Assembly (NCBI GenBank): GCA_964511375.1
Contig: CAZEEW010000002.1
Location: 36,157-100,156, forward strand
DNA length: 64,000 nucleotides
Direction: 5' to 3'
Origin: an uncultured Gammaproteobacteria bacterium
Lineage (GTDB): Bacteria; Patescibacteriota; Patescibacteriia; Magasanikbacterales; GWA2-37-8
Shown here piece after piece: positions 1-64,000 of the stretch; the stretch's first letter is position 1; each line of letters opens with the position of its first letter. Under the pieces are notes generated by a model that was not told the DNA's origin, ran no database searches, and saw only the letters and a program-made list of their open reading frames with translations. The position numbers were made by a program, and so were the translations under genes.

Positions 1-1
1 A

Positions 2-115
2 ATCGTCTATAGGAATACTACTAACCAACACTTGCCAAAGCCTTACGCGAATAATTGGGAAGAAGTTGAAAAAATAGTACGAAAAGAATTCGAGGAGTGG
101 AAGAAGTTAAATTAG
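2..115 (+). CDS. 3' end of an unidentified gene (partial, runs off window start)
   Basis: Open frame from window edge to TAG at 113-115 (…EEVEKIVRKEFEEWKKLN*); followed by hairpin terminator. Confidence 0.3.
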   Translation: MVYRNTTNQHLPKPYANNWEEVEKIVRKEFEEWKKLN

Positions 116-118
116 TTA

Positions 119-152
119 AAAAAGAGTGGGTTACTTGCCCCACTCTTTTTTA
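119..152. terminator. Bidirectional rho-independent terminator (agagtggg…ccactct + T/A runs) shared by upstream gene and tgt
   Basis: GC stem-loop flanked by A-run and T-run; overlaps tgt stop codon. Confidence 0.6.
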
Positions 153-1372
153 AATTCTGGGAATCGATCGTCTACAATACTCTGTCGCATCTGTCGAACC
201 AGATTTAGCATGAAGTAAACATTGTGTAGCGTGATGTGTCGGAGTGCGCTTATTTCGTTTGCCCCTAACAAGTGGTGCAAATAAGCGCGCGAGTAACTCT
301 TACAAGTTGGGCATCCGCAATTTTCTTCAATCGGCTGACTGTCTTTCTCATGAGCAGCATTATTCAAATTAATTCGGTAACTATCTTCTTTGTTTTTTTG
401 CGGCTTAGAAACATAGGCAACACCGTGTCGGGCTAAGCGAGTTGGAGCAACGCAATCAAACATATCAATCCCTCGTTCCACAACTTCAAAGAAATCTAAA
501 GGAGATAGACCAAGCCCCATCGCATAATGTGGTTTGTTTTCTGGTAAGTACGGGTACACCCAGTCTAAAATATTTTTGGTTGCTTCCATGTTGTAACCAA
601 CCGATTCACCACCTAAAGCAATGCCATCAAAATCTTTGGATGCAATAAATCGGGCAGATTCTTCCCTCAGGGATTTAATATTTGAACCCTGGATAATGCC
701 GAATAAAAATCTTTGGTGTGGAGATTTAATAATTCCCTCCTTATTTTCTTTTAATTTTTTATGCTCCGTCAAACACCGTTCCGCCCAGCGATGGGTACGT
801 TCCATTGCCGCCCGGGTATATTCTTCAGGAATTGAGTCAGGTGTACATTCGTCAAAAGCCATAATAATGTCTGCCCCGATTTTGTGTTGGGTTTCAATGG
901 CTTTTTCGGGAGTAAAGCGATGAATACTGCCGTCAATATGTGAATGGAAAGTCACTCCTTCTTCATCGATCTCGACTAACTTAGCATTACTGCTCTTTTT
1001 TCCTTTATCTGTTTTTTCTTTTTGCAAACCTAGACTAAAAACTTGAAAACCACCGGAATCAGTGAGGATCGGGTGCGACCAATTCATAAATTTGTGCAGA
1101 CCGCCAAATTCGTTGACTAAGTCTTCACCTGGTCGTAAATGTAAGTGGTAATTGTTGCCAAGGATAATTTGCGCACCTAAATTTTCCAGATCTTTCGAAT
1201 CTAGTGTTTTGACGGTTGCTTGGGTGCCGACTGGCATAAAGACTGGTGTTTCAATATCTCCGTGGTCAGTATGCATTAAACCCGCTCTAGCACGCGTGTT
1301 TTTATCCTTGTGGATTAGTTGGAAAAATGTCATATTTTGCGCTAGTTTAAACCATTTTGATGATTTTGGCAA
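131..1372 (-). CDS. tgt: Queuine tRNA-ribosyltransferase
   Basis: MHTDHGDIETPVFMPVGTQATVK, DSGGFQ motifs and C-terminal CxCxxC…H zinc site (CGCPTCKSYSRAYLHHL). Confidence 0.9.
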   Translation of the reverse strand: MPKSSKWFKLAQNMTFFQLIHKDKNTRARAGLMHTDHGDIETPVFMPVGTQATVKTLDSKDLENLGAQIILGNNYHLHLRPGEDLVNEFGGLHKFMNWSHPILTDSGGFQVFSLGLQKEKTDKGKKSSNAKLVEIDEEGVTFHSHIDGSIHRFTPEKAIETQHKIGADIIMAFDECTPDSIPEEYTRAAMERTHRWAERCLTEHKKLKENKEGIIKSPHQRFLFGIIQGSNIKSLREESARFIASKDFDGIALGGESVGYNMEATKNILDWVYPYLPENKPHYAMGLGLSPLDFFEVVERGIDMFDCVAPTRLARHGVAYVSKPQKNKEDSYRINLNNAAHEKDSQPIEENCGCPTCKSYSRAYLHHLLGANEISALRHITLHNVYFMLNLVRQMRQSIVDDRFPEFKKEWGK

Positions 1373-1414
1373 GGTATGGTAAGATGAAGTACGTTTAATT
1401 AAAGAATTTATATT

Positions 1415-2077
1415 ATGCCCAATGAATATAATGGTTATGAAGAATTTATGGCAGCGTATGGTTTGCCAGGAGAGAGCGAAGAAACAAAAGAGAGAAGAGA
1501 GGGTAAAAGAAGTAAGTATAATCCTGGGGACAGGTTTAAGGTAAAGTATTCTCCATTTGGTGACCTCTCAGATCCAGAAAATCCGACGGTTCAAGAAAAT
1601 GAAACAAAGCAATTTTATACTTTAGAAGGCGAAGAAGCCATTCTTACGAAAGCCGGTGCGGCTTTATTGAGTGCTGAGTATAGTAAAATGAGGGATAATA
1701 TGAGATCTAATGCTTTGAGAAAGACCTTAGATGTGCCGGGAAAAGGCCGCCAAAGAGATGTTCCCGTCGCCAGACTTAACACAGAGAAGAGATTTGCCTG
1801 GAGAGAAGAATTTAAACAGCTATTAGGGCCAGAGACGCTTGAACTTATGACTAAATATGAGATAACCGCGAAAGTAATAGTTAAAAATGAGGGGACAGAA
1901 GAATACACTCTTCAATTAATACAAGGCGGCGGAATCCTCCTGAAGGAGTATGATTTTAATAGAAATAGTTTTGATAAGGTTTGTAGTAAGGCTATCGCCT
2001 TTATCCAAAGCCAGACAGAAAGTACCGATGGTGAGGGTGCCCAAGAACGGAAAAGTTTTAAACGCAAGCGGAAGTAA
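1415..2077 (+). CDS. Hypothetical charged protein (220 aa), divergent from tgt
   Basis: Long ORF, K/E-rich, no recognisable motif. Confidence 0.5.
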   Translation: MPNEYNGYEEFMAAYGLPGESEETKERREGKRSKYNPGDRFKVKYSPFGDLSDPENPTVQENETKQFYTLEGEEAILTKAGAALLSAEYSKMRDNMRSNALRKTLDVPGKGRQRDVPVARLNTEKRFAWREEFKQLLGPETLELMTKYEITAKVIVKNEGTEEYTLQLIQGGGILLKEYDFNRNSFDKVCSKAIAFIQSQTESTDGEGAQERKSFKRKRK

Positions 2078-2079
2078 AA

Positions 2080-4104
2080 ATGCAAGATTTCACACACGAA
2101 CTTAACCAGGAACAACTAGCCGTCGTTTTACAAGGCGACGGTCCTTGTTTGGTGTTAGCTGGAGCCGGTAGTGGGAAAACTCGGGTTATTACTTACCGCG
2201 TAGCGTATTTGCTTGCCAATGGTACAAGACCAGAAGAAATTCTTTTGGTAACTTTTACCAATAAAGCCGCTGGTGAGATGCTTTCTCGCGTTCAGAAAAT
2301 CACCGGCCATACTGAGCACTTGCCTTGGGCCGGTACTTTCCACCATGTAGCAAATAAAATCTTGCGTCAGTATGCGCCTCTGGTTGGTTATAAAAACAAT
2401 TTTACAATTTTAGACACTGATGACAGCGAGGCACTCCTTAAACTTTGTATTAAAGAATATAAGGATGAAAAGATGGGGAAAAGATTCCCGTCAGCGAAAG
2501 TTTTGAAAGACATTTTCAGTTATGCGAGGAATGCTGAAACTACTGTTGATGACGTGATCGATCGTCGCCATCCAGATTGGTATATTTATGCCGAAAAGAT
2601 CAAGGATATTTGGAGCGCCTATGAACGACGCAAAAAAGAGGCTAATGCCATGGATTTTGATGATCTCCTCTTTAATCTTCTCTTACTTTTAAACCAAGAA
2701 AAAGTTATTGCCAAATTCGCTGATCAATTTAGATATGTTTTAGTCGACGAATACCAGGACACTAATCGATTGCAGGCTTCGATCATCAGTAAATTAGCCA
2801 TAAAACATAAAAATCTTTTGGTCGTGGGAGACGATGCTCAAAGCATCTATTCTTTTCGAGCGGCTGATGTGCAAAATATTTTAGGTTTTAGTAAGGTTTA
2901 CCCAGACGCTAGGGTGTTTAAACTGGAAACCAATTACCGTTCTCATCAAGAAATTTTAAATTTAGCCAATGACGTTATCGCGAATAATTTTAAGCAGCTA
3001 AAGAAAAATCTTCGTACCGCCTTTGAACAAAAGACTAGTTTAGAAAAACCCGCTCTTCATCCCCAAATAGATGAAGCGGACGAAGCCGAGTTTGTAGTCA
3101 GAGAAATTAAAAAGCTAAAAGATAAGGGGGTAAGGCCAGAAGAAATTGCCGTGCTGTTTCGGGCGGCTGGTCATGCCCAGCGTTTAGAAATGGAGTTAGT
3201 AAAAGCCAATATCCCTTATGATTTTCGTGGTGGCCTCAGATTTTTTGAGCGGGCTCATGTTAAAGATGTCTTGTCGTATTTAAGGCTTTTAACCAATCTG
3301 TCTGATACAGCCGCTTGGATGCGAGTGCTTTTACACGAAGAAGGAATTGGCCCAACTGGTGCAACCAAGATTGCGAGTGAAGTAAAAAGATTGGTTGATG
3401 CTCGAGAAATTCTGGGGTTAGATTTGGTTGGGGTATCTGAAAAAGCGAAAGTTGGTTGGAATAACTTTGTAAATATTTTCCGCACCCTTATTAATACTGG
3501 CGCCAAACCCAGTGAATTAATTTCTGCTCTTATTGATTCGCCTTATCGCGATTACCTAGAGACCGAGTTTATTGACGCCGATGAACGAATTGAGGATTTG
3601 GAAGAAATGGCTGGCTTTGCCAGTCAATATGGTACGGTCGAGGATTTTCTAGCTGAGGCAACTTTGCAGGAAAGTTTTATTTTGCAAAAGGATCGTACGA
3701 GTAGCCCGAAGGACAAAGTAATTCTTTCCACCATCCATCAGGCTAAAGGTTTGGAGTGGGAAGCGGTATTTGTCATTAACCTAACCAACGGTGCTTTCCC
3801 TAATGAACGAGCTCTTAAAGAAGACGGTGGTCTAGAAGAAGAGCGTCGTCTGTTTTACGTTGCGGTTACACGTGCAAAAAAACATTTGTTCCTTACTTAC
3901 CCCATGGAACAAAAAGGCTGGGGTGGTCTGGGTGGCCCGAGCCTATTCTTAGATGAAATTGACCGAGATCTTATCGATGATCACTCTTTGCTAGGTGGAA
4001 GTAACTATACCGTGCTAAATGACGACGACGTTACCTACGAGCCAGAGGATCGCCCTTTAAGAATTAAACCCGGCAGTTTCTTACGTGACGTTGACGACCT
4101 CTAG
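2080..4104 (+). CDS. uvrD: ATP-dependent DNA helicase, UvrD/PcrA family
   Basis: Walker A AGAGSGKT, DEYQDTN, helicase motif VGDDAQSIYSFR, C-terminal TRAKK motif. Confidence 0.88.
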   Translation: MQDFTHELNQEQLAVVLQGDGPCLVLAGAGSGKTRVITYRVAYLLANGTRPEEILLVTFTNKAAGEMLSRVQKITGHTEHLPWAGTFHHVANKILRQYAPLVGYKNNFTILDTDDSEALLKLCIKEYKDEKMGKRFPSAKVLKDIFSYARNAETTVDDVIDRRHPDWYIYAEKIKDIWSAYERRKKEANAMDFDDLLFNLLLLLNQEKVIAKFADQFRYVLVDEYQDTNRLQASIISKLAIKHKNLLVVGDDAQSIYSFRAADVQNILGFSKVYPDARVFKLETNYRSHQEILNLANDVIANNFKQLKKNLRTAFEQKTSLEKPALHPQIDEADEAEFVVREIKKLKDKGVRPEEIAVLFRAAGHAQRLEMELVKANIPYDFRGGLRFFERAHVKDVLSYLRLLTNLSDTAAWMRVLLHEEGIGPTGATKIASEVKRLVDAREILGLDLVGVSEKAKVGWNNFVNIFRTLINTGAKPSELISALIDSPYRDYLETEFIDADERIEDLEEMAGFASQYGTVEDFLAEATLQESFILQKDRTSSPKDKVILSTIHQAKGLEWEAVFVINLTNGAFPNERALKEDGGLEEERRLFYVAVTRAKKHLFLTYPMEQKGWGGLGGPSLFLDEIDRDLIDDHSLLGGSNYTVLNDDDVTYEPEDRPLRIKPGSFLRDVDDL

Positions 4105-5507
4105 GCCTTGCTCATCACCCTGAAGCCAAGCTCTTTCCCACGCTTGGCTAGTTTTTTTGTTGGCTTAACCAGGGTAGCGTGTTTGACCACGCGGAGCATG
4201 CCAAAGTCATGCCAAGAATTGCCATAGGCAAAGCTTTTGCCGAGATCAATCTGGTATTCATGGGCCAGATCAACAATTTTTTCTTTCTTAAAATCGTCTT
4301 TCATAATATGCCCAACTACCCGCCCGGTGAATCTTCCTTCTTTTATTTCCGCCCGGGTGCCGTAGCTCGGTATTCCAAGCCAGGTAGCAATTGGCTTCAA
4401 AATTTCTTCTGGCTCTTCGCTCACGATAAACAATAAATTATTCTCCTTGCGGTGTAAGTCTAAGGCCTCGAGCATTTTTGGGAAGAATATATTTGTGTTT
4501 TTTTTATCTAAGTTCTCGTAGAAGTTTCCGATTAATTCTTCTGCCGAAACCCCGCGCAAAGATTTAATTGCTTGTAAATAAAACCACCCATGTTTTTTGA
4601 ATAGTTGGATTAGACCAAGATGGAGAAGCTGTAAGAATAAGCGGGGCGATTTTTTTCGCCAGACGTAGTTTAAAACTATTTCTTGGTAAATATTTTTTTT
4701 AGTTAAAGTCCCATCCAGGTCAAAGAATGCGGCTCGGATCCCTTCTGGATAATGAGGTATACTTTTTTCCGTAACGTATCTCTTTGGTAAGTGTTGGATA
4801 ATTATTTCTTCAATCACCTGGATATCCCGTATCTCGTCTTGTGCTACTTCGTGTAAAAGTATGGGTTTTTCAATCGTTATTTCTAATCCAGTTGGACTAA
4901 GTAGAAATTTGCCAGGTGGGAAAAGTTGGTCAGCCCCTTTTAACACCACTGGCACCACTGGACACTTGGCTTGTAGCGCTATTTTTGCCACCCCAGCGTG
5001 GAAGGGGAGAAGTTTGTGTTTGTACTCACGTGTACCTTCGGGAAAGATTAATAATGATTGACCATTTTGAATTATCTCTACTCCGTTTTTTACCACTTGC
5101 TCGTGGTGTAGGGCGCTTTTGTATTTAAGCTCTTCAAAAATGTCTCTGGCCACCTCAAAGTATTGCATTTTTCTAAACCAGGGAGCAATGGGGAAGGGGA
5201 AAACACCAAACGGTGCCGTAACGGCAATAAACGGCCGGCGTACCAGATGAGAAATAATAAGACCATCTAGATAGCTTTGGTGATTGGCGCAGAATACGGC
5301 TGCCCCGTCTGGAATATTTTCAAGTCCATGTACTTTAATTTTGATTCGACAGGCTTTAAACAAGTTATCTATTACTTTAAGGGATAGGACACGCCATTCT
5401 AACGGACCTTGTTTGTTTGTTAAAATGCCGTATACATAGTAAAGAATAAGTAGACCAGCAAAGACAGAATAGAAATACAATGTAAAAAGAAGATTTTTAA
5501 TTTTCAT
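4101..5507 (-). CDS. Fusion protein: 1-acyl-sn-glycerol-3-phosphate acyltransferase (PlsC-like) N-terminal domain + HAD-superfamily (SerB-like) phosphatase C-terminal domain
   Basis: N-terminal TM, HX4D (NHQSYLDG) and FPEGTR acyltransferase motifs; then HAD motif I FFDLDGTLT and motif IV GNSWHDFGML. Confidence 0.7.
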   Translation of the reverse strand: MKIKNLLFTLYFYSVFAGLLILYYVYGILTNKQGPLEWRVLSLKVIDNLFKACRIKIKVHGLENIPDGAAVFCANHQSYLDGLIISHLVRRPFIAVTAPFGVFPFPIAPWFRKMQYFEVARDIFEELKYKSALHHEQVVKNGVEIIQNGQSLLIFPEGTREYKHKLLPFHAGVAKIALQAKCPVVPVVLKGADQLFPPGKFLLSPTGLEITIEKPILLHEVAQDEIRDIQVIEEIIIQHLPKRYVTEKSIPHYPEGIRAAFFDLDGTLTKKNIYQEIVLNYVWRKKSPRLFLQLLHLGLIQLFKKHGWFYLQAIKSLRGVSAEELIGNFYENLDKKNTNIFFPKMLEALDLHRKENNLLFIVSEEPEEILKPIATWLGIPSYGTRAEIKEGRFTGRVVGHIMKDDFKKEKIVDLAHEYQIDLGKSFAYGNSWHDFGMLRVVKHATLVKPTKKLAKRGKELGFRVMSKA

Positions 5508-7137
5508 AATTCTCGTTAACAGTATTTAATAACGAATATACTTTCTGTTCCCCCATACCTTTAAGATGCAAAGTCCTTTCTTCATACTGGAATTTCTCCA
5601 TTAAGAAGTTTTTTAACTCCCGACCCAAGAGTATTTCGTTTTTTTCGGCATTCTGACACAACCGGGCGGCGTAGTTTACAGTTTCGCCTAAGAAATCCCA
5701 GATCCGTTCATGCTCGGGTCCCACTTCCCCGGAAATAAATTCACCGTATTCTAAACCTACTCGCAGTTGCCAGCCCATCTGGTTAACTAGAGATACTAAT
5801 TTCTGCGCCGCCTCGAGCGCATTTACACACAGAGCCGGGTAATCCTCGTCATCTTTGTACCCACCAAAGACAACCATAATTCCATCGCCTAGATATTTGT
5901 AAACCCAGCCACCGCGTGACTTAACCACACTGTTAGACAGATCAAAGAAACGATTTAAGTCATTTAACATTTCAGTAATGTTGGCGGCCTCATGTACACG
6001 ACCCGAAAAATTGACTAGGTCAGCAAACAAAACTACACCACGATTACGACTCGGTGGCAATTTTTTTGTCGTCATGAGATTAACCAGATCTTCTGGCAAG
6101 TGTGAAGCAAGAATTTGGCTTAGTTGGTTTTTTAATTTTTCAACCTGTCGTTTTTCGTCAGTGATAATCTTGTTTCGCTCTTTAATGGTTTCTTCTAATT
6201 CCTGCGCGTAACTTTGAAAGTAACTAATGCGCTCTTCCAGGTCTTTAAAAGAAACATTAGTTTTTGCAAAAGGATGGGCCAAATTTTTTAGACGCTGTGT
6301 AAAAGGTAAATGCTCCCAACTAATTTTAATAATAAAATACGGCACGTTATATATTTGCCCGGGAATAAGTAGAGGATAGGTTTTATACCAGAGTTCTTTG
6401 GTAATAAGCACACCTTTAGTGGCAAATGGACTTTCGACCGGTTTGGTTTTGCCAAGGCATAGTGAGCCGAGAGAAGTTTCTTCGTTTACCAATTCGACGA
6501 CCTCACCGTAGACCGTATCTTCAATGTACAGTTTATCGTTTCTAAGTTCAGCAAAGATTTGGAATTGGTTACGAAGGAGTTTTACCACATCATATTGCAA
6601 GATTACCTCCTCAACTCTAGCCGGAGGTAAATTCCAGATCTTTGGTAAGCTGGAAAAAACACCTTTCACAAGTGGGCCAGAGATAAAGTCTTCTTCAATG
6701 TCTATACCGCCTCGGAAGCGTACGCGCAGGTAAGCCATGTTCTGGCCGCAAGAAATTACCTCCATGTACTTGGTTCGGTTGAAAAACTGGTTGTATTCAG
6801 GAATTTTTTTAATAACAAAACTGGGATCGGCGAAAGTCGAACCGATTAGCCTCTTCAAAATCTCGACAATGCCAAGCCCCCCTTCCTCAGTGGCCAAAAG
6901 CCCAATCTGGTAAAAGATGTTTGGGTCGTTGTCGATTAAATGCTGAACCCGACTGCAAAGTTTTAAGAAAGTAGGAAGCGAAATCCAATGATCAGGGTTT
7001 TTTAAATAGTCGGCAGGGTAGCCTAAATTATCTAAAATGTCATTTTCAGATAATCCTTTTTTGCGACAATATGTTAGTACAAGACCAACATTACGGTTGC
7101 AAACCAAAAGCTCCTCCTTTTCGTAGGATTTCTCCAT
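5497..7137 (-). CDS. Class III adenylate/guanylate cyclase domain protein with unknown N-terminal domain
   Basis: C-terminal cyclase homology domain: VVLFADLVNFSG … KYLGDGIMVVFGG … NYAARL. Confidence 0.7.
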   Translation of the reverse strand: MEKSYEKEELLVCNRNVGLVLTYCRKKGLSENDILDNLGYPADYLKNPDHWISLPTFLKLCSRVQHLIDNDPNIFYQIGLLATEEGGLGIVEILKRLIGSTFADPSFVIKKIPEYNQFFNRTKYMEVISCGQNMAYLRVRFRGGIDIEEDFISGPLVKGVFSSLPKIWNLPPARVEEVILQYDVVKLLRNQFQIFAELRNDKLYIEDTVYGEVVELVNEETSLGSLCLGKTKPVESPFATKGVLITKELWYKTYPLLIPGQIYNVPYFIIKISWEHLPFTQRLKNLAHPFAKTNVSFKDLEERISYFQSYAQELEETIKERNKIITDEKRQVEKLKNQLSQILASHLPEDLVNLMTTKKLPPSRNRGVVLFADLVNFSGRVHEAANITEMLNDLNRFFDLSNSVVKSRGGWVYKYLGDGIMVVFGGYKDDEDYPALCVNALEAAQKLVSLVNQMGWQLRVGLEYGEFISGEVGPEHERIWDFLGETVNYAARLCQNAEKNEILLGRELKNFLMEKFQYEERTLHLKGMGEQKVYSLLNTVNENYEN

Positions 7138-7242
7138 AAAGTCAATTATTGTCCACTCGGTATATTACTGCTTTTTAGTGGAAAACACAATATACAATTT
7201 GTCAACTTTCGCAGAAAGAAGCGATGTGTTAAAATATATCCA

Positions 7243-8055
7243 ATGTTAAATTATCATTTATATATGAAATACATTGCAAGATTGGGGTTAATAATAGGTG
7301 TAGTGTTATTGCTCGGTGCTTCTTGTGTTCCACAAGGGAATCAAGTACCAAGAACGAATACTCCTGTAAACAATAATGTAGCAAGCACAACAGACTCAAA
7401 TTCTGTCAATTCTGAAGTGCGTAACTCTGCTCCAACTGTTACGGGTTTACCCAAAGCGACTACAACTAGACCAGTAGTTAAACCCGTTACAACTTCCACT
7501 AATCCCTTGCCCTGCAATTCAAATGCTCAGTGTGTGTCTGGTAAGTTGTGTGTTAATAGCGAGTGCGTTCCAGCGGAAACGGTTCTACCAAAAGATCCAG
7601 TAACTGGTGAATTGCTCTGCAACAACAATGCCCAGTGTATTCCTGGGAAGCTTTGTGTGAACCAACACTGTGTACCAGCTGAGACCGCGCTCCCCACCAA
7701 TACCACCACCGGACAATTGCTTTGTAGTAATGATGCCCAATGTGTCCACGGTAAGGTTTGTGTTAATGGGAATTGTGTGGCTTCTTCTACAACTTCAAAA
7801 AGCTTGCCATCAGTTACTAATTGCTCATCAGATAGCCAGTGTAAAACCGGCGAAGCTTGTTTCCAGGGACGATGTACTACTGTGCCAGCAACCTGTAAGT
7901 ACCATACGGAATGTTTAAGCGATGATTATGTTTGTAGTAACGGGACCTGTGTTTGGCCAGGCTCAAGTGGTCATACTTGTCAGAATTCTTCCGGTGAAAG
8001 ATGGCATTGTCTGAATACCCAGAAGTGTGGAGTCAAAGAATTTGAGTGTATATAA
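7243..8055 (+). CDS. Secreted/lipoprotein-like cysteine-rich repeat protein
   Basis: N-terminal signal/lipobox-like LLGASC; S/T/N-rich linker; 3-4 tandem ~35-aa repeats CxxxAQCxxGKxCVNxxCV; alternative start at M8 (7264). Confidence 0.65.
   Translation: MLNYHLYMKYIARLGLIIGVVLLLGASCVPQGNQVPRTNTPVNNNVASTTDSNSVNSEVRNSAPTVTGLPKATTTRPVVKPVTTSTNPLPCNSNAQCVSGKLCVNSECVPAETVLPKDPVTGELLCNNNAQCIPGKLCVNQHCVPAETALPTNTTTGQLLCSNDAQCVHGKVCVNGNCVASSTTSKSLPSVTNCSSDSQCKTGEACFQGRCTTVPATCKYHTECLSDDYVCSNGTCVWPGSSGHTCQNSSGERWHCLNTQKCGVKEFECI
7510..7810 (+). repeat. In-frame degenerate tandem repeats (~105 bp x3) encoding the Cys-rich modules
   Basis: tgcaa(t/c)…aatgc(t/c)cagtgt…ggtaag(t/c)t(t/g)tgtgt(t/g)aa repeated at ~7510, ~7615, ~7720. 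Confidence 0.7.
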
Positions 8056-8068
8056 TTTATCGTAAAAT

Positions 8069-8105
8069 AAACACACCACCAGCTAAACTGGTGGTGTGTT
8101 ATATA
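8069..8105. terminator. Hairpin acacaccaccag/ctggtggtgtgt after Cys-rich gene; start of GC-rich islet 1
   Basis: 12-bp perfect stem, short loop. Confidence 0.5.
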
Positions 8106-8217
8106 CTAAATTCCTGTTCACGCGTATCTCCTTGTTATTCCCCCAAAACTTTAGGAAAATAACGGGCGGCGCGAACGAGGAACTTCGAGGTGGAGAATGC
8201 CACCCGTTGGCGATCGG

Positions 8218-8478
8218 TCAGTAGGTGTAACCTAGCTGCCGACGCCGTTCAGCTTCCGCGCGACGCTCGCGCTCCGCCGGTGCGAGCTTTTCGCACCGCG
8301 GGAGGAGGTTGCAGTCGAAGCAGGTCGACTGGACCTGCCCACCCATGGCGCGGGTGACGCGCTCGACGAAGTCGTGGCACGGGCTGTTCTTCAGTCCGCC
8401 GGCCCTCTTCCTCTCTTGGCCGGCCTTCCTCGTGGCTTCCCGGACTCTCTCGCGAGCCCGCCGCTGTTTCGCTCCCAT
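8218..8478 (-). CDS. GC-rich islet 1: small Arg/Lys-rich protein with Cys cluster (putative zinc-ribbon), 86 aa from ATG (TTG-extended ORF to 8529)
   Basis: ~65% GC segment 8150-8545 in a ~40% GC genome; GGAG 5 nt upstream of ATG; C-x17-C-x2-C-x5-C. Confidence 0.45.
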   Translation of the reverse strand: MGAKQRRARERVREATRKAGQERKRAGGLKNSPCHDFVERVTRAMGGQVQSTCFDCNLLPRCEKLAPAERERRAEAERRRQLGYTY

Positions 8479-8578
8479 GGCTTCTCCATGCACCCAGTAA
8501 ACCGGGGTGCCTCGGTGGACAATATACAACCACTATTTTATCTTGTTGTCAATTGTTTGTTTGCTGGGCTAACTAGGT

Positions 8579-8613
8579 ATTGACAAAAGACAGGGGATAT
8601 AGTAGAATTTCCG
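8579..8613 (+). promoter_or_regulatory. Sigma70-like promoter for rpsL-rpsG-fusA (TTGACA-17-TAGAAT)
   Basis: ttgacaaaagacaggggatatagtagaat. Confidence 0.55.
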
Positions 8614-8684
8614 CAGAACGTTGAACAAAAATCTCGTGGCTGAGCAATTTCGTTCAGCTTTTTTGTATCCAAGTTAATTTATTT

Positions 8685-9113
8685 ATGCCTACATTAAACC
8701 AAATAATGCGCAAAGGCCGAACCCCAAAGGTTCAAAAAACCAAGTCTCCGGCCTTGCAATTTACGGTCGACAACTTACACCGTAAGAAAACAGTTTTTGC
8801 AAAGGGAACCAGTTTTAAGCGTGGTGTTTGTACCAAGGTGTACACCACTACTCCTAAAAAACCAAACTCTGCTTTGCGTAAAGTTGCCAAAGTTCGTTTG
8901 TCCAATGGTATGGAAGTTATCGCTTACATTCCAGGCGAAGGACACAATCTTCAGGAACACTCTATCGTCCTTATCCGCGGTGGTCGTGTAAAAGACTTAC
9001 CAGGTGTCCGCTACCACATTGTACGCGGTGTTTATGATACTCAAGGTGTAGAAAAGAGACGACGTGGTCGCAGTCGTTATGGTGCCAAGAGACCGAAAGA
9101 AGCGAAAAAGTAA
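8685..9113 (+). CDS. rpsL: 30S ribosomal protein S12
   Basis: MPTLNQ…KGR…[10 protein letters not shown] hallmark. Confidence 0.95.
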
Positions 9114-9137
9114 TCTGTATTAGTAATCTAGAATATT

Positions 9138-9614
9138 ATGCGTGGAAATAATACTAAAAAGCGTGCTGTTCAACCAGACTTGAAATATGGTAATGTGAAC
9201 TTAGCACGGTTTATCAACTTCGTAATGCAAAACGGGAAAAAATCTGTTGCTCAACAGATCGTGTATTCCGCACTCGAAAAAGCTTCTCAAGAATTAAAGA
9301 AGGATGCTATTGCAATCTTTGATGAAGTGGTTCGCACAATTTCTCCTCAATTAGAAATTCGTACTCGTCGTGTTGGTGGTGCTAACTACCAAGTTCCAAT
9401 GCCGGTACGTGGTGACCGTCAGGTGGCTCTAGCTTTCCGTTGGATTATTGGCGCTGCTCGCAACAAGAAAGGCAAACCAATGGCAGATAAGCTAGCAACT
9501 GTTTTAGTTGAAAGCTTCCAGGGTGTTGGTGACGCTGTTAAAAAGCGTGATGATGTACATAGAATGGCTGAAGCTAACAAGGCTTTTGCCCACTTCGCCA
9601 ATTTCTCTCGCTAG
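9138..9614 (+). CDS. rpsG: 30S ribosomal protein S7
   Basis: Conserved S7 sequence, position after rpsL. Confidence 0.95.
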   Translation: MRGNNTKKRAVQPDLKYGNVNLARFINFVMQNGKKSVAQQIVYSALEKASQELKKDAIAIFDEVVRTISPQLEIRTRRVGGANYQVPMPVRGDRQVALAFRWIIGAARNKKGKPMADKLATVLVESFQGVGDAVKKRDDVHRMAEANKAFAHFANFSR

Positions 9615-9643
9615 AATAATTATTCAATTCATTTAAATTAATT

Positions 9644-11719
9644 ATGCCTCGAGAATTTAGTTTAGATAAAACTCGTAATATCGGTATTGCCGCGCACATT
9701 GATGCCGGTAAAACCACTACGACCGAACGTGTGCTTTTTTACACAGGTCGTAAACACAAAATTGGTGAGGTGCACGAAGGTGCGGCCGAAATGGACTGGA
9801 TGGAACAGGAAAAAGAACGCGGCATTACCATTACTTCCGCTGCGACTACTTGTTTTTGGAAAGATCACCGCATTAACATCATCGATACACCAGGTCACGT
9901 GGACTTTACTGTAGAAGTAGAACGTTCTTTGCGTGTATTGGATGGTGCAGTGGCTGTTTTCGATGGTTCACAAGGTGTTGAACCGCAGTCTGAAACTGTC
10001 TGGCATCAAGCAGATAAATATCACGTACCTCGTGTTTGTTTTATTAACAAAATGGACAAGATGGGCGCGGACTTTTACATGAGCTTGGATTCTATCCGGG
10101 AACGTTTGTCTCCAAATGCTTTTGCTATTCAGTTACCAATCGGTCAAGAAAGTTCCTTTAGTGGTATCATTGATCTTATTGAAGAAAAAGCTTACAAATT
10201 TGAGGGTATGAATGGTGAAAAAATGATAGAAATTGACATTCCTGAGGACATGAAGGAAAAAGTGAAAGATCATCGCCATAAAATGGTAGAAAAAGTGGCT
10301 GAAGCCTCTGACGATCTCATGACCAAGTATTTGAACGGTGAAGCCTTAAGCATTGAGGAAATTAAAGCTGGGATCCGTGCTTTGGTAGTTAAAAATGCCA
10401 TGCAACCAGTTATCTGTGGCTCTGCTTTAGCCAACATTGGTGTTCAATTAATGTTAGATTCGGTTGTTTGGTACTTACCATCACCATTGGACGTACCTCC
10501 AGTAAAAGGTATTAATCCAAATAATGAACAAGAAGAAGAAAGAAAAACCAGCGACGACGAATCGTTCTCTGCTCTAGCTTTCAAGATTGCCACTGACCCC
10601 TTCGTTGGTAAACTCGCTTTCTTCCGTGTTTATTCTGGTAAGATTTCTGCTGGTAGTTATTTATACAATGCCACGACTGGTAACAAGGAGCGCTTAGGTC
10701 GTATCGTCCGCATGCATGCTAATCATCGGGAAGACGTAACTGATGTTTACGCTGGTGAAATCGCTGCCGCCATTGGTTTGAAAGAAGTTACTACTGGTGA
10801 CACTTTGTGTGATGAGAATAAACCAATTGTTTTGGAAAAGATTACTTTCCCAGAACCGGTTATCTCAGTTGCGATCGAACCAAAAACCAAGGCTGACCAA
10901 GAAAAGATTGGCTTGGCTTTACAGAAATTGGCTGAAGAAGATCCAACCTTCAAAGTCCATACTGACGAAGAAACTCTCCAGACTATTATTTCTGGTATGG
11001 GTGAGTTGCACTTGGATATTATCGTTGACCGCATGAAACGCGAGTTTAAAGTAGAAGCCAACGTCGGTGCCCCACAGGTTGCTTACAAAGAAGCAATTAA
11101 GATGAGCGCTGAAGGTGAAGGTAAATACATTAAACAGTCTGGTGGTCGTGGTCAGTACGGTCATTGTTGGTTACGTGTTGAGCCACAGGAGCGCGGTAAA
11201 GGTTTTGAATTTATTGATGAAGTTAAAGGTGGTGTAGTTCCTCGTGAATACTTACCAGCGATTGAAAAAGGTGTCAAAGAATCCATTTCACGTGGTATCC
11301 AAGCTGGGTACCCGGTTGTAGATGTTAAAGTTACTTGTTTTGATGGTTCTTACCACGAAGTTGACTCTTCAGAAATGGCCTTTAAAATGGCCGGCTCCAT
11401 GGCTTTCCAGGATGCCTGCCATAAAGGTAATCCGGTAATATTGGAACCAATCATGAAGGTGGAAGTAGTCACACCAGAACAATATATGGGTGAAGTAATT
11501 GGTGACCTTAACTCCAAGCGAGGTCAGATTCAAGAAATGACTGATCGTGGCCAGATGAAAGTTGTTCGGGCCATGGTACCCTTGGCAAGCATGTTTGGTT
11601 ATGCCACCTCTTTACGCAGTATGTCTCAGGGTCGCGCTAGTTACGCAATGGAATTCGATCATTACGCTGACGTACCAAACAATGTTGCTCAACAGATTAT
11701 TGAGGGAAAGAAGAAATAG
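9644..11719 (+). CDS. fusA: Elongation factor G
   Basis: [32 protein letters not shown]; 691 aa. Confidence 0.95.
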
Positions 11720-11735
11720 CCTCTTAAACGATGAA

Positions 11736-11764
11736 AGCCTCGCATTGAGCGGGGCTTTTCTTTT
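11736..11764 (+). terminator. Rho-independent terminator after fusA (aagcctcgc-attga-gcggggctt-TTTT)
   Basis: Stem-loop + T-run; near-identical copy at 12461-12487. Confidence 0.7.
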
Positions 11765-11827
11765 GCAACTCTCTTGTTGACTTAAGAAAAATATTTTATA
11801 CTATGACCGTAACTAATTTAGGATATT

Positions 11828-12457
11828 ATGGGAGATAAGCCAGCATTTTTTGGAGACAGAATCCACAACGCACTGGATCAGAAAGAAATTCAATACGAAA
11901 TTAAGACCCCGCCCGTCTGGTATATACAGGGCTCTTATGTCTTGGACAAAATATTTGGTGTACGTTTAGCGAGAGATGTAGACATTTTTGCCCCACAAGG
12001 AGGCAGCCCGCCTCAATTAGAAACTATTGATGATCTGCCTGTCCACCTGACTGAGGTCGGGGATAAATCATATTTTCCGCCTGTGCTTGGCACGTATAAT
12101 ACTGACCGCTATCTGCTTGATCCTGCTGGGCAGGTTATAAAACCAAGCGGTTTCCCGGAGCGGCCCATAAGATTAGAGTTGTTGCCCGGGAGAAAATTAA
12201 GTATTGTTAACGTTGTCCGTGGAGTTAAGGTTTGTAAAAGGTATGGTTTAGAATACTCTCCTGAATTAAAAGATGAGATGACTAAGTCACTACGCAAATT
12301 ACTAAGTAAACAATCGATGGCGATGCTCATGATATTTAGCGAATCAGATTTGGCTGAATTTATTAAAGAAACTGTTGAAGCAGAAACTTCTGAAGAAGAG
12401 AGAGGAAAAGTTTGGCAGGAAATGATAGCCTTGTGCCCGAAATTAGCTAGTAAATAA
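11828..12457 (+). CDS. Nucleotidyltransferase-fold (Pol beta superfamily-like) protein, hypothetical
   Basis: GS-x12-DVD motif (GSYVLDKIFGVRLARDVDIF) typical of minimal NTase fold. Confidence 0.45.
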   Translation: MGDKPAFFGDRIHNALDQKEIQYEIKTPPVWYIQGSYVLDKIFGVRLARDVDIFAPQGGSPPQLETIDDLPVHLTEVGDKSYFPPVLGTYNTDRYLLDPAGQVIKPSGFPERPIRLELLPGRKLSIVNVVRGVKVCKRYGLEYSPELKDEMTKSLRKLLSKQSMAMLMIFSESDLAEFIKETVEAETSEEERGKVWQEMIALCPKLASK

Positions 12458-12460
12458 ATC

Positions 12461-12487
12461 AAAGCCCCGCATTGTGCGGGGCTTTTG
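12461..12487. terminator. Bidirectional terminator (gccccgc-attgt-gcggggc), near-identical to the fusA terminator
   Basis: Perfect 7-bp GC stem + T-run; 24/26 identical to 11736-11761. Confidence 0.7.
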
Positions 12488-12793
12488 TTAGGCCGCTTCC
12501 TTGTTCTCTTCATCATCTGGACTTGAGACATCTGGATCTAATTCCAGTTCTTCATTTTCATCGTTTCCTGGTCCACCGAAAGCATCGCGCCTCAAACTTT
12601 CCTCTGTATCTTCATCATCAAACATCTCGTCTAGACTTTTCCCTGGCACTTCCGTACTTTTCAACTCGTGAACTGCTTTTTGTAAAGGTGTTTCTTTTCT
12701 TTTGGCACCGGGTATTTCTGGTGGTAATTCAGAGGTATCAAAAATCTCGTCTATAGATTTTCCTAGTTTAGGCTCACCATTTTTTCTTAGCAT
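12488..12793 (-). CDS. Small acidic protein with internal repeat (GKSIDEIFD… / GKSLDEMFD…)
   Basis: ORF with two ~35-aa acidic repeats; no known motif. Confidence 0.4.
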   Translation of the reverse strand: MLRKNGEPKLGKSIDEIFDTSELPPEIPGAKRKETPLQKAVHELKSTEVPGKSLDEMFDDEDTEESLRRDAFGGPGNDENEELELDPDVSSPDDEENKEAA

Positions 12794-12798
12794 ATAAA

Positions 12799-13770
12799 TT
12801 ATTTTAAAAATACATTACGAATAACTTGGTCGATTTCGACTTCGTTAATAAGAATATCATCAACCGGAAAATCATTCAAGAGTTTTATGGCAACTTGTTT
12901 CGCTTCTGTCTTTGGCACTTCTAAAACCGTTCGCTGCGGTGTTTTTTCTTTAATATTCCCTAATTTCTCTAAAGAACTATTTTGAATAGGTTCAGTAAAG
13001 GTCACTTCCAAAACTTTGTGATGTACGTATTGGTCGATTAATTTTCTTAGTCCACCATCGTAAATAATATTACCGTGATTAACAATGATTACCCTTTCAC
13101 ACAAAGCTTCAACATCTTCCATATAATGCGAAGTGAGTACGATCGTAATCTTTTTTTCTCTGTTGTACTTTTTTAAGAATTCTCTAATGTTGTTTTGAGA
13201 TATCACATCCAAACCAATCGTCGGCTCGTCCAAGAATAATACCTTGGGGGAATGAATTAAGGCCGCAACTAACTCACATTTCATTCTTTGGCCTAAAGAT
13301 AATTTACGAACTGGAATATCTAAGATGTCTTTAATATCTAGCAAAGTCGTTAATTCCTCTAAGGTTTGTTCAAACTGTTTTTTTGGTATTTCGTAAATTT
13401 CTTTGTTTAAAATAAAACTTTCCATGGCTGGTAAATCCCACCATAGCTGGTTTTTCTGACCCATGACTAGAGCAAATTGTTTCTGGAATTCTGCCTGTCG
13501 TTTCCAAGGAGTAAAGCCTAACACTTTCGCCTCTCCCGAGGTGGGGTAAAGAATACCGGAAAGCATTTTCAGTGTCGTCGTTTTACCGGCACCATTTGGT
13601 CCTAAGAAACCCACCATCTCTCCTTCTTGAATAGTAAAGTCTATTTGTTTTACTGCTTCAGTATAAAGTTTTTGTCGATGGAATAAACTTTTGACTGAGT
13701 TCCACAGCCCAGCTTGTTTTTTGTAATATTCGTAGGTTTTAGATAAACCTTTAACTTCAATAATCGCCAT
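12799..13770 (-). CDS. ABC transporter ATP-binding protein
   Basis: Walker A GPNGAGKTT, signature LSLGQ, Walker B LFLDEPT. Confidence 0.9.
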   Translation of the reverse strand: MAIIEVKGLSKTYEYYKKQAGLWNSVKSLFHRQKLYTEAVKQIDFTIQEGEMVGFLGPNGAGKTTTLKMLSGILYPTSGEAKVLGFTPWKRQAEFQKQFALVMGQKNQLWWDLPAMESFILNKEIYEIPKKQFEQTLEELTTLLDIKDILDIPVRKLSLGQRMKCELVAALIHSPKVLFLDEPTIGLDVISQNNIREFLKKYNREKKITIVLTSHYMEDVEALCERVIIVNHGNIIYDGGLRKLIDQYVHHKVLEVTFTEPIQNSSLEKLGNIKEKTPQRTVLEVPKTEAKQVAIKLLNDFPVDDILINEVEIDQVIRNVFLK

Positions 13771-13793
13771 ATGGTTTGGTTAGATTACTTTTA

Positions 13794-14587
13794 CTAAATG
13801 CCCACTCCCTCATATTTCTTAATACCAAAATGCCATGTGATTTTGATTGCAATAAATAAAATGCCGATCCACATTACTTCGATACCGATCCCTTTCCAAG
13901 CAGTTACTAGAGGCATCCTCCCTAAAAAGATTTGGGCAGGTACAAAGAAACTGTAGGCAAAAGGTAAGAAAAAACTCATAGTAACAAACCAAGTCGGTAA
14001 AAGATTGAGAGGAAAATATCCACCAGCAAAGAAACGGCGCAGGCGTAAGATAATAGTATTCAACCCATGTACTTCATCCTGCCAAAAGTAATAAGACCCG
14101 TAAGATATGAAATGAACATTTCAATTATAAATGATAACGCTACCATTATTAGTATTGTTATAATTACAATTGGATCACTATTTAATTTCAGTCGATCGAG
14201 AAAAAATAAAGTAATGACTAATTGTGTTGTAAAGGCAAGAATAGTTACTAGACCAATCCGACCGATTTCTCGAACTAAAATATATCTAAAATAGCTAATC
14301 GGTTTTAATATATGAGTAGTTAAAAGACCTTCTTTGATATCTCTGGCGACAACTTCATAAAGGAAGTTACGAATTGCGACTGAAATAAGATTGCCAATCA
14401 ATAAATAGGTTAGCATCTCTGGTAGAGTGTACCCACCAATAATATTATTTCCCTGATATATTGCTGACCACATTAATATAACAATGAGCATCTCAGCGAT
14501 ATCACCGAAACGATAAGCCACTATGTCAAAGCGGTAAGTTAACGAACGCTGGAATGCCATTTTGATGATCGTTGCATTTTTGCTCAT
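13794..14587 (-). pseudogene. ABC-2 family permease, third paralog, split by a -1 frameshift at ~14060 (N-part 14060-14587, C-part 13794-14063)
   Basis: 175-aa + 89-aa ORFs overlap by 4 nt; C-part ends GIKKYEGVGI like paralogs (…GIKKYSSEGI, …LKKYSSASS); combined ~264 aa vs 261/265 aa paralogs. Confidence 0.55.
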
Positions 14588-14588
14588 A

Positions 14589-15374
14589 CTAACTCGACGC
14601 GCTTGAATATTTTTTTAAGCTATTATTCCAAAACAGAATTGATCCGTAAATCCAAAGACCGGTAATTAAAAAAGCCAGTAATATATTTTGCCAGCTTAAT
14701 AATCCTAATAGCCCTTTCACGGGGAAAGCCACAATTACGAAAATAGGCAGGATGAAAGTAAAAAAGAATTGAAACGCTGAGTTAAATATTTCCGGTGGAA
14801 AGCTGCCAAGATACAACCCACGACGATACAGCCATATGACACTATCACTTTCTTCGGTCCTAATTGTAATAGCGGCTGTTAAAACATGCATGCCCATTAC
14901 AATTATCATTCCTAATATAATGAGTAATATGTACCATGCCATTTCCGCCCATCCCCAAGTAAGAGGTAACCTCTGGATTACTAGTATTGTGAGTACAATT
15001 AAAATAGAGCTGAAAATAATATCTAGTAGGTCGGTTAAACGGGAGAGGATGTAGAAAAGAGTGTTTACGGGTTTTGGTAAAAGATAATCCAATTGTCCTC
15101 GCTGGATATCGTTTTTAAATACATATACACCACGGAACAAAGCTTGGGCTAATGAATCGATGAGGTTAAATGTTAAAAAGAAAAGCAAGGCTTCGTATTT
15201 ACCGTAGCCAGAGATATTGTCGGTAAAACGAAAGATGGAAAAGATCATGAGGGCGAAGAAACCAAAACGTATAATTTTGCCAATAAAATAGCTTACCGTA
15301 TCAATACGATTTGTCGCATAGCTCATGAAAGCACAGTTGGTAAGTTGTACCCAGACTCGAACGTGTTTAATCAT
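14589..15374 (-). CDS. ABC-2 family transporter permease (paralog 2)
   Basis: 6 TM hydrophobic protein, C-terminal …LKKYSSASS shared motif, adjacent to ABC ATPase. Confidence 0.75.
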   Translation of the reverse strand: MIKHVRVWVQLTNCAFMSYATNRIDTVSYFIGKIIRFGFFALMIFSIFRFTDNISGYGKYEALLFFLTFNLIDSLAQALFRGVYVFKNDIQRGQLDYLLPKPVNTLFYILSRLTDLLDIIFSSILIVLTILVIQRLPLTWGWAEMAWYILLIILGMIIVMGMHVLTAAITIRTEESDSVIWLYRRGLYLGSFPPEIFNSAFQFFFTFILPIFVIVAFPVKGLLGLLSWQNILLAFLITGLWIYGSILFWNNSLKKYSSASS

Positions 15375-16168
15375 ATGCCTTCACTGGAATATTTTTTAAT
15401 TCCCGAATTAAACATCAGTCTATTTAGGCCTACTAAAATTATTAGCCACATCACACCGCCAAAAATGTAAAAAGGCATGTCAGTAAGTATTCCTTTTTTG
15501 AGGAAGATCATGAGTGGGTGGTAGATCATGTAGATGAAAGGTAGTTTATGTAGAATGGAAAAGAAAATCCCACCAGTTAAAATTGAGATTGGGAAATATG
15601 CTCCAGAAGCAAATTCCAGGATCCATTCAAATAAAAATCGCGGCCCCATTGCTTCGCGTGACCAAAAGGCTAGATAATTAAGTAGAGTGCTAAAAAAGAA
15701 GTAAAGTAACTGAGCAAGAATGATCGCCAGGATAAAATAAAACCAGGTTGTGTAACTGGTTGGTATAAACCAGTCAACCTTAAGAAGATAGGTTAAGATT
15801 AGTGTTTCAACTATGGCCGCTAAAGTTCCTACCAGGCGTTCTGCTAATTCTTCAAAATAATAGAAGGCTACAGAATTAAATGGTTTAACCAAATTGACAG
15901 AGTACGTACCTTTGTTGATATCACTCGCCATGCGCCTAGTTTGGCTGCCAAAAACAAAAGCCCGAAGGATGTTTACTAGAAGAACGTAAGTAGCGATTTC
16001 TTCCGGTGTAAACCCAGCAAATCGGCCGGTTTGGCGAGCGAGGGTGACCCAGAGGAAGTACAAAAGAAGAATAGTAACTAAACCTTGCAATCGGCCAATA
16101 AGAAAATTAAGTCGGTAGGCGAAAATCGATCCAATCCGATTCTTAAAAACTAGCCAGTATTTGTTCAT
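15371..16168 (-). CDS. ABC-2 family transporter permease (paralog 1)
   Basis: Polytopic membrane protein, C-terminal GIKKYSSEGI. Confidence 0.75.
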   Translation of the reverse strand: MNKYWLVFKNRIGSIFAYRLNFLIGRLQGLVTILLLYFLWVTLARQTGRFAGFTPEEIATYVLLVNILRAFVFGSQTRRMASDINKGTYSVNLVKPFNSVAFYYFEELAERLVGTLAAIVETLILTYLLKVDWFIPTSYTTWFYFILAIILAQLLYFFFSTLLNYLAFWSREAMGPRFLFEWILEFASGAYFPISILTGGIFFSILHKLPFIYMIYHPLMIFLKKGILTDMPFYIFGGVMWLIILVGLNRLMFNSGIKKYSSEGI

Positions 16169-16171
16169 AAC

Positions 16172-17725
16172 TTAAATTAGCGATTGGCTTGTCATTTCCT
16201 GGGGTTGATCTAAACCAAGTAGAGCGAGAATAGTTGGAGCAATCTGGTTTAAATAACCAGTTTGAGGAAGATTAAGGCCAGGTTTGGTAATGACCAACGG
16301 TACGTGGTTGAAGGTGTGAGCCGTATGAGGTTCCTCTCCGCTCCACATACTTTCGATGTTGCCGTGGTCAGCGGTAATAACCATAGTATATCCCAATTCC
16401 TCTGCCTTGGGAACTATGGAAGACAAAGCTTTATCAACTAATTGTACAGCTGTGGCCGCCGCTGTCATATCTCCACTGTGGCCAACCATGTCTCCATTTG
16501 CGATATTACAGACAATTAGAGAAAACTCATTGCGTTCAATTACGCGCAGTAAGCTGTTCGTTACTTCCGGTAAACTCATTTCTGGATTAGAAGCATAATT
16601 CATGAGACCAAGTGACGGAACCACTAATCTTTCTTCGCCTGGGAAAACGTCTTCGCGTCCGCCATTAAAGAAGTAGGTGATGTGAGCATATTTCTCTGTC
16701 TCGGCTACTCGGAATTGTTTTAATCCTTTTTTGCTTACCCACTCGCCGATGGTGTTAAGGGGAAGCTCATTGGGGAATAACACAGCTACGTTAGTGAAAT
16801 CTTTATCGTATTCAATTAGACTCGCTAAATACAGATTACTTGGTATCTGTAGAGTGTTTTGCACAGTATGTGGTGCACGTTTTGTAAGTAGGCGCACTAA
16901 TTGTCTCATGCGGTCAGCACGGAAATTGAAGAAAATAACGGCGTCGTTTTCTTTAACCACGTCATCACTAAAGCGTGTTGGCTGGATAAACTCGTCAGTG
17001 ATTTCCTCAGAGTATTGGCTGTCTAAGAATACCTCTGGCTTAACTAAAACCAACTCATCTTGTTCGGTCATCGCCTTATAAACAGTCGTGGTTCGATCCC
17101 AGTTTTCACTACGATCCATCGCAATCGCTCGGCCAGTCATTGTCGCAATTCTAATCCCTTCAGACAGGTGGGGCTTTAACGTTTCCAACAATTTTCTAGC
17201 GCTTTTCGGCGCCATGTCGCGGCCATCTAAGAATAAGTGAATCGCGGTTTTCAGGTTGTTATCCTTTGCCCACTCGACTAGGGCAATAATATGATTAATG
17301 TGTGAGTGGATGCCACCGTCGCTAAATAATCCTGCTAGATGCAGTATTCCCTTGTTTAGAGTTAAATGTTTTTTAACCTCTTCTAATTTTGGATTCGTTT
17401 TAAAAGTATTAGTTTCAATTGCGTTGTCGATTTTCGCCGCATTCTGGTAGATAATTCTGCCTGCACCCATGGTCATATGCCCTACTTCCGAACCAGACAA
17501 GCATCCTTTCGGTAAGCCCACTGATTCCTCTTTGGCATGTAAGACCGTGTTGGGGTAATTTTTGAGTAGCTCATTCCAGAATTTTGGTTGAGTTTGAAAA
17601 ATAGCATTGTGTTCATTGTTTTCACCGGTTCCCCAACCGTCTAAAATTAATAAGATTACTTTCTTGTCCCCCAGTTTTTTATGACTCATAAATATATTAG
17701 ATTTTAAACCTGACAGTGAGGGCAA
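16172..17725 (-). CDS. gpmI: 2,3-bisphosphoglycerate-independent phosphoglycerate mutase
   Basis: ILDGWG, 517 aa iPGM architecture, Mn-binding DHGN. Confidence 0.9.
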   Translation of the reverse strand: MPSLSGLKSNIFMSHKKLGDKKVILLILDGWGTGENNEHNAIFQTQPKFWNELLKNYPNTVLHAKEESVGLPKGCLSGSEVGHMTMGAGRIIYQNAAKIDNAIETNTFKTNPKLEEVKKHLTLNKGILHLAGLFSDGGIHSHINHIIALVEWAKDNNLKTAIHLFLDGRDMAPKSARKLLETLKPHLSEGIRIATMTGRAIAMDRSENWDRTTTVYKAMTEQDELVLVKPEVFLDSQYSEEITDEFIQPTRFSDDVVKENDAVIFFNFRADRMRQLVRLLTKRAPHTVQNTLQIPSNLYLASLIEYDKDFTNVAVLFPNELPLNTIGEWVSKKGLKQFRVAETEKYAHITYFFNGGREDVFPGEERLVVPSLGLMNYASNPEMSLPEVTNSLLRVIERNEFSLIVCNIANGDMVGHSGDMTAAATAVQLVDKALSSIVPKAEELGYTMVITADHGNIESMWSGEEPHTAHTFNHVPLVITKPGLNLPQTGYLNQIAPTILALLGLDQPQEMTSQSLI

Positions 17726-18564
17726 AAATGTGTCCCACGACCAACCAGGCGTACTTTTTTAATGATATGTTTTTTACATTTTTTACATTTTTTATTGCCT
17801 CGTCCATAGACATTGAGAAAATCATAATGTTTACCTTTTTGTCCCTTTAGATCAATGTAATTGCTAAAACTTGTTCCTCGGTTTTTAATTCCTAGTTCCA
17901 GTACCCTCCTACAAGCCGCATGCAGTTTTCTAACCTCATAGTCATTTAAAGATCTAGCTGTACGGTCTGGTAAAACTCCAGCGAAGAAGCATGCTTCATC
18001 GGCATAAATATTACCGAGGCCAGCAATCAGTGTTTGGTCTAAAAGTAAAGCCTTTAGTTTTGTTTTTCTTTTTTTTAATAAGTTTTTAAAGTAAGCCAGA
18101 GTAAATTTGTGATCTATTGGTTCAATACCAAATCTAGCGCGCGCTTTTTGTAGACCAACGTCATCGACAACTTGCATGAATCCGAATCGCCGCAAGTCAT
18201 TAAAATACAGTTTTGCCCCGCTGGAAAAACTGAAAACTACCCGGGTAAACTTATTTGGTAAACTGGCTTCAATATTTGTAAAAGGATGCCCACCAGAAAG
18301 ACGTTTCTTTTTTTCTTCCAAAATAAACTGACCAGTCATCTTTAAATGAGTGAGCAAATACTGGTCCTCTTGTAAAACAAAAATTAAGAGCTTACCAACA
18401 CGGTCGATTCTTTTGAAGCAGTTATTAAAAACAGGTTTTTTAAAATCACTAATTTTACCACGGATAGTTTGTGGAGACAGTACTTCAAGAGAAGTAATTT
18501 TTTTATTCAATATATGTGCTTCTAAGTCTCGACGAATTGTTTCGACTTCTGGCAATTCAGGCAT
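17704..18564 (-). CDS. mutM: Formamidopyrimidine-DNA glycosylase
   Basis: N-terminal MPELPEVETIRR, C-terminal zinc finger CxxC…CPHCQ. Confidence 0.9.
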   Translation of the reverse strand: MPELPEVETIRRDLEAHILNKKITSLEVLSPQTIRGKISDFKKPVFNNCFKRIDRVGKLLIFVLQEDQYLLTHLKMTGQFILEEKKKRLSGGHPFTNIEASLPNKFTRVVFSFSSGAKLYFNDLRRFGFMQVVDDVGLQKARARFGIEPIDHKFTLAYFKNLLKKRKTKLKALLLDQTLIAGLGNIYADEACFFAGVLPDRTARSLNDYEVRKLHAACRRVLELGIKNRGTSFSNYIDLKGQKGKHYDFLNVYGRGNKKCKKCKKHIIKKVRLVGRGTHFCPHCQV

Positions 18565-18741
18565 ATAGTTTATTAAATAACCAGTTAATCATATTACTGT
18601 AAAGACAGAAAAAAATCAACAATTTTTTCATTAAAAAGTCAAATTTATGGTCCACTAGCGTTGACTTATTGTACACCTGGGTTACTGTACTAAAATGGTA
18701 TGACTTCGTAGTCCCAGCGCAAGCTGGGGGAGGAGTACAAC

Positions 18742-19656
18742 ATGTGGTGGGTTTTCGTGGCTGCCGTTTCGGCTGCTGTCGGTCAGCCTCCTGACGAGTG
18801 TTGGCAACCGGCCCGAGCCGCGCTGGAATCAGTCGGCGCTGTCTGGACCGGCACGCAGCCAGACGACACCCGTGTCGGCTGCCGTGAGGTGGTCGACGGA
18901 ATGTGGGGATCCTGGGAGTACACTGAGGAGAAGCTGGCCCGCTCAGCCGAAAGAGACGGTTGTCGTGGAGCCAGAGTGCTCCATAGGAGCTATGCTGCTG
19001 GACCCGCCGGGTGCAGTGTCATCTGTGTGCGCCTCAAGTGTTACGCCGAGGATGTTGACCTGGCGCCGGAGATGGAGACCGGCATCGACGAAGTCACGCT
19101 CCTCGCTCTCCTCAGGAAATCGGAACCTGAGGAGCAGCTTCCTGAGGAAGACGACTACGCATCTCTGGAGGCTGCTTCGGAAGAAGCGGTCCACCCAGAC
19201 GAGGAGGAGCTTGTTCCTCCAGACCCTCCGTCTTCGGAGGATCCAGCTCGGCTCGCCGGCGACATGACTGGGCTGGCGGTTCTCCTCGAGAGACAGTCCG
19301 GGTCGTCCGAGACTGAGATGCGCTTTCCTCGTCGGAACGCGAAGCTGGCTCAGCCGGTGTATGAGCCGGAGCCTATCGCTGACTCGGTCGTGGCCGAGGC
19401 GAATCCTCAGCCAATTGCGATACTCGAGCAGGCTCCCTCAGTGCCGGAGTCCCCGCTGCCGGCTGCTTCCCCCGAACTTCGTGCGTTCCAGGTGGAGATT
19501 GGGGGTATGATCGACGAATTTCGCCGCTCGCGTGAGTCTCTCAGGGAGAAGCGGCGGGAGATGCGGGAACGTTCCCGCGCCATTCGCGATGACTGGCGGC
19601 GCAAGCGTGACGCTTTGCGTTTCCAGACTCGCCAACTCGGGGCAGCGCGTCCTTGA
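18742..19656 (+). CDS. GC-rich islet 2: 304-aa Pro/Glu/Arg-rich hypothetical protein
   Basis: ~63% GC block 18716-19735; GGAGG 8 nt upstream of ATG while native genes lack SD; hairpins after stop; no recognised domain. Confidence 0.4.
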   Translation: MWWVFVAAVSAAVGQPPDECWQPARAALESVGAVWTGTQPDDTRVGCREVVDGMWGSWEYTEEKLARSAERDGCRGARVLHRSYAAGPAGCSVICVRLKCYAEDVDLAPEMETGIDEVTLLALLRKSEPEEQLPEEDDYASLEAASEEAVHPDEEELVPPDPPSSEDPARLAGDMTGLAVLLERQSGSSETEMRFPRRNAKLAQPVYEPEPIADSVVAEANPQPIAILEQAPSVPESPLPAASPELRAFQVEIGGMIDEFRRSRESLREKRREMRERSRAIRDDWRRKRDALRFQTRQLGAARP

Positions 19657-19825
19657 AGGGGCAGCTGTCCTTCGCCCCTCGATCTGAGGTATCGGGTCGA
19701 GGGCTGTGTCACGAGCGTCAAATGTTTTGGCTCTGGTGAAACCGTATTCATACACAGTTAATACACACAATTTTCGTTGACGAGACGATATATTTTGTTA
19801 TAATGATGAGGTAATTATTGAATTT

Positions 19826-20308
19826 ATGAATAATAATCAATTGGATAGGGTTTTACGCTTAGTTAAGCGAACAGGAGACAAGGTGGTTGTTTTAGATCGT
19901 GCGAGCGATGCGGCAGTAGTACTCATGGATCTAGATGATTATGAATTATTACTAGAGGAAAGTTTTACGAACGATGGCGTTGGTCCTACGAATTTAGACA
20001 ACGATTCTTTCGCTGACTGGGAAATAGACGATGCACACAATGAAGATCAAGAGACTGAAGAAATAGCTCATGAAGACACAGATGAACCTCTAGCCCCACT
20101 CGATACTCTTGAAGAAGAGTTACCTTTAGAATCCTTCGAAAAGGAAGTTGCTGAACACGGTGACGGAGTAGGAGAAGATCTGGTGGCTGAGCCTATAGTT
20201 GAAGCATTGCCAACTCAAGATAGAAATATTTCGCTAGACAAAGAGGAAAAAATAGATGATTTGCCTGACGACGGCGAAGAAGAGCGCTTCTATTTAGAGC
20301 CGGTTTAG
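19826..20308 (+). CDS. Acidic protein with Phd/YefM-antitoxin-like N-terminus and long D/E-rich tail
   Basis: N-term DRVLRLVKRTGDKVVVLDRASDAAVVLMDLDDYELLLE resembles Phd/YefM fold; no adjacent toxin. Confidence 0.4.
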   Translation: MNNNQLDRVLRLVKRTGDKVVVLDRASDAAVVLMDLDDYELLLEESFTNDGVGPTNLDNDSFADWEIDDAHNEDQETEEIAHEDTDEPLAPLDTLEEELPLESFEKEVAEHGDGVGEDLVAEPIVEALPTQDRNISLDKEEKIDDLPDDGEEERFYLEPV

Positions 20309-20397
20309 TCCGTTTACTGGTCGGATTGAACACTATTTGTATTCAGGGTAGGTCAGTTTTTTCTCAAATTTTGGCCATTTGTCCACAGTTTTTCCCC

Positions 20398-20425
20398 TTG
20401 CCAAAATTTAAATATCTGCTATAAT
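20398..20425 (+). promoter_or_regulatory. Sigma70-like promoter for tuf (TTGCCA-16-TATAAT)
   Basis: ttgccaaaatttaaatatctgctataat. Confidence 0.55.
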
Positions 20426-20434
20426 GCACACGCT

Positions 20435-20453
20435 GTAATTGGTGAACCAATTA
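20435..20453 (+). promoter_or_regulatory. Palindrome gtaattggt-g-accaattac in tuf leader
   Basis: 9-bp inverted repeat arms just downstream of -10. Confidence 0.35.
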
Positions 20454-20556
20454 CGCTATTATTTTGTCTTAATTTATTATTTATATACAATTGTCGCGGC
20501 TGGATAACAAATCTGCACCGACCACTCGGTAGCAGTGCCGTGTAAGTATTAAATGT

Positions 20557-21744
20557 ATGGCTGATTTTCAAAGAAACAAGCCACACGTTAATATCGGTAC
20601 TATTGGTCACGTTGACCATGGTAAAACAACGTTAACTGCAGCTATCTTGCAGGTTTTGACGGCTCATGGCATGACCGCTCAAAAGAAGGGTGTTGATGAT
20701 TTGGATAAAGCTCCAGAATCAAAAGCCCGCGGTATCACCATCTCAACTGCTCATGTTGAGTATGAAACCGAAAAACGCCACTACGCTCACGTTGACTGTC
20801 CAGGTCACGCTGACTACGTAAAGAACATGATTACTGGTGCTGCTCAGATGGATGGTGCAATCTTGGTTGTTTCCGCTGCTGATGGTCCAATGCCTCAGAC
20901 TCGTGAACACATCTTGCTTGCTCGCCAGGTAGGTGTACCTTATATCGTTGTTTTCTTAAACAAAGTTGACCAAGTATCTGATCCAGAACTTGTTGACTTA
21001 GTTGAAGCCGAAGTTCGCGACTTATTAAATAAATACAAATTCCCAGGCGATACCACTCCGATCATCCGTGGTTCCGCTTTGAAAGCTTTAGAAAATCCAT
21101 CAGATCCTGCTGCTTCTCAACCTGTTATGGATCTTATGGCTAAAGTTGATGAATATATTCCAGAGCCAACTCGTGCTACTGACAAGCCAATGTTGATGCC
21201 AGTAGAAGACGTTTTCTCTATCGAAGGTCGTGGTACCGTAGTAACTGGTCGTATTGAGCGCGGCATGATCAGCTTAAACGATGAAGTAGAAATCGTTGGT
21301 TTACGCGATACTCAAAAGACCGTTGTGACTGGTATCGAAATGTTTAACAAGAGCTTAAAAGAAGGCCAAGCTGGTGACAATGCTGGTTTGTTACTTCGCG
21401 GTACTAAGAAAGAAGATGTTGAGCGTGGTATGGTTCTTGCTAAACCAGGTTCCATTACCCCACACACCGAATTCGAGGCCAACGTTTACGTTTTGACCAA
21501 AGAAGAAGGTGGCCGCCACAAACCATTCTTCAAGGGCTATAAGCCACAGTTCTACATCCGTACTACTGACGTAACTGGTGAGGTAGAGTTAGCTGAAGGC
21601 GTTGAAATGGTTATGCCAGGTGACACTGTTAACATCACCGTAAAATTGATCGTACCAGTTGCTATGGAAGAAAAGATGAACTTCGCTATCCGCGAAGGTG
21701 GCCGCACCGTTGGTGCTGGTGTTGTAACCAAGATTATTAAGTAA
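20557..21744 (+). CDS. tuf: Elongation factor Tu
   Basis: [25 protein letters not shown]. Confidence 0.97.
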
Positions 21745-21752
21745 ATTTAATG

Positions 21753-21790
21753 AGGGGGCCGTATTTAAACGGCCCCCTTAATTTAGTTCT
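21753..21790 (+). terminator. Rho-independent terminator after tuf (agggggccg-tatttaaa-cggccccct)
   Basis: 9-bp GC stem. Confidence 0.65.
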
Positions 21791-21804
21791 TTATTCTTTT
21801 TAAC

Positions 21805-22152
21805 ATGACGACAGCCATGAACCCGACCACCCAGAAAAAAGAGGAGCAAGGGAGTAGAATCCGTATCAAGATTCGTGCTTATGATAATCACATTCTTGAC
21901 CAGGCAGTAAAGACCATTATTGAAACTGCTGAACGCAATGACGCGAAAGTAGTTGGTCCAGTACCATTGCCAACGGAAAAGACCAAATTTACCATCCTCC
22001 GCTCCACTTTTGTGCACAAAGATGCTCGTGAACAATATGAAATGAGCGTGCACAAGCGCTTGGTCGACATTATGAACGCTAGCCCAAAATGCATTGATGC
22101 TTTAATGAGCTTATCTTTGCCAGCTGGTGTTGATGTCGAAATCAAGATGTAA
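21805..22152 (+). CDS. rpsJ: 30S ribosomal protein S10
   Basis: RIRIKIRAYD…LPTEKTKFTILRS…HKDAREQYE. Confidence 0.93.
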   Translation: MTTAMNPTTQKKEEQGSRIRIKIRAYDNHILDQAVKTIIETAERNDAKVVGPVPLPTEKTKFTILRSTFVHKDAREQYEMSVHKRLVDIMNASPKCIDALMSLSLPAGVDVEIKM

Positions 22153-22195
22153 AAATTAGGGGTTTTTTGACAACCGGATAGTCTTTCCTTTGTTC

Positions 22196-22224
22196 TTGAC
22201 AAATAGTCGGGTTTGTGTTATTAT
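22196..22224 (+). promoter_or_regulatory. Consensus-like promoter TTGACA-17-TATTAT inside the rpsJ-rplC gap
   Basis: ttgacaaatagtcgggtttgtgttattat; a second TTGACA at 22167 and a third at 22332. Confidence 0.45.
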
Positions 22225-22412
22225 TTTGGCACACCAATTTATCTTTATCTCGCGGTAAATAAGATTTTCTTCTCTCTGGGTAATTCAGAGAGGAAAAAAA
22301 CATTTAGACGAGCAAAAGATAAGAAAGGGTTTTGACAATAGTTAAACGACAATTAAAGCCAATCTTAGAAAAGCCATATTTTATGGCACTTCGGTATATG
22401 CCGGAAAAGAAA

Positions 22413-22467
22413 GGCTAGAAGCCCGGATTAGAAAGTAATATTTTTAGTCAGGGCTTCTAGTTTTTTG
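22413..22467 (+). terminator. Long stem-loop (ggctagaagccc … gggcttctag) + T6, 40 bp upstream of rplC: terminator/attenuator or 3' end of a small RNA
   Basis: 10-12 bp stem, 26-nt loop, followed by tttttt. Confidence 0.5.
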
Positions 22468-22509
22468 TTAAGACCCTCTAGGTCGGGGGTCCGCTAACAC
22501 ATTATATAT

Positions 22510-23256
22510 ATGAAATTCATTTTAGGTAAGAAATTAGGCATGACACAGGTCTTCCTTCCGAATGGCGAGGTAGTACCAGTCACACGCGTCCAAGCTGGAC
22601 CATGCTTTATCACAGCATTGAAGGAGGAAAAGGAGAAGGCGCAAAAAATGGTGCAGATTGGTTTTGGAGAAATTAAAGAATTTCGTTTAAGTAAGCCTGA
22701 AGCGGGTCATTTAAAGGATTTGACGCCAGTCCGCCATTTGCGCGAATTAGCTGTTGAAACTTTAGATAACTTAAAGCGTGGCGATCAAATAGATTTAAAT
22801 ACCTTTGTAACTGGTGATCGAATTGATGTCGTCGGTGAATCAAAAGGTAAAGGTTTTGCTGGCGTTGTAAAACGCCATCACTTTTCTGGTGGTCCAGCTA
22901 GCCATGGTCACAAAGATAACTTACGCGCTCCTGGTTCTATTGGTGCTGGTGGTGTACAACGTGTTTTTAAAGGTATGCGCATGGCTGGTCACATGGGTAG
23001 TGATCGCGTCACAGTTAAAAATTTAGAAATTATTGAGGTCCATCCAGAAACTAATGAGATTTTAGTAAAAGGTGCTGTTCCAGGTGCTCGCAATGGTTTG
23101 TTATTGCTTATTGGTACCGGCGAATTAAAAGTTAAACAAGAAGTTGCTCCAGTTGTTGAACAACCGGTAGCGATTGAAACACCAGTTGAAGAGGTCACTT
23201 CATCTGCTCCAGTTACTCCGGAAGAAACTACTGCTCCAGAAGCTAAAAATGAATAA
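22510..23256 (+). CDS. rplC: 50S ribosomal protein L3 (with low-complexity C-terminal extension)
   Basis: GKKLGMTQVF; tail PVVEQPVAIETPVEEVTSSAPVTPEETTAPEAKNE. Confidence 0.93.
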   Translation: MKFILGKKLGMTQVFLPNGEVVPVTRVQAGPCFITALKEEKEKAQKMVQIGFGEIKEFRLSKPEAGHLKDLTPVRHLRELAVETLDNLKRGDQIDLNTFVTGDRIDVVGESKGKGFAGVVKRHHFSGGPASHGHKDNLRAPGSIGAGGVQRVFKGMRMAGHMGSDRVTVKNLEIIEVHPETNEILVKGAVPGARNGLLLLIGTGELKVKQEVAPVVEQPVAIETPVEEVTSSAPVTPEETTAPEAKNE

Positions 23257-23267
23257 TTTTTACCACT

Positions 23268-23900
23268 ATGAAAGTTAAAGTATACAATTTAGACGGTAAA
23301 GAGAGTAAGGAACTAGAATTAAACGAAGCTATTTTTAACGTCAAAATTAAACCAGCCGTCGTTCATGAAGTTTTTGTCATCCAAAGTGGTAACCAACGCG
23401 AACCATGGGCTGACACCAAGAATCGCGGTGAAGTAAGCGGTGGTGGACGCAAACCCTGGAGACAGAAAGGAACAGGTCGCGCTCGTCATGGTTCTATCCG
23501 TTCTCCGATCTGGAAGGGCGGTGGCGTAACTTTCGGTCCTTTGAGCATTGAAAATTATAGCCGAAAAGTTAACAAGGCTACTCGTCGCTTAGCTACCAAG
23601 ATGTGTTTAAGTGACAAAGCTTTGAATAATTCCTTAGTTGTTTCCGAGAGTTTTGAATTTTCTGAAAAGAAGACCAAATTATTTGCTGGCTTCTTAAAGA
23701 AGTTGCCAGCTCAGTTTAAGCGTTATTTGGTTTTGACAGGTGAGAACGAGAAAGAATTATATAAGCAAACCCGTAACTTAGCTAAGGTGGTTACAATGCC
23801 GGCAGCTGATGTTAATGTCATGGAGTTAGTCGAGAACGAAGCGGTCGTTGTAAGTATGGATGGTTTGAAAACCTTAGAAAAAGTTTTTGCTAAAAAATAA
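23268..23900 (+). CDS. rplD: 50S ribosomal protein L4
   Basis: Order after L3; GGGRKPWRQKGTGRAR motif. Confidence 0.93.
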   Translation: MKVKVYNLDGKESKELELNEAIFNVKIKPAVVHEVFVIQSGNQREPWADTKNRGEVSGGGRKPWRQKGTGRARHGSIRSPIWKGGGVTFGPLSIENYSRKVNKATRRLATKMCLSDKALNNSLVVSESFEFSEKKTKLFAGFLKKLPAQFKRYLVLTGENEKELYKQTRNLAKVVTMPAADVNVMELVENEAVVVSMDGLKTLEKVFAKK

Positions 23901-23911
23901 TCTAGACTAAT

Positions 23912-24370
23912 TTGAACAATATGGGTTTACTAGATAAATGGACAAAAAAGAAAAAAGACGAACAACTAAAGGAAGTTGTTGACTCAGATCAGAAGGCCGC
24001 TGCTCCAGTTGTCAAAAAAGTTGTTGAAAAAGACGATAAAGCAGAAGAGGCTAAGACTACAGTCAAAGCTCCGGTGGCGCCAGAGAGCCAAGCTTACAAA
24101 GTACTCGTCCGTCCACTTGTGACTGAAAAATCGACTATCGCAGAAAGTCACAATCAGTACAGCTTTTTAGTCGCTAACGACACCACTAAAACCAAGATTA
24201 AAGAAGCGATAGAAAAAGTTTACGGTGTCAGACCAGTTAATGTCCGCATTATTAATGTTCAAGGCAAAATCGTTCGCTTCGGTCGTTCCTATGGTCGTCG
24301 TGGTGATTTCAAAAAAGCCGTGGTCGCTTTACCAAAGGGCAAGACCTTGAATTTACACGAAGGAGTGTAA
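23912..24370 (+). CDS. rplW: 50S ribosomal protein L23 (with ~60-aa K/E-rich N-terminal extension)
   Basis: Core YKVLVRPLVTEKS…; position between L4 and L2. Confidence 0.85.
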   Translation: MNNMGLLDKWTKKKKDEQLKEVVDSDQKAAAPVVKKVVEKDDKAEEAKTTVKAPVAPESQAYKVLVRPLVTEKSTIAESHNQYSFLVANDTTKTKIKEAIEKVYGVRPVNVRIINVQGKIVRFGRSYGRRGDFKKAVVALPKGKTLNLHEGV

Positions 24371-24398
24371 GAAATTAAAAACTTTTCTTCAAAGGATT

Positions 24399-25235
24399 AT
24401 GCCAATTAAAGTTTACAAACCAACAACCAGTGGACGTCGTGGTGCCAGCGTCGACGCTTTTAAGGATGTTACAAAATTTGAGCCAGAGAAGTCTTTGGTG
24501 AAAATTTTAAAACCAAAGTCTGGTCGTAACAACCAAGGTCACATTACTGTTCGCCATCAAGCTGGTGGAGCCAAGAAGTATTACCGTCTGGTGGATTTCA
24601 AGGGCCAGAAGTTTGATGTCGAAGCCACTGTTACTGCAATCGAATACGATCCAATCCGTGGACCTCGTATTGCTTTAATCCAATATACCGATGGAACTAA
24701 ATCCTACATTCTTTGCCCACAAGATTTGAAGGTTGGCGACAAAGTTATGTCTTCTCAGAAAGCCATTGAGGCAAAAGTAGGAAACCGCATGCCGCTAAAA
24801 CATATTCCAATCGGTTTATTTGTGTATAATATTGAACTAACCGCTGGTAAAGGTGGGCAGTTAGTCCGTGGCGCTGGTTTAGCCGCTCAGTTAGTTGGTC
24901 ATGAGGGGGACTATGCTCAGATCAAGTTGCCATCTGGTGAAATTCGTATGATCTCCAATGAGTGTGCCGCTTCTGTCGGTATGATGGGAAATCCAGATCA
25001 TCGCTTGGTTCGCCTTGGTAAGGCTGGTCGTATGAGACATCTTGGTGTTAAGCCACGCGTTAAAGGTAAAAACATGAACCCAGTTGACCACCCACATGGT
25101 GGTGGTGAGGGTCACTCTCCAATTGGTCAGAAACGTGGTCCACAGACTGTATATGGTAAGACTGCTATGGGTGTCCGAACTCGAAAACCAGATAAATGGA
25201 GCGATAAATTTATCATTAAATCTCGTAGAAAGTAA
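24399..25235 (+). CDS. rplB: 50S ribosomal protein L2
   Basis: HPHGGGEG motif, 278 aa. Confidence 0.95.
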
Positions 25236-25240
25236 TCTCT

Positions 25241-25570
25241 ATGTCCAGAAGTTTAAAAAAAGGACCATTTATTGATCCAAAGTTACAAGCTAAAGTAGCG
25301 GCTTTAAAAGCCAGCGGAAAACGCGAGAGTATCAAAACCTGGGCACGCGCTTCCGTTATAACTCCGGAAATGGTTGGTATGACTTTTATGGTTCATAACG
25401 GCAAGAATTTTATTAATGTTTTTGTTGAAGAAAACATGGTCGGCCACAAGTTGGGTGAATTTGCTTTAACTCGCAAGTTCATTGCCCATGGTGGTAAGAT
25501 GGCAAAAGAACAAGCCACTGCGGCAGCTGCAAAACCAGCTGCTCCAGCTGCCCCGGCTGCTAAAAAGTAA
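25241..25570 (+). CDS. rpsS: 30S ribosomal protein S19 (Ala/Pro-rich C-terminal tail)
   Basis: [10 protein letters not shown]; tail [16 protein letters not shown]. Confidence 0.93.
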
Positions 25571-25580
25571 TATTTAATAT

Positions 25581-25940
25581 ATGTCACAGGAAGTAACCGC
25601 TAATCTAAGATTTCTACGTATTGGCCCACGCAAGGTTAGACTCGTGGCTGATGCGATTCGTGGTCGAAAAGCAACCTTTGCGATCGATGTTTTGGAGATG
25701 ATGAACAAACGTGCTGCCAAGCCGATGATCAAATTGCTGAAGAGCGCTATTGCTAACGCTAAGCACAATCATAATTTAGAAGTGGAAACCTTGCGTGTGA
25801 AAAGCGTTATGGTCGATGGTGGACCAGTTTTAAAACGCTGGATGCCACGGGCCCATGGTCGAGCCACCCCAGTTCGCGAGCGTACTTCCCACATTAATCT
25901 AGTTTTATCTGAAATTGTTAAAAAAGATAAGCAGAAGTAA
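25581..25940 (+). CDS. rplV: 50S ribosomal protein L22
   Basis: Conserved L22 sequence and position. Confidence 0.92.
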   Translation: MSQEVTANLRFLRIGPRKVRLVADAIRGRKATFAIDVLEMMNKRAAKPMIKLLKSAIANAKHNHNLEVETLRVKSVMVDGGPVLKRWMPRAHGRATPVRERTSHINLVLSEIVKKDKQK

Positions 25941-25969
25941 ACTTTCTAAAATTTCTTTCTAATAATTCT

Positions 25970-26674
25970 ATGGGTCACAAAGTCCATCCGAAAATTCATC
26001 GCACCCCACTTATCTACGCTTGGGATTCCAAATGGTACGCCAAAGATGCAGTTCTACCAACTGTTTTGAAACAGGAAATCTTAACCCGTGAATATTTGGG
26101 TAAAAAATTAAGGGAGGCCGGTATTGATGCTATTTCAATCGAACGTACACCGAAGGAGGCTGTGGTTAATATTTTAGCGGCTAAACCCGGTGTGATCATT
26201 GGTCGTTCTGGCCAGGAATTGGATGAGATTAGAAAACATTTAGAGAAAAAGATTTTCCAGTTTAAGAGCAAGGTAAAGATTAACGTTTTGCCTTTACAAC
26301 AGCCAGCTTTGTCTGCTTCCGTTGTTGCTCAGAACGCTGCGACTGAAATCGAAAAACGTATTCCTTTCCGCCGAGTCATGAAGCAAGCTATCGAACGAGT
26401 TATGTCAGCTGGTGCTTTGGGTGTAAAGATCAAAATGGCTGGTCGTTTGAATGGTGTAGAAATTGCTCGCCGTGAAGTTTTAGGCGCTGGTAAAATGTCT
26501 TTGATTACCCTTCGCAGTGATGTTGATTATGCTTTTGTCGAAGCTAATACGATCTACGGAAAGATTGGTATCAAAGTCTGGATTTATAAAGGTGAATCAT
26601 TTGGTCGCCGCGACAAATTTGGTGTTAAAAACACCGAAGAGGCTACTAAAGAAAAACCGCGTAAACAGAGATAA
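25970..26674 (+). CDS. rpsC: 30S ribosomal protein S3
   Basis: MGHKVHP, KH domain. Confidence 0.95.
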   Translation: MGHKVHPKIHRTPLIYAWDSKWYAKDAVLPTVLKQEILTREYLGKKLREAGIDAISIERTPKEAVVNILAAKPGVIIGRSGQELDEIRKHLEKKIFQFKSKVKINVLPLQQPALSASVVAQNAATEIEKRIPFRRVMKQAIERVMSAGALGVKIKMAGRLNGVEIARREVLGAGKMSLITLRSDVDYAFVEANTIYGKIGIKVWIYKGESFGRRDKFGVKNTEEATKEKPRKQR

Positions 26675-26686
26675 TTTTCAACCTGT

Positions 26687-27100
26687 ATGTTAATACCAAA
26701 GAAAGTACAGCACCGTAAATGGCATAAAGGCCGCCGCCGTGGACTTGGTCTAGCCCAACGCGCCAATGGCGTTGATTTCGGTGAATTCGGTTTAAAGAGC
26801 GAAGACCATGGTCGTATCACTAGTCGTCAGATTGAATCTGCTCGTCGTGTTTTGACAAGATATGTTCGCCGTGGTGGAAAAATCTGGATTCGCATTTTTC
26901 CTGATCGTCCAATTACTAAAAAAGGTAATGAGACCCCGATGGGTGGTGGTAAAGGCGCTCCGGATCATTATGTTGCCGTGGTAAAACCAGGTACCGTTTT
27001 ATTCGAAATGGGTGGTATTACCAAAGAGTCAGCTAAGGAAGCAATGAATCTGGCTGGTTATAAATTTGGTGTTAAGACCAAATTCGTAGAAAGACAATAA
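26687..27100 (+). CDS. rplP: 50S ribosomal protein L16
   Basis: [16 protein letters not shown]. Confidence 0.95.
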
Positions 27101-27109
27101 TCTAAACTT

Positions 27110-27295
27110 ATGGATTACGCTGAATTAAAAAATAAAGGTGTCGCCGAACTGAATGAAATGTTAGGATCTTTGCGCGAAGAGGTTCGTGTTGCTAAAGCGG
27201 GGGCTCGCCTGGGTTCTTATCGACAAAATCATAAAATTAAAGAGTTACGCAAAACGATTGCTCGGATTAATTCCTTAATCAAGAGCACAAAATAA
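27110..27295 (+). CDS. rpmC: 50S ribosomal protein L29
   Basis: 61 aa, position and helical K/E composition. Confidence 0.85.
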   Translation: MDYAELKNKGVAELNEMLGSLREEVRVAKAGARLGSYRQNHKIKELRKTIARINSLIKSTK

Positions 27296-27296
27296 T

Positions 27297-27566
27297 TTGT
27301 ATACTATGGAAAAAACCGAGACAAAAAAAATGACCCGTGTAATTGAAGGTAAAGTGGTTTCTGCGAGCATGACAAAGACCATCACCGTTTTGGTTGAGAG
27401 CGTAAAAACCAACCTCAAGTATAAGAGAAAATATAAAACAACGAAGAAATTCCCAGTTCACGATGAAAAGGGTTTGGCTAAAGTTGGTGATGTTGTTCGC
27501 TTTATCGAATGCCGACCATTATCTAAGACCAAACGCTGGAGAATTTTCGAAGTGGTAAAGAAATAA
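27297..27566 (+). CDS. rpsQ: 30S ribosomal protein S17
   Basis: [14 protein letters not shown] motif. Confidence 0.92.
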
Positions 27567-27597
27567 TTATTATTCAAAAGTTTCTAGAGTTAAAAGT

Positions 27598-27969
27598 ATG
27601 ATCCAACACCGAACCATGTTGAATGTCGCCGATAACACTGGTGCTAAAAAGTTACAGTGCATCCGCGTTTTAGGTGGCTACAAAAAGCGTTATGCCCAAG
27701 TCGGAGACATTTTTACCGCTGTTGTTAAGGTCGCTGCTCCTCGTGGCATGGTTAAAAAGAGTGAAGTGGTACATGCGGTCGTTGTTCGCCAACACAAGGA
27801 GATTCGTCGACCCGATGGTACTTATATTCGTTTTGACGAAAATGCCGCGGTAATCGTCGATAAGAAATCAAAGGAACCAAAAGGTACACGTATTTTCGGC
27901 GGCGTTTGCCGTGAACTACGTGCTAAGGGATTCCAAAAGATCATTTCTTTAGCTCCGGAAGTTTTATAA
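27598..27969 (+). CDS. rplN: 50S ribosomal protein L14
   Basis: [17 protein letters not shown]. Confidence 0.95.
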
Positions 27970-27981
27970 CCAATTACCAAT

Positions 27982-28290
27982 ATGAAAATTAAAACTAACG
28001 ACCAAGTAAAAATTATTCAAGGCAAAGACCGCGGGAAAACCGGCAAGGTGATCCAGGTTTTTAAGGCTGAAAACAAAGTGGTCGTAGAAGGAATGAACAA
28101 AATTAAAAAACACCTCCGCGCTCGAAAGCAAGGCGAAAAAGGTCAGACTATTGAATTGTCTGCCCCCATGTCCGTGAGCAATGTGATGCTAGTTTGCGGA
28201 AAATGCCAAGCCGGAGCTCGCGTTGGTTATAAACTTGAAGGCGACAAAAAGATGCGTGTTTGCCGCAAGTGTAAAGAGGTAATTGACTAA
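27982..28290 (+). CDS. rplX: 50S ribosomal protein L24 (KOW + C-terminal CxxC…CxxC zinc ribbon)
   Basis: KIKTNDQVKIIQGKDRGKTGKV; CGKC…CRKC. Confidence 0.9.
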   Translation: MKIKTNDQVKIIQGKDRGKTGKVIQVFKAENKVVVEGMNKIKKHLRARKQGEKGQTIELSAPMSVSNVMLVCGKCQAGARVGYKLEGDKKMRVCRKCKEVID

Positions 28291-28296
28291 TCCTAT

Positions 28297-28839
28297 ATGA
28301 ATAACGCCTTATATCAACAATATAAAGAGAAGGTTGTCCCAGCTGTAATGACGGAGTTGAATTTAAAAAATCGCATGCAAGTGCCAAAAATCAAAAAAGT
28401 GGTTATCAATGTTGGTGTTGGTAAATTTGTAAAAGATACTGGTTATATCGATAACGTTGAAAAGACCCTTTTGAAAATTACTGGTCAGAAACCAGTGCGA
28501 ACCAAAGCGAAGAAAGCCATCTCCAACTTCAAGATCCGTGAAAACCAGGAGATTGGGGTGATGGTCACACTTCGTGGTCCACGCATGTATGACTTTTTAC
28601 AAAAATTGTTAGTGGTTACTTTTCCACGTGTTCGTGACTTTCATGGTATTTCTGACAAAGGTTTTGACCGCCAAGGAAATTTGACCATTGGTTTTAAGGA
28701 AAATGTTGCTTTCCCAGAAGTTAAGAACGATGAATTGGATAAGGTCCATGGTTTAGAAATTGTAATCAATACCAATGCCAAAGATCGTACTGCTGGAAAG
28801 GCATTATTAACTCACATGGGATTCCCTTTTATCAAATAA
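28297..28839 (+). CDS. rplE: 50S ribosomal protein L5
   Basis: Conserved L5 sequence, position. Confidence 0.93.
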   Translation: MNNALYQQYKEKVVPAVMTELNLKNRMQVPKIKKVVINVGVGKFVKDTGYIDNVEKTLLKITGQKPVRTKAKKAISNFKIRENQEIGVMVTLRGPRMYDFLQKLLVVTFPRVRDFHGISDKGFDRQGNLTIGFKENVAFPEVKNDELDKVHGLEIVINTNAKDRTAGKALLTHMGFPFIK

Positions 28840-28842
28840 GAT

Positions 28843-29028
28843 ATGGCGACACAAGCACAAAAAGCAAAATCCAATCGCAAACCAAAATTTTCCACTCGAG
28901 TTGTTCGTCGTTGTTGGAAATGTGGTCGAGGCCGTAGTGTGATTGGTAAATTCGAGCTCTGTCGTATTTGTTTTCGCGAATTAGCGAATGATGGAAAGAT
29001 TCCGGGTGTTCATAAATCTAGCTGGTAA
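28843..29028 (+). CDS. rpsZ: 30S ribosomal protein S14 type Z (zinc-binding)
   Basis: 61 aa, CWKCGRG…CRIC. Confidence 0.92.
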
Positions 29029-29067
29029 TTTATTTCTAAAAGCAATAATATATAATCACTTAATGTT

Positions 29068-29457
29068 ATGTTGACTGATCCTATCGCTGACATGTTAACC
29101 AGAATCCGCAATGCCTCTATGGCTCATAAGAAAGAGGTAGTGATGCCATTTTCCAAATTGAAATTGGCGATTGCGGAAATTTTGGTTCGCGAAGGCTATC
29201 TTTTAAAGGCCGAAGTAAGCGAAGAAAATCCAAAGACCTTAGCGGTTACTTTGAAATATAATCATGGTACCCCAGCTATCCAATCTTTGGTTCGCAAAAG
29301 TACTCCTGGCCACCGTCAATATGTAAAGAAGACGGAAATTAAGTCGGTTTTGAACGGCTATGGTTTGTCGATTTTATCTACTCCTGCCGGAATCAAGACT
29401 AACAAAGAGGCCATTAAAGAAAATGTTGGCGGCGAATTGCTTTGTGAAGTATATTAA
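29068..29457 (+). CDS. rpsH: 30S ribosomal protein S8
   Basis: MLTDPIADMLTRIRNA. Confidence 0.95.
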   Translation: MLTDPIADMLTRIRNASMAHKKEVVMPFSKLKLAIAEILVREGYLLKAEVSEENPKTLAVTLKYNHGTPAIQSLVRKSTPGHRQYVKKTEIKSVLNGYGLSILSTPAGIKTNKEAIKENVGGELLCEVY

Positions 29458-29468
29458 AGAATAATAAT

Positions 29469-30017
29469 ATGTCACGTATTGGAAAAAAAATTCGACCGAT
29501 TCCAACTGGAGTTACAGTCGAAATCAATAAAGTAAATTTGAAAGTTAAAGGGCCAAAAGGCGAATTAACTTTGAAATTACACCCTCGTGTAATCGTAACC
29601 CAAAAGGACAATAATTTAGAATTTTCTGTTCGGAATGAAAATGATAAGAACGAACGGGCACTTTGGGGTACTTTCTCCAGTCTAGTAAATAACATGATAG
29701 ACGGTGTAACCAACGGTTTTAAAAAAGAATTAGAAATTAATGGTGTTGGTTTCCGTGCTAGTATGAAAGGCCAAAATCTTAGTTTAGAAATTGGTTTTTC
29801 TCATCCGGTTGAAGTTAAACCAATGCCCGGAACTAGTTTGAAAGTAGAAAAGAACGTTATTACTGTTGAAGGAACAGATAAACAAGTAGTCGGTGAAATG
29901 GCCGCTATCATTCGGGGACTTAAGAAACCAGAGCCATATAAAGGTAAAGGTATTAAATATATGGATGAAGTGGTTCGTCGCAAGGCCGGTAAGACTGCCG
30001 CTAAGGGTGCTAAATAA
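29469..30017 (+). CDS. rplF: 50S ribosomal protein L6
   Basis: MSRIGKK…, two-domain L6. Confidence 0.93.
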   Translation: MSRIGKKIRPIPTGVTVEINKVNLKVKGPKGELTLKLHPRVIVTQKDNNLEFSVRNENDKNERALWGTFSSLVNNMIDGVTNGFKKELEINGVGFRASMKGQNLSLEIGFSHPVEVKPMPGTSLKVEKNVITVEGTDKQVVGEMAAIIRGLKKPEPYKGKGIKYMDEVVRRKAGKTAAKGAK

Positions 30018-30039
30018 TTAGGAACTAATAAGGATACAT

Positions 30040-30414
30040 ATGCGAAGAATTTTCAATAAATCTAAAAACAGTTTACGCCAAGTCCGTCACAGTCGCGTTC
30101 GTGCTCGTGTGGTAGGCTCAGCAACAATCCCGCGTTTATCGGTCTTTCGTGGTTTGCGCTCAATGGTCGCACAGTTAATTGATGACACTAAAGGTCAAAC
30201 TTTGTGCCAAGCTACTTCCAAGGAAGTGCAGGGCAAGAAAGCTGAAGGCCGAACTGGCAAGGTCGCAGAAAGCTATTTACTTGGTCAATTACTAGCTGAA
30301 AAAGCCAAAGCTAAAGGTGTTTCCGTCGTTGTCTTTGATCGTGGTGGTTACAGCTATCACGGCCGTGTGGCAGCTTTAGCTGACGGTGCTCGCGAAGGCG
30401 GCTTAAAATTCTAA
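30040..30414 (+). CDS. rplR: 50S ribosomal protein L18
   Basis: Position; …VFDRGGYSYHGRVAALADGAREGGLKF. Confidence 0.92.
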   Translation: MRRIFNKSKNSLRQVRHSRVRARVVGSATIPRLSVFRGLRSMVAQLIDDTKGQTLCQATSKEVQGKKAEGRTGKVAESYLLGQLLAEKAKAKGVSVVVFDRGGYSYHGRVAALADGAREGGLKF

Positions 30415-30428
30415 TAATTCTTTGAACT

Positions 30429-30908
30429 ATGAGTAAACCTTTAAGTAGAGGACGCCGTGATGGCCGACCAGTCGAGAAACCCGAGTTTGATCAAAATATT
30501 TTAGATCTTGCTCGTGTTACTCGTGTTACCGAAGGCGGCAAACATTTAAGTTTTCGCGCTTGTGTGGTCCTAGGTGATCGCAAGGGACGTGTAGGTATTG
30601 GCTTGGCCAAAGGTAAGGATGTGCAGCTTGGCGTTGAGAAAGCTGTGAACAAGGCCAAGAAAAGTATGATCCGCGTGCCAGTATTAAAAGAAACGATTCC
30701 CCACGCTGTTGTAAAGAAGTTTAAGGCAGCCAAAATTATGTTAAAGCCAGCACCTCCTGGTTCTGGTATTATTGCTGGTGGTGCTGTACGTGTTGTTCTT
30801 GAACTAGCCGGTGTACCTAATGTTTCTTCCAAAATTTTAGGTAAGACAAAAAATAAAATCTCAATTGCTAAAGCCACTTTCCAAGCTTTGCAGTTGTTTA
30901 AAAAATAA
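30429..30908 (+). CDS. rpsE: 30S ribosomal protein S5
   Basis: Conserved S5 domains; followed directly by L15 (no L30). Confidence 0.93.
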   Translation: MSKPLSRGRRDGRPVEKPEFDQNILDLARVTRVTEGGKHLSFRACVVLGDRKGRVGIGLAKGKDVQLGVEKAVNKAKKSMIRVPVLKETIPHAVVKKFKAAKIMLKPAPPGSGIIAGGAVRVVLELAGVPNVSSKILGKTKNKISIAKATFQALQLFKK

Positions 30909-30913
30909 TTATT

Positions 30914-31354
30914 ATGACTTTACGAGCCCATACCTTGAAACCGGCTCCGGGCGCCCGCCACTCTTTAAAGCGAGTTGGTCGTGGCAATGCCTCAGGACAC
31001 GGTAACTACTCTGGCCATGGTGGCAAGGGTCAAACCGCTCGCTCTGGTGGTAACGCTGGTTTGAAACTCAAAGGTTTTAAAATGTTGTTACAATCAACTC
31101 CAAAGCTACGTGGCTTCAAGAGTTTATCTAACAAACCACGCACCTTGACCTTAACGGACTTAGAAAAGAATTTTAATGAAGGTGAGGTAGTAACAATCGC
31201 AACTCTTCGTGAAAAGAAGGTTGTTGGTAAAACCGTTAGTGCTGTAAAAGTAGTTAATACCGGTGAATTGAAAAAGAAGTTAGTTCTTGAAGGTATTAAG
31301 ACTACTAAAACCGTAATGGAAAAAATCACGAGTTTAGGCGGTGAAGTTAAATAG
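30914..31354 (+). CDS. rplO: 50S ribosomal protein L15
   Basis: GRGNASGHGNYSGHGGKGQTARSG. Confidence 0.93.
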   Translation: MTLRAHTLKPAPGARHSLKRVGRGNASGHGNYSGHGGKGQTARSGGNAGLKLKGFKMLLQSTPKLRGFKSLSNKPRTLTLTDLEKNFNEGEVVTIATLREKKVVGKTVSAVKVVNTGELKKKLVLEGIKTTKTVMEKITSLGGEVK

Positions 31355-31391
31355 GGGATAAACATTTCCCCTTTTTCCTTATCTAATTACT

Positions 31392-32666
31392 ATGTGGGAA
31401 AAATTTAAACAAATTTGGCAGATTAAGGAATTACGAAACAAAATCTTATTTGTTCTTGCTCTTTTAGTTGTCTTCCGTCTGGTTGCTCATATTCCGATTC
31501 CTGGTGTAAATGTAGAGAATCTACGTAACTTTTTCCAAAGCAATCAGTTGCTTGGATTATTGAATGCGTTTACCGGTGGTACGATGGAAAACTTTTCTGT
31601 AGTCATGCTTGGTGTTGGCCCTTACATTACTGCTTCGATCATCTTCCAGCTTTTAGCGATGATCGTGCCGAAACTTGAAGAAATGACCAAAGAAGGCGAA
31701 TCTGGACAACAGAAAATTAACATGTACACTCGCTGGCTTACTGTTCCCTTAGCTTTTCTACAGGCTTATAGCATGATCAAGTTGTTAGGCCAGTCTTCTC
31801 AACCAATCATTGGAAATCTCGATACTTTCCAGTTTATTACTGTCATGTTAACCATTACCGCTGGTACCATGTTTCTTATGTGGATCGGTGAAATCATTAC
31901 TGAACAAAAGGTTGGTAATGGCATCTCTCTTTTAATCTTTGCTGGTATTGTGTCTGGTTTACCTGGCGCTGTACGTAATGTTTTTTTGAACTACACCTCA
32001 GCTGACCTTTACACCGTCATTCTCTTTGCGGCTATTGCGGTTCTAACTGTTGTTGGTGTTGTATTCATTAACGAAGGTCAAAGAAATATTCCGGTTAGCT
32101 ACGCTAAACAGGTCCGTGGTAACAAGATATATGGTGGTTCTAACACTCACTTGCCAATGCGCGTTAACATGGCTGGTGTTATCCCAATCATCTTTGCTAT
32201 CTCTTTAGTTTTGTTCCCGCCGATGATCGCACAATTCTTTGTAAACGCGAGAACGGCGTGGGTTGCTAACCTGGCTGAATGGGTTATTACTACTTTCCAG
32301 AATCAAGTTTTCTACGCTATTGCTTACTTCTTACTAGTTTTTGGTTTTACCTATTTCTACACTGCCGTCGTATTTCATCCTCAGAAGATTGCTGAGAATT
32401 TGCAAAAGCAAGGTGGTTTTATTCCTGGTATTCGACCGGGCAAAGAGACTGAGAACTACTTACATCGCACCATGAATCGCATTAACCTAATCGGAGCATT
32501 GTTTCTGGGTGTAATCGCCATCCTCCCTCTTATCTTACAAGGTGCTCTTGGTACACAAAGTCTAGCCATTGGTGGTACCAGTTTGCTGATCGTGGTGGCT
32601 GTTGCGATTGAAACAGCTAAGCAGATCGAAGCCCAGGTAACAATGCATGAGTACGATAGGATATAA
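31392..32666 (+). CDS. secY: Preprotein translocase subunit SecY
   Basis: 10-TM protein, position after L15. Confidence 0.95.
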   Translation: MWEKFKQIWQIKELRNKILFVLALLVVFRLVAHIPIPGVNVENLRNFFQSNQLLGLLNAFTGGTMENFSVVMLGVGPYITASIIFQLLAMIVPKLEEMTKEGESGQQKINMYTRWLTVPLAFLQAYSMIKLLGQSSQPIIGNLDTFQFITVMLTITAGTMFLMWIGEIITEQKVGNGISLLIFAGIVSGLPGAVRNVFLNYTSADLYTVILFAAIAVLTVVGVVFINEGQRNIPVSYAKQVRGNKIYGGSNTHLPMRVNMAGVIPIIFAISLVLFPPMIAQFFVNARTAWVANLAEWVITTFQNQVFYAIAYFLLVFGFTYFYTAVVFHPQKIAENLQKQGGFIPGIRPGKETENYLHRTMNRINLIGALFLGVIAILPLILQGALGTQSLAIGGTSLLIVVAVAIETAKQIEAQVTMHEYDRI

Positions 32667-32694
32667 TGACAAGACAGAACTAAAACTAGAAATC

Positions 32695-32735
32695 AAAAAC
32701 CCAGTACTATATAGTGCTGGGTTTTATTGTTTCGG
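32695..32735 (+). terminator. Terminator after secY (aaaaacccagtact-atat-agtgctgggttttattgtt); near-duplicate after asnS
   Basis: Stem + T-run; same frame aaaacccag…ctgggttttattgt as 37478-37512. Confidence 0.6.
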
Positions 32736-32741
32736 TTTATA

Positions 32742-32797
32742 CTTCTCGACTCTCCAGAAAAGTCTATCTTAAACTTCTCTGGAGTCCAGTCGAGAAG
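32742..32797. repeat. Imperfect ~20-bp-arm inverted repeat (cttctcgactctccaga … tctggagtccagtcgagaag) at edge of GC-rich islet 3
   Basis: Seen directly; no T-run, so not an obvious terminator. Confidence 0.5.
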
Positions 32798-32834
32798 CGC
32801 GGGGTGAAGGCGCGACGCGTCTGTCCTCCGCCCC

Positions 32835-33125
32835 TTAGGTCAAGAATGCCTCGAGCAGGGCTCTGACGATCGTTCGTCCGAGCTGGTTCTGCAGGGTCGG
32901 CATTGCCGAGCCCGTCATCCCGGCTAGGAAGAAAATCGCCGCAACCGCACCGAGCGCTACCCCGGTAAGGGGAGGGTGCGGAGGGTTCTTGAGTCCGTCG
33001 TTAATCGCTGCCGCAGTTGCGACAGCAAGCGTCAGTGCTCCTAGTACGGTCCAGATCATATTCTTTCCTCCTCTTGTTTCCGTTGCGAAACAGCCAACTT
33101 TATCACAAACTCCGCCCATTGTCAA
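32835..33125 (-). CDS. GC-rich islet 3: small two-TM membrane protein (74 aa from ATG at 33059 with AGGAGG SD; longer 96-aa ORF to 33125)
   Basis: ~62% GC block between secY and adk; strong SD; two hydrophobic helices with G/A-rich faces. Confidence 0.45.
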   Translation of the reverse strand: MTMGGVCDKVGCFATETRGGKNMIWTVLGALTLAVATAAAINDGLKNPPHPPLTGVALGAVAAIFFLAGMTGSAMPTLQNQLGRTIVRALLEAFLT

Positions 33126-33147
33126 GTCTAAAAACCTATGGTATAAT
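33119..33147 (+). promoter_or_regulatory. Sigma70-like promoter for adk (TTGTCA-17-TATAAT)
   Basis: ttgtcaagtctaaaaacctatggtataat. Confidence 0.5.
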
Positions 33148-33225
33148 CCTTTTTGTTGGAAATTAGGCTAAATATAGCCCATGCCCCTTTTGGGGCGTTT
33201 TTCTTTCAGAACATTAATTATTATC

Positions 33226-33885
33226 ATGAAAAAAGTAATAATTCTTATCGGTCCTCCTGGATCAGGTAAAGGTACGCAAGCTAAGAGATTGGCGGCTAAG
33301 TTTAGGTATGGACATATATCCACTGGAGATTTACTGCGTCGTTTAATGACGAAAGGAAATAACGAACCAGAAATTGAAGTAATCTTAGAAGAGGTGCGCT
33401 CCGGTAAACTTGCTCCTGATTGGCTTATTTACAAACTTGCCTTTGAAGAAATGGATAAATATCTAGACGAAGATAAAGGAGTTGTCCTAGACGGTGCAAT
33501 TCGTAATACACTCCAAGCAGAAAAGTACGAAGAATATTTTAAAAATAAAAATTTGGAAACCGAAGTGGTGGCAATCGAGATTGCTTTGTCCGACGAAGAA
33601 TCTTACAAGCGTCTAACTCGACGCAAGGTCTGCAACGGTTGTGGGGATATTGTTACCTGGACAAAATTTACCGGTCAGGTTGAAAAGTGTATTAAGTGTG
33701 GTGGCAACTTAGTCATTCGCATGGATGATAATCCGGAAACAGTGAAGAAGAGAATAGCGAGCCAAGGGAATGCTGCTATGGCCCCAATTGTCGATTTTTA
33801 TAGCAATCTAGGCCTGTTACAACGTGTTGATGGAGCAGTTAGCATCCCTGAGGTGGACAAACAAATCGAACAAGTGTTACAGTAA
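33226..33885 (+). CDS. adk: Adenylate kinase (zinc-lid type); ORF also open from 33181
   Basis: MKKVIILIGPPGSGKGTQA; lid CNGCGD…CIKCGG. Confidence 0.92.
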   Translation: MKKVIILIGPPGSGKGTQAKRLAAKFRYGHISTGDLLRRLMTKGNNEPEIEVILEEVRSGKLAPDWLIYKLAFEEMDKYLDEDKGVVLDGAIRNTLQAEKYEEYFKNKNLETEVVAIEIALSDEESYKRLTRRKVCNGCGDIVTWTKFTGQVEKCIKCGGNLVIRMDDNPETVKKRIASQGNAAMAPIVDFYSNLGLLQRVDGAVSIPEVDKQIEQVLQ

Positions 33886-33909
33886 AGTGGTAAAACTAAT
33901 CTTTATCCC

Positions 33910-34734
33910 ATGCTAATAAAGGCCAAAGAAGATATTAAATCCCTGGAAAAAAGCGGCAAAATCATTGGCGAAATTCTTGAAGAACTCGGTAAAATGTGTA
34001 AGGCTGGTGTTTCCACCTACGACATTGATGTTGCTGCCGAAAAAATGATTCTTGAAGCTGGTGGCCGTCCTGCTTTTAAAGGTTATTGTGCCTCTTCTAC
34101 CGACACTCCTTTTCCAGGTACGATTTGCGCTTCTTTAAATCATGAAATTGTTCATGGTATTCCTCGACCGGAAATTGTTTTAAAAAATGGAGACATTTTT
34201 ACGATTGACATTGGTATGGAATGGCCGTATGCTAAAAAGTCACGTGGTAAACAAAAACAAAAAAGAGGGGTGTATACCGACACCGCGATTACAGTCGCCA
34301 TTGGTGACATAAATGAAAAAGTGCAGAAATTGATGCGCGTGACCCAAGAAGCTTTAGAGATGGCTATTCAAGCTGTTGTACCTGGCCATACTATCGCGAG
34401 CATTGGTAAAGCCGTTGAAGAATACGTGAAAAGCCAAGGTAAATATGGGATTATTCGGGATTTAGTGGGACACGGTGTTGGTTATGCCGTGCATGAGGAA
34501 CCCCGTATTCCGAATTATTATGATCAGCGTTTAGAAAGCTGGCTAATCCAACCTGGTATGGTTTTAGCACTTGAGCCCATGATTGCACTCGGTGATCATC
34601 GAATTGCTTCTGGTGCCGACGGTTGGACCATTGAGACTCTCGATCGTTCGCTTTGTGCCCATTACGAGCACACTGTTGTTGTTACTAACAAGGGTTGCAA
34701 AGTAATTACTCGTCGACCAGAAGAATTAGTATGA
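33910..34734 (+). CDS. map: Methionine aminopeptidase type I
   Basis: Pita-bread fold with metal-ligand D/H/E motifs (GHGVG, EPM); position after adk. Confidence 0.9.
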   Translation: MLIKAKEDIKSLEKSGKIIGEILEELGKMCKAGVSTYDIDVAAEKMILEAGGRPAFKGYCASSTDTPFPGTICASLNHEIVHGIPRPEIVLKNGDIFTIDIGMEWPYAKKSRGKQKQKRGVYTDTAITVAIGDINEKVQKLMRVTQEALEMAIQAVVPGHTIASIGKAVEEYVKSQGKYGIIRDLVGHGVGYAVHEEPRIPNYYDQRLESWLIQPGMVLALEPMIALGDHRIASGADGWTIETLDRSLCAHYEHTVVVTNKGCKVITRRPEELV

Positions 34735-35117
34735 ACATTTTAGCTATTGATTTCGGGACAAAAAATATTGGTTTAGCTTGGGCGGACACTGGTATTGGCA
34801 CGGCTCTACCATTTGGTTTAGTAGATAGCCGAGATAAGGGAAAAAGGAATCGTGAATTAGAGAAACTGGTAGAAAGAGAAAGTATCGACAAAATTGTGAT
34901 TGGTTTACCGCTCGGCATGGATGGAAAAGAGAATGACAACACCGCCCGTGTTAGAAAATTTGCCGAGGAACTGGAAGAGTTTGTACCTGTCCCCATAGAT
35001 TTCTTTGATGAGCGCTTAAGTTCATATGAAGCTGATCGGGCTGGAGACACAGGAGTGTCTCGCGATGAAATGTCAGCGGTCGTAATCTTGAATGCCTATT
35101 TGGAGAAAATAAAATAA
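34731..35117 (+). CDS. ruvX: Holliday junction resolvase-like protein RuvX/YqgF
   Basis: MNILAIDFGTKNIGLAWAD; start overlaps map stop (ATGA). Confidence 0.85.
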   Translation: MNILAIDFGTKNIGLAWADTGIGTALPFGLVDSRDKGKRNRELEKLVERESIDKIVIGLPLGMDGKENDNTARVRKFAEELEEFVPVPIDFFDERLSSYEADRAGDTGVSRDEMSAVVILNAYLEKIK

Positions 35118-35118
35118 T

Positions 35119-35850
35119 ATGCAAGCCATTATCTTGCGTCGCCAAGATTTCCGGGAATATGATGAGATTATTACGTTATACACCCTAGAAGGAGGCAAAG
35201 TAAACGCCCTGGCGAGAAGCGTAAAAAAAATTACCAGTAAAAATTCGGCTCATCTTGAGCCTTTTTCTTTAGTCGAAGCGGAGATTATTAAGGGCCAGGA
35301 AGTCCAACATATTATTAAGGCCCGCGGTTTGAATATCTTCTTAGGCTTAAGAAACAATCTTAAGAAAATGTCCATGGCGGCATTTATTGTTCATCTTTTT
35401 GACCAGCTTTTAGAAGTGGGGGAAAGAGATGAACAGCTTTTTTATCTGCTGCAAAGTTGGTTGGAGTTTCTGGATGTTTGTCATACTCCAAATAATATCC
35501 TAGTTTTAGGCTTAGAGATTAAGTTACTGCAACGCTTAGGTTTTACACCAATTCTCGACGACTGTGGCTTGGACCATGAGCGCCTTGGAGAAACTAATTT
35601 CTTTTTTTACCCAGCTGGTGGGATGTTGCTTTGTGAAAGTTGCGCCAAATTTAAAAGACAAAGCAACGAGGAATTGGTTGTTTTTAATCGAGGTCTTCAA
35701 GATGGTTTGAAAGTTTTGTTATATGGTGATTGGAAGAAAATTAGTGAATTAACTTTGAGCGAAAAAGAGATGAAGCACTTAGAAATTTCAGTATACTTGT
35801 TTTTGCGTTACCACACAGAGAAAAAGATTATAAGATTTAAAGGAGTTTAA
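35119..35850 (+). CDS. recO: DNA repair protein RecO
   Basis: N-terminal OB region MQAIILRRQDFREYDEIITLYT, CxxC zinc motif. Confidence 0.8.
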   Translation: MQAIILRRQDFREYDEIITLYTLEGGKVNALARSVKKITSKNSAHLEPFSLVEAEIIKGQEVQHIIKARGLNIFLGLRNNLKKMSMAAFIVHLFDQLLEVGERDEQLFYLLQSWLEFLDVCHTPNNILVLGLEIKLLQRLGFTPILDDCGLDHERLGETNFFFYPAGGMLLCESCAKFKRQSNEELVVFNRGLQDGLKVLLYGDWKKISELTLSEKEMKHLEISVYLFLRYHTEKKIIRFKGV

Positions 35851-35858
35851 TTAGAGAA

Positions 35859-35880
35859 CCCCACGACCGTGGTCGTGGGG
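35859..35880. terminator. Perfect GC hairpin ccccacgacc-gt-ggtcgtgggg after recO; edge of GC-rich islet 4
   Basis: 10-bp perfect stem; no T-run. Confidence 0.45.
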
Positions 35881-35906
35881 GCTGTGGGCCTTGCGCTTGG
35901 ACGGGT

Positions 35907-36041
35907 TTAACCACCACAAGCTGCTCGCAGGGCCAGGACAATAAATCCGACGATGATCAGGGCGCCAATCGCCCTAAATATCCCGCCGAAGATGAGGCAG
36001 ATCAGGCCGAGCGCAAACCCGGCCAAAAACCAACTTAGCAT
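35907..36041 (-). CDS. GC-rich islet 4: 44-aa hydrophobic single/double-TM peptide (MLSWFLAGFALGLICLIFGGIFRAIGALIIVGFIVLALRAACGG); below the ORF-track size cutoff
   Basis: GGAGG 5 nt upstream of ATG; ~62% GC; translated by hand. Confidence 0.4.
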   Translation of the reverse strand: MLSWFLAGFALGLICLIFGGIFRAIGALIIVGFIVLALRAACGG

Positions 36042-36153
36042 TTGTCCCTCCTAGTCGCCTTATTGAATTTTATATCATTCTATCCTCTTCAGCAAAACTT
36101 GCTAAAATTAGCGAAAAATGGTAAGCTAAAAAGGCTTTAAGCTTTGAAAACAT

Positions 36154-37446
36154 ATGTATTCCCTAATAAAAGATTTATCTAAACATGTTGGTGAAGAAGT
36201 AGTAATAAAAGGGTGGTTGTATAACAAGCGTTCTTCTGGCCCGATTGCTTTTCTTGAACTTCGAGATGGTTATGGTTGGGTACAGGGCGTGGTTGTTAAA
36301 AACGACGTCTCTGAGAAAGTGTGGCAAGACGCTGAGAAATTAACACAAGAGTCTTCTCTTGAATTAGTCGGTGTTGTGACTAAACATCCTAAAAAGGAAA
36401 ATATTTTTGAACTCCAAGTTAAAGACATTAAAGTAATTCAAATATCAGGAGAATATCCAATTGCTTTAAAAGAACATGGCCCGGACTTTTTAATGGATAA
36501 CCGTCATTTGTGGCTAAGAAGTAAAAAACAATGGGCGCTCTTACGTCTCAGGGATGCAATTATTACTGCTGTTAATGAATATCTGCATCAAGAGAATTTT
36601 ATTAAAGTTGATTCACCGATTTTTACACCAAATGCTTGTGAAGGCACAACCACATTATTCCCGGTGCCATATTTTGATCTTGGTACAGCTTATTTGTCTC
36701 AATCCGGTCAGTTGTATATTGAGGCTGCTATTGCTTCCGTTGGCCGTTGTTATGACTTTGGTCCAGTGTTTCGCGCCGAGAAGAGTAAGACCAAGCGCCA
36801 TTTAACCGAATTTTGGATGATGGATGCCGAAGGTGCCTTTATGGAGCATGAGGATAATTTAAAAAACCAAGAGGGTTTAGTACGTTATGTCGTACGTTAC
36901 GTTTTAGAACATTGTGATGAAGAATTAACTGTAATGGAAAGAGATAAAGAAAGATTGCGTCAAGCTGATGCTCCATTTACACGATTGACATATGACCAAG
37001 CGATTGAAAAACTTCATGAATTAGGATCAGATATTAAGTACGGTGAAGATCTGGGTAATGACGATGAAGGTCTTTTGACCAAAGATAGTGTTGTGCCAGT
37101 GTTTATTGAAAAATGGCCGAAAAGTATTAAGCCGTTTTACATGAAGCGTGACCCAAATAATGCTGAGCTGGTTTTAAATGACGACCTAATTGCCACCGAT
37201 GGTGGGGGAGAATTAATTGGTGGTAGCCAGCGCGAAGATAATTTTGATCTTTTGCTTGAACGTATTAAACATGAAGGCCTCCCAGTGGAAGATTATGAGT
37301 GGTATTTAGATTTACGTCGCTACGGCGCAGTGCCACATTCAGGATTTGGTATTGGTCTAGAACGCACTGTGCGCTGGATCTCTGGTACCGAACACATTCG
37401 TGAGTGTATCCCATTCCCGAGGACGATTGGAAGATTGAAACCGTAA
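36154..37446 (+). CDS. asnS: Asparaginyl-tRNA synthetase (class IIb)
   Basis: Motif 2 FRAEKSKTKRHLTEFWMMDAE, motif 3 GFGIGLERTV, 430 aa. Confidence 0.8.
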   Translation: MYSLIKDLSKHVGEEVVIKGWLYNKRSSGPIAFLELRDGYGWVQGVVVKNDVSEKVWQDAEKLTQESSLELVGVVTKHPKKENIFELQVKDIKVIQISGEYPIALKEHGPDFLMDNRHLWLRSKKQWALLRLRDAIITAVNEYLHQENFIKVDSPIFTPNACEGTTTLFPVPYFDLGTAYLSQSGQLYIEAAIASVGRCYDFGPVFRAEKSKTKRHLTEFWMMDAEGAFMEHEDNLKNQEGLVRYVVRYVLEHCDEELTVMERDKERLRQADAPFTRLTYDQAIEKLHELGSDIKYGEDLGNDDEGLLTKDSVVPVFIEKWPKSIKPFYMKRDPNNAELVLNDDLIATDGGGELIGGSQREDNFDLLLERIKHEGLPVEDYEWYLDLRRYGAVPHSGFGIGLERTVRWISGTEHIRECIPFPRTIGRLKP

Positions 37447-37477
37447 CGAGAAAAGGAGCATTAAAGTTCAAGAAACA

Positions 37478-37512
37478 AAAACCCAGCGCTAATTGCACTG
37501 GGTTTTATTGTG
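37478..37512 (+). terminator. Terminator after asnS (aaaacccagcgc-taatt-gcactgggttttattgt)
   Basis: Near-duplicate of secY terminator. Confidence 0.6.
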
Positions 37513-37525
37513 TTCCTTGATCTTA

Positions 37526-37583
37526 CGCTTCGCAGTTGATCTGAAATAACAATTGTTATTATCTCAGACCGACACTGCGAAGC
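37526..37583. repeat. Inverted repeat cgcttcgcagt … actgcgaagc enclosing a perfect 16-bp palindrome AATAACAATTGTTATT (37545-37560)
   Basis: Seen directly; operator-like symmetric site at the edge of GC-rich islet 5. Confidence 0.6.
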
Positions 37584-37612
37584 ATCGGACGCGCACACGC
37601 GCATGTTGGGGA

Positions 37613-38002
37613 TCAGAATCGGAGGGGGGTCGATGCCAGCTTGTCCCGTAAGTCCTTGAGGACCTGGTTTCGGTAGGGGAAGTACTCTGACCCGGTGCTG
37701 AGCTCGAGCCACATGCACCGCTCGCCGTGCTGTAGGTAGACTTCTACCGCGTCGTTGGAACAGCTTGGTGCACACCAGGGATCGATCTTGTACATCTCTG
37801 GGATGCGATCGAAGCTGTTCTCCAGCGCGTAGAAGACACCCTTGTCACAGTAAGACTTGACGACGAGCAGACGCCCTTCAGTTTGCGAGCGCAGAACTTG
37901 GTTGCTCTCGCGGTACAGCCGTGGACAAAACCACCCGAACAAGAACCAGATCACCGCGATCGTCGTCGCCGTCTTCATCGCCGCCGAGGTAAGCCTTTTC
38001 AT
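37613..38002 (-). CDS. GC-rich islet 5: 129-aa signal-anchored/secreted protein with 4+ Cys
   Basis: GGAG 7 nt upstream of ATG; N-terminal hydrophobic MKTATTIAVIWFLFGWF; ~60% GC. Confidence 0.45.
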   Translation of the reverse strand: MKRLTSAAMKTATTIAVIWFLFGWFCPRLYRESNQVLRSQTEGRLLVVKSYCDKGVFYALENSFDRIPEMYKIDPWCAPSCSNDAVEVYLQHGERCMWLELSTGSEYFPYRNQVLKDLRDKLASTPLRF

Positions 38003-38119
38003 CACTTAACTCCATGCGCCATCCAGGCGCTCTGTTGTCGAGGAACAAGTGATTATAGCAAAGAGAGAGAGAGTTGTCAAGATGGTCTAACAGAATTGTC
38101 TTTAATATTACCCAAAAAA

Positions 38120-38156
38120 TAACAAAACAAGCCTGGTTTCGAGGCTTGTTTTTTAT
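38120..38156. terminator. Bidirectional terminator (caagcct-ggtttcg-aggcttg) after metallophosphoesterase gene
   Basis: 7-bp stem with A-run upstream and T-run downstream. Confidence 0.65.
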
Positions 38157-38168
38157 CCTTTTTCGCTA

Positions 38169-39131
38169 TTATTTTAAATTTAACTGTACCACTTCAGGTG
38201 CGGCCATAAAGCGTAAAGGTCCACCAGATTCGCCCGCTCCAACTGAGGTATAAATTGGAATGCCTTTGTAGTAATTTAATCCACGATAATAGTTCTTCCA
38301 AAGGTCAATCTCCGCATCGCCCAAAGGTCCAATTAGTGGCAACCAGACCTGCCCACCGTGGGTATGTCCGGATAAAACAAGATCTGGATGCTTCGTGTTT
38401 TCTGGCCAGGTGAGAATGCCGTCAGGGTTATGCACTAAGAAAATTAAGGGAATATTTTGATCCCAGTCTTTAAGTTCCTCAAAATTAGGATTACCACCCC
38501 AGATATCGTCTAGACCAAAGATGCAAATTTTTTGGGACTTAATTTCCGGGCAAATCAAGTTGTTCTTTAGAAGGGGGATACCAATTTGTTCCATTTCTTT
38601 TACCACCTCAGGTGCACGGTTGCCGGTTTGTCTTTCCGGAAATTTAATCACTCGGCGACTAACTCCATATTCGTGATTACCCAAGACATAATATGTCGGA
38701 TATTTACCAACCAAATTTTCTAACGGTGCTAAGTATTTTTCTTCACCAGGAGGGGTGCCTTCGTTGTCAATCATATCACCGCCAAAGAGTATTAAATCAG
38801 GCTTAAGTTCATCAACTCTTTTTGCAACTTTCTCCATCCAGTCAGCTTTTTTATGGTTACCGACTTGTGGATCAGTTATTAGAATCACTTTTAAGTCTGA
38901 TATTTCTCTTATGTTTATATCCACTCTTGTTGTTACTAGGCGCCAGGGTTCGATGAAACGAGCATAAATTAGGGCTAGCAATACTAAAAAAGTAATTGAA
39001 ATTAAGGTCCATCCGAACCAGCGGTGTTTGCCTAAGAAATAGTCGGGTCTTTTCTGGTCGCGAAAAAAAATAGCGATGAGAACCAAGGATACTACCATTA
39101 GACCGACAGATAAAATAGAGTACAGATTCAT
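38169..39131 (-). CDS. Membrane-anchored calcineurin-like metallophosphoesterase
   Basis: N-terminal TMs; GDMIDNEG, GNHEY, GHTHGGQ motifs. Confidence 0.8.
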   Translation of the reverse strand: MNLYSILSVGLMVVSLVLIAIFFRDQKRPDYFLGKHRWFGWTLISITFLVLLALIYARFIEPWRLVTTRVDINIREISDLKVILITDPQVGNHKKADWMEKVAKRVDELKPDLILFGGDMIDNEGTPPGEEKYLAPLENLVGKYPTYYVLGNHEYGVSRRVIKFPERQTGNRAPEVVKEMEQIGIPLLKNNLICPEIKSQKICIFGLDDIWGGNPNFEELKDWDQNIPLIFLVHNPDGILTWPENTKHPDLVLSGHTHGGQVWLPLIGPLGDAEIDLWKNYYRGLNYYKGIPIYTSVGAGESGGPLRFMAAPEVVQLNLK

Positions 39132-39132
39132 G

Positions 39133-39705
39133 TTAATCTTTGACTAGTTTAATCAATTTAATAAAAATGTCAGTATTTTTTGAAATACGAATATTATATC
39201 TAATTTTACCTTTTGTTTTGATTTTGTAAAGATGTGCTGGTATAGAAAGAGATTCTAACATTTTCATTACATCTCGAGCTAAGTTAGGTATCATAGACAC
39301 AAAATTTACCATTTTGTATCCTCTGTCGATATATATTGACCCGTCTGTTTGGAATAAACCACGTAAACATTCAATTACTGTTTGTTCCTTTTTCATAATC
39401 CAGGTTGGAACCGACACTCCTTGTTTTTCTTTTGATCCACCTAGGGTTTTCCAGCCTAATAAACTTTCCCATTTGTTAGAATAGCAGCTTATATCTTTGC
39501 AATTTCTTTTAATGTTAATTATGTTAACTTTATTCCTTGGCATAAATGATCTTAAGGAATCGGCTATTGTTCGGATTAAATTCGGGTACTTAAGATCACA
39601 GGAAATTCTAAGACGGACCGCCCTACGATTAGGGTTAGAAAGATTGCCGTCCCCAAGTGCAAGGCCGGTAATATACGCCAGAAGCTTTTCCTCCTTTTTA
39701 AGCAT
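39133..39705 (-). CDS. Free-standing double-motif LAGLIDADG homing endonuclease
   Basis: Two LAGLIDADG motifs: LAYITGLALGDGNL and LRGLFQTDGSI; 190 aa; starts 7 nt after tRNA-Leu 3' end. Confidence 0.8.
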   Translation of the reverse strand: MLKKEEKLLAYITGLALGDGNLSNPNRRAVRLRISCDLKYPNLIRTIADSLRSFMPRNKVNIINIKRNCKDISCYSNKWESLLGWKTLGGSKEKQGVSVPTWIMKKEQTVIECLRGLFQTDGSIYIDRGYKMVNFVSMIPNLARDVMKMLESLSIPAHLYKIKTKGKIRYNIRISKNTDIFIKLIKLVKD

Positions 39706-39711
39706 AAGTCG

Positions 39712-39793
39712 TGCCGATGGTGGGAATCGAACCCACAGGCCTTACGGCACACGATTTTGAGTCGTGCATGTTTACCAATTTCATCACATCGGC
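39712..39793 (-). tRNA. tRNA-Leu (anticodon CAA), type II with long variable arm
   Basis: Hand-folded: acceptor GCCGATG/CATCGGC, anticodon stem CACGA/TCGTG, loop CTCAAAA, variable hairpin GCC-GTAA-GGC, T-arm GTGGG-TTCGATT-CCCAC; CCA not encoded. Confidence 0.75.
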
Positions 39794-39871
39794 ATTTTGT
39801 GACTGGCATTATACCCGAATTTTGCTTGGTTGTCAATTGTATGGTATAATTACTGCACTTAAAGAATAGTT

Positions 39872-40645
39872 ATGTCCGTTATTATTTCTATCGTTAACCA
39901 AAAGGGTGGGGTGGGCAAAACTACAACGGCCGTTAACTTGGCTGCTGCCCTTTCTGAGGCGGGTAAATTTGTGCTTTTAGTAGATTTAGACCCTCAAGCT
40001 AATGCAACTTCTGGATTAGGCATTAAACACAAGGAATTAGATAAGGGTTTATACCATTCGCTCATGGGCATTCATCGACTGCATGACGTTGTGCATAATA
40101 GTGCTCATGCTGGTTTGCGTGTAGTACCGTCCACGACCGATTTGGCCGGGGCAAATGTGGAACTAGTTAGTGTTGAAGGTCGCGAGTCTAAGCTGTCCGA
40201 CATACTTAGTGAGGCCCGTCATGCCTATGATTACATTATTATTGATTCACCCCCATCGCTTGGTCTATTGACACTAAACGGCTTAGTGGCGGCTGATCAT
40301 ATCCTTATCCCGGTCCAAGCTGAGTACTATGCCCTTGAAGGCCTTGGACAACTATTAAAAACAATAGAACTGGTTAGAGATAATATTAAGCCCAATCTCC
40401 AAGTACTCGGTGCGGTTTTAACAATGTTTGACGGTCGTAACCGTTTAAGCGAAGAGGTTTTACAAGAACTTTACAAATATTTTCCAAACAATATTTTCCG
40501 AACCGTTATCCCGCGTACGGTTCGCTTGGCTGAAGCTCCGAGCTTTGGGCAAAGTATTTTCCATTATGAACCACGCGGTAAAGCTGCCAAAGCCTACGAG
40601 CGTTTAGGTCGGGAAATTATGGATATTTTTGAAATCAAAGAATAA
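39872..40645 (+). CDS. parA: Chromosome partitioning ATPase ParA/Soj
   Basis: KGGVGKTTT deviant Walker A. Confidence 0.9.
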   Translation: MSVIISIVNQKGGVGKTTTAVNLAAALSEAGKFVLLVDLDPQANATSGLGIKHKELDKGLYHSLMGIHRLHDVVHNSAHAGLRVVPSTTDLAGANVELVSVEGRESKLSDILSEARHAYDYIIIDSPPSLGLLTLNGLVAADHILIPVQAEYYALEGLGQLLKTIELVRDNIKPNLQVLGAVLTMFDGRNRLSEEVLQELYKYFPNNIFRTVIPRTVRLAEAPSFGQSIFHYEPRGKAAKAYERLGREIMDIFEIKE

Positions 40646-40666
40646 TTTAGTAGTAAATAAAAATAT

Positions 40667-41512
40667 ATGGCACTAGGGAGAGGATTGGGCGCCTTGATCT
40701 CCTCAACTGGCCCCCAAAAATCTAAAGAATCTTCAAGCGATCTACAAAAAGTATGGCATGTTGCAATAGACAAAATTACTCCTAACCGCCAACAGCCCCG
40801 TACGGAATTTGATCCAGAAGCTTTAAAAGAGCTGTCTGATTCAATACGTGTTCACGGCGTTATTCAACCGTTAGTTGTTGTGGAAGACGCTAGCGGGGGT
40901 TATGAGTTAATCGCCGGCGAACGACGCCTGCGTGCTTCAAAATTAGCCGGTTTGAAAGAAGTACCGGTAATTGTGAAAAATCACTTAGAGGATCAGGCTA
41001 AGCTTGAAATTGCGCTAATTGAAAATATTCAACGCGCCGATCTAAATCCTATTGAAGAAGCCAAGGCTTACCGCGAACTAGCTGACGTGTTTGGTTTGAC
41101 CCAACAGGAAATTGCCGATAAAATGGGGCGTAGTCGTCCGGCCGTAGCTAACATCATGCGTTTACTAGATTTGCCAATTGAGGTTCAGAATGCCTTAAGT
41201 GAGGGCAAGATAAATACAGGCCAGGCACGTGCACTTCTCACATTAGAGAATCGCGAAAAGCAGTTAGAGATGCTCCAGTCTATGCTAGGTCAAAAGATTA
41301 GCGTACGTGAACTGGAGCGAGAAGCAGTAAAACAAAATCCCGCCCATGCTAGGCGGGATCCGAATATAATGTATCTGGAAGAAAAGTTACGATTAGCTCT
41401 CGGGACGAAAGTGTCCATCACTGAAAAGAGTGGAAAGGGGCAAATTACTGTTAGTTATTACTCAAAAGACGAACTGAAAAATCTTGTCTCCAGAATCGGC
41501 GGCGACCATTAA
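40667..41512 (+). CDS. parB: Chromosome partitioning protein ParB/Spo0J
   Basis: ParB box GERRLRA, HTH. Confidence 0.9.
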   Translation: MALGRGLGALISSTGPQKSKESSSDLQKVWHVAIDKITPNRQQPRTEFDPEALKELSDSIRVHGVIQPLVVVEDASGGYELIAGERRLRASKLAGLKEVPVIVKNHLEDQAKLEIALIENIQRADLNPIEEAKAYRELADVFGLTQQEIADKMGRSRPAVANIMRLLDLPIEVQNALSEGKINTGQARALLTLENREKQLEMLQSMLGQKISVRELEREAVKQNPAHARRDPNIMYLEEKLRLALGTKVSITEKSGKGQITVSYYSKDELKNLVSRIGGDH

Positions 41513-43011
41513 TGCTCTCGATTTGGTAAGATAATCTTTAGCCAGTTCTTAACCGCAGAATTCAAATTGTTTTTGATGTGGTTTCTAGCCACATGGGTCT
41601 TCACAAACTTTAACCAATTTGGACTTGGTCCTTTTCGGTTTTTGTCGACCATGATTTCAATCACATCGCCACTTTTCAAAGCCGTGTCCAAACTAACGAT
41701 TTGGTCATTAACTTTTGCTCCACCGCATTTATTACCAATGTCGGTATGAATGTGGTAGGCAAAATCAATTGGAGTTGCATTCTCGGGTAGGTCAATAACA
41801 TCTCCCCTGGGAGTAAAGACAAAGATACGATTCTGGAAAAAGTCGACTTTAATTTCTTCTAAATCCGAGAGATTGTTTAGCACCTCTTTTTGTAAACGCG
41901 CTAGTTCTTTAGCCCATTCAATATCTCTCGGTGCCATGCGGACTCCTTTTTCATCATAATGCCAATGGGCCGCGATACCATACTCGGCTTCGTTGTGCAT
42001 GTCTACGGTCCGAATTTGGAATTCCACCATTTTACCATCATCACAGAAAACCGTTGTGTGTAAAGATTGGTAGCCATTGGGTTTCGGTTGCGCTATGTAG
42101 TCCTTGATACGCCCTTTAATAGGCCGCCACAACTTATGGATTATACCTAGTGCCGCATAACAGTCACCGACATCTTGGACTAACACACGTAGAGCAAATA
42201 TATCGTAAATATTTTCCGTATCCCAGCCTTTTTTCATCAACTTTTGGTATAAGCTGTAAAGCTGCTTTTGTCTGCCCTGCACCTCGGCGGTCTTAAATCC
42301 CGCTTTATACAGCTCACCTTTAACTGTTTTCATTATTTTACTAATATATGCTTCTTGCCCAGTAACAATTCTTTCGCGAAGAGATTTTACTTTCTCAAAT
42401 TCTTTCGGATAAACATGCTTAAAGGATAAATCCTCGAGCATCCCCTTTATTTCATTCATGCCGAGACGGTTAGCAATTGGCGCATAGATTTCTAAACTCT
42501 CAAGGGCAATGCGGTAACGTTTTTTTTCCGGTAGCGCCTCAAGGGTGCTTAGATTATGGATACGATCGGCAAATTTAATAATCATGACCCGAACGTCTTC
42601 AGCCATGGCGACGAACATTTTGCGAAGGTTCTCGATATATCTTTCAACGCCACGGTATTTTAGTTTACCTAATTTGGTGATGCCTTTGATCAAAGAGGCA
42701 ATGTCTTCGCCAAAGTTTTTTTCAACGTCCTCGATCGTGACCGGCGTATCTTCCGGGACATCGTGTAGTATACCAGCGGTGACTAGATTAAGATCAAAAC
42801 GCATACCCGCTAAAATATATGCCGTCATTAAAGGGTGTTGGATATATGGTTCGCCAGATTTACGGGCTTGTCCAGCATGAGCCTTTTCGGCGTAATCATA
42901 AGCCAAACGAACTAATTCTATTTCTTTAGCCGTGTTGTATTTTTTGAGACTAGCGATGAGATCGTCGATAGTCACTGGCTTAGTTGTCGAGAGTAATGTT
43001 TCTAGGTCCAT
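41509..43011 (-). CDS. relA: RelA/SpoT-homolog (p)ppGpp synthetase/hydrolase (HD + synthetase + TGS), 500 aa
   Basis: HD motif ILHDVPEDT, synthetase domain motifs, C-terminal TGS-like region. Confidence 0.85.
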   Translation of the reverse strand: MDLETLLSTTKPVTIDDLIASLKKYNTAKEIELVRLAYDYAEKAHAGQARKSGEPYIQHPLMTAYILAGMRFDLNLVTAGILHDVPEDTPVTIEDVEKNFGEDIASLIKGITKLGKLKYRGVERYIENLRKMFVAMAEDVRVMIIKFADRIHNLSTLEALPEKKRYRIALESLEIYAPIANRLGMNEIKGMLEDLSFKHVYPKEFEKVKSLRERIVTGQEAYISKIMKTVKGELYKAGFKTAEVQGRQKQLYSLYQKLMKKGWDTENIYDIFALRVLVQDVGDCYAALGIIHKLWRPIKGRIKDYIAQPKPNGYQSLHTTVFCDDGKMVEFQIRTVDMHNEAEYGIAAHWHYDEKGVRMAPRDIEWAKELARLQKEVLNNLSDLEEIKVDFFQNRIFVFTPRGDVIDLPENATPIDFAYHIHTDIGNKCGGAKVNDQIVSLDTALKSGDVIEIMVDKNRKGPSPNWLKFVKTHVARNHIKNNLNSAVKNWLKIILPNREH

Positions 43012-43096
43012 ACATTGTTATTAAACCGCAAAATTCACCTTTTGGCAAGTACAAAAAAACGCTACTTTACAATTAAAGCAGCGTTTTTTGGTGTGT

Positions 43097-45319
43097 TTAT
43101 TCGGCCATTTTTGTAAAGTCGCATTCTTTACTGCTGCACTTTATTTGCCCTTTAGCAGCAAAGATTAAGAGAGAAGAACATTTTGGGCACTTTTCTCCGT
43201 TTGGTTTTTCCCAGAGAGCAAAATCGCAGTTTGGATATTGGTTACAGGCATAGAAAATTTTCCCGCGTTTACTTCGTTTCTCAATAATATCTCCTTTTTC
43301 ACACTTTGGACATTTAACATTGGTTTTTTTCTCAATACTTTTAATTGTCTTACATTCTGGATAATTAGAACAACTTAAGAAAGGTCCAAAGCGGCCAACT
43401 TTTTGCACCATTGGACTGCCACATTTTTCACATTTTTCGTCAGTTGGTACAGCGATGGGAGCCGCAGCGCTTCCCTCACCAGCTAATTGCTTGGTGCTTT
43501 TGCAATCTGGGTAGCCAGTGCAGGCCAAGAATTTTCCAAAGCGACCCATTTTAATGACCATGGGTTTACCACATTTATCGCAAGTCTCTTCTGTCGCAGT
43601 TTCGGTTAATTCTTTTTTGTTTAACTCTTGATCTTTAGCTAAAAGATTTTCTTTAAACGGCGTATAAAAACTTTTAATGATCGGTTGCCATTCCTTTTTC
43701 CCCTCAGCGATTTCGTCCAAGTTATTCTCCATCTCAGCAGTGAAGTTAAAATCCACAATATGCGGAAAATGTTCAACTAAAAGGTCGTTAACCACATAAG
43801 CTATTTCCGTTGGTTTTAAGCGCTTTTTTTCATCACGCTCGATATATCCACGATCTTCAATGGTCGCGATAGTTGGCGCATAGGTGGACGGGCGGCCAAT
43901 GCCGTACTCTTCAAGTGTTTTAACTAGTGTGGCATCAGAATAGCGGGCTGGTGGCTCAGTAAAATGCTGCTCTGGTTTCAATTCTAAGCAGTTAATTTTT
44001 TCGCCAATCGAAACAACTGGTAAAATATTCTCCTTGGCTTTATCGGGGTATAGTTTTAGGAAACCATCAAAAACAATTGTTTGACCAGTGGCGCGGAATG
44101 TATAGTCGCCACTTTTGATGTCAATATTTTTAGCCGACAATTCTGCAGCAGCCATCTGGGTCGCAAGGGCTCGTCGCCAGATTAAGTCATATAGCTTAAA
44201 CAGCTTTGGCTCGACAAATGGCTTGATTAATTCTGGGGAGCGGGAAGCGCTAGTAGGGCGGATTGCCTCATGGGCTTCTTGAGCATTTTTACTTTTCTTT
44301 TTATAAGAGCGAACTGATTCTAAGGCATACTTGTTTCCGAAACTTTTTGTAATCTCTGTCTTGGCTTCTTGGAGGAATTTATCTGACAAGTTTACCGAAT
44401 CTGTACGCATATAAGTGATTAAACCCACTGATCCTTCACTGCCTAATTCCACACCTTCGTAAAGTTGTTGGGCTAAACGCATGGTTTGTTTAGCTGAAAA
44501 ACCCAAGTGGTTGTTCGCCTCTTGTTGTAAAGAAGAAGTAGTAAAAGGGGGAGAAGGATTGCGTTTAACAGTTTTTTCCTCAAGATTGCTAACTTCGTAA
44601 TTAGCCCCAGTTAAGGATTTAATAATCTCATCTACTCCGTCTTTGTTTTTAAGATCTAATTTATCTAGTTTTTTGTCTTTGATCGCTTGTAACCTTGCGA
44701 TGATCTGTTCCTTAGAATCTAATTTTTCAAAAGTGGCCTCAAGCGACCAGTATTCGACCGGTTTGAAGTTTTGGATTTCTCTTTCCCGTTCTACAACCAG
44801 ACGGACAGATACGGATTGTACACGCCCAGCCGACAAACCCTTTGCGACCTTGCGCCAGAGAAAAGGGGAGAGCTCGTAACCAACTAAACGGTCTAGGACG
44901 CGACGAGCTTGTTGGGCGTCCACCAAGCGTAGGTTTAAGGCCCTTGGGTGCTCTAAAGCATCTTTAATAGCATGTTCAGTAATTTCATGAAAAACCATGC
45001 GCTCGGCTTTGTCTGGATTAATACCTAAAACATGGGCGAGGTGCCAGGAAATAGCCTCACCCTCACGGTCCTCATCAGTTGCGAATATGACACCGTCACT
45101 TTTTTGAGCAAGTTCTTTCAGCTTTTTTACTTGAGCGCTTTTATCTCGGGGAATAACATAGCTTGGTTCAAAAGTTTGCCCTTCAATGTCTACTCCCATT
45201 TTGCTTTTTGGTAGATCGCGGATATGGCCAAAAGAAGACTCGACTTTGAAGCCTTTTCCTAGGAATTTTGTAATTGTTTTTGCCTTTGTTGGGGACTCAA
45301 CAATGATTAATTTAGCCAT
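43097..45319 (-). CDS. topA: DNA topoisomerase I with multiple C-terminal zinc ribbons
   Basis: TOPRIM N-terminus, active-site region, four CxxC…CxxC zinc ribbons. Confidence 0.92.
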   Translation of the reverse strand: MAKLIIVESPTKAKTITKFLGKGFKVESSFGHIRDLPKSKMGVDIEGQTFEPSYVIPRDKSAQVKKLKELAQKSDGVIFATDEDREGEAISWHLAHVLGINPDKAERMVFHEITEHAIKDALEHPRALNLRLVDAQQARRVLDRLVGYELSPFLWRKVAKGLSAGRVQSVSVRLVVEREREIQNFKPVEYWSLEATFEKLDSKEQIIARLQAIKDKKLDKLDLKNKDGVDEIIKSLTGANYEVSNLEEKTVKRNPSPPFTTSSLQQEANNHLGFSAKQTMRLAQQLYEGVELGSEGSVGLITYMRTDSVNLSDKFLQEAKTEITKSFGNKYALESVRSYKKKSKNAQEAHEAIRPTSASRSPELIKPFVEPKLFKLYDLIWRRALATQMAAAELSAKNIDIKSGDYTFRATGQTIVFDGFLKLYPDKAKENILPVVSIGEKINCLELKPEQHFTEPPARYSDATLVKTLEEYGIGRPSTYAPTIATIEDRGYIERDEKKRLKPTEIAYVVNDLLVEHFPHIVDFNFTAEMENNLDEIAEGKKEWQPIIKSFYTPFKENLLAKDQELNKKELTETATEETCDKCGKPMVIKMGRFGKFLACTGYPDCKSTKQLAGEGSAAAPIAVPTDEKCEKCGSPMVQKVGRFGPFLSCSNYPECKTIKSIEKKTNVKCPKCEKGDIIEKRSKRGKIFYACNQYPNCDFALWEKPNGEKCPKCSSLLIFAAKGQIKCSSKECDFTKMAE

Positions 45320-45369
45320 ATTTTAGAGCAATTCTCGCTATTTTACCGGATTTATCTACCCCTGTCAAA

Positions 45370-46701
45370 CTAGAAGGTGTTTTTAACTAAATTACCCCGG
45401 AGTTCCCCGCTGATGAAAATAGAGCCAGTTACGAGTATTAAGTCGTCCTTTTTGGCCTTTCCTTTGGCTGCTTCAAAAGCCTCTTGGGGGTCGAGAAATA
45501 TGGGGGTAGGAGTTTGTGGTAAGAGCTTCTTAAAATCTTGCGCCATGGTTTGCGGACTTAACACTTTACGGAATGGATTCATGGTGTTCCGAGAGCAGTA
45601 GACAACTTTTGGTTTTAAGGTACTTAAATATTTCATCATCAGGCGGGTGTTTTTGTTTTCCGAACTGCCAATTATGAGATAGATGTCTTTAATGTTTTTC
45701 AATTGTTTAACGGCATCAACGGTTGTTTTGATTTTGTCTGGATTGTGAGCTGCGTCAAGGATAATCAGGGGATTGTGTTTAACTATTTCTAACCGCAATG
45801 GTTGGTCAACCTTTTTAAGTCCTTCGTAAATATGCTGGTACTTTATCTTAAGATGTTTGGTTATCTCAATACAAAGAACAGCATTTTTTATCTGGTGCAC
45901 CCCGAACATTGGTAAAGAGTATTCCTCGTTGTTATATACAAACCTTGTGTTCGCAAAGCTGGATTCAATGACTTTAAACTTCGGAATGTTAAAAACGTTT
46001 AACTTCACTCGTTGTTTCTTACATTCCCTTTCAAAAATGGCTCGAATGTTTTTGTCTCGTTCGCTTGTAAATACGCTACAGTTTGGTTTAATTATACCCG
46101 CTTTTTCATAAGCAATTTCACGTTTGTTATTGCCAATAATACCAATATGATCAACCCCAACGTTAGTAATAACAGCCACATCTTTATGCGGAATAATATT
46201 TGTTGCATCATACCTACCACCACAGGCAACTTCCATTACCGCCCACTTTACTTTGTTTTTTGCAAACCAGAGCATACCCAAGACCTCGGTCAATTCAAAG
46301 AAAGATAGCATGTCGTAAGGAGTTGTCCTAATATATTCGTCTAATTTTGGTTTGAGATATGTAACTAGCTCAATAAATTCACTACGTGTCATATACCGAT
46401 TACCAATTTTCCACCGCTCGTTGATGTAGGTTGGGTGAGGTGAAAAAGTGGCACCAACTTTTTGTCCACTGGCATTGAGAATGCTGTGTAAGTAAGCAGT
46501 GACTGAGCCTTTGCCGCTTGTACCAGTAACGTGGATGTAATGGGGGATCTTTTTCTCGGGGTTGCCAATCATGTTCAAAAAGAACTGGACGCGCTTTAAA
46601 TAAATTCCGGTATGTCTTGGGTCACGCATGTATTCCAGGCGAGGCAAGTTACCAAAAGACAGTACGTAATTGTAAGCCTCTTCAAAGGTCATTTTTTTCA
46701 T
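45370..46701 (-). CDS. folC: Mur ligase family protein, folylpolyglutamate synthase-like
   Basis: P-loop HVTGTSGKGS typical of FolC; 443 aa. Confidence 0.65.
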   Translation of the reverse strand: MKKMTFEEAYNYVLSFGNLPRLEYMRDPRHTGIYLKRVQFFLNMIGNPEKKIPHYIHVTGTSGKGSVTAYLHSILNASGQKVGATFSPHPTYINERWKIGNRYMTRSEFIELVTYLKPKLDEYIRTTPYDMLSFFELTEVLGMLWFAKNKVKWAVMEVACGGRYDATNIIPHKDVAVITNVGVDHIGIIGNNKREIAYEKAGIIKPNCSVFTSERDKNIRAIFERECKKQRVKLNVFNIPKFKVIESSFANTRFVYNNEEYSLPMFGVHQIKNAVLCIEITKHLKIKYQHIYEGLKKVDQPLRLEIVKHNPLIILDAAHNPDKIKTTVDAVKQLKNIKDIYLIIGSSENKNTRLMMKYLSTLKPKVVYCSRNTMNPFRKVLSPQTMAQDFKKLLPQTPTPIFLDPQEAFEAAKGKAKKDDLILVTGSIFISGELRGNLVKNTF

Positions 46702-46716
46702 ATATACTTTAAAAAA

Positions 46717-47580
46717 TTATTGTAAAGCCTGTATTACGTCCAGGCTAGTAGTAATGACTCTGGCTCCTAGTTTAAGCAGATTATTGTTTCCTTGTCCAGT
46801 CTCTGAAGTTAAAGAGTGGGGGATGGCCATAACCTCGCGATTGTAATCTAAAGCTAATCTGGCAGTAATTAGCGCACCAGATCGTTCTGGTGCCTCAATT
46901 AATAATAGTCCTTGAGACAGACCGGCCACAATGCGGTTTCTCTCTGGAAAGGTGTATTTGGTTGGCAGAAAGCCGGGTGGGTATTCAGATATGAGTGCTC
47001 CACCAGAATCAATTATTTCCCTTGCCATTTTTAGATGTTCCCGAGGATAAATTGTTTCGTCGCCTATTCCACCGCCGAGGACAGCATAAGTAATCCCTTG
47101 GTTGTCCAACGTTGTCTGGTGGGCAATGCCGTCAATACCAAGGGCCAAGCCGCTGACAATTTGTAGACCGGCTTTTACCAATTCACTAACAATATTCTCG
47201 CAAGTCTCTTTGCCATAGGCTGTATATTTTCTGGTGCCAACTATGGATAATAGAATACGGGGTGATGTCGGTAAAGTGCCACGGTAAAATAAGGTATGTG
47301 GCGGGTCAGTAATTTCTTTCAAGAGCCGGGGATAGTCTGGTTCACTTAAGGAAACAGTTTTAATATTATGCTGTAATAGATTGTGCGCAATTTGTTGTAG
47401 CGAAGTATTGTGACGCCAGGATAGAAAATCGTGAGCAACCTTTTCTTCCAGTCCAGCGTGGATTAAGTCAGAAAACTTGGCCTGCCAGAGTTCGCTTAAA
47501 TGATTAAAATAAGCCGCCAAAAGGCGGTAACGTCGGTAAGTAATTTTAGGGAAGTGGGCAAGTGCCGCGTGGTAGTTCAC
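46717..47580 (-). CDS. dprA: DNA processing protein DprA/Smf
   Basis: Rossmann-like VSGLALGIDGIAHQ motif. Confidence 0.82.
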   Translation of the reverse strand: MNYHAALAHFPKITYRRYRLLAAYFNHLSELWQAKFSDLIHAGLEEKVAHDFLSWRHNTSLQQIAHNLLQHNIKTVSLSEPDYPRLLKEITDPPHTLFYRGTLPTSPRILLSIVGTRKYTAYGKETCENIVSELVKAGLQIVSGLALGIDGIAHQTTLDNQGITYAVLGGGIGDETIYPREHLKMAREIIDSGGALISEYPPGFLPTKYTFPERNRIVAGLSQGLLLIEAPERSGALITARLALDYNREVMAIPHSLTSETGQGNNNLLKLGARVITTSLDVIQALQ

Positions 47581-47583
47581 AGA

Positions 47584-48105
47584 CTAGACCATTTCGGAAA
47601 GTCTCACAGTAATTTCCGAAAATATTTTTTTAAGTCGCTTTTTTTCTTCACTGTTAAAGTTTGCTACCACAAAGTCCGCTGTATCACCATTAATGCCATC
47701 CTTTGGCAGCACGCCAATTCTAATGCGGGTAAAATTTTGTGTTCCAAGGTGCTCGATCAATGAACGAATTCCATTGTGCCCGGCTGGCCCGCGATCAGTT
47801 TGAATTTTGAATTCACCAAAGGCAATGTCTTTATCGTCCTGGATTATGATCAGATCACTTGGCTTCAGGTTATATTTTTTTAAAGCCTGGGCAACCGCAA
47901 CTCCGGAGTTGTTCATATAGGTCATCGGTTTCAAAACTTCTATCTCTTTTCCTTCAAATTCTACAGCAGTGTATTCACTTTTAAGTTTGTCGCTTTTATG
48001 CCACTTAGCTTTAGGGAAAATAGAATCCAAAAATATCCACCCAATATTATGTCTGGTCTGTTCGTACTTTTTACCGGGGTTACCTAAACCAACAACTAGT
48101 TTCAT
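47584..48105 (-). CDS. pth: Peptidyl-tRNA hydrolase
   Basis: MKLVVGLGNPGKKYEQTRHNIGW. Confidence 0.92.
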   Translation of the reverse strand: MKLVVGLGNPGKKYEQTRHNIGWIFLDSIFPKAKWHKSDKLKSEYTAVEFEGKEIEVLKPMTYMNNSGVAVAQALKKYNLKPSDLIIIQDDKDIAFGEFKIQTDRGPAGHNGIRSLIEHLGTQNFTRIRIGVLPKDGINGDTADFVVANFNSEEKKRLKKIFSEITVRLSEMV

Positions 48106-49481
48106 AATGGACGTCGTAACTTAGTCATCTTAATTATAATCGGATTGGCAAAAAAACTATATTTCTCCCGTAGCCGGTTGGTTAAATAGTTTACGTAGGA
48201 AGAATGCAGGGAGGTCTTTTGTTTAATAACGATGTCAAACATTGGTGGGCCGCTTGCAATTTGTCGCATAGCCAAAATATCTGGTTGGCGAACACCTTTG
48301 CCGCGTGTTGGTAATCTTTTGCTCTTAACATTTTTTAAAAACGCCTTTAATTCGTCATCGGGTATTTCAATGTTTCGCTCTTTCCAAGCACGGGCAATGA
48401 GTGGGAATATTTGGTGAACACGGTAGCCGCTCTTCGCACTAATGAATACTATTGGTGCATAGCGTAGGTGGGGGAAGGAGTGATAAATTCTTTCCTCGAC
48501 TTCGCGGCGGAAAGCATCGTCATTATCTTCCGCTAAGTCCCACTTGTTAATGATAATAATTACACTTTTGGTGTGCTCACGCAACAATCCGGCTAACTGT
48601 TGGTCTTGATCGGTGATGGGTTCAGAAGTATCTAAAAGTAATAGTACAATGTCGGCACGTTTAATTGCCTCAATACTTTTCCCAATGCCGTATCTCTCTA
48701 ATTCACCTTTGACTTTGGTCTTTCGGCGGATGCCAGCAGTATCAACAAAAAGGTAGTGTTGCCCGTCGGTCTCTACCAAAGTATCGTGAGGTTCGCGAGT
48801 AGTATGTGGCATGTCAGAGACGATCACTCTTTCCTCGCCAATCAGCTTGTTGAACAAAGTAGATTTGCCAACGTTTGGTTTCCCTACCAAGGCGATGCTA
48901 ACCGGTTTAAAATCCAAAGATTCTTTGGCCTTTTTAATTCCTTTTTTCCCAAAGTGTTTGTAAATCAAATCCAACATGTCGCCTACATTGCCACCGTTAG
49001 CAGCCGAAACTGGTAATGGTTCGCCAAAACCAAGCGACTTCCATTCTGGGTCATAAATTCTTAAACGGATATTGGCATGATCAGCTTTGTTGGAAACTAA
49101 AACCACTGGCTTGTTTTTGTATTTACGTCGAATCAGTTTAGCCAGTTCTCTTTCTTGGGCCAACACACCGGATTGTAAATCAGTTACAAACACAATGACA
49201 TCTGCCGTATCAAGTGCTTTTTCTGTCTGTTCAACAATGTCCTTTTCTAGGGGTACGTCTTCATCAAAAGTTAACCCACCAGTATCTACCAAAACAAAAT
49301 TCTTACCTCGCCACATAGCTTCTTTAATGTTGCGCGTGCGAGTCGTACCAGGAATATCCGAAACAATTGCCTGACTGGTTTCAGTAATACGGTTAAATAG
49401 GGTGGATTTACCAACATTAACACGGCCAACTAGAACAACATTTGGCAAATTTTGATCAACTATCTTGGCAGGTGTTGGCAT
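48102..49481 (-). CDS. der: GTPase Der/EngA (tandem GTPase domains + KH-like)
   Basis: Two G1 motifs GRVNVGKSTLFN and GKPNVGKSTLFN. Confidence 0.92.
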   Translation of the reverse strand: MPTPAKIVDQNLPNVVLVGRVNVGKSTLFNRITETSQAIVSDIPGTTRTRNIKEAMWRGKNFVLVDTGGLTFDEDVPLEKDIVEQTEKALDTADVIVFVTDLQSGVLAQERELAKLIRRKYKNKPVVLVSNKADHANIRLRIYDPEWKSLGFGEPLPVSAANGGNVGDMLDLIYKHFGKKGIKKAKESLDFKPVSIALVGKPNVGKSTLFNKLIGEERVIVSDMPHTTREPHDTLVETDGQHYLFVDTAGIRRKTKVKGELERYGIGKSIEAIKRADIVLLLLDTSEPITDQDQQLAGLLREHTKSVIIIINKWDLAEDNDDAFRREVEERIYHSFPHLRYAPIVFISAKSGYRVHQIFPLIARAWKERNIEIPDDELKAFLKNVKSKRLPTRGKGVRQPDILAMRQIASGPPMFDIVIKQKTSLHSSYVNYLTNRLREKYSFFANPIIIKMTKLRRPL

Positions 49482-49490
49482 AAAAAAAGA

Positions 49491-50984
49491 TTAAATATTT
49501 AAATCGTTCCCAACAATAATTAAGATATCCGTATCCAAACTGTGTTTTAAACCAAATTCACTTTCTGGTGTGTCGGGATTATCGTATTCCTCTCCCAACC
49601 ATTCGGGTAGAGAAGTGGCAGCTTTGAGGCCAGTTTCTTTTTCTAAAGATTTAATTACGTCTCCTGAAATATTACTTCTTAATAAATAGATTTTACTTGC
49701 GTCAACTGGCCGGTAAACACTGTTGCCAATCGTCACAACTGTAAAGCCTTTGTCTTCTAATTTTTTTTGAAATTTACTAGCCAAGCCCACTTTCCATGTG
49801 CCGTTTTGTATTTCAAGCTTGGCACTTGGGAATACACTTTTATTAGCTTCGGGTACAGCTGTGGTTGTGGTAGCTATAGTGTAGTTCTCATTGAAGATAT
49901 TTTCAATGGCATCATTAATTTCGTTAAAGTTACCAGTACGGGGAGAAAGAATGTATGCACCGGACGGCGAGATGCTGTTGGTTAATAATCCAGTGCCGCC
50001 ATTGTCTAAAACTAAGGTTTTGCTCACCCCGCTCGTTTCTCGAGCCAGGCTGGCGAGATACATAATTTGTCCAAAGTTTAAATTGGTGCTGACGTGGTTA
50101 GACAATGATTCTAGCATTTTTTGCACTTTCACTGGGTTGGTATATGTCCCAAAGGATAGCAGGCGTTCTTTTAAAGCGACGATTATTTGCTGTTGTCGTT
50201 TGGCCCGCGCAAAGTCAGAACCTTCACCATTGTTACCATGGCGGGAGCGCGCGTATTGCAGAGCCTGTGTGCCATTCATGGCTTGAACACCGGCTTGGAA
50301 ACTAACAGTTTGGTAAGAATGGTTAGGTCCAGGAAACTGTGTATCGGTAAAAGCTCGTTCGACATTCACTTCTACGCCACCCACCTCGTCAATTAGTTCA
50401 GTAAATGCAGCAAAGTCAACTCGGATATAATACGGAATGTCTAGATCAAAAGTTTCGGCAAAGATTTTTCTGGCGTAATCTCCTCCCTGACCGGATTTTT
50501 CTATTTCACCAAAAGAATTGGCGTGATTAATTTTTCTCCAGCCATATTGGTTAATTTTCACCCCCAAATCACGGGGTACGGAAACCATGGCTACGGTTTT
50601 TTCTCTCGGCTTAATGCTTAAGATAATATTGGTATCCGTTAGGTATGGTCCGTCATGTCCCGGGCCACCCATACCAAGTAATAATATGTTAATGCGATCT
50701 TCCTTTTGCCCTTCCAAAATATTATCTGAATTGAAAATAAAGTTTTTAACAGTTTGTAAAAGCCCTACTTTTTTTGGTTGTAGGGTAATTGGGTCGTAAG
50801 CACTTCCATCGTTTGCTTGCCTGGCAGAGGAAAAAGCCTTAAAAGTGTAAACTAAGGCAATAATAAGCAAAATAACAACAAAAAAAGAAAAGAAGGGCTT
50901 CTTTTTTTTTGGTGGTTCCTCCAACCCACCACCGTTTAGTTCATCAGGTTTTAGAAAGTTAATTTGTGTACGGTACATAGCCAT
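49491..50984 (-). CDS. LytR-CpsA-Psr (LCP) family cell-envelope protein with N-terminal TM and extra C-terminal domain
   Basis: TM anchor, LCP core (INILLLGMGGPGHDGPYLTDTNIILSI…VSVPRDL). Confidence 0.8.
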   Translation of the reverse strand: MAMYRTQINFLKPDELNGGGLEEPPKKKKPFFSFFVVILLIIALVYTFKAFSSARQANDGSAYDPITLQPKKVGLLQTVKNFIFNSDNILEGQKEDRINILLLGMGGPGHDGPYLTDTNIILSIKPREKTVAMVSVPRDLGVKINQYGWRKINHANSFGEIEKSGQGGDYARKIFAETFDLDIPYYIRVDFAAFTELIDEVGGVEVNVERAFTDTQFPGPNHSYQTVSFQAGVQAMNGTQALQYARSRHGNNGEGSDFARAKRQQQIIVALKERLLSFGTYTNPVKVQKMLESLSNHVSTNLNFGQIMYLASLARETSGVSKTLVLDNGGTGLLTNSISPSGAYILSPRTGNFNEINDAIENIFNENYTIATTTTAVPEANKSVFPSAKLEIQNGTWKVGLASKFQKKLEDKGFTVVTIGNSVYRPVDASKIYLLRSNISGDVIKSLEKETGLKAATSLPEWLGEEYDNPDTPESEFGLKHSLDTDILIIVGNDLNI

Positions 50985-51121
50985 TCACGAGTAAAAATAA
51001 CCGTTTCAGATATAATATCACACCCGGGGAATAGGGAGTAAAGGGAGAAGATCAAACAGGTAAAAGAATTATATCAGACCGGAGGGTTTTAGACAAGCCG
51101 GGGATAAGCCAAATTTTCCCC

Positions 51122-51150
51122 TTGATTTTCTCAAATTCTTGTGGTATACT
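51122..51150 (+). promoter_or_regulatory. Promoter for tRNA-Val (TTGATT-17-TATACT)
   Basis: ttgattttctcaaattcttgtggtatact. Confidence 0.5.
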
Positions 51151-51172
51151 CCCCCTAGGTTTCGCGAAAAGG

Positions 51173-51246
51173 GGTCGCATGGCTCAGTTGGTTAGAGCGT
51201 CGCATTCACATTGCGAAGGTCCCTGGTTCGAATCCAGGTGCGACCA
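51173..51246 (+). tRNA. tRNA-Val (anticodon CAC)
   Basis: Hand-folded: acceptor GGTCGCA/TGCGACC, D-stem GCTC/GAGC, anticodon stem TCGCA/TGCGA loop TTCACAT, T-arm CCTGG-TTCGAAT-CCAGG. Confidence 0.8.
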
Positions 51247-51295
51247 CTGACCATTGAAAACCTCCAAACGCACCTTTCACAGCTAAAACTAATCT

Positions 51296-51802
51296 ATGCC
51301 AAAAGATATCCATAAAGAAGACGTTAATCCAGGCAAGGTTGTTTTTGAATGGACCGTGAAGGAATACGAGGAACAAGAGCGAGAAAGGCGCTGGTACTAC
51401 CTCATGGGAGTAATTGCAGTCGCCCTAGTCGTCTATGCGTTAATCGCTCAAAATTATTTGTTTGCTCTTGTCGTGGTACTTTTCGGCATCATCCTGTTCT
51501 TACAGGATATACAAAAGCCCAAAGAAGTATATTTCGCCCTTACTCAAAGTGGTATAATTGTGAGTTCCAGGTTTTACCGCTTTAGCGAAATAAAGAATTT
51601 TTGGTTGATATATAATCCACCAACGGTAAAGAATCTTTACTTCTCTTTAAATAGTGTGGTAAAGCATCGTTTACAGGTACCGCTTTTGGATTATGATCCC
51701 CGGCCGATTCGGGACTTCCTAAAACAGTATTTAGAGGAAGATCTTGAACAAGAAGATGAACCAGTAAGTGACAAGTTGGGTAGAATTTTAAAATTACACT
51801 AA
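51296..51802 (+). CDS. Hypothetical two-TM membrane protein (168 aa) flanked by tRNA genes
   Basis: Central hydrophobic hairpin; no known motif. Confidence 0.5.
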   Translation: MPKDIHKEDVNPGKVVFEWTVKEYEEQERERRWYYLMGVIAVALVVYALIAQNYLFALVVVLFGIILFLQDIQKPKEVYFALTQSGIIVSSRFYRFSEIKNFWLIYNPPTVKNLYFSLNSVVKHRLQVPLLDYDPRPIRDFLKQYLEEDLEQEDEPVSDKLGRILKLH

Positions 51803-51813
51803 TTACATAGTAC

Positions 51814-51885
51814 GCACCCGTCGTTCAACGGATAGGACACTGGCCTGCGAAGCCGGAAATTTAGGTTCGATTCCTAACGGGTGCA
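51814..51885 (+). tRNA. tRNA-Arg (anticodon read as GCG)
   Basis: Hand-folded: acceptor GCACCCG/CGGGTGC, anticodon stem CTGGC/GCCGG loop CTGCGAA, T-arm TTAGG-TTCGATT-CCTAA. Confidence 0.65.
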
Positions 51886-51995
51886 CTAAAAATGACGCTG
51901 TAAGGCGTTATTTTTATTATCTGTTTGATCTTTAAGATTTAATAAGCTAAAATCATTTTGGAATAAACTGGAACCTTTGGTTGTATTAAACTAAT

Positions 51996-52565
51996 ATGGA
52001 GACCAACCTAACGGACGAAGAGCTAATTGAAGAAATACGCGCTAAAGACAAAGAATTATACAGTGAAATTATTCGGCGCTATGAGACTAAGCTAGCCCAT
52101 TATTTGCGCAAGTTTTTTCGTGATAGCGACCAGTTGGCAGATGTTTTACAAGAGGTGTTCATTAAAGCTTATAGGAATTTGTATGGCTTTGACATAAAAA
52201 AACGTTTCTCCCCCTGGATCTACCGCATTGCGCACAATGAAGCCTTAAATCATATTAAAAAAAATCGTCGGGAATCAGTTTCCTTGGACGAATCGGAGTG
52301 GGAAATTATTGATGAAGATATTGATTTGAAAAAAGAAGTTGATGCTACTTTGTTAAAAGAGAAAATGGAGGTCGCTTTGCTGAGAATTAAAGAAAAATAC
52401 CGCGAACCAATTATATTGTATTATTTTGAACAAAAAACTTATGAAGAAATTTCCGACATCCTGCGTTTGCCTCGTAATACCGTCGGCACCCTAATTATGC
52501 GCGGAAAAAAAATGTTAAAAGAATTTTTGTTACAAGAAATGTATGGAGTCAAAACAAAATCCTAA
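51996..52565 (+). CDS. RNA polymerase ECF-type sigma factor (sigma-70 regions 2 and 4)
   Basis: Region 2 YRIAHNEALNHIKKNRR; region 4 HTH EISDILRLPRNTVGTLIMRGKKMLKE. Confidence 0.85.
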   Translation: METNLTDEELIEEIRAKDKELYSEIIRRYETKLAHYLRKFFRDSDQLADVLQEVFIKAYRNLYGFDIKKRFSPWIYRIAHNEALNHIKKNRRESVSLDESEWEIIDEDIDLKKEVDATLLKEKMEVALLRIKEKYREPIILYYFEQKTYEEISDILRLPRNTVGTLIMRGKKMLKEFLLQEMYGVKTKS

Positions 52566-53358
52566 CCTGGAAGATCAGGTGATGGGAAAAATTAAATGCG
52601 GACAGGTTAAGTTACGATCACGTTATATTTTTCTCGCCGAAAAGCTTGGTATCGGAAGCGTGTTAGTATTTACGGTATTACTCGCTGTGTTGCTTTTTTC
52701 GCTGGCCCTTTTTTATCTTCAGGCCACTGACAATTTGTGGTACTTAAGTTTTGGGTCTCGAGGTATCTATGCTTTTTTGGAATCATTTCCGTACTTTTTA
52801 GTAGTATGTCTAGTTCTAGTTATACTTTTATCTGGTTGGATTTTAAAAAAGAGCGGAGTTTTTTACCAAAAACCGTTCACTTATTCAATCATTGGCCTTC
52901 TGTGTCTAATATTTTTTGTCGGAACAGCTCTGGCTTTTACCGGTTTATCTGAAAAGATTGAAAATGAAACTTTTAGCAACGGTGATGCAGCAATATTTTT
53001 CCGGCCTTTCATTGGTCATGGAATAAAGCAGCGACAAAAAGGAACCGCCGGTAAGATTATTGAGGTGGGGGATGGGTATATACAGATTCAAACGCCGGCT
53101 TGTCAAAAGAAAGTATACTTAAACCGTCTAGTTCGACCGCTAGAAACAGATCTTAAACCAGGAATGTTTGTGGTGGCCGTGGGTGGACATGATGGCCCTG
53201 AATTTGTTGCTTATGACATGCGTATACTGGCCGAAGAGGATCTCCCAATGATCAAACGTGGCATTAGACGAGAATTTGGCCCAAATAATAACCGCCGCCC
53301 ACTTTTACCTTGCGGGAGTCCGGAAAACAACTTTAAGACAAAAATAATTGTTCAGTAA
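52543..53358 (+). CDS. Polytopic membrane protein, putative anti-sigma factor partner
   Basis: Overlaps sigma gene 3' end; 4+ TM helices; soluble C-terminal domain. Confidence 0.5.
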   Translation: MESKQNPNLEDQVMGKIKCGQVKLRSRYIFLAEKLGIGSVLVFTVLLAVLLFSLALFYLQATDNLWYLSFGSRGIYAFLESFPYFLVVCLVLVILLSGWILKKSGVFYQKPFTYSIIGLLCLIFFVGTALAFTGLSEKIENETFSNGDAAIFFRPFIGHGIKQRQKGTAGKIIEVGDGYIQIQTPACQKKVYLNRLVRPLETDLKPGMFVVAVGGHDGPEFVAYDMRILAEEDLPMIKRGIRREFGPNNNRRPLLPCGSPENNFKTKIIVQ

Positions 53359-53375
53359 ATGTATTAATAAATTTT

Positions 53376-53771
53376 TTGGTTATGCAAAAATTGGGTTTGT
53401 TAGGAGGAATGTTGGTTTTTGCAACATTGTTATCTGGTTGCGGGGCAACTTCGCTCACAGAGCCAGTTACTTCGAATGCTGATATCAATAGCAATGCGGT
53501 TGTCACTAATAACAGTGGACAAACAGCAGCACCAACTACTTTTACCATGGATGACGTGGCGAAGCACAATGTCAAAGAAGATTGTTACACAGTTGTCAAT
53601 GGATCGGTGTATAATCTAACTACTGCCATCTCCTCCCACCCGGGCGGTCCGCTTGCCGTCATTGGTTTGTGTGGTAAAGACGGAACAGAAAAATTCATTA
53701 ATAAACATGGTGGGCAAGACGGACCAGAGGCTAATATGGCCAAATTAAAAATTGGCGAGCTGGTGAATTAA
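53376..53771 (+). CDS. Lipoprotein with cytochrome b5-like heme-binding domain
   Basis: Lipobox LLSGC; b5 signature DVAKHN…CYTVVNGSVYNLT…HPGG. Confidence 0.7.
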   Translation: MVMQKLGLLGGMLVFATLLSGCGATSLTEPVTSNADINSNAVVTNNSGQTAAPTTFTMDDVAKHNVKEDCYTVVNGSVYNLTTAISSHPGGPLAVIGLCGKDGTEKFINKHGGQDGPEANMAKLKIGELVN

Positions 53772-53788
53772 ATTATCACCTTATATAA

Positions 53789-53820
53789 TACGAGCCGCTT
53801 AAACGGCTCGTATTAATTTC
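53789..53820 (+). terminator. Hairpin acgagccg-cttaa-acggctcgt after b5-like gene
   Basis: 9-bp stem; weak T-run. Confidence 0.45.
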
Positions 53821-53930
53821 TCTTGAAATTTGAAATAAATTATTTTCTTTGTGTGTATTAATAGTAGGTAACCACATATTTGAGAGGATTAGTGGATACT
53901 GGCTAGCCATTTAATTAACTTAACATATAT

Positions 53931-54386
53931 TTGTCTATGAAGAAAAAAGCTTTAATTATCGTTCCTGCCATTGCTTTGTTTACGCTTTTTGGTGCTACGA
54001 CTGCCTTTGCCCACGGGGGTTTTGGCGGAATGTGGAAGTCTGACCCCGCTGCTGCCGCTACTCATTGGGAGAATATGATCAAAGAGCAGGCCGGCTTACT
54101 AGGCATATCTCAAGATGAGATGAGATCTAAGTGGGCAGAAGGGAAGACTTTAAGAGAAATTGCTGCTGAAAAAGGAATATCGGAAACAGATTTGCACACA
54201 AAAATGAAAGCCGCGCGTGAAAAAGAGATGAAAGAACAATTACAGAGTTTGGTTAGCCAGGGTAAATTAACTCAAGCTCAGGCTGATGCTCGATTAAAAT
54301 TCATGCAGGCACAGCAAGAGAAAATGAATGGGAAGAAAATGGGTGGTGGCCGTCATGGGGGAATGGGCATGATGAGGGGTCTCTAA
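53931..54386 (+). CDS. Secreted protein with His/Gly/Met-rich termini (HGGFGGMW … GGGRHGGMGMMRGL), putative metal-binding periplasmic protein
   Basis: Signal peptide MKKKALIIVPAIALFTLFGATTAFA; Met/His clusters. Confidence 0.5.
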   Translation: MSMKKKALIIVPAIALFTLFGATTAFAHGGFGGMWKSDPAAAATHWENMIKEQAGLLGISQDEMRSKWAEGKTLREIAAEKGISETDLHTKMKAAREKEMKEQLQSLVSQGKLTQAQADARLKFMQAQQEKMNGKKMGGGRHGGMGMMRGL

Positions 54387-54401
54387 AGTTTAATTTTTAC
54401 G

Positions 54402-54438
54402 CAAACCTTGTTTCTTAAAGAAACAAGGTTTTGTTTTA
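54402..54438 (+). terminator. Rho-independent terminator (aaccttgtttc-ttaaa-gaaacaaggtt-TTTGTTTT)
   Basis: 11-bp perfect stem + T-run. Confidence 0.75.
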
Positions 54439-54498
54439 TTGACCGTTTTGTAATTTTAATATATATTAAAGGCATTAGACCTAATTACAAGGAAATAT

Positions 54499-54897
54499 AT
54501 GCATGGTTACAAAGACAACATTGAAAAACTTACTTTAGAAAATGATAATTTTCGTAAAGTATTATATAGCGGTCCATACAGTCAGTTAGTACTAATGAGT
54601 CTTCGTCCAGGCGAAGAAATAGGTTTGGAAGTTCACACGGAGAACGACCAATTTTTTCGTTTTGAAGCCGGAAACGGTAAAGTCGTAATTGATGATGCTG
54701 AATACACTGTCGGAGATGGTGATGCCGTAGTTGTGCCGGCCGGTGCTAAGCACAATGTCACTAATATTTCCGAAACTGAAAGTCTTAAGTTGTATACCAT
54801 CTACTCTCCAGCACACCATAAAGATGGAATTGTGCGGGCAACCCGTGAAGAAGCGATGACCAACGAAGCAGAATTTGACGGTAAAACGACCGAGTAA
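54499..54897 (+). CDS. Cupin-2 domain protein
   Basis: Cupin motifs G-x5-HxH… (EVHTEND) and VVVPAGAKHNVTN. Confidence 0.7.
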   Translation: MHGYKDNIEKLTLENDNFRKVLYSGPYSQLVLMSLRPGEEIGLEVHTENDQFFRFEAGNGKVVIDDAEYTVGDGDAVVVPAGAKHNVTNISETESLKLYTIYSPAHHKDGIVRATREEAMTNEAEFDGKTTE

Positions 54898-54907
54898 AAT
54901 TAAACTT

Positions 54908-54940
54908 TAAAACAGCTTTACCAAAGGCTGTTTTTTTGTT
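54908..54940 (+). terminator. Rho-independent terminator (acagcttt-accaa-aggctgt-TTTTTTT)
   Basis: Stem + T7. Confidence 0.7.
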
Positions 54941-54967
54941 AAAATTTAAGTATATTTATCGCTAATT

Positions 54968-57076
54968 ATGCAGCTAAATACGCCGGTTGGCGCTTTAACT
55001 AGAGTAGGAGTTGCGACCCAAAAGTATTTGGCTCGCTTGGGTGTAAAAAATGCCCGTGATCTTTTATTTTACTTTCCTTTTCGGTACGAGGACTATAGTC
55101 GATTATTAAAAATCAAAGAAGTTCATGAAGGGGAGATAGTTACTGTAAAAGTCAAAATAGAATTGATTTCTAATAAACGTACCCCGCGTTGGAAAAAAAT
55201 TATTACTGAAGCACTAGTTTCCGATGATACCGGTAGTTTACGAGTTGTGTGGTTTAACCAACCCTTTTTAATAAAAAATCTTAAACCGGGTGATTTGGTT
55301 TACTTGTCCGGTAAGGTGCAAACTGACATGATTGGTCCGGAATTAGTTAGCCCAACCTATGAGAAAGTAACAATTAAGGAAACCGCCAATACTGCCAGGT
55401 TAGTGCCTATTTATCCGTTAACAGATGGTATTACACAAAAACAGCTTCGTTTCCTAGTTACTCAGGTCATTGATCTCGTCGAACGTTTAACCGAGTGGAT
55501 TCCGGATATAATTAGACAAGAATTTAACTTGGTTAAACTCCCTGACGCTATAAAAGGCATTCATTTCCCTGATGACCAGAGACATTTGGATCTCGCCACT
55601 CGGCGGTTAAAATTTGATGAGATATTTATACTTCAGTTGCAGGCTGAATTAGCACGGCGCGAGAAAAACACTATTACCGCTCCGGCGATAAAATTCAAAG
55701 AAAAAGAAATTAAGGAATTTGTACAGAATTTACCTTTTACTTTAACTAATGCTCAAAAAATAGCCACCTGGGAAATTCTCAAGGATACTGGTCAAGCTCG
55801 TCCAATGAATCGTTTGTTATCTGGTGACGTTGGGTCAGGTAAAACAGTTATCGCGGCAGTCTCTGTTTTGAACGCGGTCCTAAATGGTTTTCAGGCCACG
55901 CTCATGGCGCCAACAGAAATATTAGCGAAACAACATTTTGATTCTTTCACTAAGCTTTTAGGAGATAAAATAACGATCGCGTTATTGACCAGGAGTCAGA
56001 TATGTTTGCATGGTGCAACTTTTGCGTCTCAAACTAAAAAAGGCCAGAAAGAGGAGTTGTTGGCTAAAATAAGAAGTGGCGAAGTCGAGACAGTTATTGG
56101 CACTCACGCTCTTTTAAGTGAAAATATTGCTTACCAAAATTTGGGATTAGTGGTCGTTGACGAGCAGCATCGTTTTGGTGTTAACCAGAGACGAATAATT
56201 AAAGAAAAAGGGGAAGGGGTGCACTTTTTGAGTATGACCGCTACACCTATTCCGCGCTCTCTGGCTTTAATGTTGTATGGTGATCTCGATGTCTCGGTTT
56301 TAAACGAAATGCCGGTGGGGAGGAAGAAAATTTTAACTCGACTAGTGGAACCACATAATCGAAACAAGGCCTATGAATTTATTCGAGCACAGGTTAAAGC
56401 GGGCCGACAAGTATTTGTAATCTGCCCTCTAATCCAAAACAAGAATGGGGAGGAAAACGGGACTGAAAATTTTTTGTCTCCCTTTGCACTTGCCAATGAA
56501 AAGAAAACAGTCATGAGTGAATATGAAAAACTGTCTAAAAAAGTTTTTCCGGATTTAAAAGTTAACTATCTGCATGGAAAGATGAGAGGGGAGGAGAAGG
56601 AGAAAATAATGCAGGATTTTAAGAATCAGGTTTTTGATATCCTTGTTTCTACCTCAGTGGTTGAAGTCGGCGTTGATGTGCCCAATTCTTCAGTTATGAT
56701 GATCGAAGATGCCGAAAAATTTGGTCTGGCACAGCTGCACCAATTCCGGGGACGAGTTGGTCGCTCTGTTTACCAGTCATATTGTTTCGTCTTTACGAGT
56801 AATAGTACTAAAAAAGTCTTGGAAAGGTTAAAGTTTTTTGAAGCAACTAGCGATGGATTTAAATTGGCTGAAAAAGACCTGGAGAATCGCGGACCTGGTG
56901 AAGTTTACGGCACTGTTCAGAGCGGTTTAATGAATTTTCGCTTGGCGAAATTGACTGATCGGGATATAATAAAGTCCGCTCGGGACGCGGCTAAGATTGT
57001 TGTGGAAGGCTGGGAAAAGTATCCAGCCATACATAAGGAACTCAAAGAATGGGAGGATAAAGTACATTTGGAATAA
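54968..57076 (+). CDS. recG: ATP-dependent DNA helicase RecG
   Basis: Wedge domain, GDVGSGKTV, DEQHRFGV, 702 aa. Confidence 0.9.
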   Translation: MQLNTPVGALTRVGVATQKYLARLGVKNARDLLFYFPFRYEDYSRLLKIKEVHEGEIVTVKVKIELISNKRTPRWKKIITEALVSDDTGSLRVVWFNQPFLIKNLKPGDLVYLSGKVQTDMIGPELVSPTYEKVTIKETANTARLVPIYPLTDGITQKQLRFLVTQVIDLVERLTEWIPDIIRQEFNLVKLPDAIKGIHFPDDQRHLDLATRRLKFDEIFILQLQAELARREKNTITAPAIKFKEKEIKEFVQNLPFTLTNAQKIATWEILKDTGQARPMNRLLSGDVGSGKTVIAAVSVLNAVLNGFQATLMAPTEILAKQHFDSFTKLLGDKITIALLTRSQICLHGATFASQTKKGQKEELLAKIRSGEVETVIGTHALLSENIAYQNLGLVVVDEQHRFGVNQRRIIKEKGEGVHFLSMTATPIPRSLALMLYGDLDVSVLNEMPVGRKKILTRLVEPHNRNKAYEFIRAQVKAGRQVFVICPLIQNKNGEENGTENFLSPFALANEKKTVMSEYEKLSKKVFPDLKVNYLHGKMRGEEKEKIMQDFKNQVFDILVSTSVVEVGVDVPNSSVMMIEDAEKFGLAQLHQFRGRVGRSVYQSYCFVFTSNSTKKVLERLKFFEATSDGFKLAEKDLENRGPGEVYGTVQSGLMNFRLAKLTDRDIIKSARDAAKIVVEGWEKYPAIHKELKEWEDKVHLE

Positions 57077-57096
57077 AAAATTTTAAATAATATATT

Positions 57097-59652
57097 ATGA
57101 TTGAATTTGGCCCTAAACCGGAGGGGCTAAAGATAGAAGCAAAAGAGCAAGAAAGGGTTAATGATGTCGCTCGGGTTTTTTTAGTTACAACCAGAACCTC
57201 AAGAGAGTTAACGCCCGATTATATCGAAGATCTAGGTGGTTTATCCCAAGTATTTTTAACAACTGGTTTATGGCTGGAAAAAGGGGAGGGTAGCGTTAAT
57301 GAGGGGCAGGTGATGCCAGTCGGTGGTAACAGAAAACTGAGGAAAAACGGTGAACCCGCAGAATCACTAAGAGCAACCGCCAGCCGCGAAAGTCGAGAAG
57401 AAGCCAGGTTAAATGTGGAGGAAAGCAGCCTCAAGGAATTGGGAGACGTTAAATATGTCATTGACCATCCTACAAAAGGGAGGTTAAAAATTAAGAGTCA
57501 TTATTATTTGGGTCGAATAAGCCCTCACGACGAAGCGCGTCAGTTGTATGAAGATGAAGACAAGATTCGCAATTTTTTACGGTTAGATGCACTCGGCCAT
57601 GCCACGTTGATGGGAGGGGTACGAGTAGACCAGAGGACAGAAGATGAATTCAAAGGGTGGGTCCGTGATCCCAGATTATTAGACAGTCTACAAAGTCCAT
57701 CCTTACCTAGTCGACCAAATTTATTGCCGACAAAAAATAAAGTGGCCCAAGCAGTTTTTGTAAACCCGGGTGAGGACAAGACCTTGACCACTGAAGAGAA
57801 AAAGAAGGCTGAAATAGAGTATGACGAGTCAGTACGCACCTTACAGATGAACTTAATGGTCGAGATGCAAAAGATCGAGGCAGATACAAAGCTTGCTATT
57901 TTAAGGGCTTTTTTAAGAAATTACCCACCAGAATCTGAGGAGTTAGAATACCAAAAGTTTGCACAGTTATTAAATAATAATGATGAAGAAGTATTAACCC
58001 CGGGCATCGTTGTTGGCGATCTTTGGCCTGGGATGATTAGATACCTTGAAAAAAGATATTCTAAGAGCGTGATACGCAAAAAATTTTACGAAGAGTTGGA
58101 CAAACAAAATTTAAATTTTGATGTTGAAGCAGCGGAGTCGCCGGCGGAAATTGTAATTAGATCAGTGTACACTCTCCTTGAATCTCATAATTTTTCGGGC
58201 GAATATTTTACGAGCAGTCGCCCAGAAATGAAAAAATTTGTTGAATCTATTATGAGGTTTATTGACGATGTAATTAAAAAATACGGATTAACTAAGCCGA
58301 AAAGACTAGGTCTGGCTGAGAAAATGGGCTACGTCAAAGATCTATTGGAGGATGTGGCGGGCGAGCCTCGAAAATGCGAAAAAGTTGAACAGATGTTTGC
58401 TCGCGATTTGGATTTACCCGAGAGACAGCTGGTTGAATTTAGAAACTCAGTTAATAATTTCCTAGTAATAATGGCGAATAAGATTATTGAGCGTTATCAG
58501 AGGCTACATAAAGGTAAAGCTGTCGCGGTCGACCCCGATCCTTTAAACGATATTAAAGACGGTGCGTTAGTTGATGTGATAAATGTTGCTTTGCCCGATT
58601 CCAGCAAGGGTGTGCGGCGAGATTGGAAAGTGCGAGAAAAGGTAGGAGAAGAGGAAGACGCAAAAAATAATTTACGACGAAAAGTTTTTGAGGCTAGACG
58701 TCTAATCGCTCTTATGTACTCCTTAAATCGTAGCTTTGATTTTTATAATCGTACAATTCTTAATGGTCGCGCACCAGTTGAGCGTATTTTTACCAGTTTA
58801 ACCAGTGGTGCAGAACAACGAAGAAAAAGAATAAAAATTGCGCAAGGTAAAAAAGGTGGATATATTGAAAATGTTGAGATTTTAAGTAGCGATAAACAAA
58901 GGGAGGAAAATAGCAGCCCAGTTGTTCTGCGTCAGGCCAGAGGTGTTTTGGCTGAATTATCCCCGGGCTTAAAAATGGAGGTGGATTCCCATGTCAAAAC
59001 TTTGCCATCATTTTATCGCAAAATACTACAATTCCGATTTGATGACGACCCCTCTACAAAAGTGCAAGACATATACCGTCGCGCGCTTACTCTTGAAAAC
59101 AGTAGCTTAAAACGGGTCGTAATTTCTGAAAGAATGGGTAAATATATTGCCGACGGTAAATTTACCATGGTTGAACCAAGATCAAAATTACAGAAAACTG
59201 TCTCGGCGGACGAACCAGACTACGAAGATGCCTTAAACATTGCGGAAGCGATTTTAATCGAAGGAAATCAGCACCCTGGGCAGCAGGTAAGAGTCATCGA
59301 TTATCGTCCTTGTGCGGCTGAAGGTGCAGGTTATGAAAGTCCATTTGGATCAGGAAGAATTCGTTTCAGTAAGTTTACGATTGAGCATACGGACGAAAAA
59401 GGTAATAAACGCTACGAGGAAGTCCAAATATATTTCCCAACTAGCGACGGCAAAAGTGCCTTTTATTGGAAAGAATTAAAAAAACGCGATGATGAATTCT
59501 TTTTCTTCGATCGCATTTTAAAAAGTCCTTACGCTCATTCTTTGGCAGATTTACTATTCCCGCCACAAATCTATGGAGAACTAGTGCATTTAGTGCACTA
59601 TAAGGATAAACAACAAGAGCTAGAAGATTTGATGAGTTTAAAAATTGGATAG
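57097..59652 (+). CDS. Large (851 aa) hypothetical protein with degenerate Nudix-like N-terminal domain
   Basis: N-term VARVFLVTT…GLWLEKGEG…GGNRKLRKNGEPAESLRATASRESREEARL (E-x7-REUxEE remnant of Nudix box); remaining ~700 aa unmatched. Confidence 0.5.
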   Translation: MIEFGPKPEGLKIEAKEQERVNDVARVFLVTTRTSRELTPDYIEDLGGLSQVFLTTGLWLEKGEGSVNEGQVMPVGGNRKLRKNGEPAESLRATASRESREEARLNVEESSLKELGDVKYVIDHPTKGRLKIKSHYYLGRISPHDEARQLYEDEDKIRNFLRLDALGHATLMGGVRVDQRTEDEFKGWVRDPRLLDSLQSPSLPSRPNLLPTKNKVAQAVFVNPGEDKTLTTEEKKKAEIEYDESVRTLQMNLMVEMQKIEADTKLAILRAFLRNYPPESEELEYQKFAQLLNNNDEEVLTPGIVVGDLWPGMIRYLEKRYSKSVIRKKFYEELDKQNLNFDVEAAESPAEIVIRSVYTLLESHNFSGEYFTSSRPEMKKFVESIMRFIDDVIKKYGLTKPKRLGLAEKMGYVKDLLEDVAGEPRKCEKVEQMFARDLDLPERQLVEFRNSVNNFLVIMANKIIERYQRLHKGKAVAVDPDPLNDIKDGALVDVINVALPDSSKGVRRDWKVREKVGEEEDAKNNLRRKVFEARRLIALMYSLNRSFDFYNRTILNGRAPVERIFTSLTSGAEQRRKRIKIAQGKKGGYIENVEILSSDKQREENSSPVVLRQARGVLAELSPGLKMEVDSHVKTLPSFYRKILQFRFDDDPSTKVQDIYRRALTLENSSLKRVVISERMGKYIADGKFTMVEPRSKLQKTVSADEPDYEDALNIAEAILIEGNQHPGQQVRVIDYRPCAAEGAGYESPFGSGRIRFSKFTIEHTDEKGNKRYEEVQIYFPTSDGKSAFYWKELKKRDDEFFFFDRILKSPYAHSLADLLFPPQIYGELVHLVHYKDKQQELEDLMSLKIG

Positions 59653-59659
59653 GCAATCT

Positions 59660-61033
59660 TTACTGGTTAACTACTTTCTCCACGACTTCTTGAACATTTT
59701 TTATAGGGGCAAGTTTGAGACCAACTGCTTTTCCGTATTTTGATCCAGTTGGGAATACAGCAAATTCAAAACCCATATTCTTTATTTCGTTTAATCTTTT
59801 ATCGGTCTGGTTCACACTCCTTACCTCGCCACCTAAACCCACCTCGCCAAAGGCAGCGAGGTTTTTTGGTAAAGTCTTATTTTTTATACCTGAAGCAATA
59901 GCGAGAACAACTGCCAGATCGGCTGCTGGCTCATCCGCTTGCAGGCCGCCAACTACATTTAGAAATACATCGTAGGAGTCTAAGGGTAGGCCGGCTCGAC
60001 GGGAGAGTACGCCAATTAATACCTGAAGGCGGTTTAAATCAAAGCCTGATGCGCGTCGCTGCGGATACCCAAAGTTCGTTTTGGTTACCAAGGCCTGTAC
60101 TTCAACCAGAATAGGCCGTGTTCCTTCTAATAAACAAGTAATAACACTACCCGGAACATTATCACCGCGTTCAGCTAGAAACACAGCAGAAGGGCTTTTA
60201 ACTTCTTTGAGGCCGTTTTCTTCCATCGAAAACACTCCCACTTCGTCTATCGAGCCGAAACGATTTTTAGCGGCCCTTAAAATTCGGTGTTCATGGAATC
60301 GATCTCCTTCAAGATAGAGAACAGTATCAACTAAATGCTCAAGTGTTTTCGGGCCAGCCACCAAACCTTCTTTTGTAACTTGACCGATAATGACCACAGT
60401 AACACTACTAGTTTTAGCTAGATCCATCAATTTAGTAGTGCAGGCGCGAACCTGGTTCACATTTCCTGGAGTGCCTTCAACTTCGTCAGTATACACAGTT
60501 TGGATAGAATCTACGATCACTAAGTTCGGACGGTCATTATTTTTTATCAAATCATTAATCGTGGCAATAATACTGTCAATATTTGTGGCACTGGCCAGTC
60601 GTAAATTAGTATAGGTTAATTTTAATCTTTCCGAACGCAGTTTAACCTGTTCAGCAGATTCTTCACCAGAAAAATATACACAGTTAGGTGAAGAGATGGC
60701 TATTTGTAAGGCTAAAGTAGATTTTCCAATACCCGGCTCGCCACCAAGTAAGATTAGAGAGCCAGGAACAATCCCGCCTCCCAATACCCGATCAAGTTCA
60801 CTGTTGCTGGTTGAAAATCTTTTAAAGTTTGCAGCCTTAATCTCTTTTAGAGCAGAGATTTTTAAAGCGGCGTGACTCTTTCCGTCAGAAGTTGAAGAAA
60901 AACGGATCTTTTCTTCAGGTTGTTCTTCAACAACTGTACCCCATTTTCCGCATTCTAGACACTTGCCCATCCATTTATGGAATTGGGCTCCACAGTTGGT
61001 ACAGGTAAATAGTTTATCAGCATTTTTAGGCAT
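59660..61033 (-). CDS. radA: DNA repair protein RadA/Sms
   Basis: N-terminal C4 zinc finger CTNCGAQF…CLECGKW, Walker A GGEPGIGKST, Lon-like C-domain. Confidence 0.92.
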   Translation of the reverse strand: MPKNADKLFTCTNCGAQFHKWMGKCLECGKWGTVVEEQPEEKIRFSSTSDGKSHAALKISALKEIKAANFKRFSTSNSELDRVLGGGIVPGSLILLGGEPGIGKSTLALQIAISSPNCVYFSGEESAEQVKLRSERLKLTYTNLRLASATNIDSIIATINDLIKNNDRPNLVIVDSIQTVYTDEVEGTPGNVNQVRACTTKLMDLAKTSSVTVVIIGQVTKEGLVAGPKTLEHLVDTVLYLEGDRFHEHRILRAAKNRFGSIDEVGVFSMEENGLKEVKSPSAVFLAERGDNVPGSVITCLLEGTRPILVEVQALVTKTNFGYPQRRASGFDLNRLQVLIGVLSRRAGLPLDSYDVFLNVVGGLQADEPAADLAVVLAIASGIKNKTLPKNLAAFGEVGLGGEVRSVNQTDKRLNEIKNMGFEFAVFPTGSKYGKAVGLKLAPIKNVQEVVEKVVNQ

Positions 61034-61034
61034 A

Positions 61035-62801
61035 TTAGTTTGGTCGGAATGTTTTAATCAATGGTTTCATTTTATCTCCGCAAGCAGTCTTTAGGCAAGT
61101 CTCACTGAGGCGTGCTGGTTTTCCAGCACTACCATTCAGTGTGATGGCCCATCCACTACTTGCATCACCATTTTTCCAGCCTAGAAACATACCGGTATGC
61201 AAACCAGACGAATAAACTGTTTTTTCACCAATCACTTGTCCCTTTTTATCCTTAATTTTTTTAATTGAAGTTACCCCCAGAGAGTTTGCGTTATATATCC
61301 AGTAAGAATCCCCTGGTTGCAACTCGTTTGCCCACTCGTCAGGCCAACCAGGAATTCCTGCCGCCCTGATACCGGCCGCGGCCTTTTTCATTGCCTCTTC
61401 TTGAGTCTTGCTGCACGTAGGGCAGTTATACTTTTCGCCGGTTGAAAGTACTATTTCTTTTGGAAGGGACTTCATCCCTCTAGCTGATTGTAAAATACTG
61501 CAGCCACCTTTAATAAATAAACATGATGGGTCGTAGGCGCCAGTATTAGCACGGGCAAGACGGTAAATAGTTCCAGCAGTTCTTCCACATGAACCAAAAT
61601 GCACGTTGCATTTTAGAGCTGCATCGGCGACTTGTTTAACTCTTTCTGCCACTGACCCGCCGGTTACAATCTTGCTAACGCTATTAAAGAATTCTTTATT
61701 TCGAGGTTCAGACTCTGGATGGCCTGAAGGATTAAACGGTGACGTTAGTGGTAATGGACAATCGGGATATGCTGAAGAATAACTTCCAGTGTAGGCAGGG
61801 GTTGCCACACTTCCCGTACTGGCGAACGAACCTGAATCAGAAATATTTGTAGTATCAAATTCAGTTGTTTGCATTTCCTCAAAAGCGGGGAGGTCCTCTT
61901 GCTCTATGTATAGGATTTTTAAGCTTTTAAATCTGACAAGCTCAGGGTTGATTGTATATAAAATAACGTATGATCCCCACATGACTATCAAGCCGATCAC
62001 CGCCTTTGTAATTCCTTTGTAGGCTTCGCTTTTGGCTGATCCACCAGCAGAAACAACTACCTTAGCTCCTTGGATTATTATCATTACCACAGCTACAATA
62101 CTAACTATACCCAAGGCAAAATTAAATATTGCTCCCATATATTCACCAATCCAGGGTATTAGGATAAAAGTACCTTCTGGTTCTTCTACAACATTTTTAC
62201 TTACGTCGCTAAAACCACCCGATAAAGTGGGGAGCTTAATATTAGTTTTAGGCTGGAATAGTTCAATGTCAGATTTAATTACTGGGAGCTGGTTCGCCTG
62301 ACTTTGTTGGTAAAATGCAAATGACTGCTCAGTTAGATAACAACTTCCACCCATACATTTATTATTTGGGTCAGTACCTAAAACACGACATAAGGTATCA
62401 TCATCTTGTTCAGCATCATTTTTGCATTCTTTGGTAGATTTTTTTAAACACAAGCCGCCGGTGTTTGGAGCATTGTTACACAGCTCACCAACTGCACAGA
62501 TAACCTGACCGCAGGTATGTGCGGTTGGTGCCTTGCAGATTTTTGTAGTGCCACTTTGTAATAAACACGTTAATCCACTACGGCAATCTGAGGTGTACTG
62601 GCAGACTGCACCTTCACCGCCTGGTGGTTGGCAAGTGTGCCCGGCAATTGCTGAACATATAAGAGCCGGTAGACAATCTGAAGTGTCTTGACACTGATCA
62701 CCCGTGCTTCCAACTGCCAAGACCTGGGCCGGTAAGAGAAAGAGTATTGAAAATAATACCCCTAAACTTGATGCTGCGATTTTATTTTTAAATAGATTCA
62801 T
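61035..62801 (-). CDS. Secreted Cys-rich surface protein (paralog 1) with two-TM hairpin module and C-terminal CHAP/NlpC-P60-like putative peptidoglycan peptidase domain; start taken at MNLFKNK signal peptide (ORF extends to 62873)
   Basis: Signal peptide; ~20-Cys module; hairpin AIFNFALGIVSIVAVVMIIIQGAKVVVSAGGSAKSEAYKGITKAVIGLIVMWGSYVIL; C-terminal Cys (GSCGRTAGTIY) … His (GLHTGMFLGW) pair. Confidence 0.6.
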   Translation of the reverse strand: MNLFKNKIAASSLGVLFSILFLLPAQVLAVGSTGDQCQDTSDCLPALICSAIAGHTCQPPGGEGAVCQYTSDCRSGLTCLLQSGTTKICKAPTAHTCGQVICAVGELCNNAPNTGGLCLKKSTKECKNDAEQDDDTLCRVLGTDPNNKCMGGSCYLTEQSFAFYQQSQANQLPVIKSDIELFQPKTNIKLPTLSGGFSDVSKNVVEEPEGTFILIPWIGEYMGAIFNFALGIVSIVAVVMIIIQGAKVVVSAGGSAKSEAYKGITKAVIGLIVMWGSYVILYTINPELVRFKSLKILYIEQEDLPAFEEMQTTEFDTTNISDSGSFASTGSVATPAYTGSYSSAYPDCPLPLTSPFNPSGHPESEPRNKEFFNSVSKIVTGGSVAERVKQVADAALKCNVHFGSCGRTAGTIYRLARANTGAYDPSCLFIKGGCSILQSARGMKSLPKEIVLSTGEKYNCPTCSKTQEEAMKKAAAGIRAAGIPGWPDEWANELQPGDSYWIYNANSLGVTSIKKIKDKKGQVIGEKTVYSSGLHTGMFLGWKNGDASSGWAITLNGSAGKPARLSETCLKTACGDKMKPLIKTFRPN

Positions 62802-62802
62802 A

Positions 62803-64000
62803 CTAGTGATAAAACTTCGGGAATGGGCACTTGTTATACATTTCAATCGCCCGATCAACTGACGCCTCACCAAGGCCCATACAGAACCACATCGCTTTTA
62901 GATCGCGATTAGCATGAGCTGTTTGACAGTCTTTCCTTTTGAATTTTTGTAAATGCCAATCCATCAAAGCACGAGTAGAACCCTCAATGTTGAGTAAATC
63001 AGTAACGGTATAAAAATGTTCACCAAATTGTATAGCCCACTCATCGCCATTCGGTCCTTTGACTTTAATAGGCCTTTTGGCTGGATTAATTGTAATTTGT
63101 CGAAGTCCCAAACCCTTCGAAAAACGCCAGTCATAACCGTAATCTGGCGGTTCGTTTTTCTTCGGATTCTTTGTAAAGTCACCAGTGCCGGGAGCGTCAT
63201 TCATAATTTTGTAGCCATCTGGAGTGCGCGCATCGTTATGACAGTGGGTGTAGTTAACGTTTGGATCCGGAAGTTTAACTAATTTGTCTTTGGGGTAGGG
63301 GTTAAGTTTGCTTGAACAGTCAGACGTATCCGGTCCCCATAAATCTTTGGTATCAAATGTTTTGCCTGAATATTTTACACCAGACATTATGAATTGACGG
63401 CGGGCAGCGATTTTCGCTGGACGGCCTTTTCTATCTGTTGTTTTGGCGACGTTTTCATCTATGCCGACGCGTTGTACCGATCGAGATTCTTTACGTACGC
63501 CTGCCCAGAGGAAGCAGCGATCTAGCTTGGACCCGTCAGGCAGAGTAGCAGCATCGGCTAATCCGGCAATTTGGGCGTCAGTTAGTGTTCCGTCTGGTCC
63601 AGTGTTTGCAGCATGAGTGAAATTATCTGAAAATGTAACCGGAACTATATTGCCACTGAAAACCGTTGTGTCATCCCAAGTGTTGTCCTCATTTATTTCT
63701 ATTTCGTCAACTTCAATCGGGTCAATGTATTGGATTTTTAAAGCCTTGAATTTTACTAAATCCGGATTGATTGTATAGAGTAGAGCGTAGGATATCCAAA
63801 GAATGGAAAGACCAATCGCAATCTTTGTTACCTTTTTATACGCCTCACTTTTACCCGAGCCGCCAGCTGAAACTACGACTTTGGCACCCTGGACAATAAT
63901 CATAACGACTCCGACGATGCTTGCTACAGCCAAGCCGAAATTATAAATTCCGGCCAGATATTCGCCGACCCAGGGCAGATGGAGGTAACCTTCTTCGTCA
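62803..64000 (-). CDS. Paralog 2 of the surface protein (5' end beyond window): same two-TM module + C-terminal lytic-transglycosylase (SLT)-like domain
   Basis: Frame stays open to window end (…LPWVGEYLAGIYNFGLAVASIV…); shared hairpin VVMIIVQGAKVVVSAGGSGKSEAYK…; SLT-like ES (VRKESRS) and GLGLRQI motifs; stop 1 nt before paralog 1 start. Confidence 0.55.
   Translation of the reverse strand, partial: DEEGYLHLPWVGEYLAGIYNFGLAVASIVGVVMIIVQGAKVVVSAGGSGKSEAYKKVTKIAIGLSILWISYALLYTINPDLVKFKALKIQYIDPIEVDEIEINEDNTWDDTTVFSGNIVPVTFSDNFTHAANTGPDGTLTDAQIAGLADAATLPDGSKLDRCFLWAGVRKESRSVQRVGIDENVAKTTDRKGRPAKIAARRQFIMSGVKYSGKTFDTKDLWGPDTSDCSSKLNPYPKDKLVKLPDPNVNYTHCHNDARTPDGYKIMNDAPGTGDFTKNPKKNEPPDYGYDWRFSKGLGLRQITINPAKRPIKVKGPNGDEWAIQFGEHFYTVTDLLNIEGSTRALMDWHLQKFKRKDCQTAHANRDLKAMWFCMGLGEASVDRAIEMYNKCPFPKFYH

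Follow-up and report, generated by a model that had tools for sequence, protein, structure and literature searches.

Gene organization of the locus

Within the stretch of 64,000 nucleotides analysed here (the window), a protein of 851 aa, designated X, is encoded by an uninterrupted reading frame that opens with ATG and lies between recG and radA/sms (Table 1). A first-pass annotation made from the sequence alone had proposed both the frame and its placement, and both are borne out: every peptide string quoted there is found in the translation, and the Pfam domains of the two neighbours confirm their assignment. The recG gene ends 20 nt before the start of X on the same strand, and radA is convergent with X, with 7 nt between the two stop codons. 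A terminator-like hairpin is located upstream of recG and none was found between recG and X, two genes that are probably co-transcribed in the window and in the Magasanikbacteria-like clade. The GC content of X is that of the neighbouring genes.

Table 1. Coordinates of X, its domains and motifs, and other features of the window
Feature	Residues of X	Coordinates	Strand	Remarks
X	1-851	57097..59652	+	Nudix / helical / RSH-like protein; end coordinate includes the stop codon
Nudix-fold domain	~20-175	57154..57621	+	
Nudix box region GGNRKLRKNGEPAESLRATASRESREEARL	76-105	57322..57411	+	Catalytic residues intact; insertion after GG and final G replaced by R
Linker	~176-231	57622..57789	+	Low confidence, pLDDT 49-68 in the AlphaFold2 model
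All-helical middle domain	~232-570	57790..58806	+	From AlphaFold2 secondary structure
FEARRLI motif	531-537	58687..58707	+	Helix leading into the C-terminal domain
C-terminal alpha/beta domain	~572-835	58810..59601	+	Putative divergent RelA/SpoT-type nucleotidyltransferase-fold domain
HVKTLPSFYRK	632-642	58990..59022	+	Corresponds to R-x-K-x3-S-x2-R-K, which binds ATP phosphate in RSH enzymes
D658	658	59068..59070	+	Counterpart of the Mg2+-coordinating Asp on beta2 (SaRelP Asp107)
Expanded Gly-rich "G-loop" and next strand	738-765	59308..59391	+	
EEVQIYFP	774-781	59416..59439	+	Counterpart of the RSH "EVQIRT" strand with the catalytic Glu
KK-x-DD-x2-[YF]-x3-R ... S ... P-x3-Y	795-826	59479..59574	+	Family-specific C-terminal motif
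Terminator-like hairpin		54909-54934		Upstream of recG
recG		54968..57076	+	Pfam RecG_wedge, DEAD, Helicase_C, RecG_dom3_C
radA/sms		59660..61033	-	Pfam Zn ribbon, KaiC/AAA_25/RecA-like, ChlI/Lon_C
Canonical bifunctional Rel		41509..43011	-	500 aa; HD_4 + RelA_SpoT + TGS

X is a compact three-part protein with an N-terminal Nudix domain

The AlphaFold2 model of X built with the family alignment is confident (pLDDT 84.8, pTM 0.89; the pLDDT from the X sequence alone was 34.6) and describes a single compact protein of three parts, in which a helical middle domain of ~340 aa joins the Nudix domain to a C-terminal alpha/beta domain. The N-terminal ~160 aa form a hydrolase domain of Nudix fold in which the catalytic glutamates are retained, and the fold proposed for this segment in the first-pass annotation is thereby upheld. 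The alpha/beta/alpha Nudix fold is present, fold searches with the X model returned a strong Nudix match with Nudix structures filling all three outputs, and the family profile matched Nudix proteins in the PDB at E 3e-6. X itself scored 18.9 bits against Pfam PF00293, below the gathering cut-off of 21.1, and its relatives P0023, P0049 and P0015 have precomputed, unmarked NUDIX matches.

The canonical Nudix box reads G-x5-E-x7-R-E-U-x-E-E-x-G-U, and the family consensus (GGx5Ex7REx2EEtHLR) is near-canonical. The description of the box in X as incomplete was accurate with respect to a 6-7 aa insertion between GG76-77 and E89 and to the Arg that takes the place of the last Gly, but not with respect to the catalytic set, as E89-x7-R97-E98-x2-E101-E102 is intact and the metal-binding RE..EE core is kept (E89-x7-R97-E98-S-R-E101-E102-A-R-L). 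Across the 74-sequence family alignment, from which all residue counts given here derive, R97 is kept in 64, E98 in 56, E101 in 53 and E102 in 62 sequences, so that the catalytic residues are retained in 72-86% of family members. Because the box is degenerate in ~15-25% of members, Nudix hydrolase activity cannot be universal in the family.

The ~700 aa that follow the Nudix segment had been described as helical and unrecognised, a characterization that is accurate as to helices for aa ~232-570 and fails for aa ~572-835, which are alpha/beta and apparently homologous to RelA/SpoT synthetases. The middle domain showed no recognisable relative when its profile was compared with the PDB, where it matched designed coiled-coil helical bundles alone through compositional similarity, and no recurrent family in Pfam. 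The possibility that it is a degenerate HD hydrolase was rejected, as hhalign against RelA/SpoT HD domains gave E 0.23 and the family has no conserved His/Asp pair. A near-invariant FEARR helix marks its end (E532, A533 and R535, each in 72/74 sequences).

The C-terminal domain resembles RelA/SpoT-type synthetases

Profile alignments identify the C-terminal ~265 aa of X as what appears to be a very divergent, remote homologue of the RelA/SpoT-type (RSH) synthetase domain. When the family was aligned by hhalign to a canonical RSH synthetase profile, a probability of 88.5% and an E of 2.8e-6 over 156 columns were obtained, with closely similar values for a second version of that profile (88.0%, E 3.1e-6) and an E of 0.35 for the reversed-profile control. 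The homology is remote, at a probability of 88% and not above 95%. RelA_SpoT was the sole recurrent Pfam family, found in 4 of 38 C-terminal domains at E<=1 with a best value of 0.006, although the Pfam model (PF04607) remained below threshold in every family member and had no match in X from the window. A canonical RSH HMM recovered 18 of 88 members at E<1 as opposed to none of 176 decoys, the PDB RelA matches of the family profile fall at the same motif as the RSH alignment, and neither Pfam nor PDB searches of the domain returned any other NTase family. In the AlphaFold2 model the elements run b626-633, a636-646, b660-666, a710-723, b730-737, loop, b757-765, b771-779 and a788-808, an order that we take to fit the RSH synthetase fold.

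Judged by alignment, the domain keeps the ATP/Mg2+ set of RSH enzymes, namely R/H-x-K-x3-S-x2-R-K, the Asp of beta2 and the E-x-Q of beta4. In the hhalign comparisons K634, S638, K642, D658, E775 and Q777 are placed opposite the invariant K, S, K, D, E and Q of RSHs, and for D658, E775 and Q777 the reference was a set of six canonical RSHs. The ATP-phosphate-binding motif on beta1/alpha2 (R-x-K-x3-S-x3-K(-x2-R)) is represented by HVKTLPSFYRK, aligned to RSH "GRPKHIYSIYRKM", in which K634 (74/74), S638 (61/74), R641 (71/74) and K642 (73/74) are conserved and position 632, His in X, is Arg in 50/74 sequences. The Mg2+-coordinating Asp and Glu have counterparts in D658, aligned with the invariant RSH Asp, and E775, both present in 74/74; in the strand aligned to E-x-Q of EVQIRT, Q777 (68/74) and P781 (71/74) are also kept. 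The family-specific motif nearest the C-terminus is likewise well conserved (K795 72, D798 69, D799 70, Y802 68, R806 74, S815 71, P822 71 and Y826 67 of 74), and K634, D658, K759, E775 and R806 are invariant throughout. The catalytic residues of the C-terminal domain are under stricter conservation than those of the Nudix box. The RSH "AAHW" His, a contact of the ATP ribose, is unconserved in the family.

The acceptor side of the domain is remodelled. In RSH enzymes the G-loop Tyr (G-Y-x-S-x-H) stacks on the acceptor guanine. In place of the RSH sequence PK-x-NGYQSLHT the family has a consensus of S-x-GPGGGG-x-[IV]R-x-AKFY[IV]-x-HT, a segment that hhalign leaves unaligned to RSH and in which G750 (72/74, F in X), R756 (59/74), K759 (74/74) and F760 (65/74, with Trp in four and Tyr in one) are conserved; F760 and H764 (44/74) can be placed as stand-ins for the RSH G-loop Tyr and His by manual alignment only. 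The exact acceptor of X may differ from that of the classical enzymes, since a longer, Gly-rich loop that carries a Phe and an invariant Lys stands in the place of the G-loop with which they bind guanine. The SaRelP counterparts of the conserved C-terminal residues bind ATP phosphates and Mg2+, and the G-loop Tyr is described as conserved across all (p)ppGpp synthetases (PMC5794853).

The window also encodes a canonical Rel, recognized by a local RSH HMM at E 6e-64 and by Pfam HD_4 (4e-46), RelA_SpoT (9e-41) and TGS (8e-24), and X would therefore be a second, non-canonical RSH-type enzyme. Since this Rel carries its own HD hydrolase, basic (p)ppGpp metabolism does not require X, and the notion that X replaces Rel as the sole RSH of the organism was rejected with the canonical gene lying 14 kb away.

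Distribution of the family and conservation of its neighbourhood

X had been called an orphan, a label that did not survive an exhaustive HMMER search. Of the 88 cluster representatives that it recovered at E<1e-3, 68 also passed a cut-off of E<1e-10. The relatives are mostly 700-900 aa long (range to 950 aa) and ~25-30% identical, and all recovered loci are from Patescibacteria. The family is thus conserved among bacteria of the candidate phyla radiation (CPR) and, on sequence grounds, appears to combine a Nudix hydrolase with a very divergent RelA/SpoT-type domain. A word-indexed homology search with the whole of X returned its self-match only, and one with the C-terminal alignment returned zero matches, missing the family members themselves too. 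NCBIfam, PADLOC and single-sequence PDB searches of X gave no matches, and PHROGs gave noise at E>0.07, including an "abc2 anti-RecBCD" match (E 0.19) that was disregarded. A phage origin was rejected, as no relatives were present among 2.9 million viral contigs.

A search for related loci was made with an alignment of the 14 closest sequences. Of 22 informative related loci, 14 have recG immediately upstream of X and 11 have radA downstream. The linkage persists despite different genes upstream of recG (dprA-pth-der-lytR or secY). The distance from recG to X is 1-10 nt in six loci (L002, L009, L010, L011, L015 and L021) and 1-20 nt in seven when the window is included. Neither of the two outcomes that the first-pass annotation had named as refuting it, a lack of support for the Nudix fold and a lack of conserved synteny, was obtained. 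The synteny is nevertheless limited to the Magasanikbacteria-like clade; the remaining 8 of 22 loci are without recG, and distant members adjoin other genes in heterogeneous neighbourhoods. Repair genes occur beside X in three loci, as three photolyase-family genes (L019), an MGMT-type DNA_binding_1 gene (L020) and UvrD (L005). No conserved small partner gene was found among the related loci, and the one defence-type gene, HEPN_AbiU2, is ~5 kb off in a single locus. X occupies a syntenic core-gene position in at least 15 genomes, the window included, and its location is core-genome and vertically inherited.

In other lineages X is accompanied by purine-nucleotide genes, as L003 and L006 have IMPDH (IMP dehydrogenase) at 10-19 nt downstream and L005 has NDK at 33 nt upstream, an arrangement that counts toward a nucleotide-signalling reading.

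Candidate function and alternative explanations

Judged from its domains, X may be a three-part Nudix-plus-RSH nucleotide pyrophosphokinase/hydrolase, a candidate activity to which we give about an even chance. The C-terminal domain would transfer the beta-gamma pyrophosphate of ATP to an acceptor's 3'-OH. That acceptor would most likely be a purine nucleotide, and the predicted product is an alarmone resembling (p)ppGpp or (p)ppApp. The Nudix domain would cleave a diphosphate bond in the same class of molecule, either degrading the product, as the HD domain does in Rel/SpoT, or trimming it from pppGpp to pGpp, as NahA does. X might thereby serve as an additional, specialised signal source beside the canonical Rel, and co-transcription with recG would couple its expression to the repair of replication forks or R-loops. 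The earlier suggestion of a DNA-damage or nucleotide-surveillance factor, reached before the C-terminal domain, the most informative portion of X, had been recognized, is accordingly shifted in part: the RSH-like domain points to synthesis and turnover of signalling nucleotides and not to MutT-type pool sanitising, whereas the gene context leaves room for a link to replication or repair stress.

A bolder version of this explanation holds that X is a new branch of the RSH superfamily with Nudix in place of HD, a remodelled loop that makes its signal distinct from that of Rel, and wiring to RecG/RadA in Magasanikbacteria that would make it the CPR counterpart of DisA/RelZ-type replication-stress signalling; taken as a whole, it is rather unlikely. 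The idea of X as a DisA-like checkpoint enzyme, in which branched or damaged DNA, or direct contact with RecG/RadA, would switch nucleotide synthesis and the resulting second messenger would signal trouble at the replication fork, refines the main explanation and does not exclude it, and we regard it as unlikely. disA is encoded together with radA in Firmicutes, and the survival of the recG-X-radA trio in rearranged surroundings, the short recG-X gaps, the adjoining repair genes and the common operon of spoT and recG in E. coli are all consistent with such a role. Precedents are RelZ, which connects an RSH synthetase to UV/R-loop stress (PMC7591505), and Firmicutes DisA, a nucleotide-messenger enzyme that works with and acts on RadA/Sms and RecG (PMC8645862 and PMC8227628). 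However, the likeness to DisA is an analogy of gene context, as X has neither its DAC nor its HhH DNA-binding domain by Pfam and no homology to it, and Pfam and the comparison of the middle-domain profile with the PDB revealed no recognisable DNA-binding domain in X. The absence of recG from 8 of 22 informative loci also argues against this role, and the collinearity may merely reflect common ancestry inside one clade.

That X is instead a toxSAS-like effector, a fused toxin-antitoxin or anti-phage module, is quite unlikely. Its resemblance to FaRel2, CapRel, PhRel and Tas1 lies in the divergent RSH synthetase domain and a possibly altered acceptor, which in toxSAS enzymes is the tRNA 3' end or adenine nucleotides. 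Those proteins are small, have a separate or C-terminal antitoxin, and belong to toxin-antitoxin or defence loci that are mobile or of patchy occurrence, whereas X belongs to a family of 700-950 aa, far above toxSAS size, is syntenic in the core genome, has no PADLOC match, viral-contig relatives or conserved small neighbour, and does not lie in defence islands. Two further readings, each decidedly improbable, concern the division of labour between the domains. Catalysis might be confined to the Nudix domain, which would then act as a sanitiser like MutT, hydrolyse Ap_nA or be an RNA 5'-pyrophosphohydrolase, with the C-terminal domain an RSH-derived, non-catalytic binding or regulatory module; the strong Nudix fold match, the recognition of NUDIX alone by public annotation of the relatives, and an RSH acceptor-site Tyr and ribose-binding His that are not demonstrably kept would all accord with this, but the residues invariant in every sequence are the C-terminal ATP/Mg2+ catalytic set and not those of the Nudix box, a pattern unexpected of a pseudo-enzyme. 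Alternatively, the C-terminal domain could be an NTase-fold enzyme that shares only its fold with RSH and has other chemistry, such as adenylylation/NMP transfer or the transfer of phosphate to an acceptor that is not a nucleotide. The remoteness of the homology is compatible with this, as are a Gly-rich loop and a KK-x-DD...R motif that have no RSH counterpart, and the likeness comes from sequence profiles and the order of secondary-structure elements. The match nevertheless covers the RSH-specific motifs R-x-K-x3-S-x2-RK and E-x-Q-I, which differ from the generic pol-beta-type transferase signature hG[GS]...DxD, and the Pfam and PDB searches brought up RSH as the only NTase family.

Relation to known alarmone enzymes

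Like the Rel of the window, B. subtilis Rel (6yxa) and E. coli SpoT, X has a nucleotide-pyrophosphate hydrolase domain N-terminal to an apparent RSH-type synthetase whose ATP/Mg2+ residues align, and like E. coli spoT it neighbours recG. In contrast to these enzymes, its hydrolase is Nudix and not HD, the middle region being without HD similarity, insertions add a helical domain of ~340 aa and three further strands, and HD_4/HD domains (by Pfam) are absent, as are the regulatory TGS and ACT (by Pfam) or RRM domains; the G-loop is remodelled and the score falls under the Pfam RelA_SpoT threshold. RelQ, RelP and RelZ resemble X as synthetase domains outside the ribosome-dependent stringent response, and RelZ of M. 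smegmatis, an RNase HII fused to an RSH synthetase, is a precedent for both an unrelated N-terminal catalytic domain and a link to UV, R-loop and replication stress, with UV and replication stress as inducers (PMC7591505). Unlike X, small synthetases are easily found by Pfam; they also retain the G-loop Tyr (PMC5794853), which is not demonstrably kept in X. Relative to them and RelZ, X is 3-4 times larger and has Nudix as its partner domain. On the hydrolase side, X shares its fold, and in modified form the Nudix box, with Ndx8 (T. thermophilus), MutT/NudG (E. coli) and NahA (B. subtilis), Nudix enzymes known to act on and hydrolyse (p)ppGpp (PMC3153485 and PMC6606846; see also PMC7584652). 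A full-text literature search of incomplete coverage found no description of a Nudix-RSH fusion.

Alarmone metabolism is held to be the work of long RSHs and of small synthetases and hydrolases, to which Nudix enzymes contribute as loosely associated helpers. If a conserved protein hard-wires a Nudix hydrolase to an RSH-type synthetase, this scheme would gain an architecture that is new, beyond Pfam detection and equipped with a rebuilt acceptor site, and the turnover of alarmones by Nudix enzymes would have a genetic setting of its own. X would also indicate a second nucleotide signal in CPR bacteria, whose genomes are reduced and whose physiology is scarcely known, and its apparent operon position with recG offers a testable link from this signalling to replication-fork or R-loop repair. 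The ~88 sequence clusters of the family, currently labelled "hypothetical" or "NUDIX domain-containing protein", would thereby gain a specific, testable annotation.

A divergent protein family with a member encoded between recG and radA

The reading frame of the 851-aa protein X starts with ATG, runs uninterrupted and contains every peptide quoted in the first-pass annotation, and its neighbours are those named there, recG upstream on the same strand and radA convergent downstream, so that both the existence of the gene and its placement are confirmed. Its GC content (0.40-0.42) is that of its surroundings, and the only ORFs overlapping it are short antisense ones. A terminator-like hairpin stands ahead of recG and none was found in the recG-X interval of the window; the two genes are probably co-transcribed.

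Features of the window and arrangements at related loci carrying X orthologues (L002-L026)
Sequence	Feature	Position	Strand	Detail
Window	LAGLIDADG-domain ORF	39133..39705	-	190 aa, free-standing; ends 6 nt from tRNA-Leu
Window	tRNA-Leu(CAA)	39711..39793	-	
Window	parA/parB	39872..41512		
Window	Canonical Rel	41509..43011	-	500 aa; HD_4 4e-46, RelA_SpoT 9e-41, TGS 8e-24
Window	topA	43097..45319		
Window	tRNA-Val(CAC)	51173..51247		
Window	tRNA-Arg(GCG)	51814..51886	+	ARAGORN
Window	ECF-type sigma factor	51996..52565	+	Overlaps next ORF by 23 nt
Window	Membrane protein	52543..53358	+	271 aa
Window	Cytochrome-b5-like haem-binding domain protein	53376..53771	+	Lipoprotein-like N-terminus
Window	Terminator-like hairpin	54909-54934		
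Window	RecG	54968..57076	+	702 aa; RecG_wedge, DEAD, Helicase_C, RecG_dom3_C; 20 nt upstream of X
Window	X	57097..59652	+	851 aa
X model	Mixed alpha/beta domain	aa 21-173		AlphaFold2
X model	Poorly defined linker	aa 176-231		AlphaFold2
X model	All-helical region	aa 232-570		AlphaFold2
X model	Alpha/beta region, then terminal helix	aa 573-835		AlphaFold2
Window	RadA/Sms	59660..61033	-	457 aa; Zn ribbon, KaiC/RecA-like ATPase, Lon_C/ChlI; 7 nt stop-to-stop with X
Window	Large-protein ORF	61035..62873	-	Overlaps next ORF by 71 nt
Window	Large-protein ORF	62803..63933	-	
L002, L003, L004, L007-L011, L013-L015, L021, L024, L025	recG directly upstream of X			
Window, L002, L009, L010, L011, L015, L021	recG-to-X gap 1-20 nt			
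Window, L003, L009, L010, L011, L021	dprA-pth-der-lytR and 168-aa ORF upstream of recG-X-radA			
L008, L013, L014	secY upstream of recG-X-radA			
L003	IMP dehydrogenase	10371-11798		Between X and radA
L006	IMP dehydrogenase	2535-3890		
L005	Nucleoside-diphosphate kinase	893-1375		Parcubacteria MAG; X follows uvrD and ndk
L019	X, then three photolyase-family genes	10262-14865	same	Contig of X relative P0049; DNA_photolyase, DPRP, FAD_binding_7, with Flavin_Reduct among them; HEPN_AbiU2 gene ~5 kb downstream of X
L020	X after pyruvate kinase, PPDK and MGMT-type DNA_binding_1 gene			
L022	X beside rpsF-ssb-rpsR and methyltransferase			
L023	X after hrcA-grpE-hsp20-dnaK			
L012, L018, L026	X among unrelated genes			

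X had been taken for an orphan, an impression explained by word-indexed searching, which across 5.8 billion clusters returned X alone. This impression was overturned by exhaustive HMMER scanning, which among 1.84 billion representatives recovered 88 relatives at E<1e-3 (68 at E<1e-10, 21 at E<1e-30), nearly all 700-950 aa long, about 25-35% identical and matching X at both ends. Where they carry public names, these are 'hypothetical protein' or 'NUDIX domain-containing protein' (PIZ94738.1 / UniRef A0A2M7V7L7, MDD4477023.1). A scan with one genome per species gave 14 loci, all in Patescibacteria MAGs and mostly in Magasanikbacteria; viral contigs held no relative, and X had no PADLOC match. 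Within the same loci X is 25-29% identical where RecG is 53-62% and RadA 57-68% identical, and this faster divergence of X spans all three domains while the catalytic residues are nonetheless fixed. Loci L003, L006, L013 and L015 are titled 'uncultured Gammaproteobacteria bacterium', probably wrongly; their recG-X-radA region is as in Magasanikbacteria MAGs, and their RecG and RadA are 53-60% identical.

Domain architecture and the Nudix domain

AlphaFold2 modelled X with a pLDDT of 34.6 without an alignment and of 84.8 (pTM 0.89) with a 74-sequence family alignment. The description of the last ~700 aa as charged and helical fits about half of that stretch in the model but not its C-terminal alpha/beta region. 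In the PDB, a profile of the middle region (aa 228-572, 15 sequences) matched nothing but designed helical bundles, a similarity of composition, and no Pfam family recurred.

The N-terminal domain is almost certainly a Nudix domain. X alone scores 18.9 bits against Pfam NUDIX, just under the 21.1-bit threshold; the family profile matches MTH1 and MutT (E 3e-6 to 3e-5), and Foldseek assigns the X model a probability of 1.0 to NUDT15 and many others, bearing out the fold suggested for this end so that by fold X belongs to the Nudix superfamily. The family Nudix box, P-V-G-G-x5-E-x7-R-E-x2-E-E-T-H-L-R, is canonical but for the last Gly, which has become His. In X itself 6-7 residues are inserted after GG and Arg stands where the family has that His, and to this extent its box is incomplete, as had been noted; E89, R97, E98, E101 and E102 are however retained. 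Across the 74 aligned sequences R97 is kept in 64, E98 in 56, E101 in 53 and E102 in 62, and clearly degenerate boxes occur in a minority of family members.

The C-terminal domain resembles RSH synthetases

The C-terminal domain, previously left unrecognised, is very probably a divergent homologue of RelA/SpoT-type synthetases (RelA/SpoT homologues, RSH). The resemblance of 'HVKTLPSFYRK ... VQDIYRR ... EEVQIYFP' in X to the RSH motifs 'GRPKHIYSIYRKM ... DxxAxR ... EVQIRT' was seen by eye and then tested. At this segment the full-length family profile matched the RelA chains 5xnx (E 0.024) and 8fr8 (E 0.05) in the PDB, both were found again, more weakly, with the C-terminal profile alone, and RelA_SpoT was the sole Pfam family matched by more than one member when 38 C-terminal domains were scanned singly (4/38, best E 0.006). 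A canonical RSH profile was drawn from B. subtilis, S. aureus and mycobacterial Rel (PDB alignments) and E. coli RelA and SpoT (annotated genome), with the window's own Rel added later. Against it, hhalign gave the family a probability of 88.5% (E 2.8e-6, 156 columns) and, in a second run, 88.0% (E 3.1e-6), the reversed RSH profile giving 0.2% (E 0.35) as a control. In the alignment, K634, S638 and K642 fall on the K/S/K that is invariant in 'RPKxxxSxxxK' and D658 on the invariant Asp; helix 710-723 matches the 'CYxxLG' helix, 'IxDYKPTP' pairs with 'FKDYIAxPK' and E775-x-Q777 with 'E-V-Q-IRT'. An HMM of canonical RSH only matched 18 of the 88 family members at E<1, mostly on the equivalent segment, whereas none of 176 decoys (reversed or shuffled) reached that value, and the same kind of HMM matched the L004 orthologue with E 3.9e-5. 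The strand and helix order of the C-terminal model fits the RSH synthetase fold; fold-search lists for the whole model were filled by Nudix matches. Between the middle region and the RelA/SpoT HD domain hhalign found no similarity (E 0.23).

Five residues (K634, D658, K759, E775, R806) are invariant in all 74 sequences. Conservation reaches 90% or more at R641, K642, G750, Q777, P781, K795, D798, D799, Y802, S815, P822 and Y826, and also at E532, A533 and R535 of the 'FEARR' helix leading into the domain; the Nudix box is thus conserved less strictly than the C-terminal catalytic residues. In SaRelP the ATP phosphates are bound by Lys80, Ser84, Lys88 and Arg91, Mg2+ is bound by Asp107 and Glu174, and the guanine of the acceptor is stacked against a G-loop Tyr described as 'critical ... 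in all (p)ppGpp synthetases' (PMC5794853). Judged by sequence, the X family retains the entire donor (ATP/Mg2+) set. In place of the G-loop it has a longer 'S-x-GPGGGG-x-[IV]R-x-AKFY-x-x-HT', a segment that hhalign left unaligned; by manual alignment, F760 and H764 could there be the counterparts of the 'GYxSxH' Tyr and His.

A canonical Rel is encoded in the same window, directly beside topA, making X a second, non-canonical RSH-type protein of this genome. From its length and domains, this Rel is without the usual C-terminal ACT/RRM region.

Genomic context and proposed function

On the same strand, recG lies directly upstream of X in 14 of the 22 related loci informative on that side, and radA is convergent downstream in 11. 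The trio persists though the gene upstream of recG changes; synteny with recG and radA is conserved, but the linkage is clade-specific. In two loci IMP dehydrogenase is encoded 10-19 nt downstream of X and on its strand, and in another nucleoside-diphosphate kinase is encoded 33 nt upstream; both are purine-nucleotide enzymes and bear on the function of X.

While the analysis shows the domain identities and conservation pattern of X, its enzymatic roles are those that homology would predict, and we consider the scheme as a whole about evenly poised. The C-terminal domain would bind ATP-Mg2+ in RSH fashion and move pyrophosphate onto an acceptor 3'-OH; these neighbours and the family's ancestry make a purine nucleotide the most likely acceptor, and with its acceptor loop rebuilt the domain may prefer a different acceptor, and so yield a different product, from the canonical Rel of the same cell. 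The Nudix domain might cleave a diphosphate linkage of that product or its precursor, standing in for the Rel/SpoT HD domain or trimming in the manner of NahA; stand-alone Nudix enzymes degrade (p)ppGpp (PMC6606846; PMC3153485). The helical domain would hold the other two together, since the pTM of the model implies a fixed arrangement, and may receive regulatory input. In its working X would come closest to the long bifunctional RSH proteins, yet it falls outside that class, being without HD, TGS and ACT domains, and although the catalytic motifs of the RSH synthetase family are present, X misses the Pfam RelA_SpoT threshold. Full-text searches of the available literature returned no described Nudix-RSH fusion, and in the 2011 RSH survey Nudix figures only as a DUF429 partner and as a non-homologous ppGpp hydrolase (PMC3153485). 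X is thereby of interest for alarmone and CPR-physiology research, and is not categorically new.

A refinement of this scheme, in which X acts as a DNA-damage factor as the first-pass annotation suggested, seems to us unlikely. The probable co-transcription with recG and the adjacent radA point that way, as do photolyase, MGMT and UvrD neighbours at other loci, whereas X has no detectable DNA-binding domain and recG is absent from a third of its contexts. Precedents exist: the gmk-rpoZ-spoT-trmH-recG operon of E. coli (annotated genome) unites RSH and recG, and in Firmicutes disA adjoins radA. DisA is a second-messenger synthase acting on RadA/Sms and RecG (PMC8645862; PMC8227628), and RelZ, an RNase HII-RSH synthetase fusion, is induced by UV and R-loop stress (PMC7591505).

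Other features of the window

The product of the large ORF next to radA has a Cys-rich N-terminus and a weak T4SS_pilin match (24.9 bits, cut-off 26.6), and shares a similar hydrophobic segment with that of the overlapping ORF; partial homologues of these products follow radA in most related loci. The membrane protein overlapping the ECF-type sigma factor gene, which has no Pfam match, may be an anti-sigma factor, and the cytochrome-b5-like protein gene follows it. The LAGLIDADG ORF and tRNA-Leu(CAA) form a pair just upstream of parA/parB. Bacterial tRNA-Arg usually carries ACG, read as ICG, and the tRNA-Arg(GCG) may therefore be unusual; the nearby tRNA-Val(CAC) is ordinary in look.

Follow-up and report, generated by a model that had tools for sequence, protein, structure and literature searches.

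Two co-oriented open reading frames on the minus strand of DNA from an ultra-small bacterium (Patescibacteria), here called paralog 1 (P1) and paralog 2 (P2), lie upstream of radA at the end of the window (the whole 64-kb stretch of DNA that was analyzed; Table 1). A single nucleotide separates the stop codon of P2 from the ATG of P1, and radA starts 1 nt past the stop codon of P1; the ORF coordinates bear out the arrangement proposed in a preceding sequence-only reading (two minus-strand genes, 1 nt apart, upstream of radA). P1 was extended to a TTG at position 62873 in the mechanical ORF list, but its start was set at the ATG at 62801 because this is where the signal peptide begins. P2 runs off the window; its full-length protein (P0014, 537 aa), which was taken from a Logan contig, comprises a signal peptide, an N-terminal domain with 8 Cys, a pilin-like two-TM module, and a lysozyme/SLT-like head. 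The window holds no further copies of the module, and a scan for promoters and terminators returned signals at chance level.

Table 1. Coordinates of the gene pair, its predicted domains, and the adjoining radA gene.
Feature	Position	Strand	Remarks
radA	59660..61033	-	right-hand border of the cassette, kept in about 45 related genomes
P1, complete gene (P0001)	61035-62801	-	588 aa; ATG at 62801, stop 61035-61037
P1 C-terminal papain-like head (NlpC/P60-CHAP type), residues 340-588	61038..61784	-	
P1 putative catalytic codons	Cys405 61587-61589; His535 61197-61199; Asn556 61134-61136	-	
P1 pre-helix segment (ELFQPKTNIKLPTLSGGFS...IPWIGEY) and VirB2-like pilin module	61902..62294	-	ends in NPELVRFKSLKILYIE motif
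P1 Cys-rich N-terminal extracytoplasmic domain, residues ~30-165	62307..62714	-	16 Cys
P1 signal peptide, residues 1-29 (MNLFKNK...AQVLA|VG)	62715..62801	-	hydrophobic segment 7-34; cleavage site predicted from sequence
P2, 3' 1198 nt of gene	62803..64000, continues beyond 64000	-	stop 62803-62805
P2 C-terminal lysozyme-like/lytic-transglycosylase-like head, P0014 residues 250-537	62806..63669	-	
P2 GLGLRQIT motif	around 63090-63114	-	
P2 putative catalytic Glu310-Ser311 codons	63484-63489	-	
P2 pilin-like two-helix module, P0014 residues ~146-232	63721..63981	-	ends in LYTINPDLVKFKALKIQYI motif

In both proteins, two hydrophobic helices, joined by a short, K-rich basic loop (QGAKVVVSAGGSAKSEAYK), come after the signal peptide. 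The hydrophobic segments located by hydropathy (residues 7-34, 220-256, and 263-285 of P1; 3-27, 153-186, and 196-217 of P2) confirm the two helices already recognized in each protein and add an N-terminal signal peptide in both. The modules share 62 of 112 residues (55%; BLASTP, E 4e-39) and are 64% identical over the central 92 aa, with an almost identical loop, QGAKVVVSAGGS(A/G)KSEAYK. The claim of a common segment is therefore real, but its description as near-identical over ~90 aa is overstated.

The module of P1 matches the T4SS_pilin profile PF18895 over residues 217-281, with helices at ~220-243 and ~263-285 (profile positions 4-68 of 71; 24.9 bits, E 2.2e-5, gathering score 26.6 bits). 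The fragment of P2 in the window scores 9.3 bits (E 1.6), and full-length P2 has no match. Across the family, the profile is matched by 55 of 82 members (best E 2.4e-26), and one of the matching members is also recognized by the TrbC/VirB2 model; the ortholog at locus L048 scores 34.8 bits against PF18895. As judged from these profile matches, the hairpin of P1 and P2 is most likely the VirB2-type pilin module PF18895 of Patescibacteria. Of the two affinities originally suggested for it, that with VirB2/TrbC pilins is upheld by the matches among the relatives, whereas that with holins finds no support, in view of the lack of viral relatives and the conserved chromosomal synteny.

The N-terminal domain of P1 shows weak similarity to Dickkopf/colipase-like proteins, and a comparison of the P1 sequence with the PDB yielded only weak Dickkopf-like matches. 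This domain has 16 Cys instead of the ~20 that had been attributed to it, and 25 were counted in the entire protein. The C-terminal head has a papain-like alpha+beta fold and contains the motifs GSCGRTAG (with Cys405) and GLHTGMF (with His535). Cys405 (C66 of the domain) lies at the start of helix 66-76 and His535 (H196) on strand 195-203, and both are invariant among 11 sequences. Position 556 (Gln/Asn), on the strand following that of His535, is at least 90% conserved, and the preceding QPGD motif shows conservation too. Most likely, the head is a putative papain-like peptidase of the NlpC/P60-CHAP type that cuts peptide stems with Cys405, His535, and Asn556.

The head of P2 has a lysozyme-like fold and contains the motifs KES (Glu310-Ser311) and GLGLRQIT. 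The Glu-Ser pair (E61-S62 of the domain), which ends helix 51-61, and Q191/T193 of the GLGLRQIT motif are at least 90% conserved among 31 sequences. P2 itself does not match PF01464, but 6 of the 31 homologs do; P0094 scores 37.6 bits (cut-off 21.3) across the region homologous to P2. The third SLT motif, A-Y-N-x-G, reads AYNGSG in P0094 but is not recognizable in P2, and RFSHG is changed to RFSKG, with Lys replacing a His found in at least 90% of the relatives. The P2 head is most likely a putative SLT-like enzyme of lysozyme fold that cuts glycan strands with Glu310, and its fold, which is common to lytic transglycosylases and muramidases, is compatible with either activity.

The HMM searches that had been proposed as a check failed to identify the two heads, neither of which matches a Pfam hydrolase model directly. 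PF00877, PF05257, and related models did not match the P1 head even at E values up to 10, and NCBIfam gave nothing significant for either protein. P2 had no match in the PDB, nor did its family profile find anything useful there. Profile-profile comparisons (hhalign) of the P1 head with one canonical NlpC/P60 head (3.7% probability) and of the P2 head with five SLT heads (46%) were uninformative, and those of whole-protein alignments recovered only the shared module. The assignments made by eye, a Cys/His papain-like pair in P1 and SLT-like ES and GLGLRQI motifs in P2, are instead corroborated by the folds, the conservation of the catalytic residues, and the PF01464 matches of P2 homologs. The P1-type papain-like and P2-type lysozyme-like heads define two hydrolase families whose occurrence in P1 and P2 escapes the Pfam models.

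The gene pair belongs to a cassette that occurs in about 50 genomes of Patescibacteria in the order clpC, u404, a dsbA-like gene, one to four pilin fusions, radA, and recG. The product of u404 is a membrane-anchored, TolB-like beta-propeller, and the next gene encodes a DsbA-like oxidoreductase. The heads of the fusions (amidase, M15/VanY, SLT, or papain-like) differ at one slot even among close relatives; loci L009 and L006, whose RadA proteins are 87-88% identical to that of the window, each have just one fusion, whose head is unrelated. The homology of P1 to the fusions of other genomes ends shortly after the NPELVRFKSLKILYIE motif, and unrelated heads begin just past a conserved NP.LV.F..LK..YI motif. 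In some family members, a P2-type head is accompanied by a GDSL/SGNH esterase at the N-terminus. All recognized heads in the family are wall hydrolases.

A link to type IV secretion is evident in other lineages, where virB4 adjoins the cassette or pilin fusions (L048, L054, L050, L065-L067, L070, L072, and L074-L075). The gene order is prgI, virB4, u404, dsbA, fusion, and radA at L048, and virB4, two genes, a P2-type fusion, and u404 at L067. By contrast, neither virB4 nor prgI nor any other T4SS core gene was found in the window or in a contig covering 5.4 kb upstream, and a tblastn search with three VirB4 sequences gave no match in the window, L001, or L002. The upstream continuation, where a search for T4SS or pilus genes had been suggested, lacks virB4 over these 5.4 kb. 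The immediate neighbors of the cassette are the housekeeping genes clpC, radA, and recG; Pfam scans revealed no T4SS genes among the neighbors at L004 and L016, and virB4 is not within reach in most Magasanikbacteria-like loci. A T2SSE ATPase encoded beyond recG at 13 loci was rejected as evidence of VirB11, since it is PilB-like and carries an MshEN domain. The suggested T4SS-related, VirB1-like role is therefore plausible from the relatives with prgI-virB4 beside the cassette but finds no counterpart in the surroundings of P1 and P2 themselves.

The architecture of P1 and P2 differs from that of known pilins. They lack the format of a small, stand-alone pilin, as ~140-200 residues precede the hairpin and ~290 come after it. 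To our knowledge, nobody has demonstrated the formation of a pilus by PF18895 proteins, and with ~200 and 290 extra residues, P1 and P2 are unlikely to serve as a major pilin. The VirB2-like pilins of Southlakia epibionticum (SEML1_0014-0019), which are recognized by the same HMM, likewise consist of a signal peptide and a two-helix hairpin; as with the fusions, the copies are tandem and divergent in sequence, and both are located beside virB4 in several lineages (PMC12102498). However, with about 100-190 aa, the described PF18895 pilins are small and contain only the hairpin, whereas P1 and P2 (537-588 aa) have a Cys-rich domain before and an enzyme behind it, and virB4 is not adjacent in this genome.

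Another group close to the fusions is that of the VirB1-like hydrolases of Gram-positive conjugation systems, such as TraG of pIP501 and PrgK of pCF10, which are also membrane-anchored, extracytoplasmic, and equipped with domains of the lytic transglycosylase and CHAP/NlpC-P60 types (PMC12102498). There, one polypeptide, encoded inside a T4SS operon and with one anchor at its N-terminus, carries both domains; P1 and P2 are two tandem proteins with a pilin-like hairpin each, in a window that holds no T4SS gene, and their heads have diverged beyond the reach of the SLT, CHAP, and NlpC/P60 HMMs. In related genomes, the fusions carry amidase, M15/VanY, M23, or C39-like heads instead. Patescibacteria have few classical VirB1 homologs (PMC12102498). 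The same enzyme classes as in the fusions are present at the T4SS locus of S. epibionticum, where lysozyme-like, NlpC/P60-like, and M15-like proteins are encoded beside virB4 (PMC10633639, Table S2). By their annotation, which is all that was compared, SEML1_0006 (lysozyme-lysozyme-NlpC/P60) and SEML1_0007 (M15-like) differ from P1 and P2 in having no PF18895 module. Polymorphic toxins resemble the fusions in that unrelated C-terminal enzymes at one locus follow an N-terminal half and a junction motif that are conserved, and in their variable copy number. Unlike these toxins, the fusions are not accompanied by cognate immunity genes, none of their recognized heads is a nuclease or pore-former, all being wall hydrolases, and their "trafficking" part is an integral-membrane hairpin.

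P1 and P2 may well be membrane-tethered, putatively wall-cutting partners of a pilin/T4SS apparatus, a reading that we consider to have about an even chance of being correct. Behind a cleavable signal peptide that would direct export to the envelope, both proteins would carry a disulfide-rich outer domain. The VirB2-like hairpin is predicted to place both ends of each protein outside the membrane, and a linker of 40-60 residues would join it to an extracytoplasmic peptidoglycan hydrolase head. In other lineages, cassettes of this type form the distal end of a prgI-virB4 type IV secretion locus. The pair may correspond to the SLT+CHAP VirB1-like hydrolases, but split into two pilin-tethered proteins, and would break both glycan and peptide bonds of a wall at the site where the machine or pilus passes through it. 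Consistent with such a role, T4SS loci of the ABY1 lineage are commonly located near recG and radA (PMC12102498).

A serious rival, which we regard as possible but rather doubtful, is that P1 and P2 are ordinary membrane-anchored autolysins that serve growth and division of the cell's own wall, with the hairpin as a mere anchor and no tie to a T4SS in this lineage. The location of the cassette among housekeeping genes, its probable cotranscription with radA (1-nt gaps), and its presence in nearly every related genome sampled all fit this explanation, as do the lack of virB4 within reach in the window and most Magasanikbacteria-like loci and that of an immunity-like gene after either hydrolase. 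Amidases, endopeptidases, transglycosylases, and carboxypeptidases, moreover, make up the usual autolysin repertoire. Yet a dedicated housekeeping enzyme would not usually vary in head type among relatives as close as L009 and L006; it is the PF18895 module in particular that serves as the anchor, and other lineages have the same cassette right beside prgI-virB4. An origin from a prophage lysis cassette, in which endolysins would carry holin-like hairpins, is extremely improbable. The idea was dropped because a scan of 2.9 million viral contigs found no relatives, and it is effectively refuted also by the housekeeping neighborhood without phage genes, a chromosomal position fixed across about 50 species, and the cleavable signal peptides and large Cys-rich N-terminal domains of P1 and P2.

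It is unlikely that P1 and P2 are weapons directed at a host, in which the T4SS would extract the pilin module into a pilus or its tip and show the heads to the host wall. Both termini of VirB2-type pilins face the exterior of the pilus, which would suit the display of appended domains, but domains of this size speak against polymerization, and there is no sign of a pilus and no T4SS core in the window. Patescibacteria live as epibionts and need the T4SS to grow on their host (PMC10633639), and the pairing of a GDSL/SGNH esterase with a P2-type head is what would be expected against O-acetylated peptidoglycan. The conserved N-terminal half with its break just past the junction motif and the copy number of one to four would further fit a diversification of the heads, as in polymorphic toxins, that adapts them to the chemistry of the host wall, an extension that we consider improbable as well; turnover of heads could also reflect a relaxed specificity for any wall-opening activity, and an immunity gene is lacking although the producer has peptidoglycan. 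The same low probability applies to the hairpin as a carrier on which the T4SS would display interchangeable heads at a pilus or contact site, opening the host wall, with heads that recombine after the junction motif and track the wall chemistry of the host. If true, such a pilus-borne, polymorphic arsenal of wall-degrading enzymes would account for the need for the T4SS in epibiotic growth.

The type IV secretion systems of Patescibacteria have no known substrate and usually no relaxase (PMC12102498, PMC10633639), and the epibiotic growth of S. epibionticum reportedly requires the peptidase and lysozyme homologs adjoining virB4 (PMC12102498). A search of the literature, whose incomplete coverage makes absence no proof of novelty, found no description of pilin-hydrolase fusions. 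By welding a T4SS pilin module to rotating wall hydrolases, the fusion family ties the pilin system to wall cleavage, and P1 and P2 are candidates, with named catalytic residues, for either the missing wall-opening function or host-directed enzymes. The fusions may thus offer a new clue to the role of the epibionts' essential secretion system.

The two minus-strand genes at the right end of the window encode large proteins in which a putative pilin module joins a variable N-terminal domain to an enzyme head with conserved catalytic residues, which has a papain-like fold of the NlpC/P60-CHAP type in paralog 1 (P1) and a lysozyme/SLT-like fold in paralog 2 (P2). P1 is identical to P0001, encoded on an NCBI contig of 109,445 bp; the complete P2 (P0014, 537 aa) was obtained from the 7.3-kb Logan contig L002, which extends beyond the window. 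Both have a signal peptide and two hydrophobic helices. BLASTP confirmed the shared two-helix module of the sequence-only reading as the sole significant segment (62/112 identities, 55%; E 4e-39), but the supposed near-identity holds only for the inter-helix loop, QGAKVVVSAGGS(A/G)KSEAYK. The N-domain contains 16 Cys in P1, not the ~20 initially estimated, and 8 in P2. There is no third copy of the module within the 64-kb window.

Coordinates of the fusion genes, their neighbours, and related features in other loci
Feature	Position	Strand	Description
P1	window, ATG at 62801, stop 61035-61037	minus	588-aa ORF
P2	window, stop 62803-62805, running past 64000	minus	ORF co-oriented with P1; 1 nt from P1 start
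radA	window, 59660-61033		adjoins P1 stop, 1 nt between
851-aa ORF	window, 57097-59652	plus	between radA and recG; no Pfam match
834-aa protein	L002:1013-3517		Pro/Glu/Lys-rich, low complexity; single C-terminal hydrophobic helix
u404	L002:3571-4785, just past window's right end		404 aa; N-terminal membrane anchor, TolB-like beta-propeller
u404 orthologs (examples)	L004:7665-8885; L067:4201-5466
DsbA-like thioredoxin	L002:4789-5445		immediately upstream of P2; PF13462, 57 bits
Second DsbA-like gene	L003:20135-20869	minus
Third pilin-module protein	L003:18666-20111	minus	482 aa
Esterase-bearing fusion	L047:3342-5045		P2-type
Split fusion genes	L011:9851-11012; L020:9092-11195		overlapping ORFs (e.g. 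151 aa + 264 aa)
Cassette insertions	L048:8598-8885; L048:11671-13118		GIY-YIG nuclease, IS200-like transposase fragment, Bro-N domain gene

Residues 217-281 of P1 match the T4SS pilin family PF18895 slightly below its cut-off (24.9 vs 26.6 bits), and recognition is barely detectable for P2 by itself. Homologs of P1 from a collection of 5.8 billion proteins, several already annotated with PF18895, share a uniform layout of signal peptide, variable N-domain, conserved segment (KP.L.I.IPGL.FS...IPWIGEY), hairpin, junction motif (LYTINP.LV.F..LK..YI), and variable C-terminus. Of 82 such proteins from related genomes, 55 are recognised by PF18895 (best E 2.4e-26), and one of the 82 is also recognised by TrbC/VirB2. 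Judged by sequence, the module is therefore the VirB2-like pilin hairpin known from Patescibacteria (PMC12102498; PMC10633639 Table S2), set within a much larger protein; this bears out the original VirB2/TrbC-like interpretation.

The heads turn over at one and the same slot. Their clusters comprise P1-type (15), P2-type (13), Amidase_2 (10), an unnamed cluster (8), VanY (6), SLT (5), M15_4, and many singletons; Pfam domains among the fusions also include M23, Peptidase_C39_2, 3D, GDSL esterase, phosphoesterase, and endonuclease-like domains, with GDSL located N-terminally in members checked individually. Closest to the window are L009 (RadA 88% identical) and L006 (87%), each encoding one fusion that aligns with P1 through the N-half and the module (46–53% identity) but has an unrelated head, homology ending 40–70 residues past the junction motif. 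L003 encodes one P1-type and one P2-type fusion in reversed order. In some P2-type fusions (P0042, P0064, and one in L047), a GDSL/SGNH esterase replaces the Cys-rich domain; an O-acetyl-peptidoglycan esterase and a lytic transglycosylase would be a functionally plausible combination. Fusion genes in L011 and L020, the latter also containing masked bases, appear split, which suggests that where a locus holds several copies, one of them has been frameshifted or become a pseudogene. The elements inserted in L048 (Komeilibacteria) are possible agents of rearrangement and head exchange.

The window is a housekeeping region of a patescibacterial genome (recG, radA, a LytR-CpsA-Psr gene, der, a Mur ligase gene, topA, relA, dprA, pth, and a sigma factor gene). 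Upstream of P2, L002 encodes a ClpC-type ATPase, the 834-aa protein, u404, and the DsbA-like protein, all co-directional with gaps of 1–53 nt. Screening one genome per species recovered 74 loci, essentially all from Patescibacteria (Magasanikbacteria, Uhrbacteria, Komeilibacteria, Falkowbacteria, Saccharibacteria, and others), and about 50 retain the order clpC, a variable gene, u404, dsbA-like, one to four pilin fusions, radA, and recG on the opposite strand. Records of many of the MAGs (L003–L076) are titled "uncultured Gammaproteobacteria bacterium", which looks like bulk taxonomic mislabelling.

Orthologs of u404, present in about 48 loci, weakly match TIGR02800 (35 of 38). In ABY1-type genomes they immediately precede the DsbA-like gene and the fusions, and in Saccharibacteria they directly follow a virB4-adjoining fusion; u404 looks like an undescribed companion of patescibacterial pilin/T4SS genes. 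The DsbA-like gene keeps its position in about 50 genomes, which would fit a role in the oxidative folding of the fusions' outer domains with their many Cys. The pairing recurs beyond this slot in L003, where, some 7 kb away from the main cassette, a second DsbA-like gene accompanies a third pilin-module protein. The 834-aa protein has a recognisable homolog only in L009, other genomes holding different genes there. Relatives of the 851-aa ORF were found only in L033 and L040 (28–29% identity); radA and recG are directly adjacent in most related genomes. Type IV pilus genes adjoin the cassette in 13 Magasanikbacteria-like loci (L005, L007, L008, L011, L015, L025, L028, L030–L032, L034, L041, L043), where a PilB-like T2SSE ATPase (PF00437 + MshEN) lies just beyond recG, followed by FtsH in 12; no counterpart was found in the window.

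T4SS genes adjoin the cassette in relatives but not in the window or upstream on L002: virB4 is absent from the window, L001, and L002, and in most Magasanikbacteria-like loci none was found within a distance of 10 kb, but VirB4 (P-loop_TraG/AAA_10/DUF87) adjoins pilin-module genes in 15 other loci. L048 has the order prgI, x, virB4, x, x, u404, (GIY-YIG), dsbA-like, fusion (PF18895, 34.8 bits), (IS200-like, Bro-N), radA, recG; L067 (Saccharibacteria) has virB4, genes for 152-aa and 321-aa proteins, a 631-aa pilin + P2-type fusion, and a u404-like propeller. This adjacency fits the published remarks that recG and radA are often part of ABY1 T4SS loci and that classical VirB1 homologs are scarce (PMC12102498). 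In S. epibionticum, lysozyme-like, NlpC/P60-like, and M15-like proteins are encoded beside VirB4 (PMC10633639 Table S2), but this species has small, stand-alone pilins, whereas P1 and P2 carry the module inside a large fusion.

Both proteins would be oriented N-out/C-out, a topology that agrees with a loop rich in Lys, outer domains with many Cys, and a DsbA-like gene next door. Together they would break the two classes of bond on which the SLT + CHAP VirB1-like hydrolases of Gram-positive T4SS act, P2 as the putative cutter of glycan strands and P1 of peptide stems. We see about an even chance that P1 and P2 are wall-cutting partners of a pilin/T4SS apparatus; for the window genome, a functional T4SS link is one that we infer. 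A less likely but serious alternative is that they are T4SS-independent autolysins: the housekeeping surroundings and the absence of immunity genes (P1 and P2 are not followed by any small ORF that might specify an immunity protein) would suit such enzymes, but the turnover of heads and the specific anchor argue against them. Host-directed enzymes displayed on a pilus are somewhat less probable still, and a phage lysis cassette is very improbable because no relatives were found among 2.9 million viral contigs and synteny is fixed.

VirB2-like pilins, NlpC/P60-CHAP enzymes, and SLT enzymes are each already known singly. What appears undescribed is the covalent pilin–hydrolase fusion, together with the conserved cassette that encodes it and the swapping of its heads; a literature search of incomplete coverage found no papers on such fusions. 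The fusions offer candidates that can be put to the test for the T4SS of epibiotic Patescibacteria, which is essential yet unexplained.
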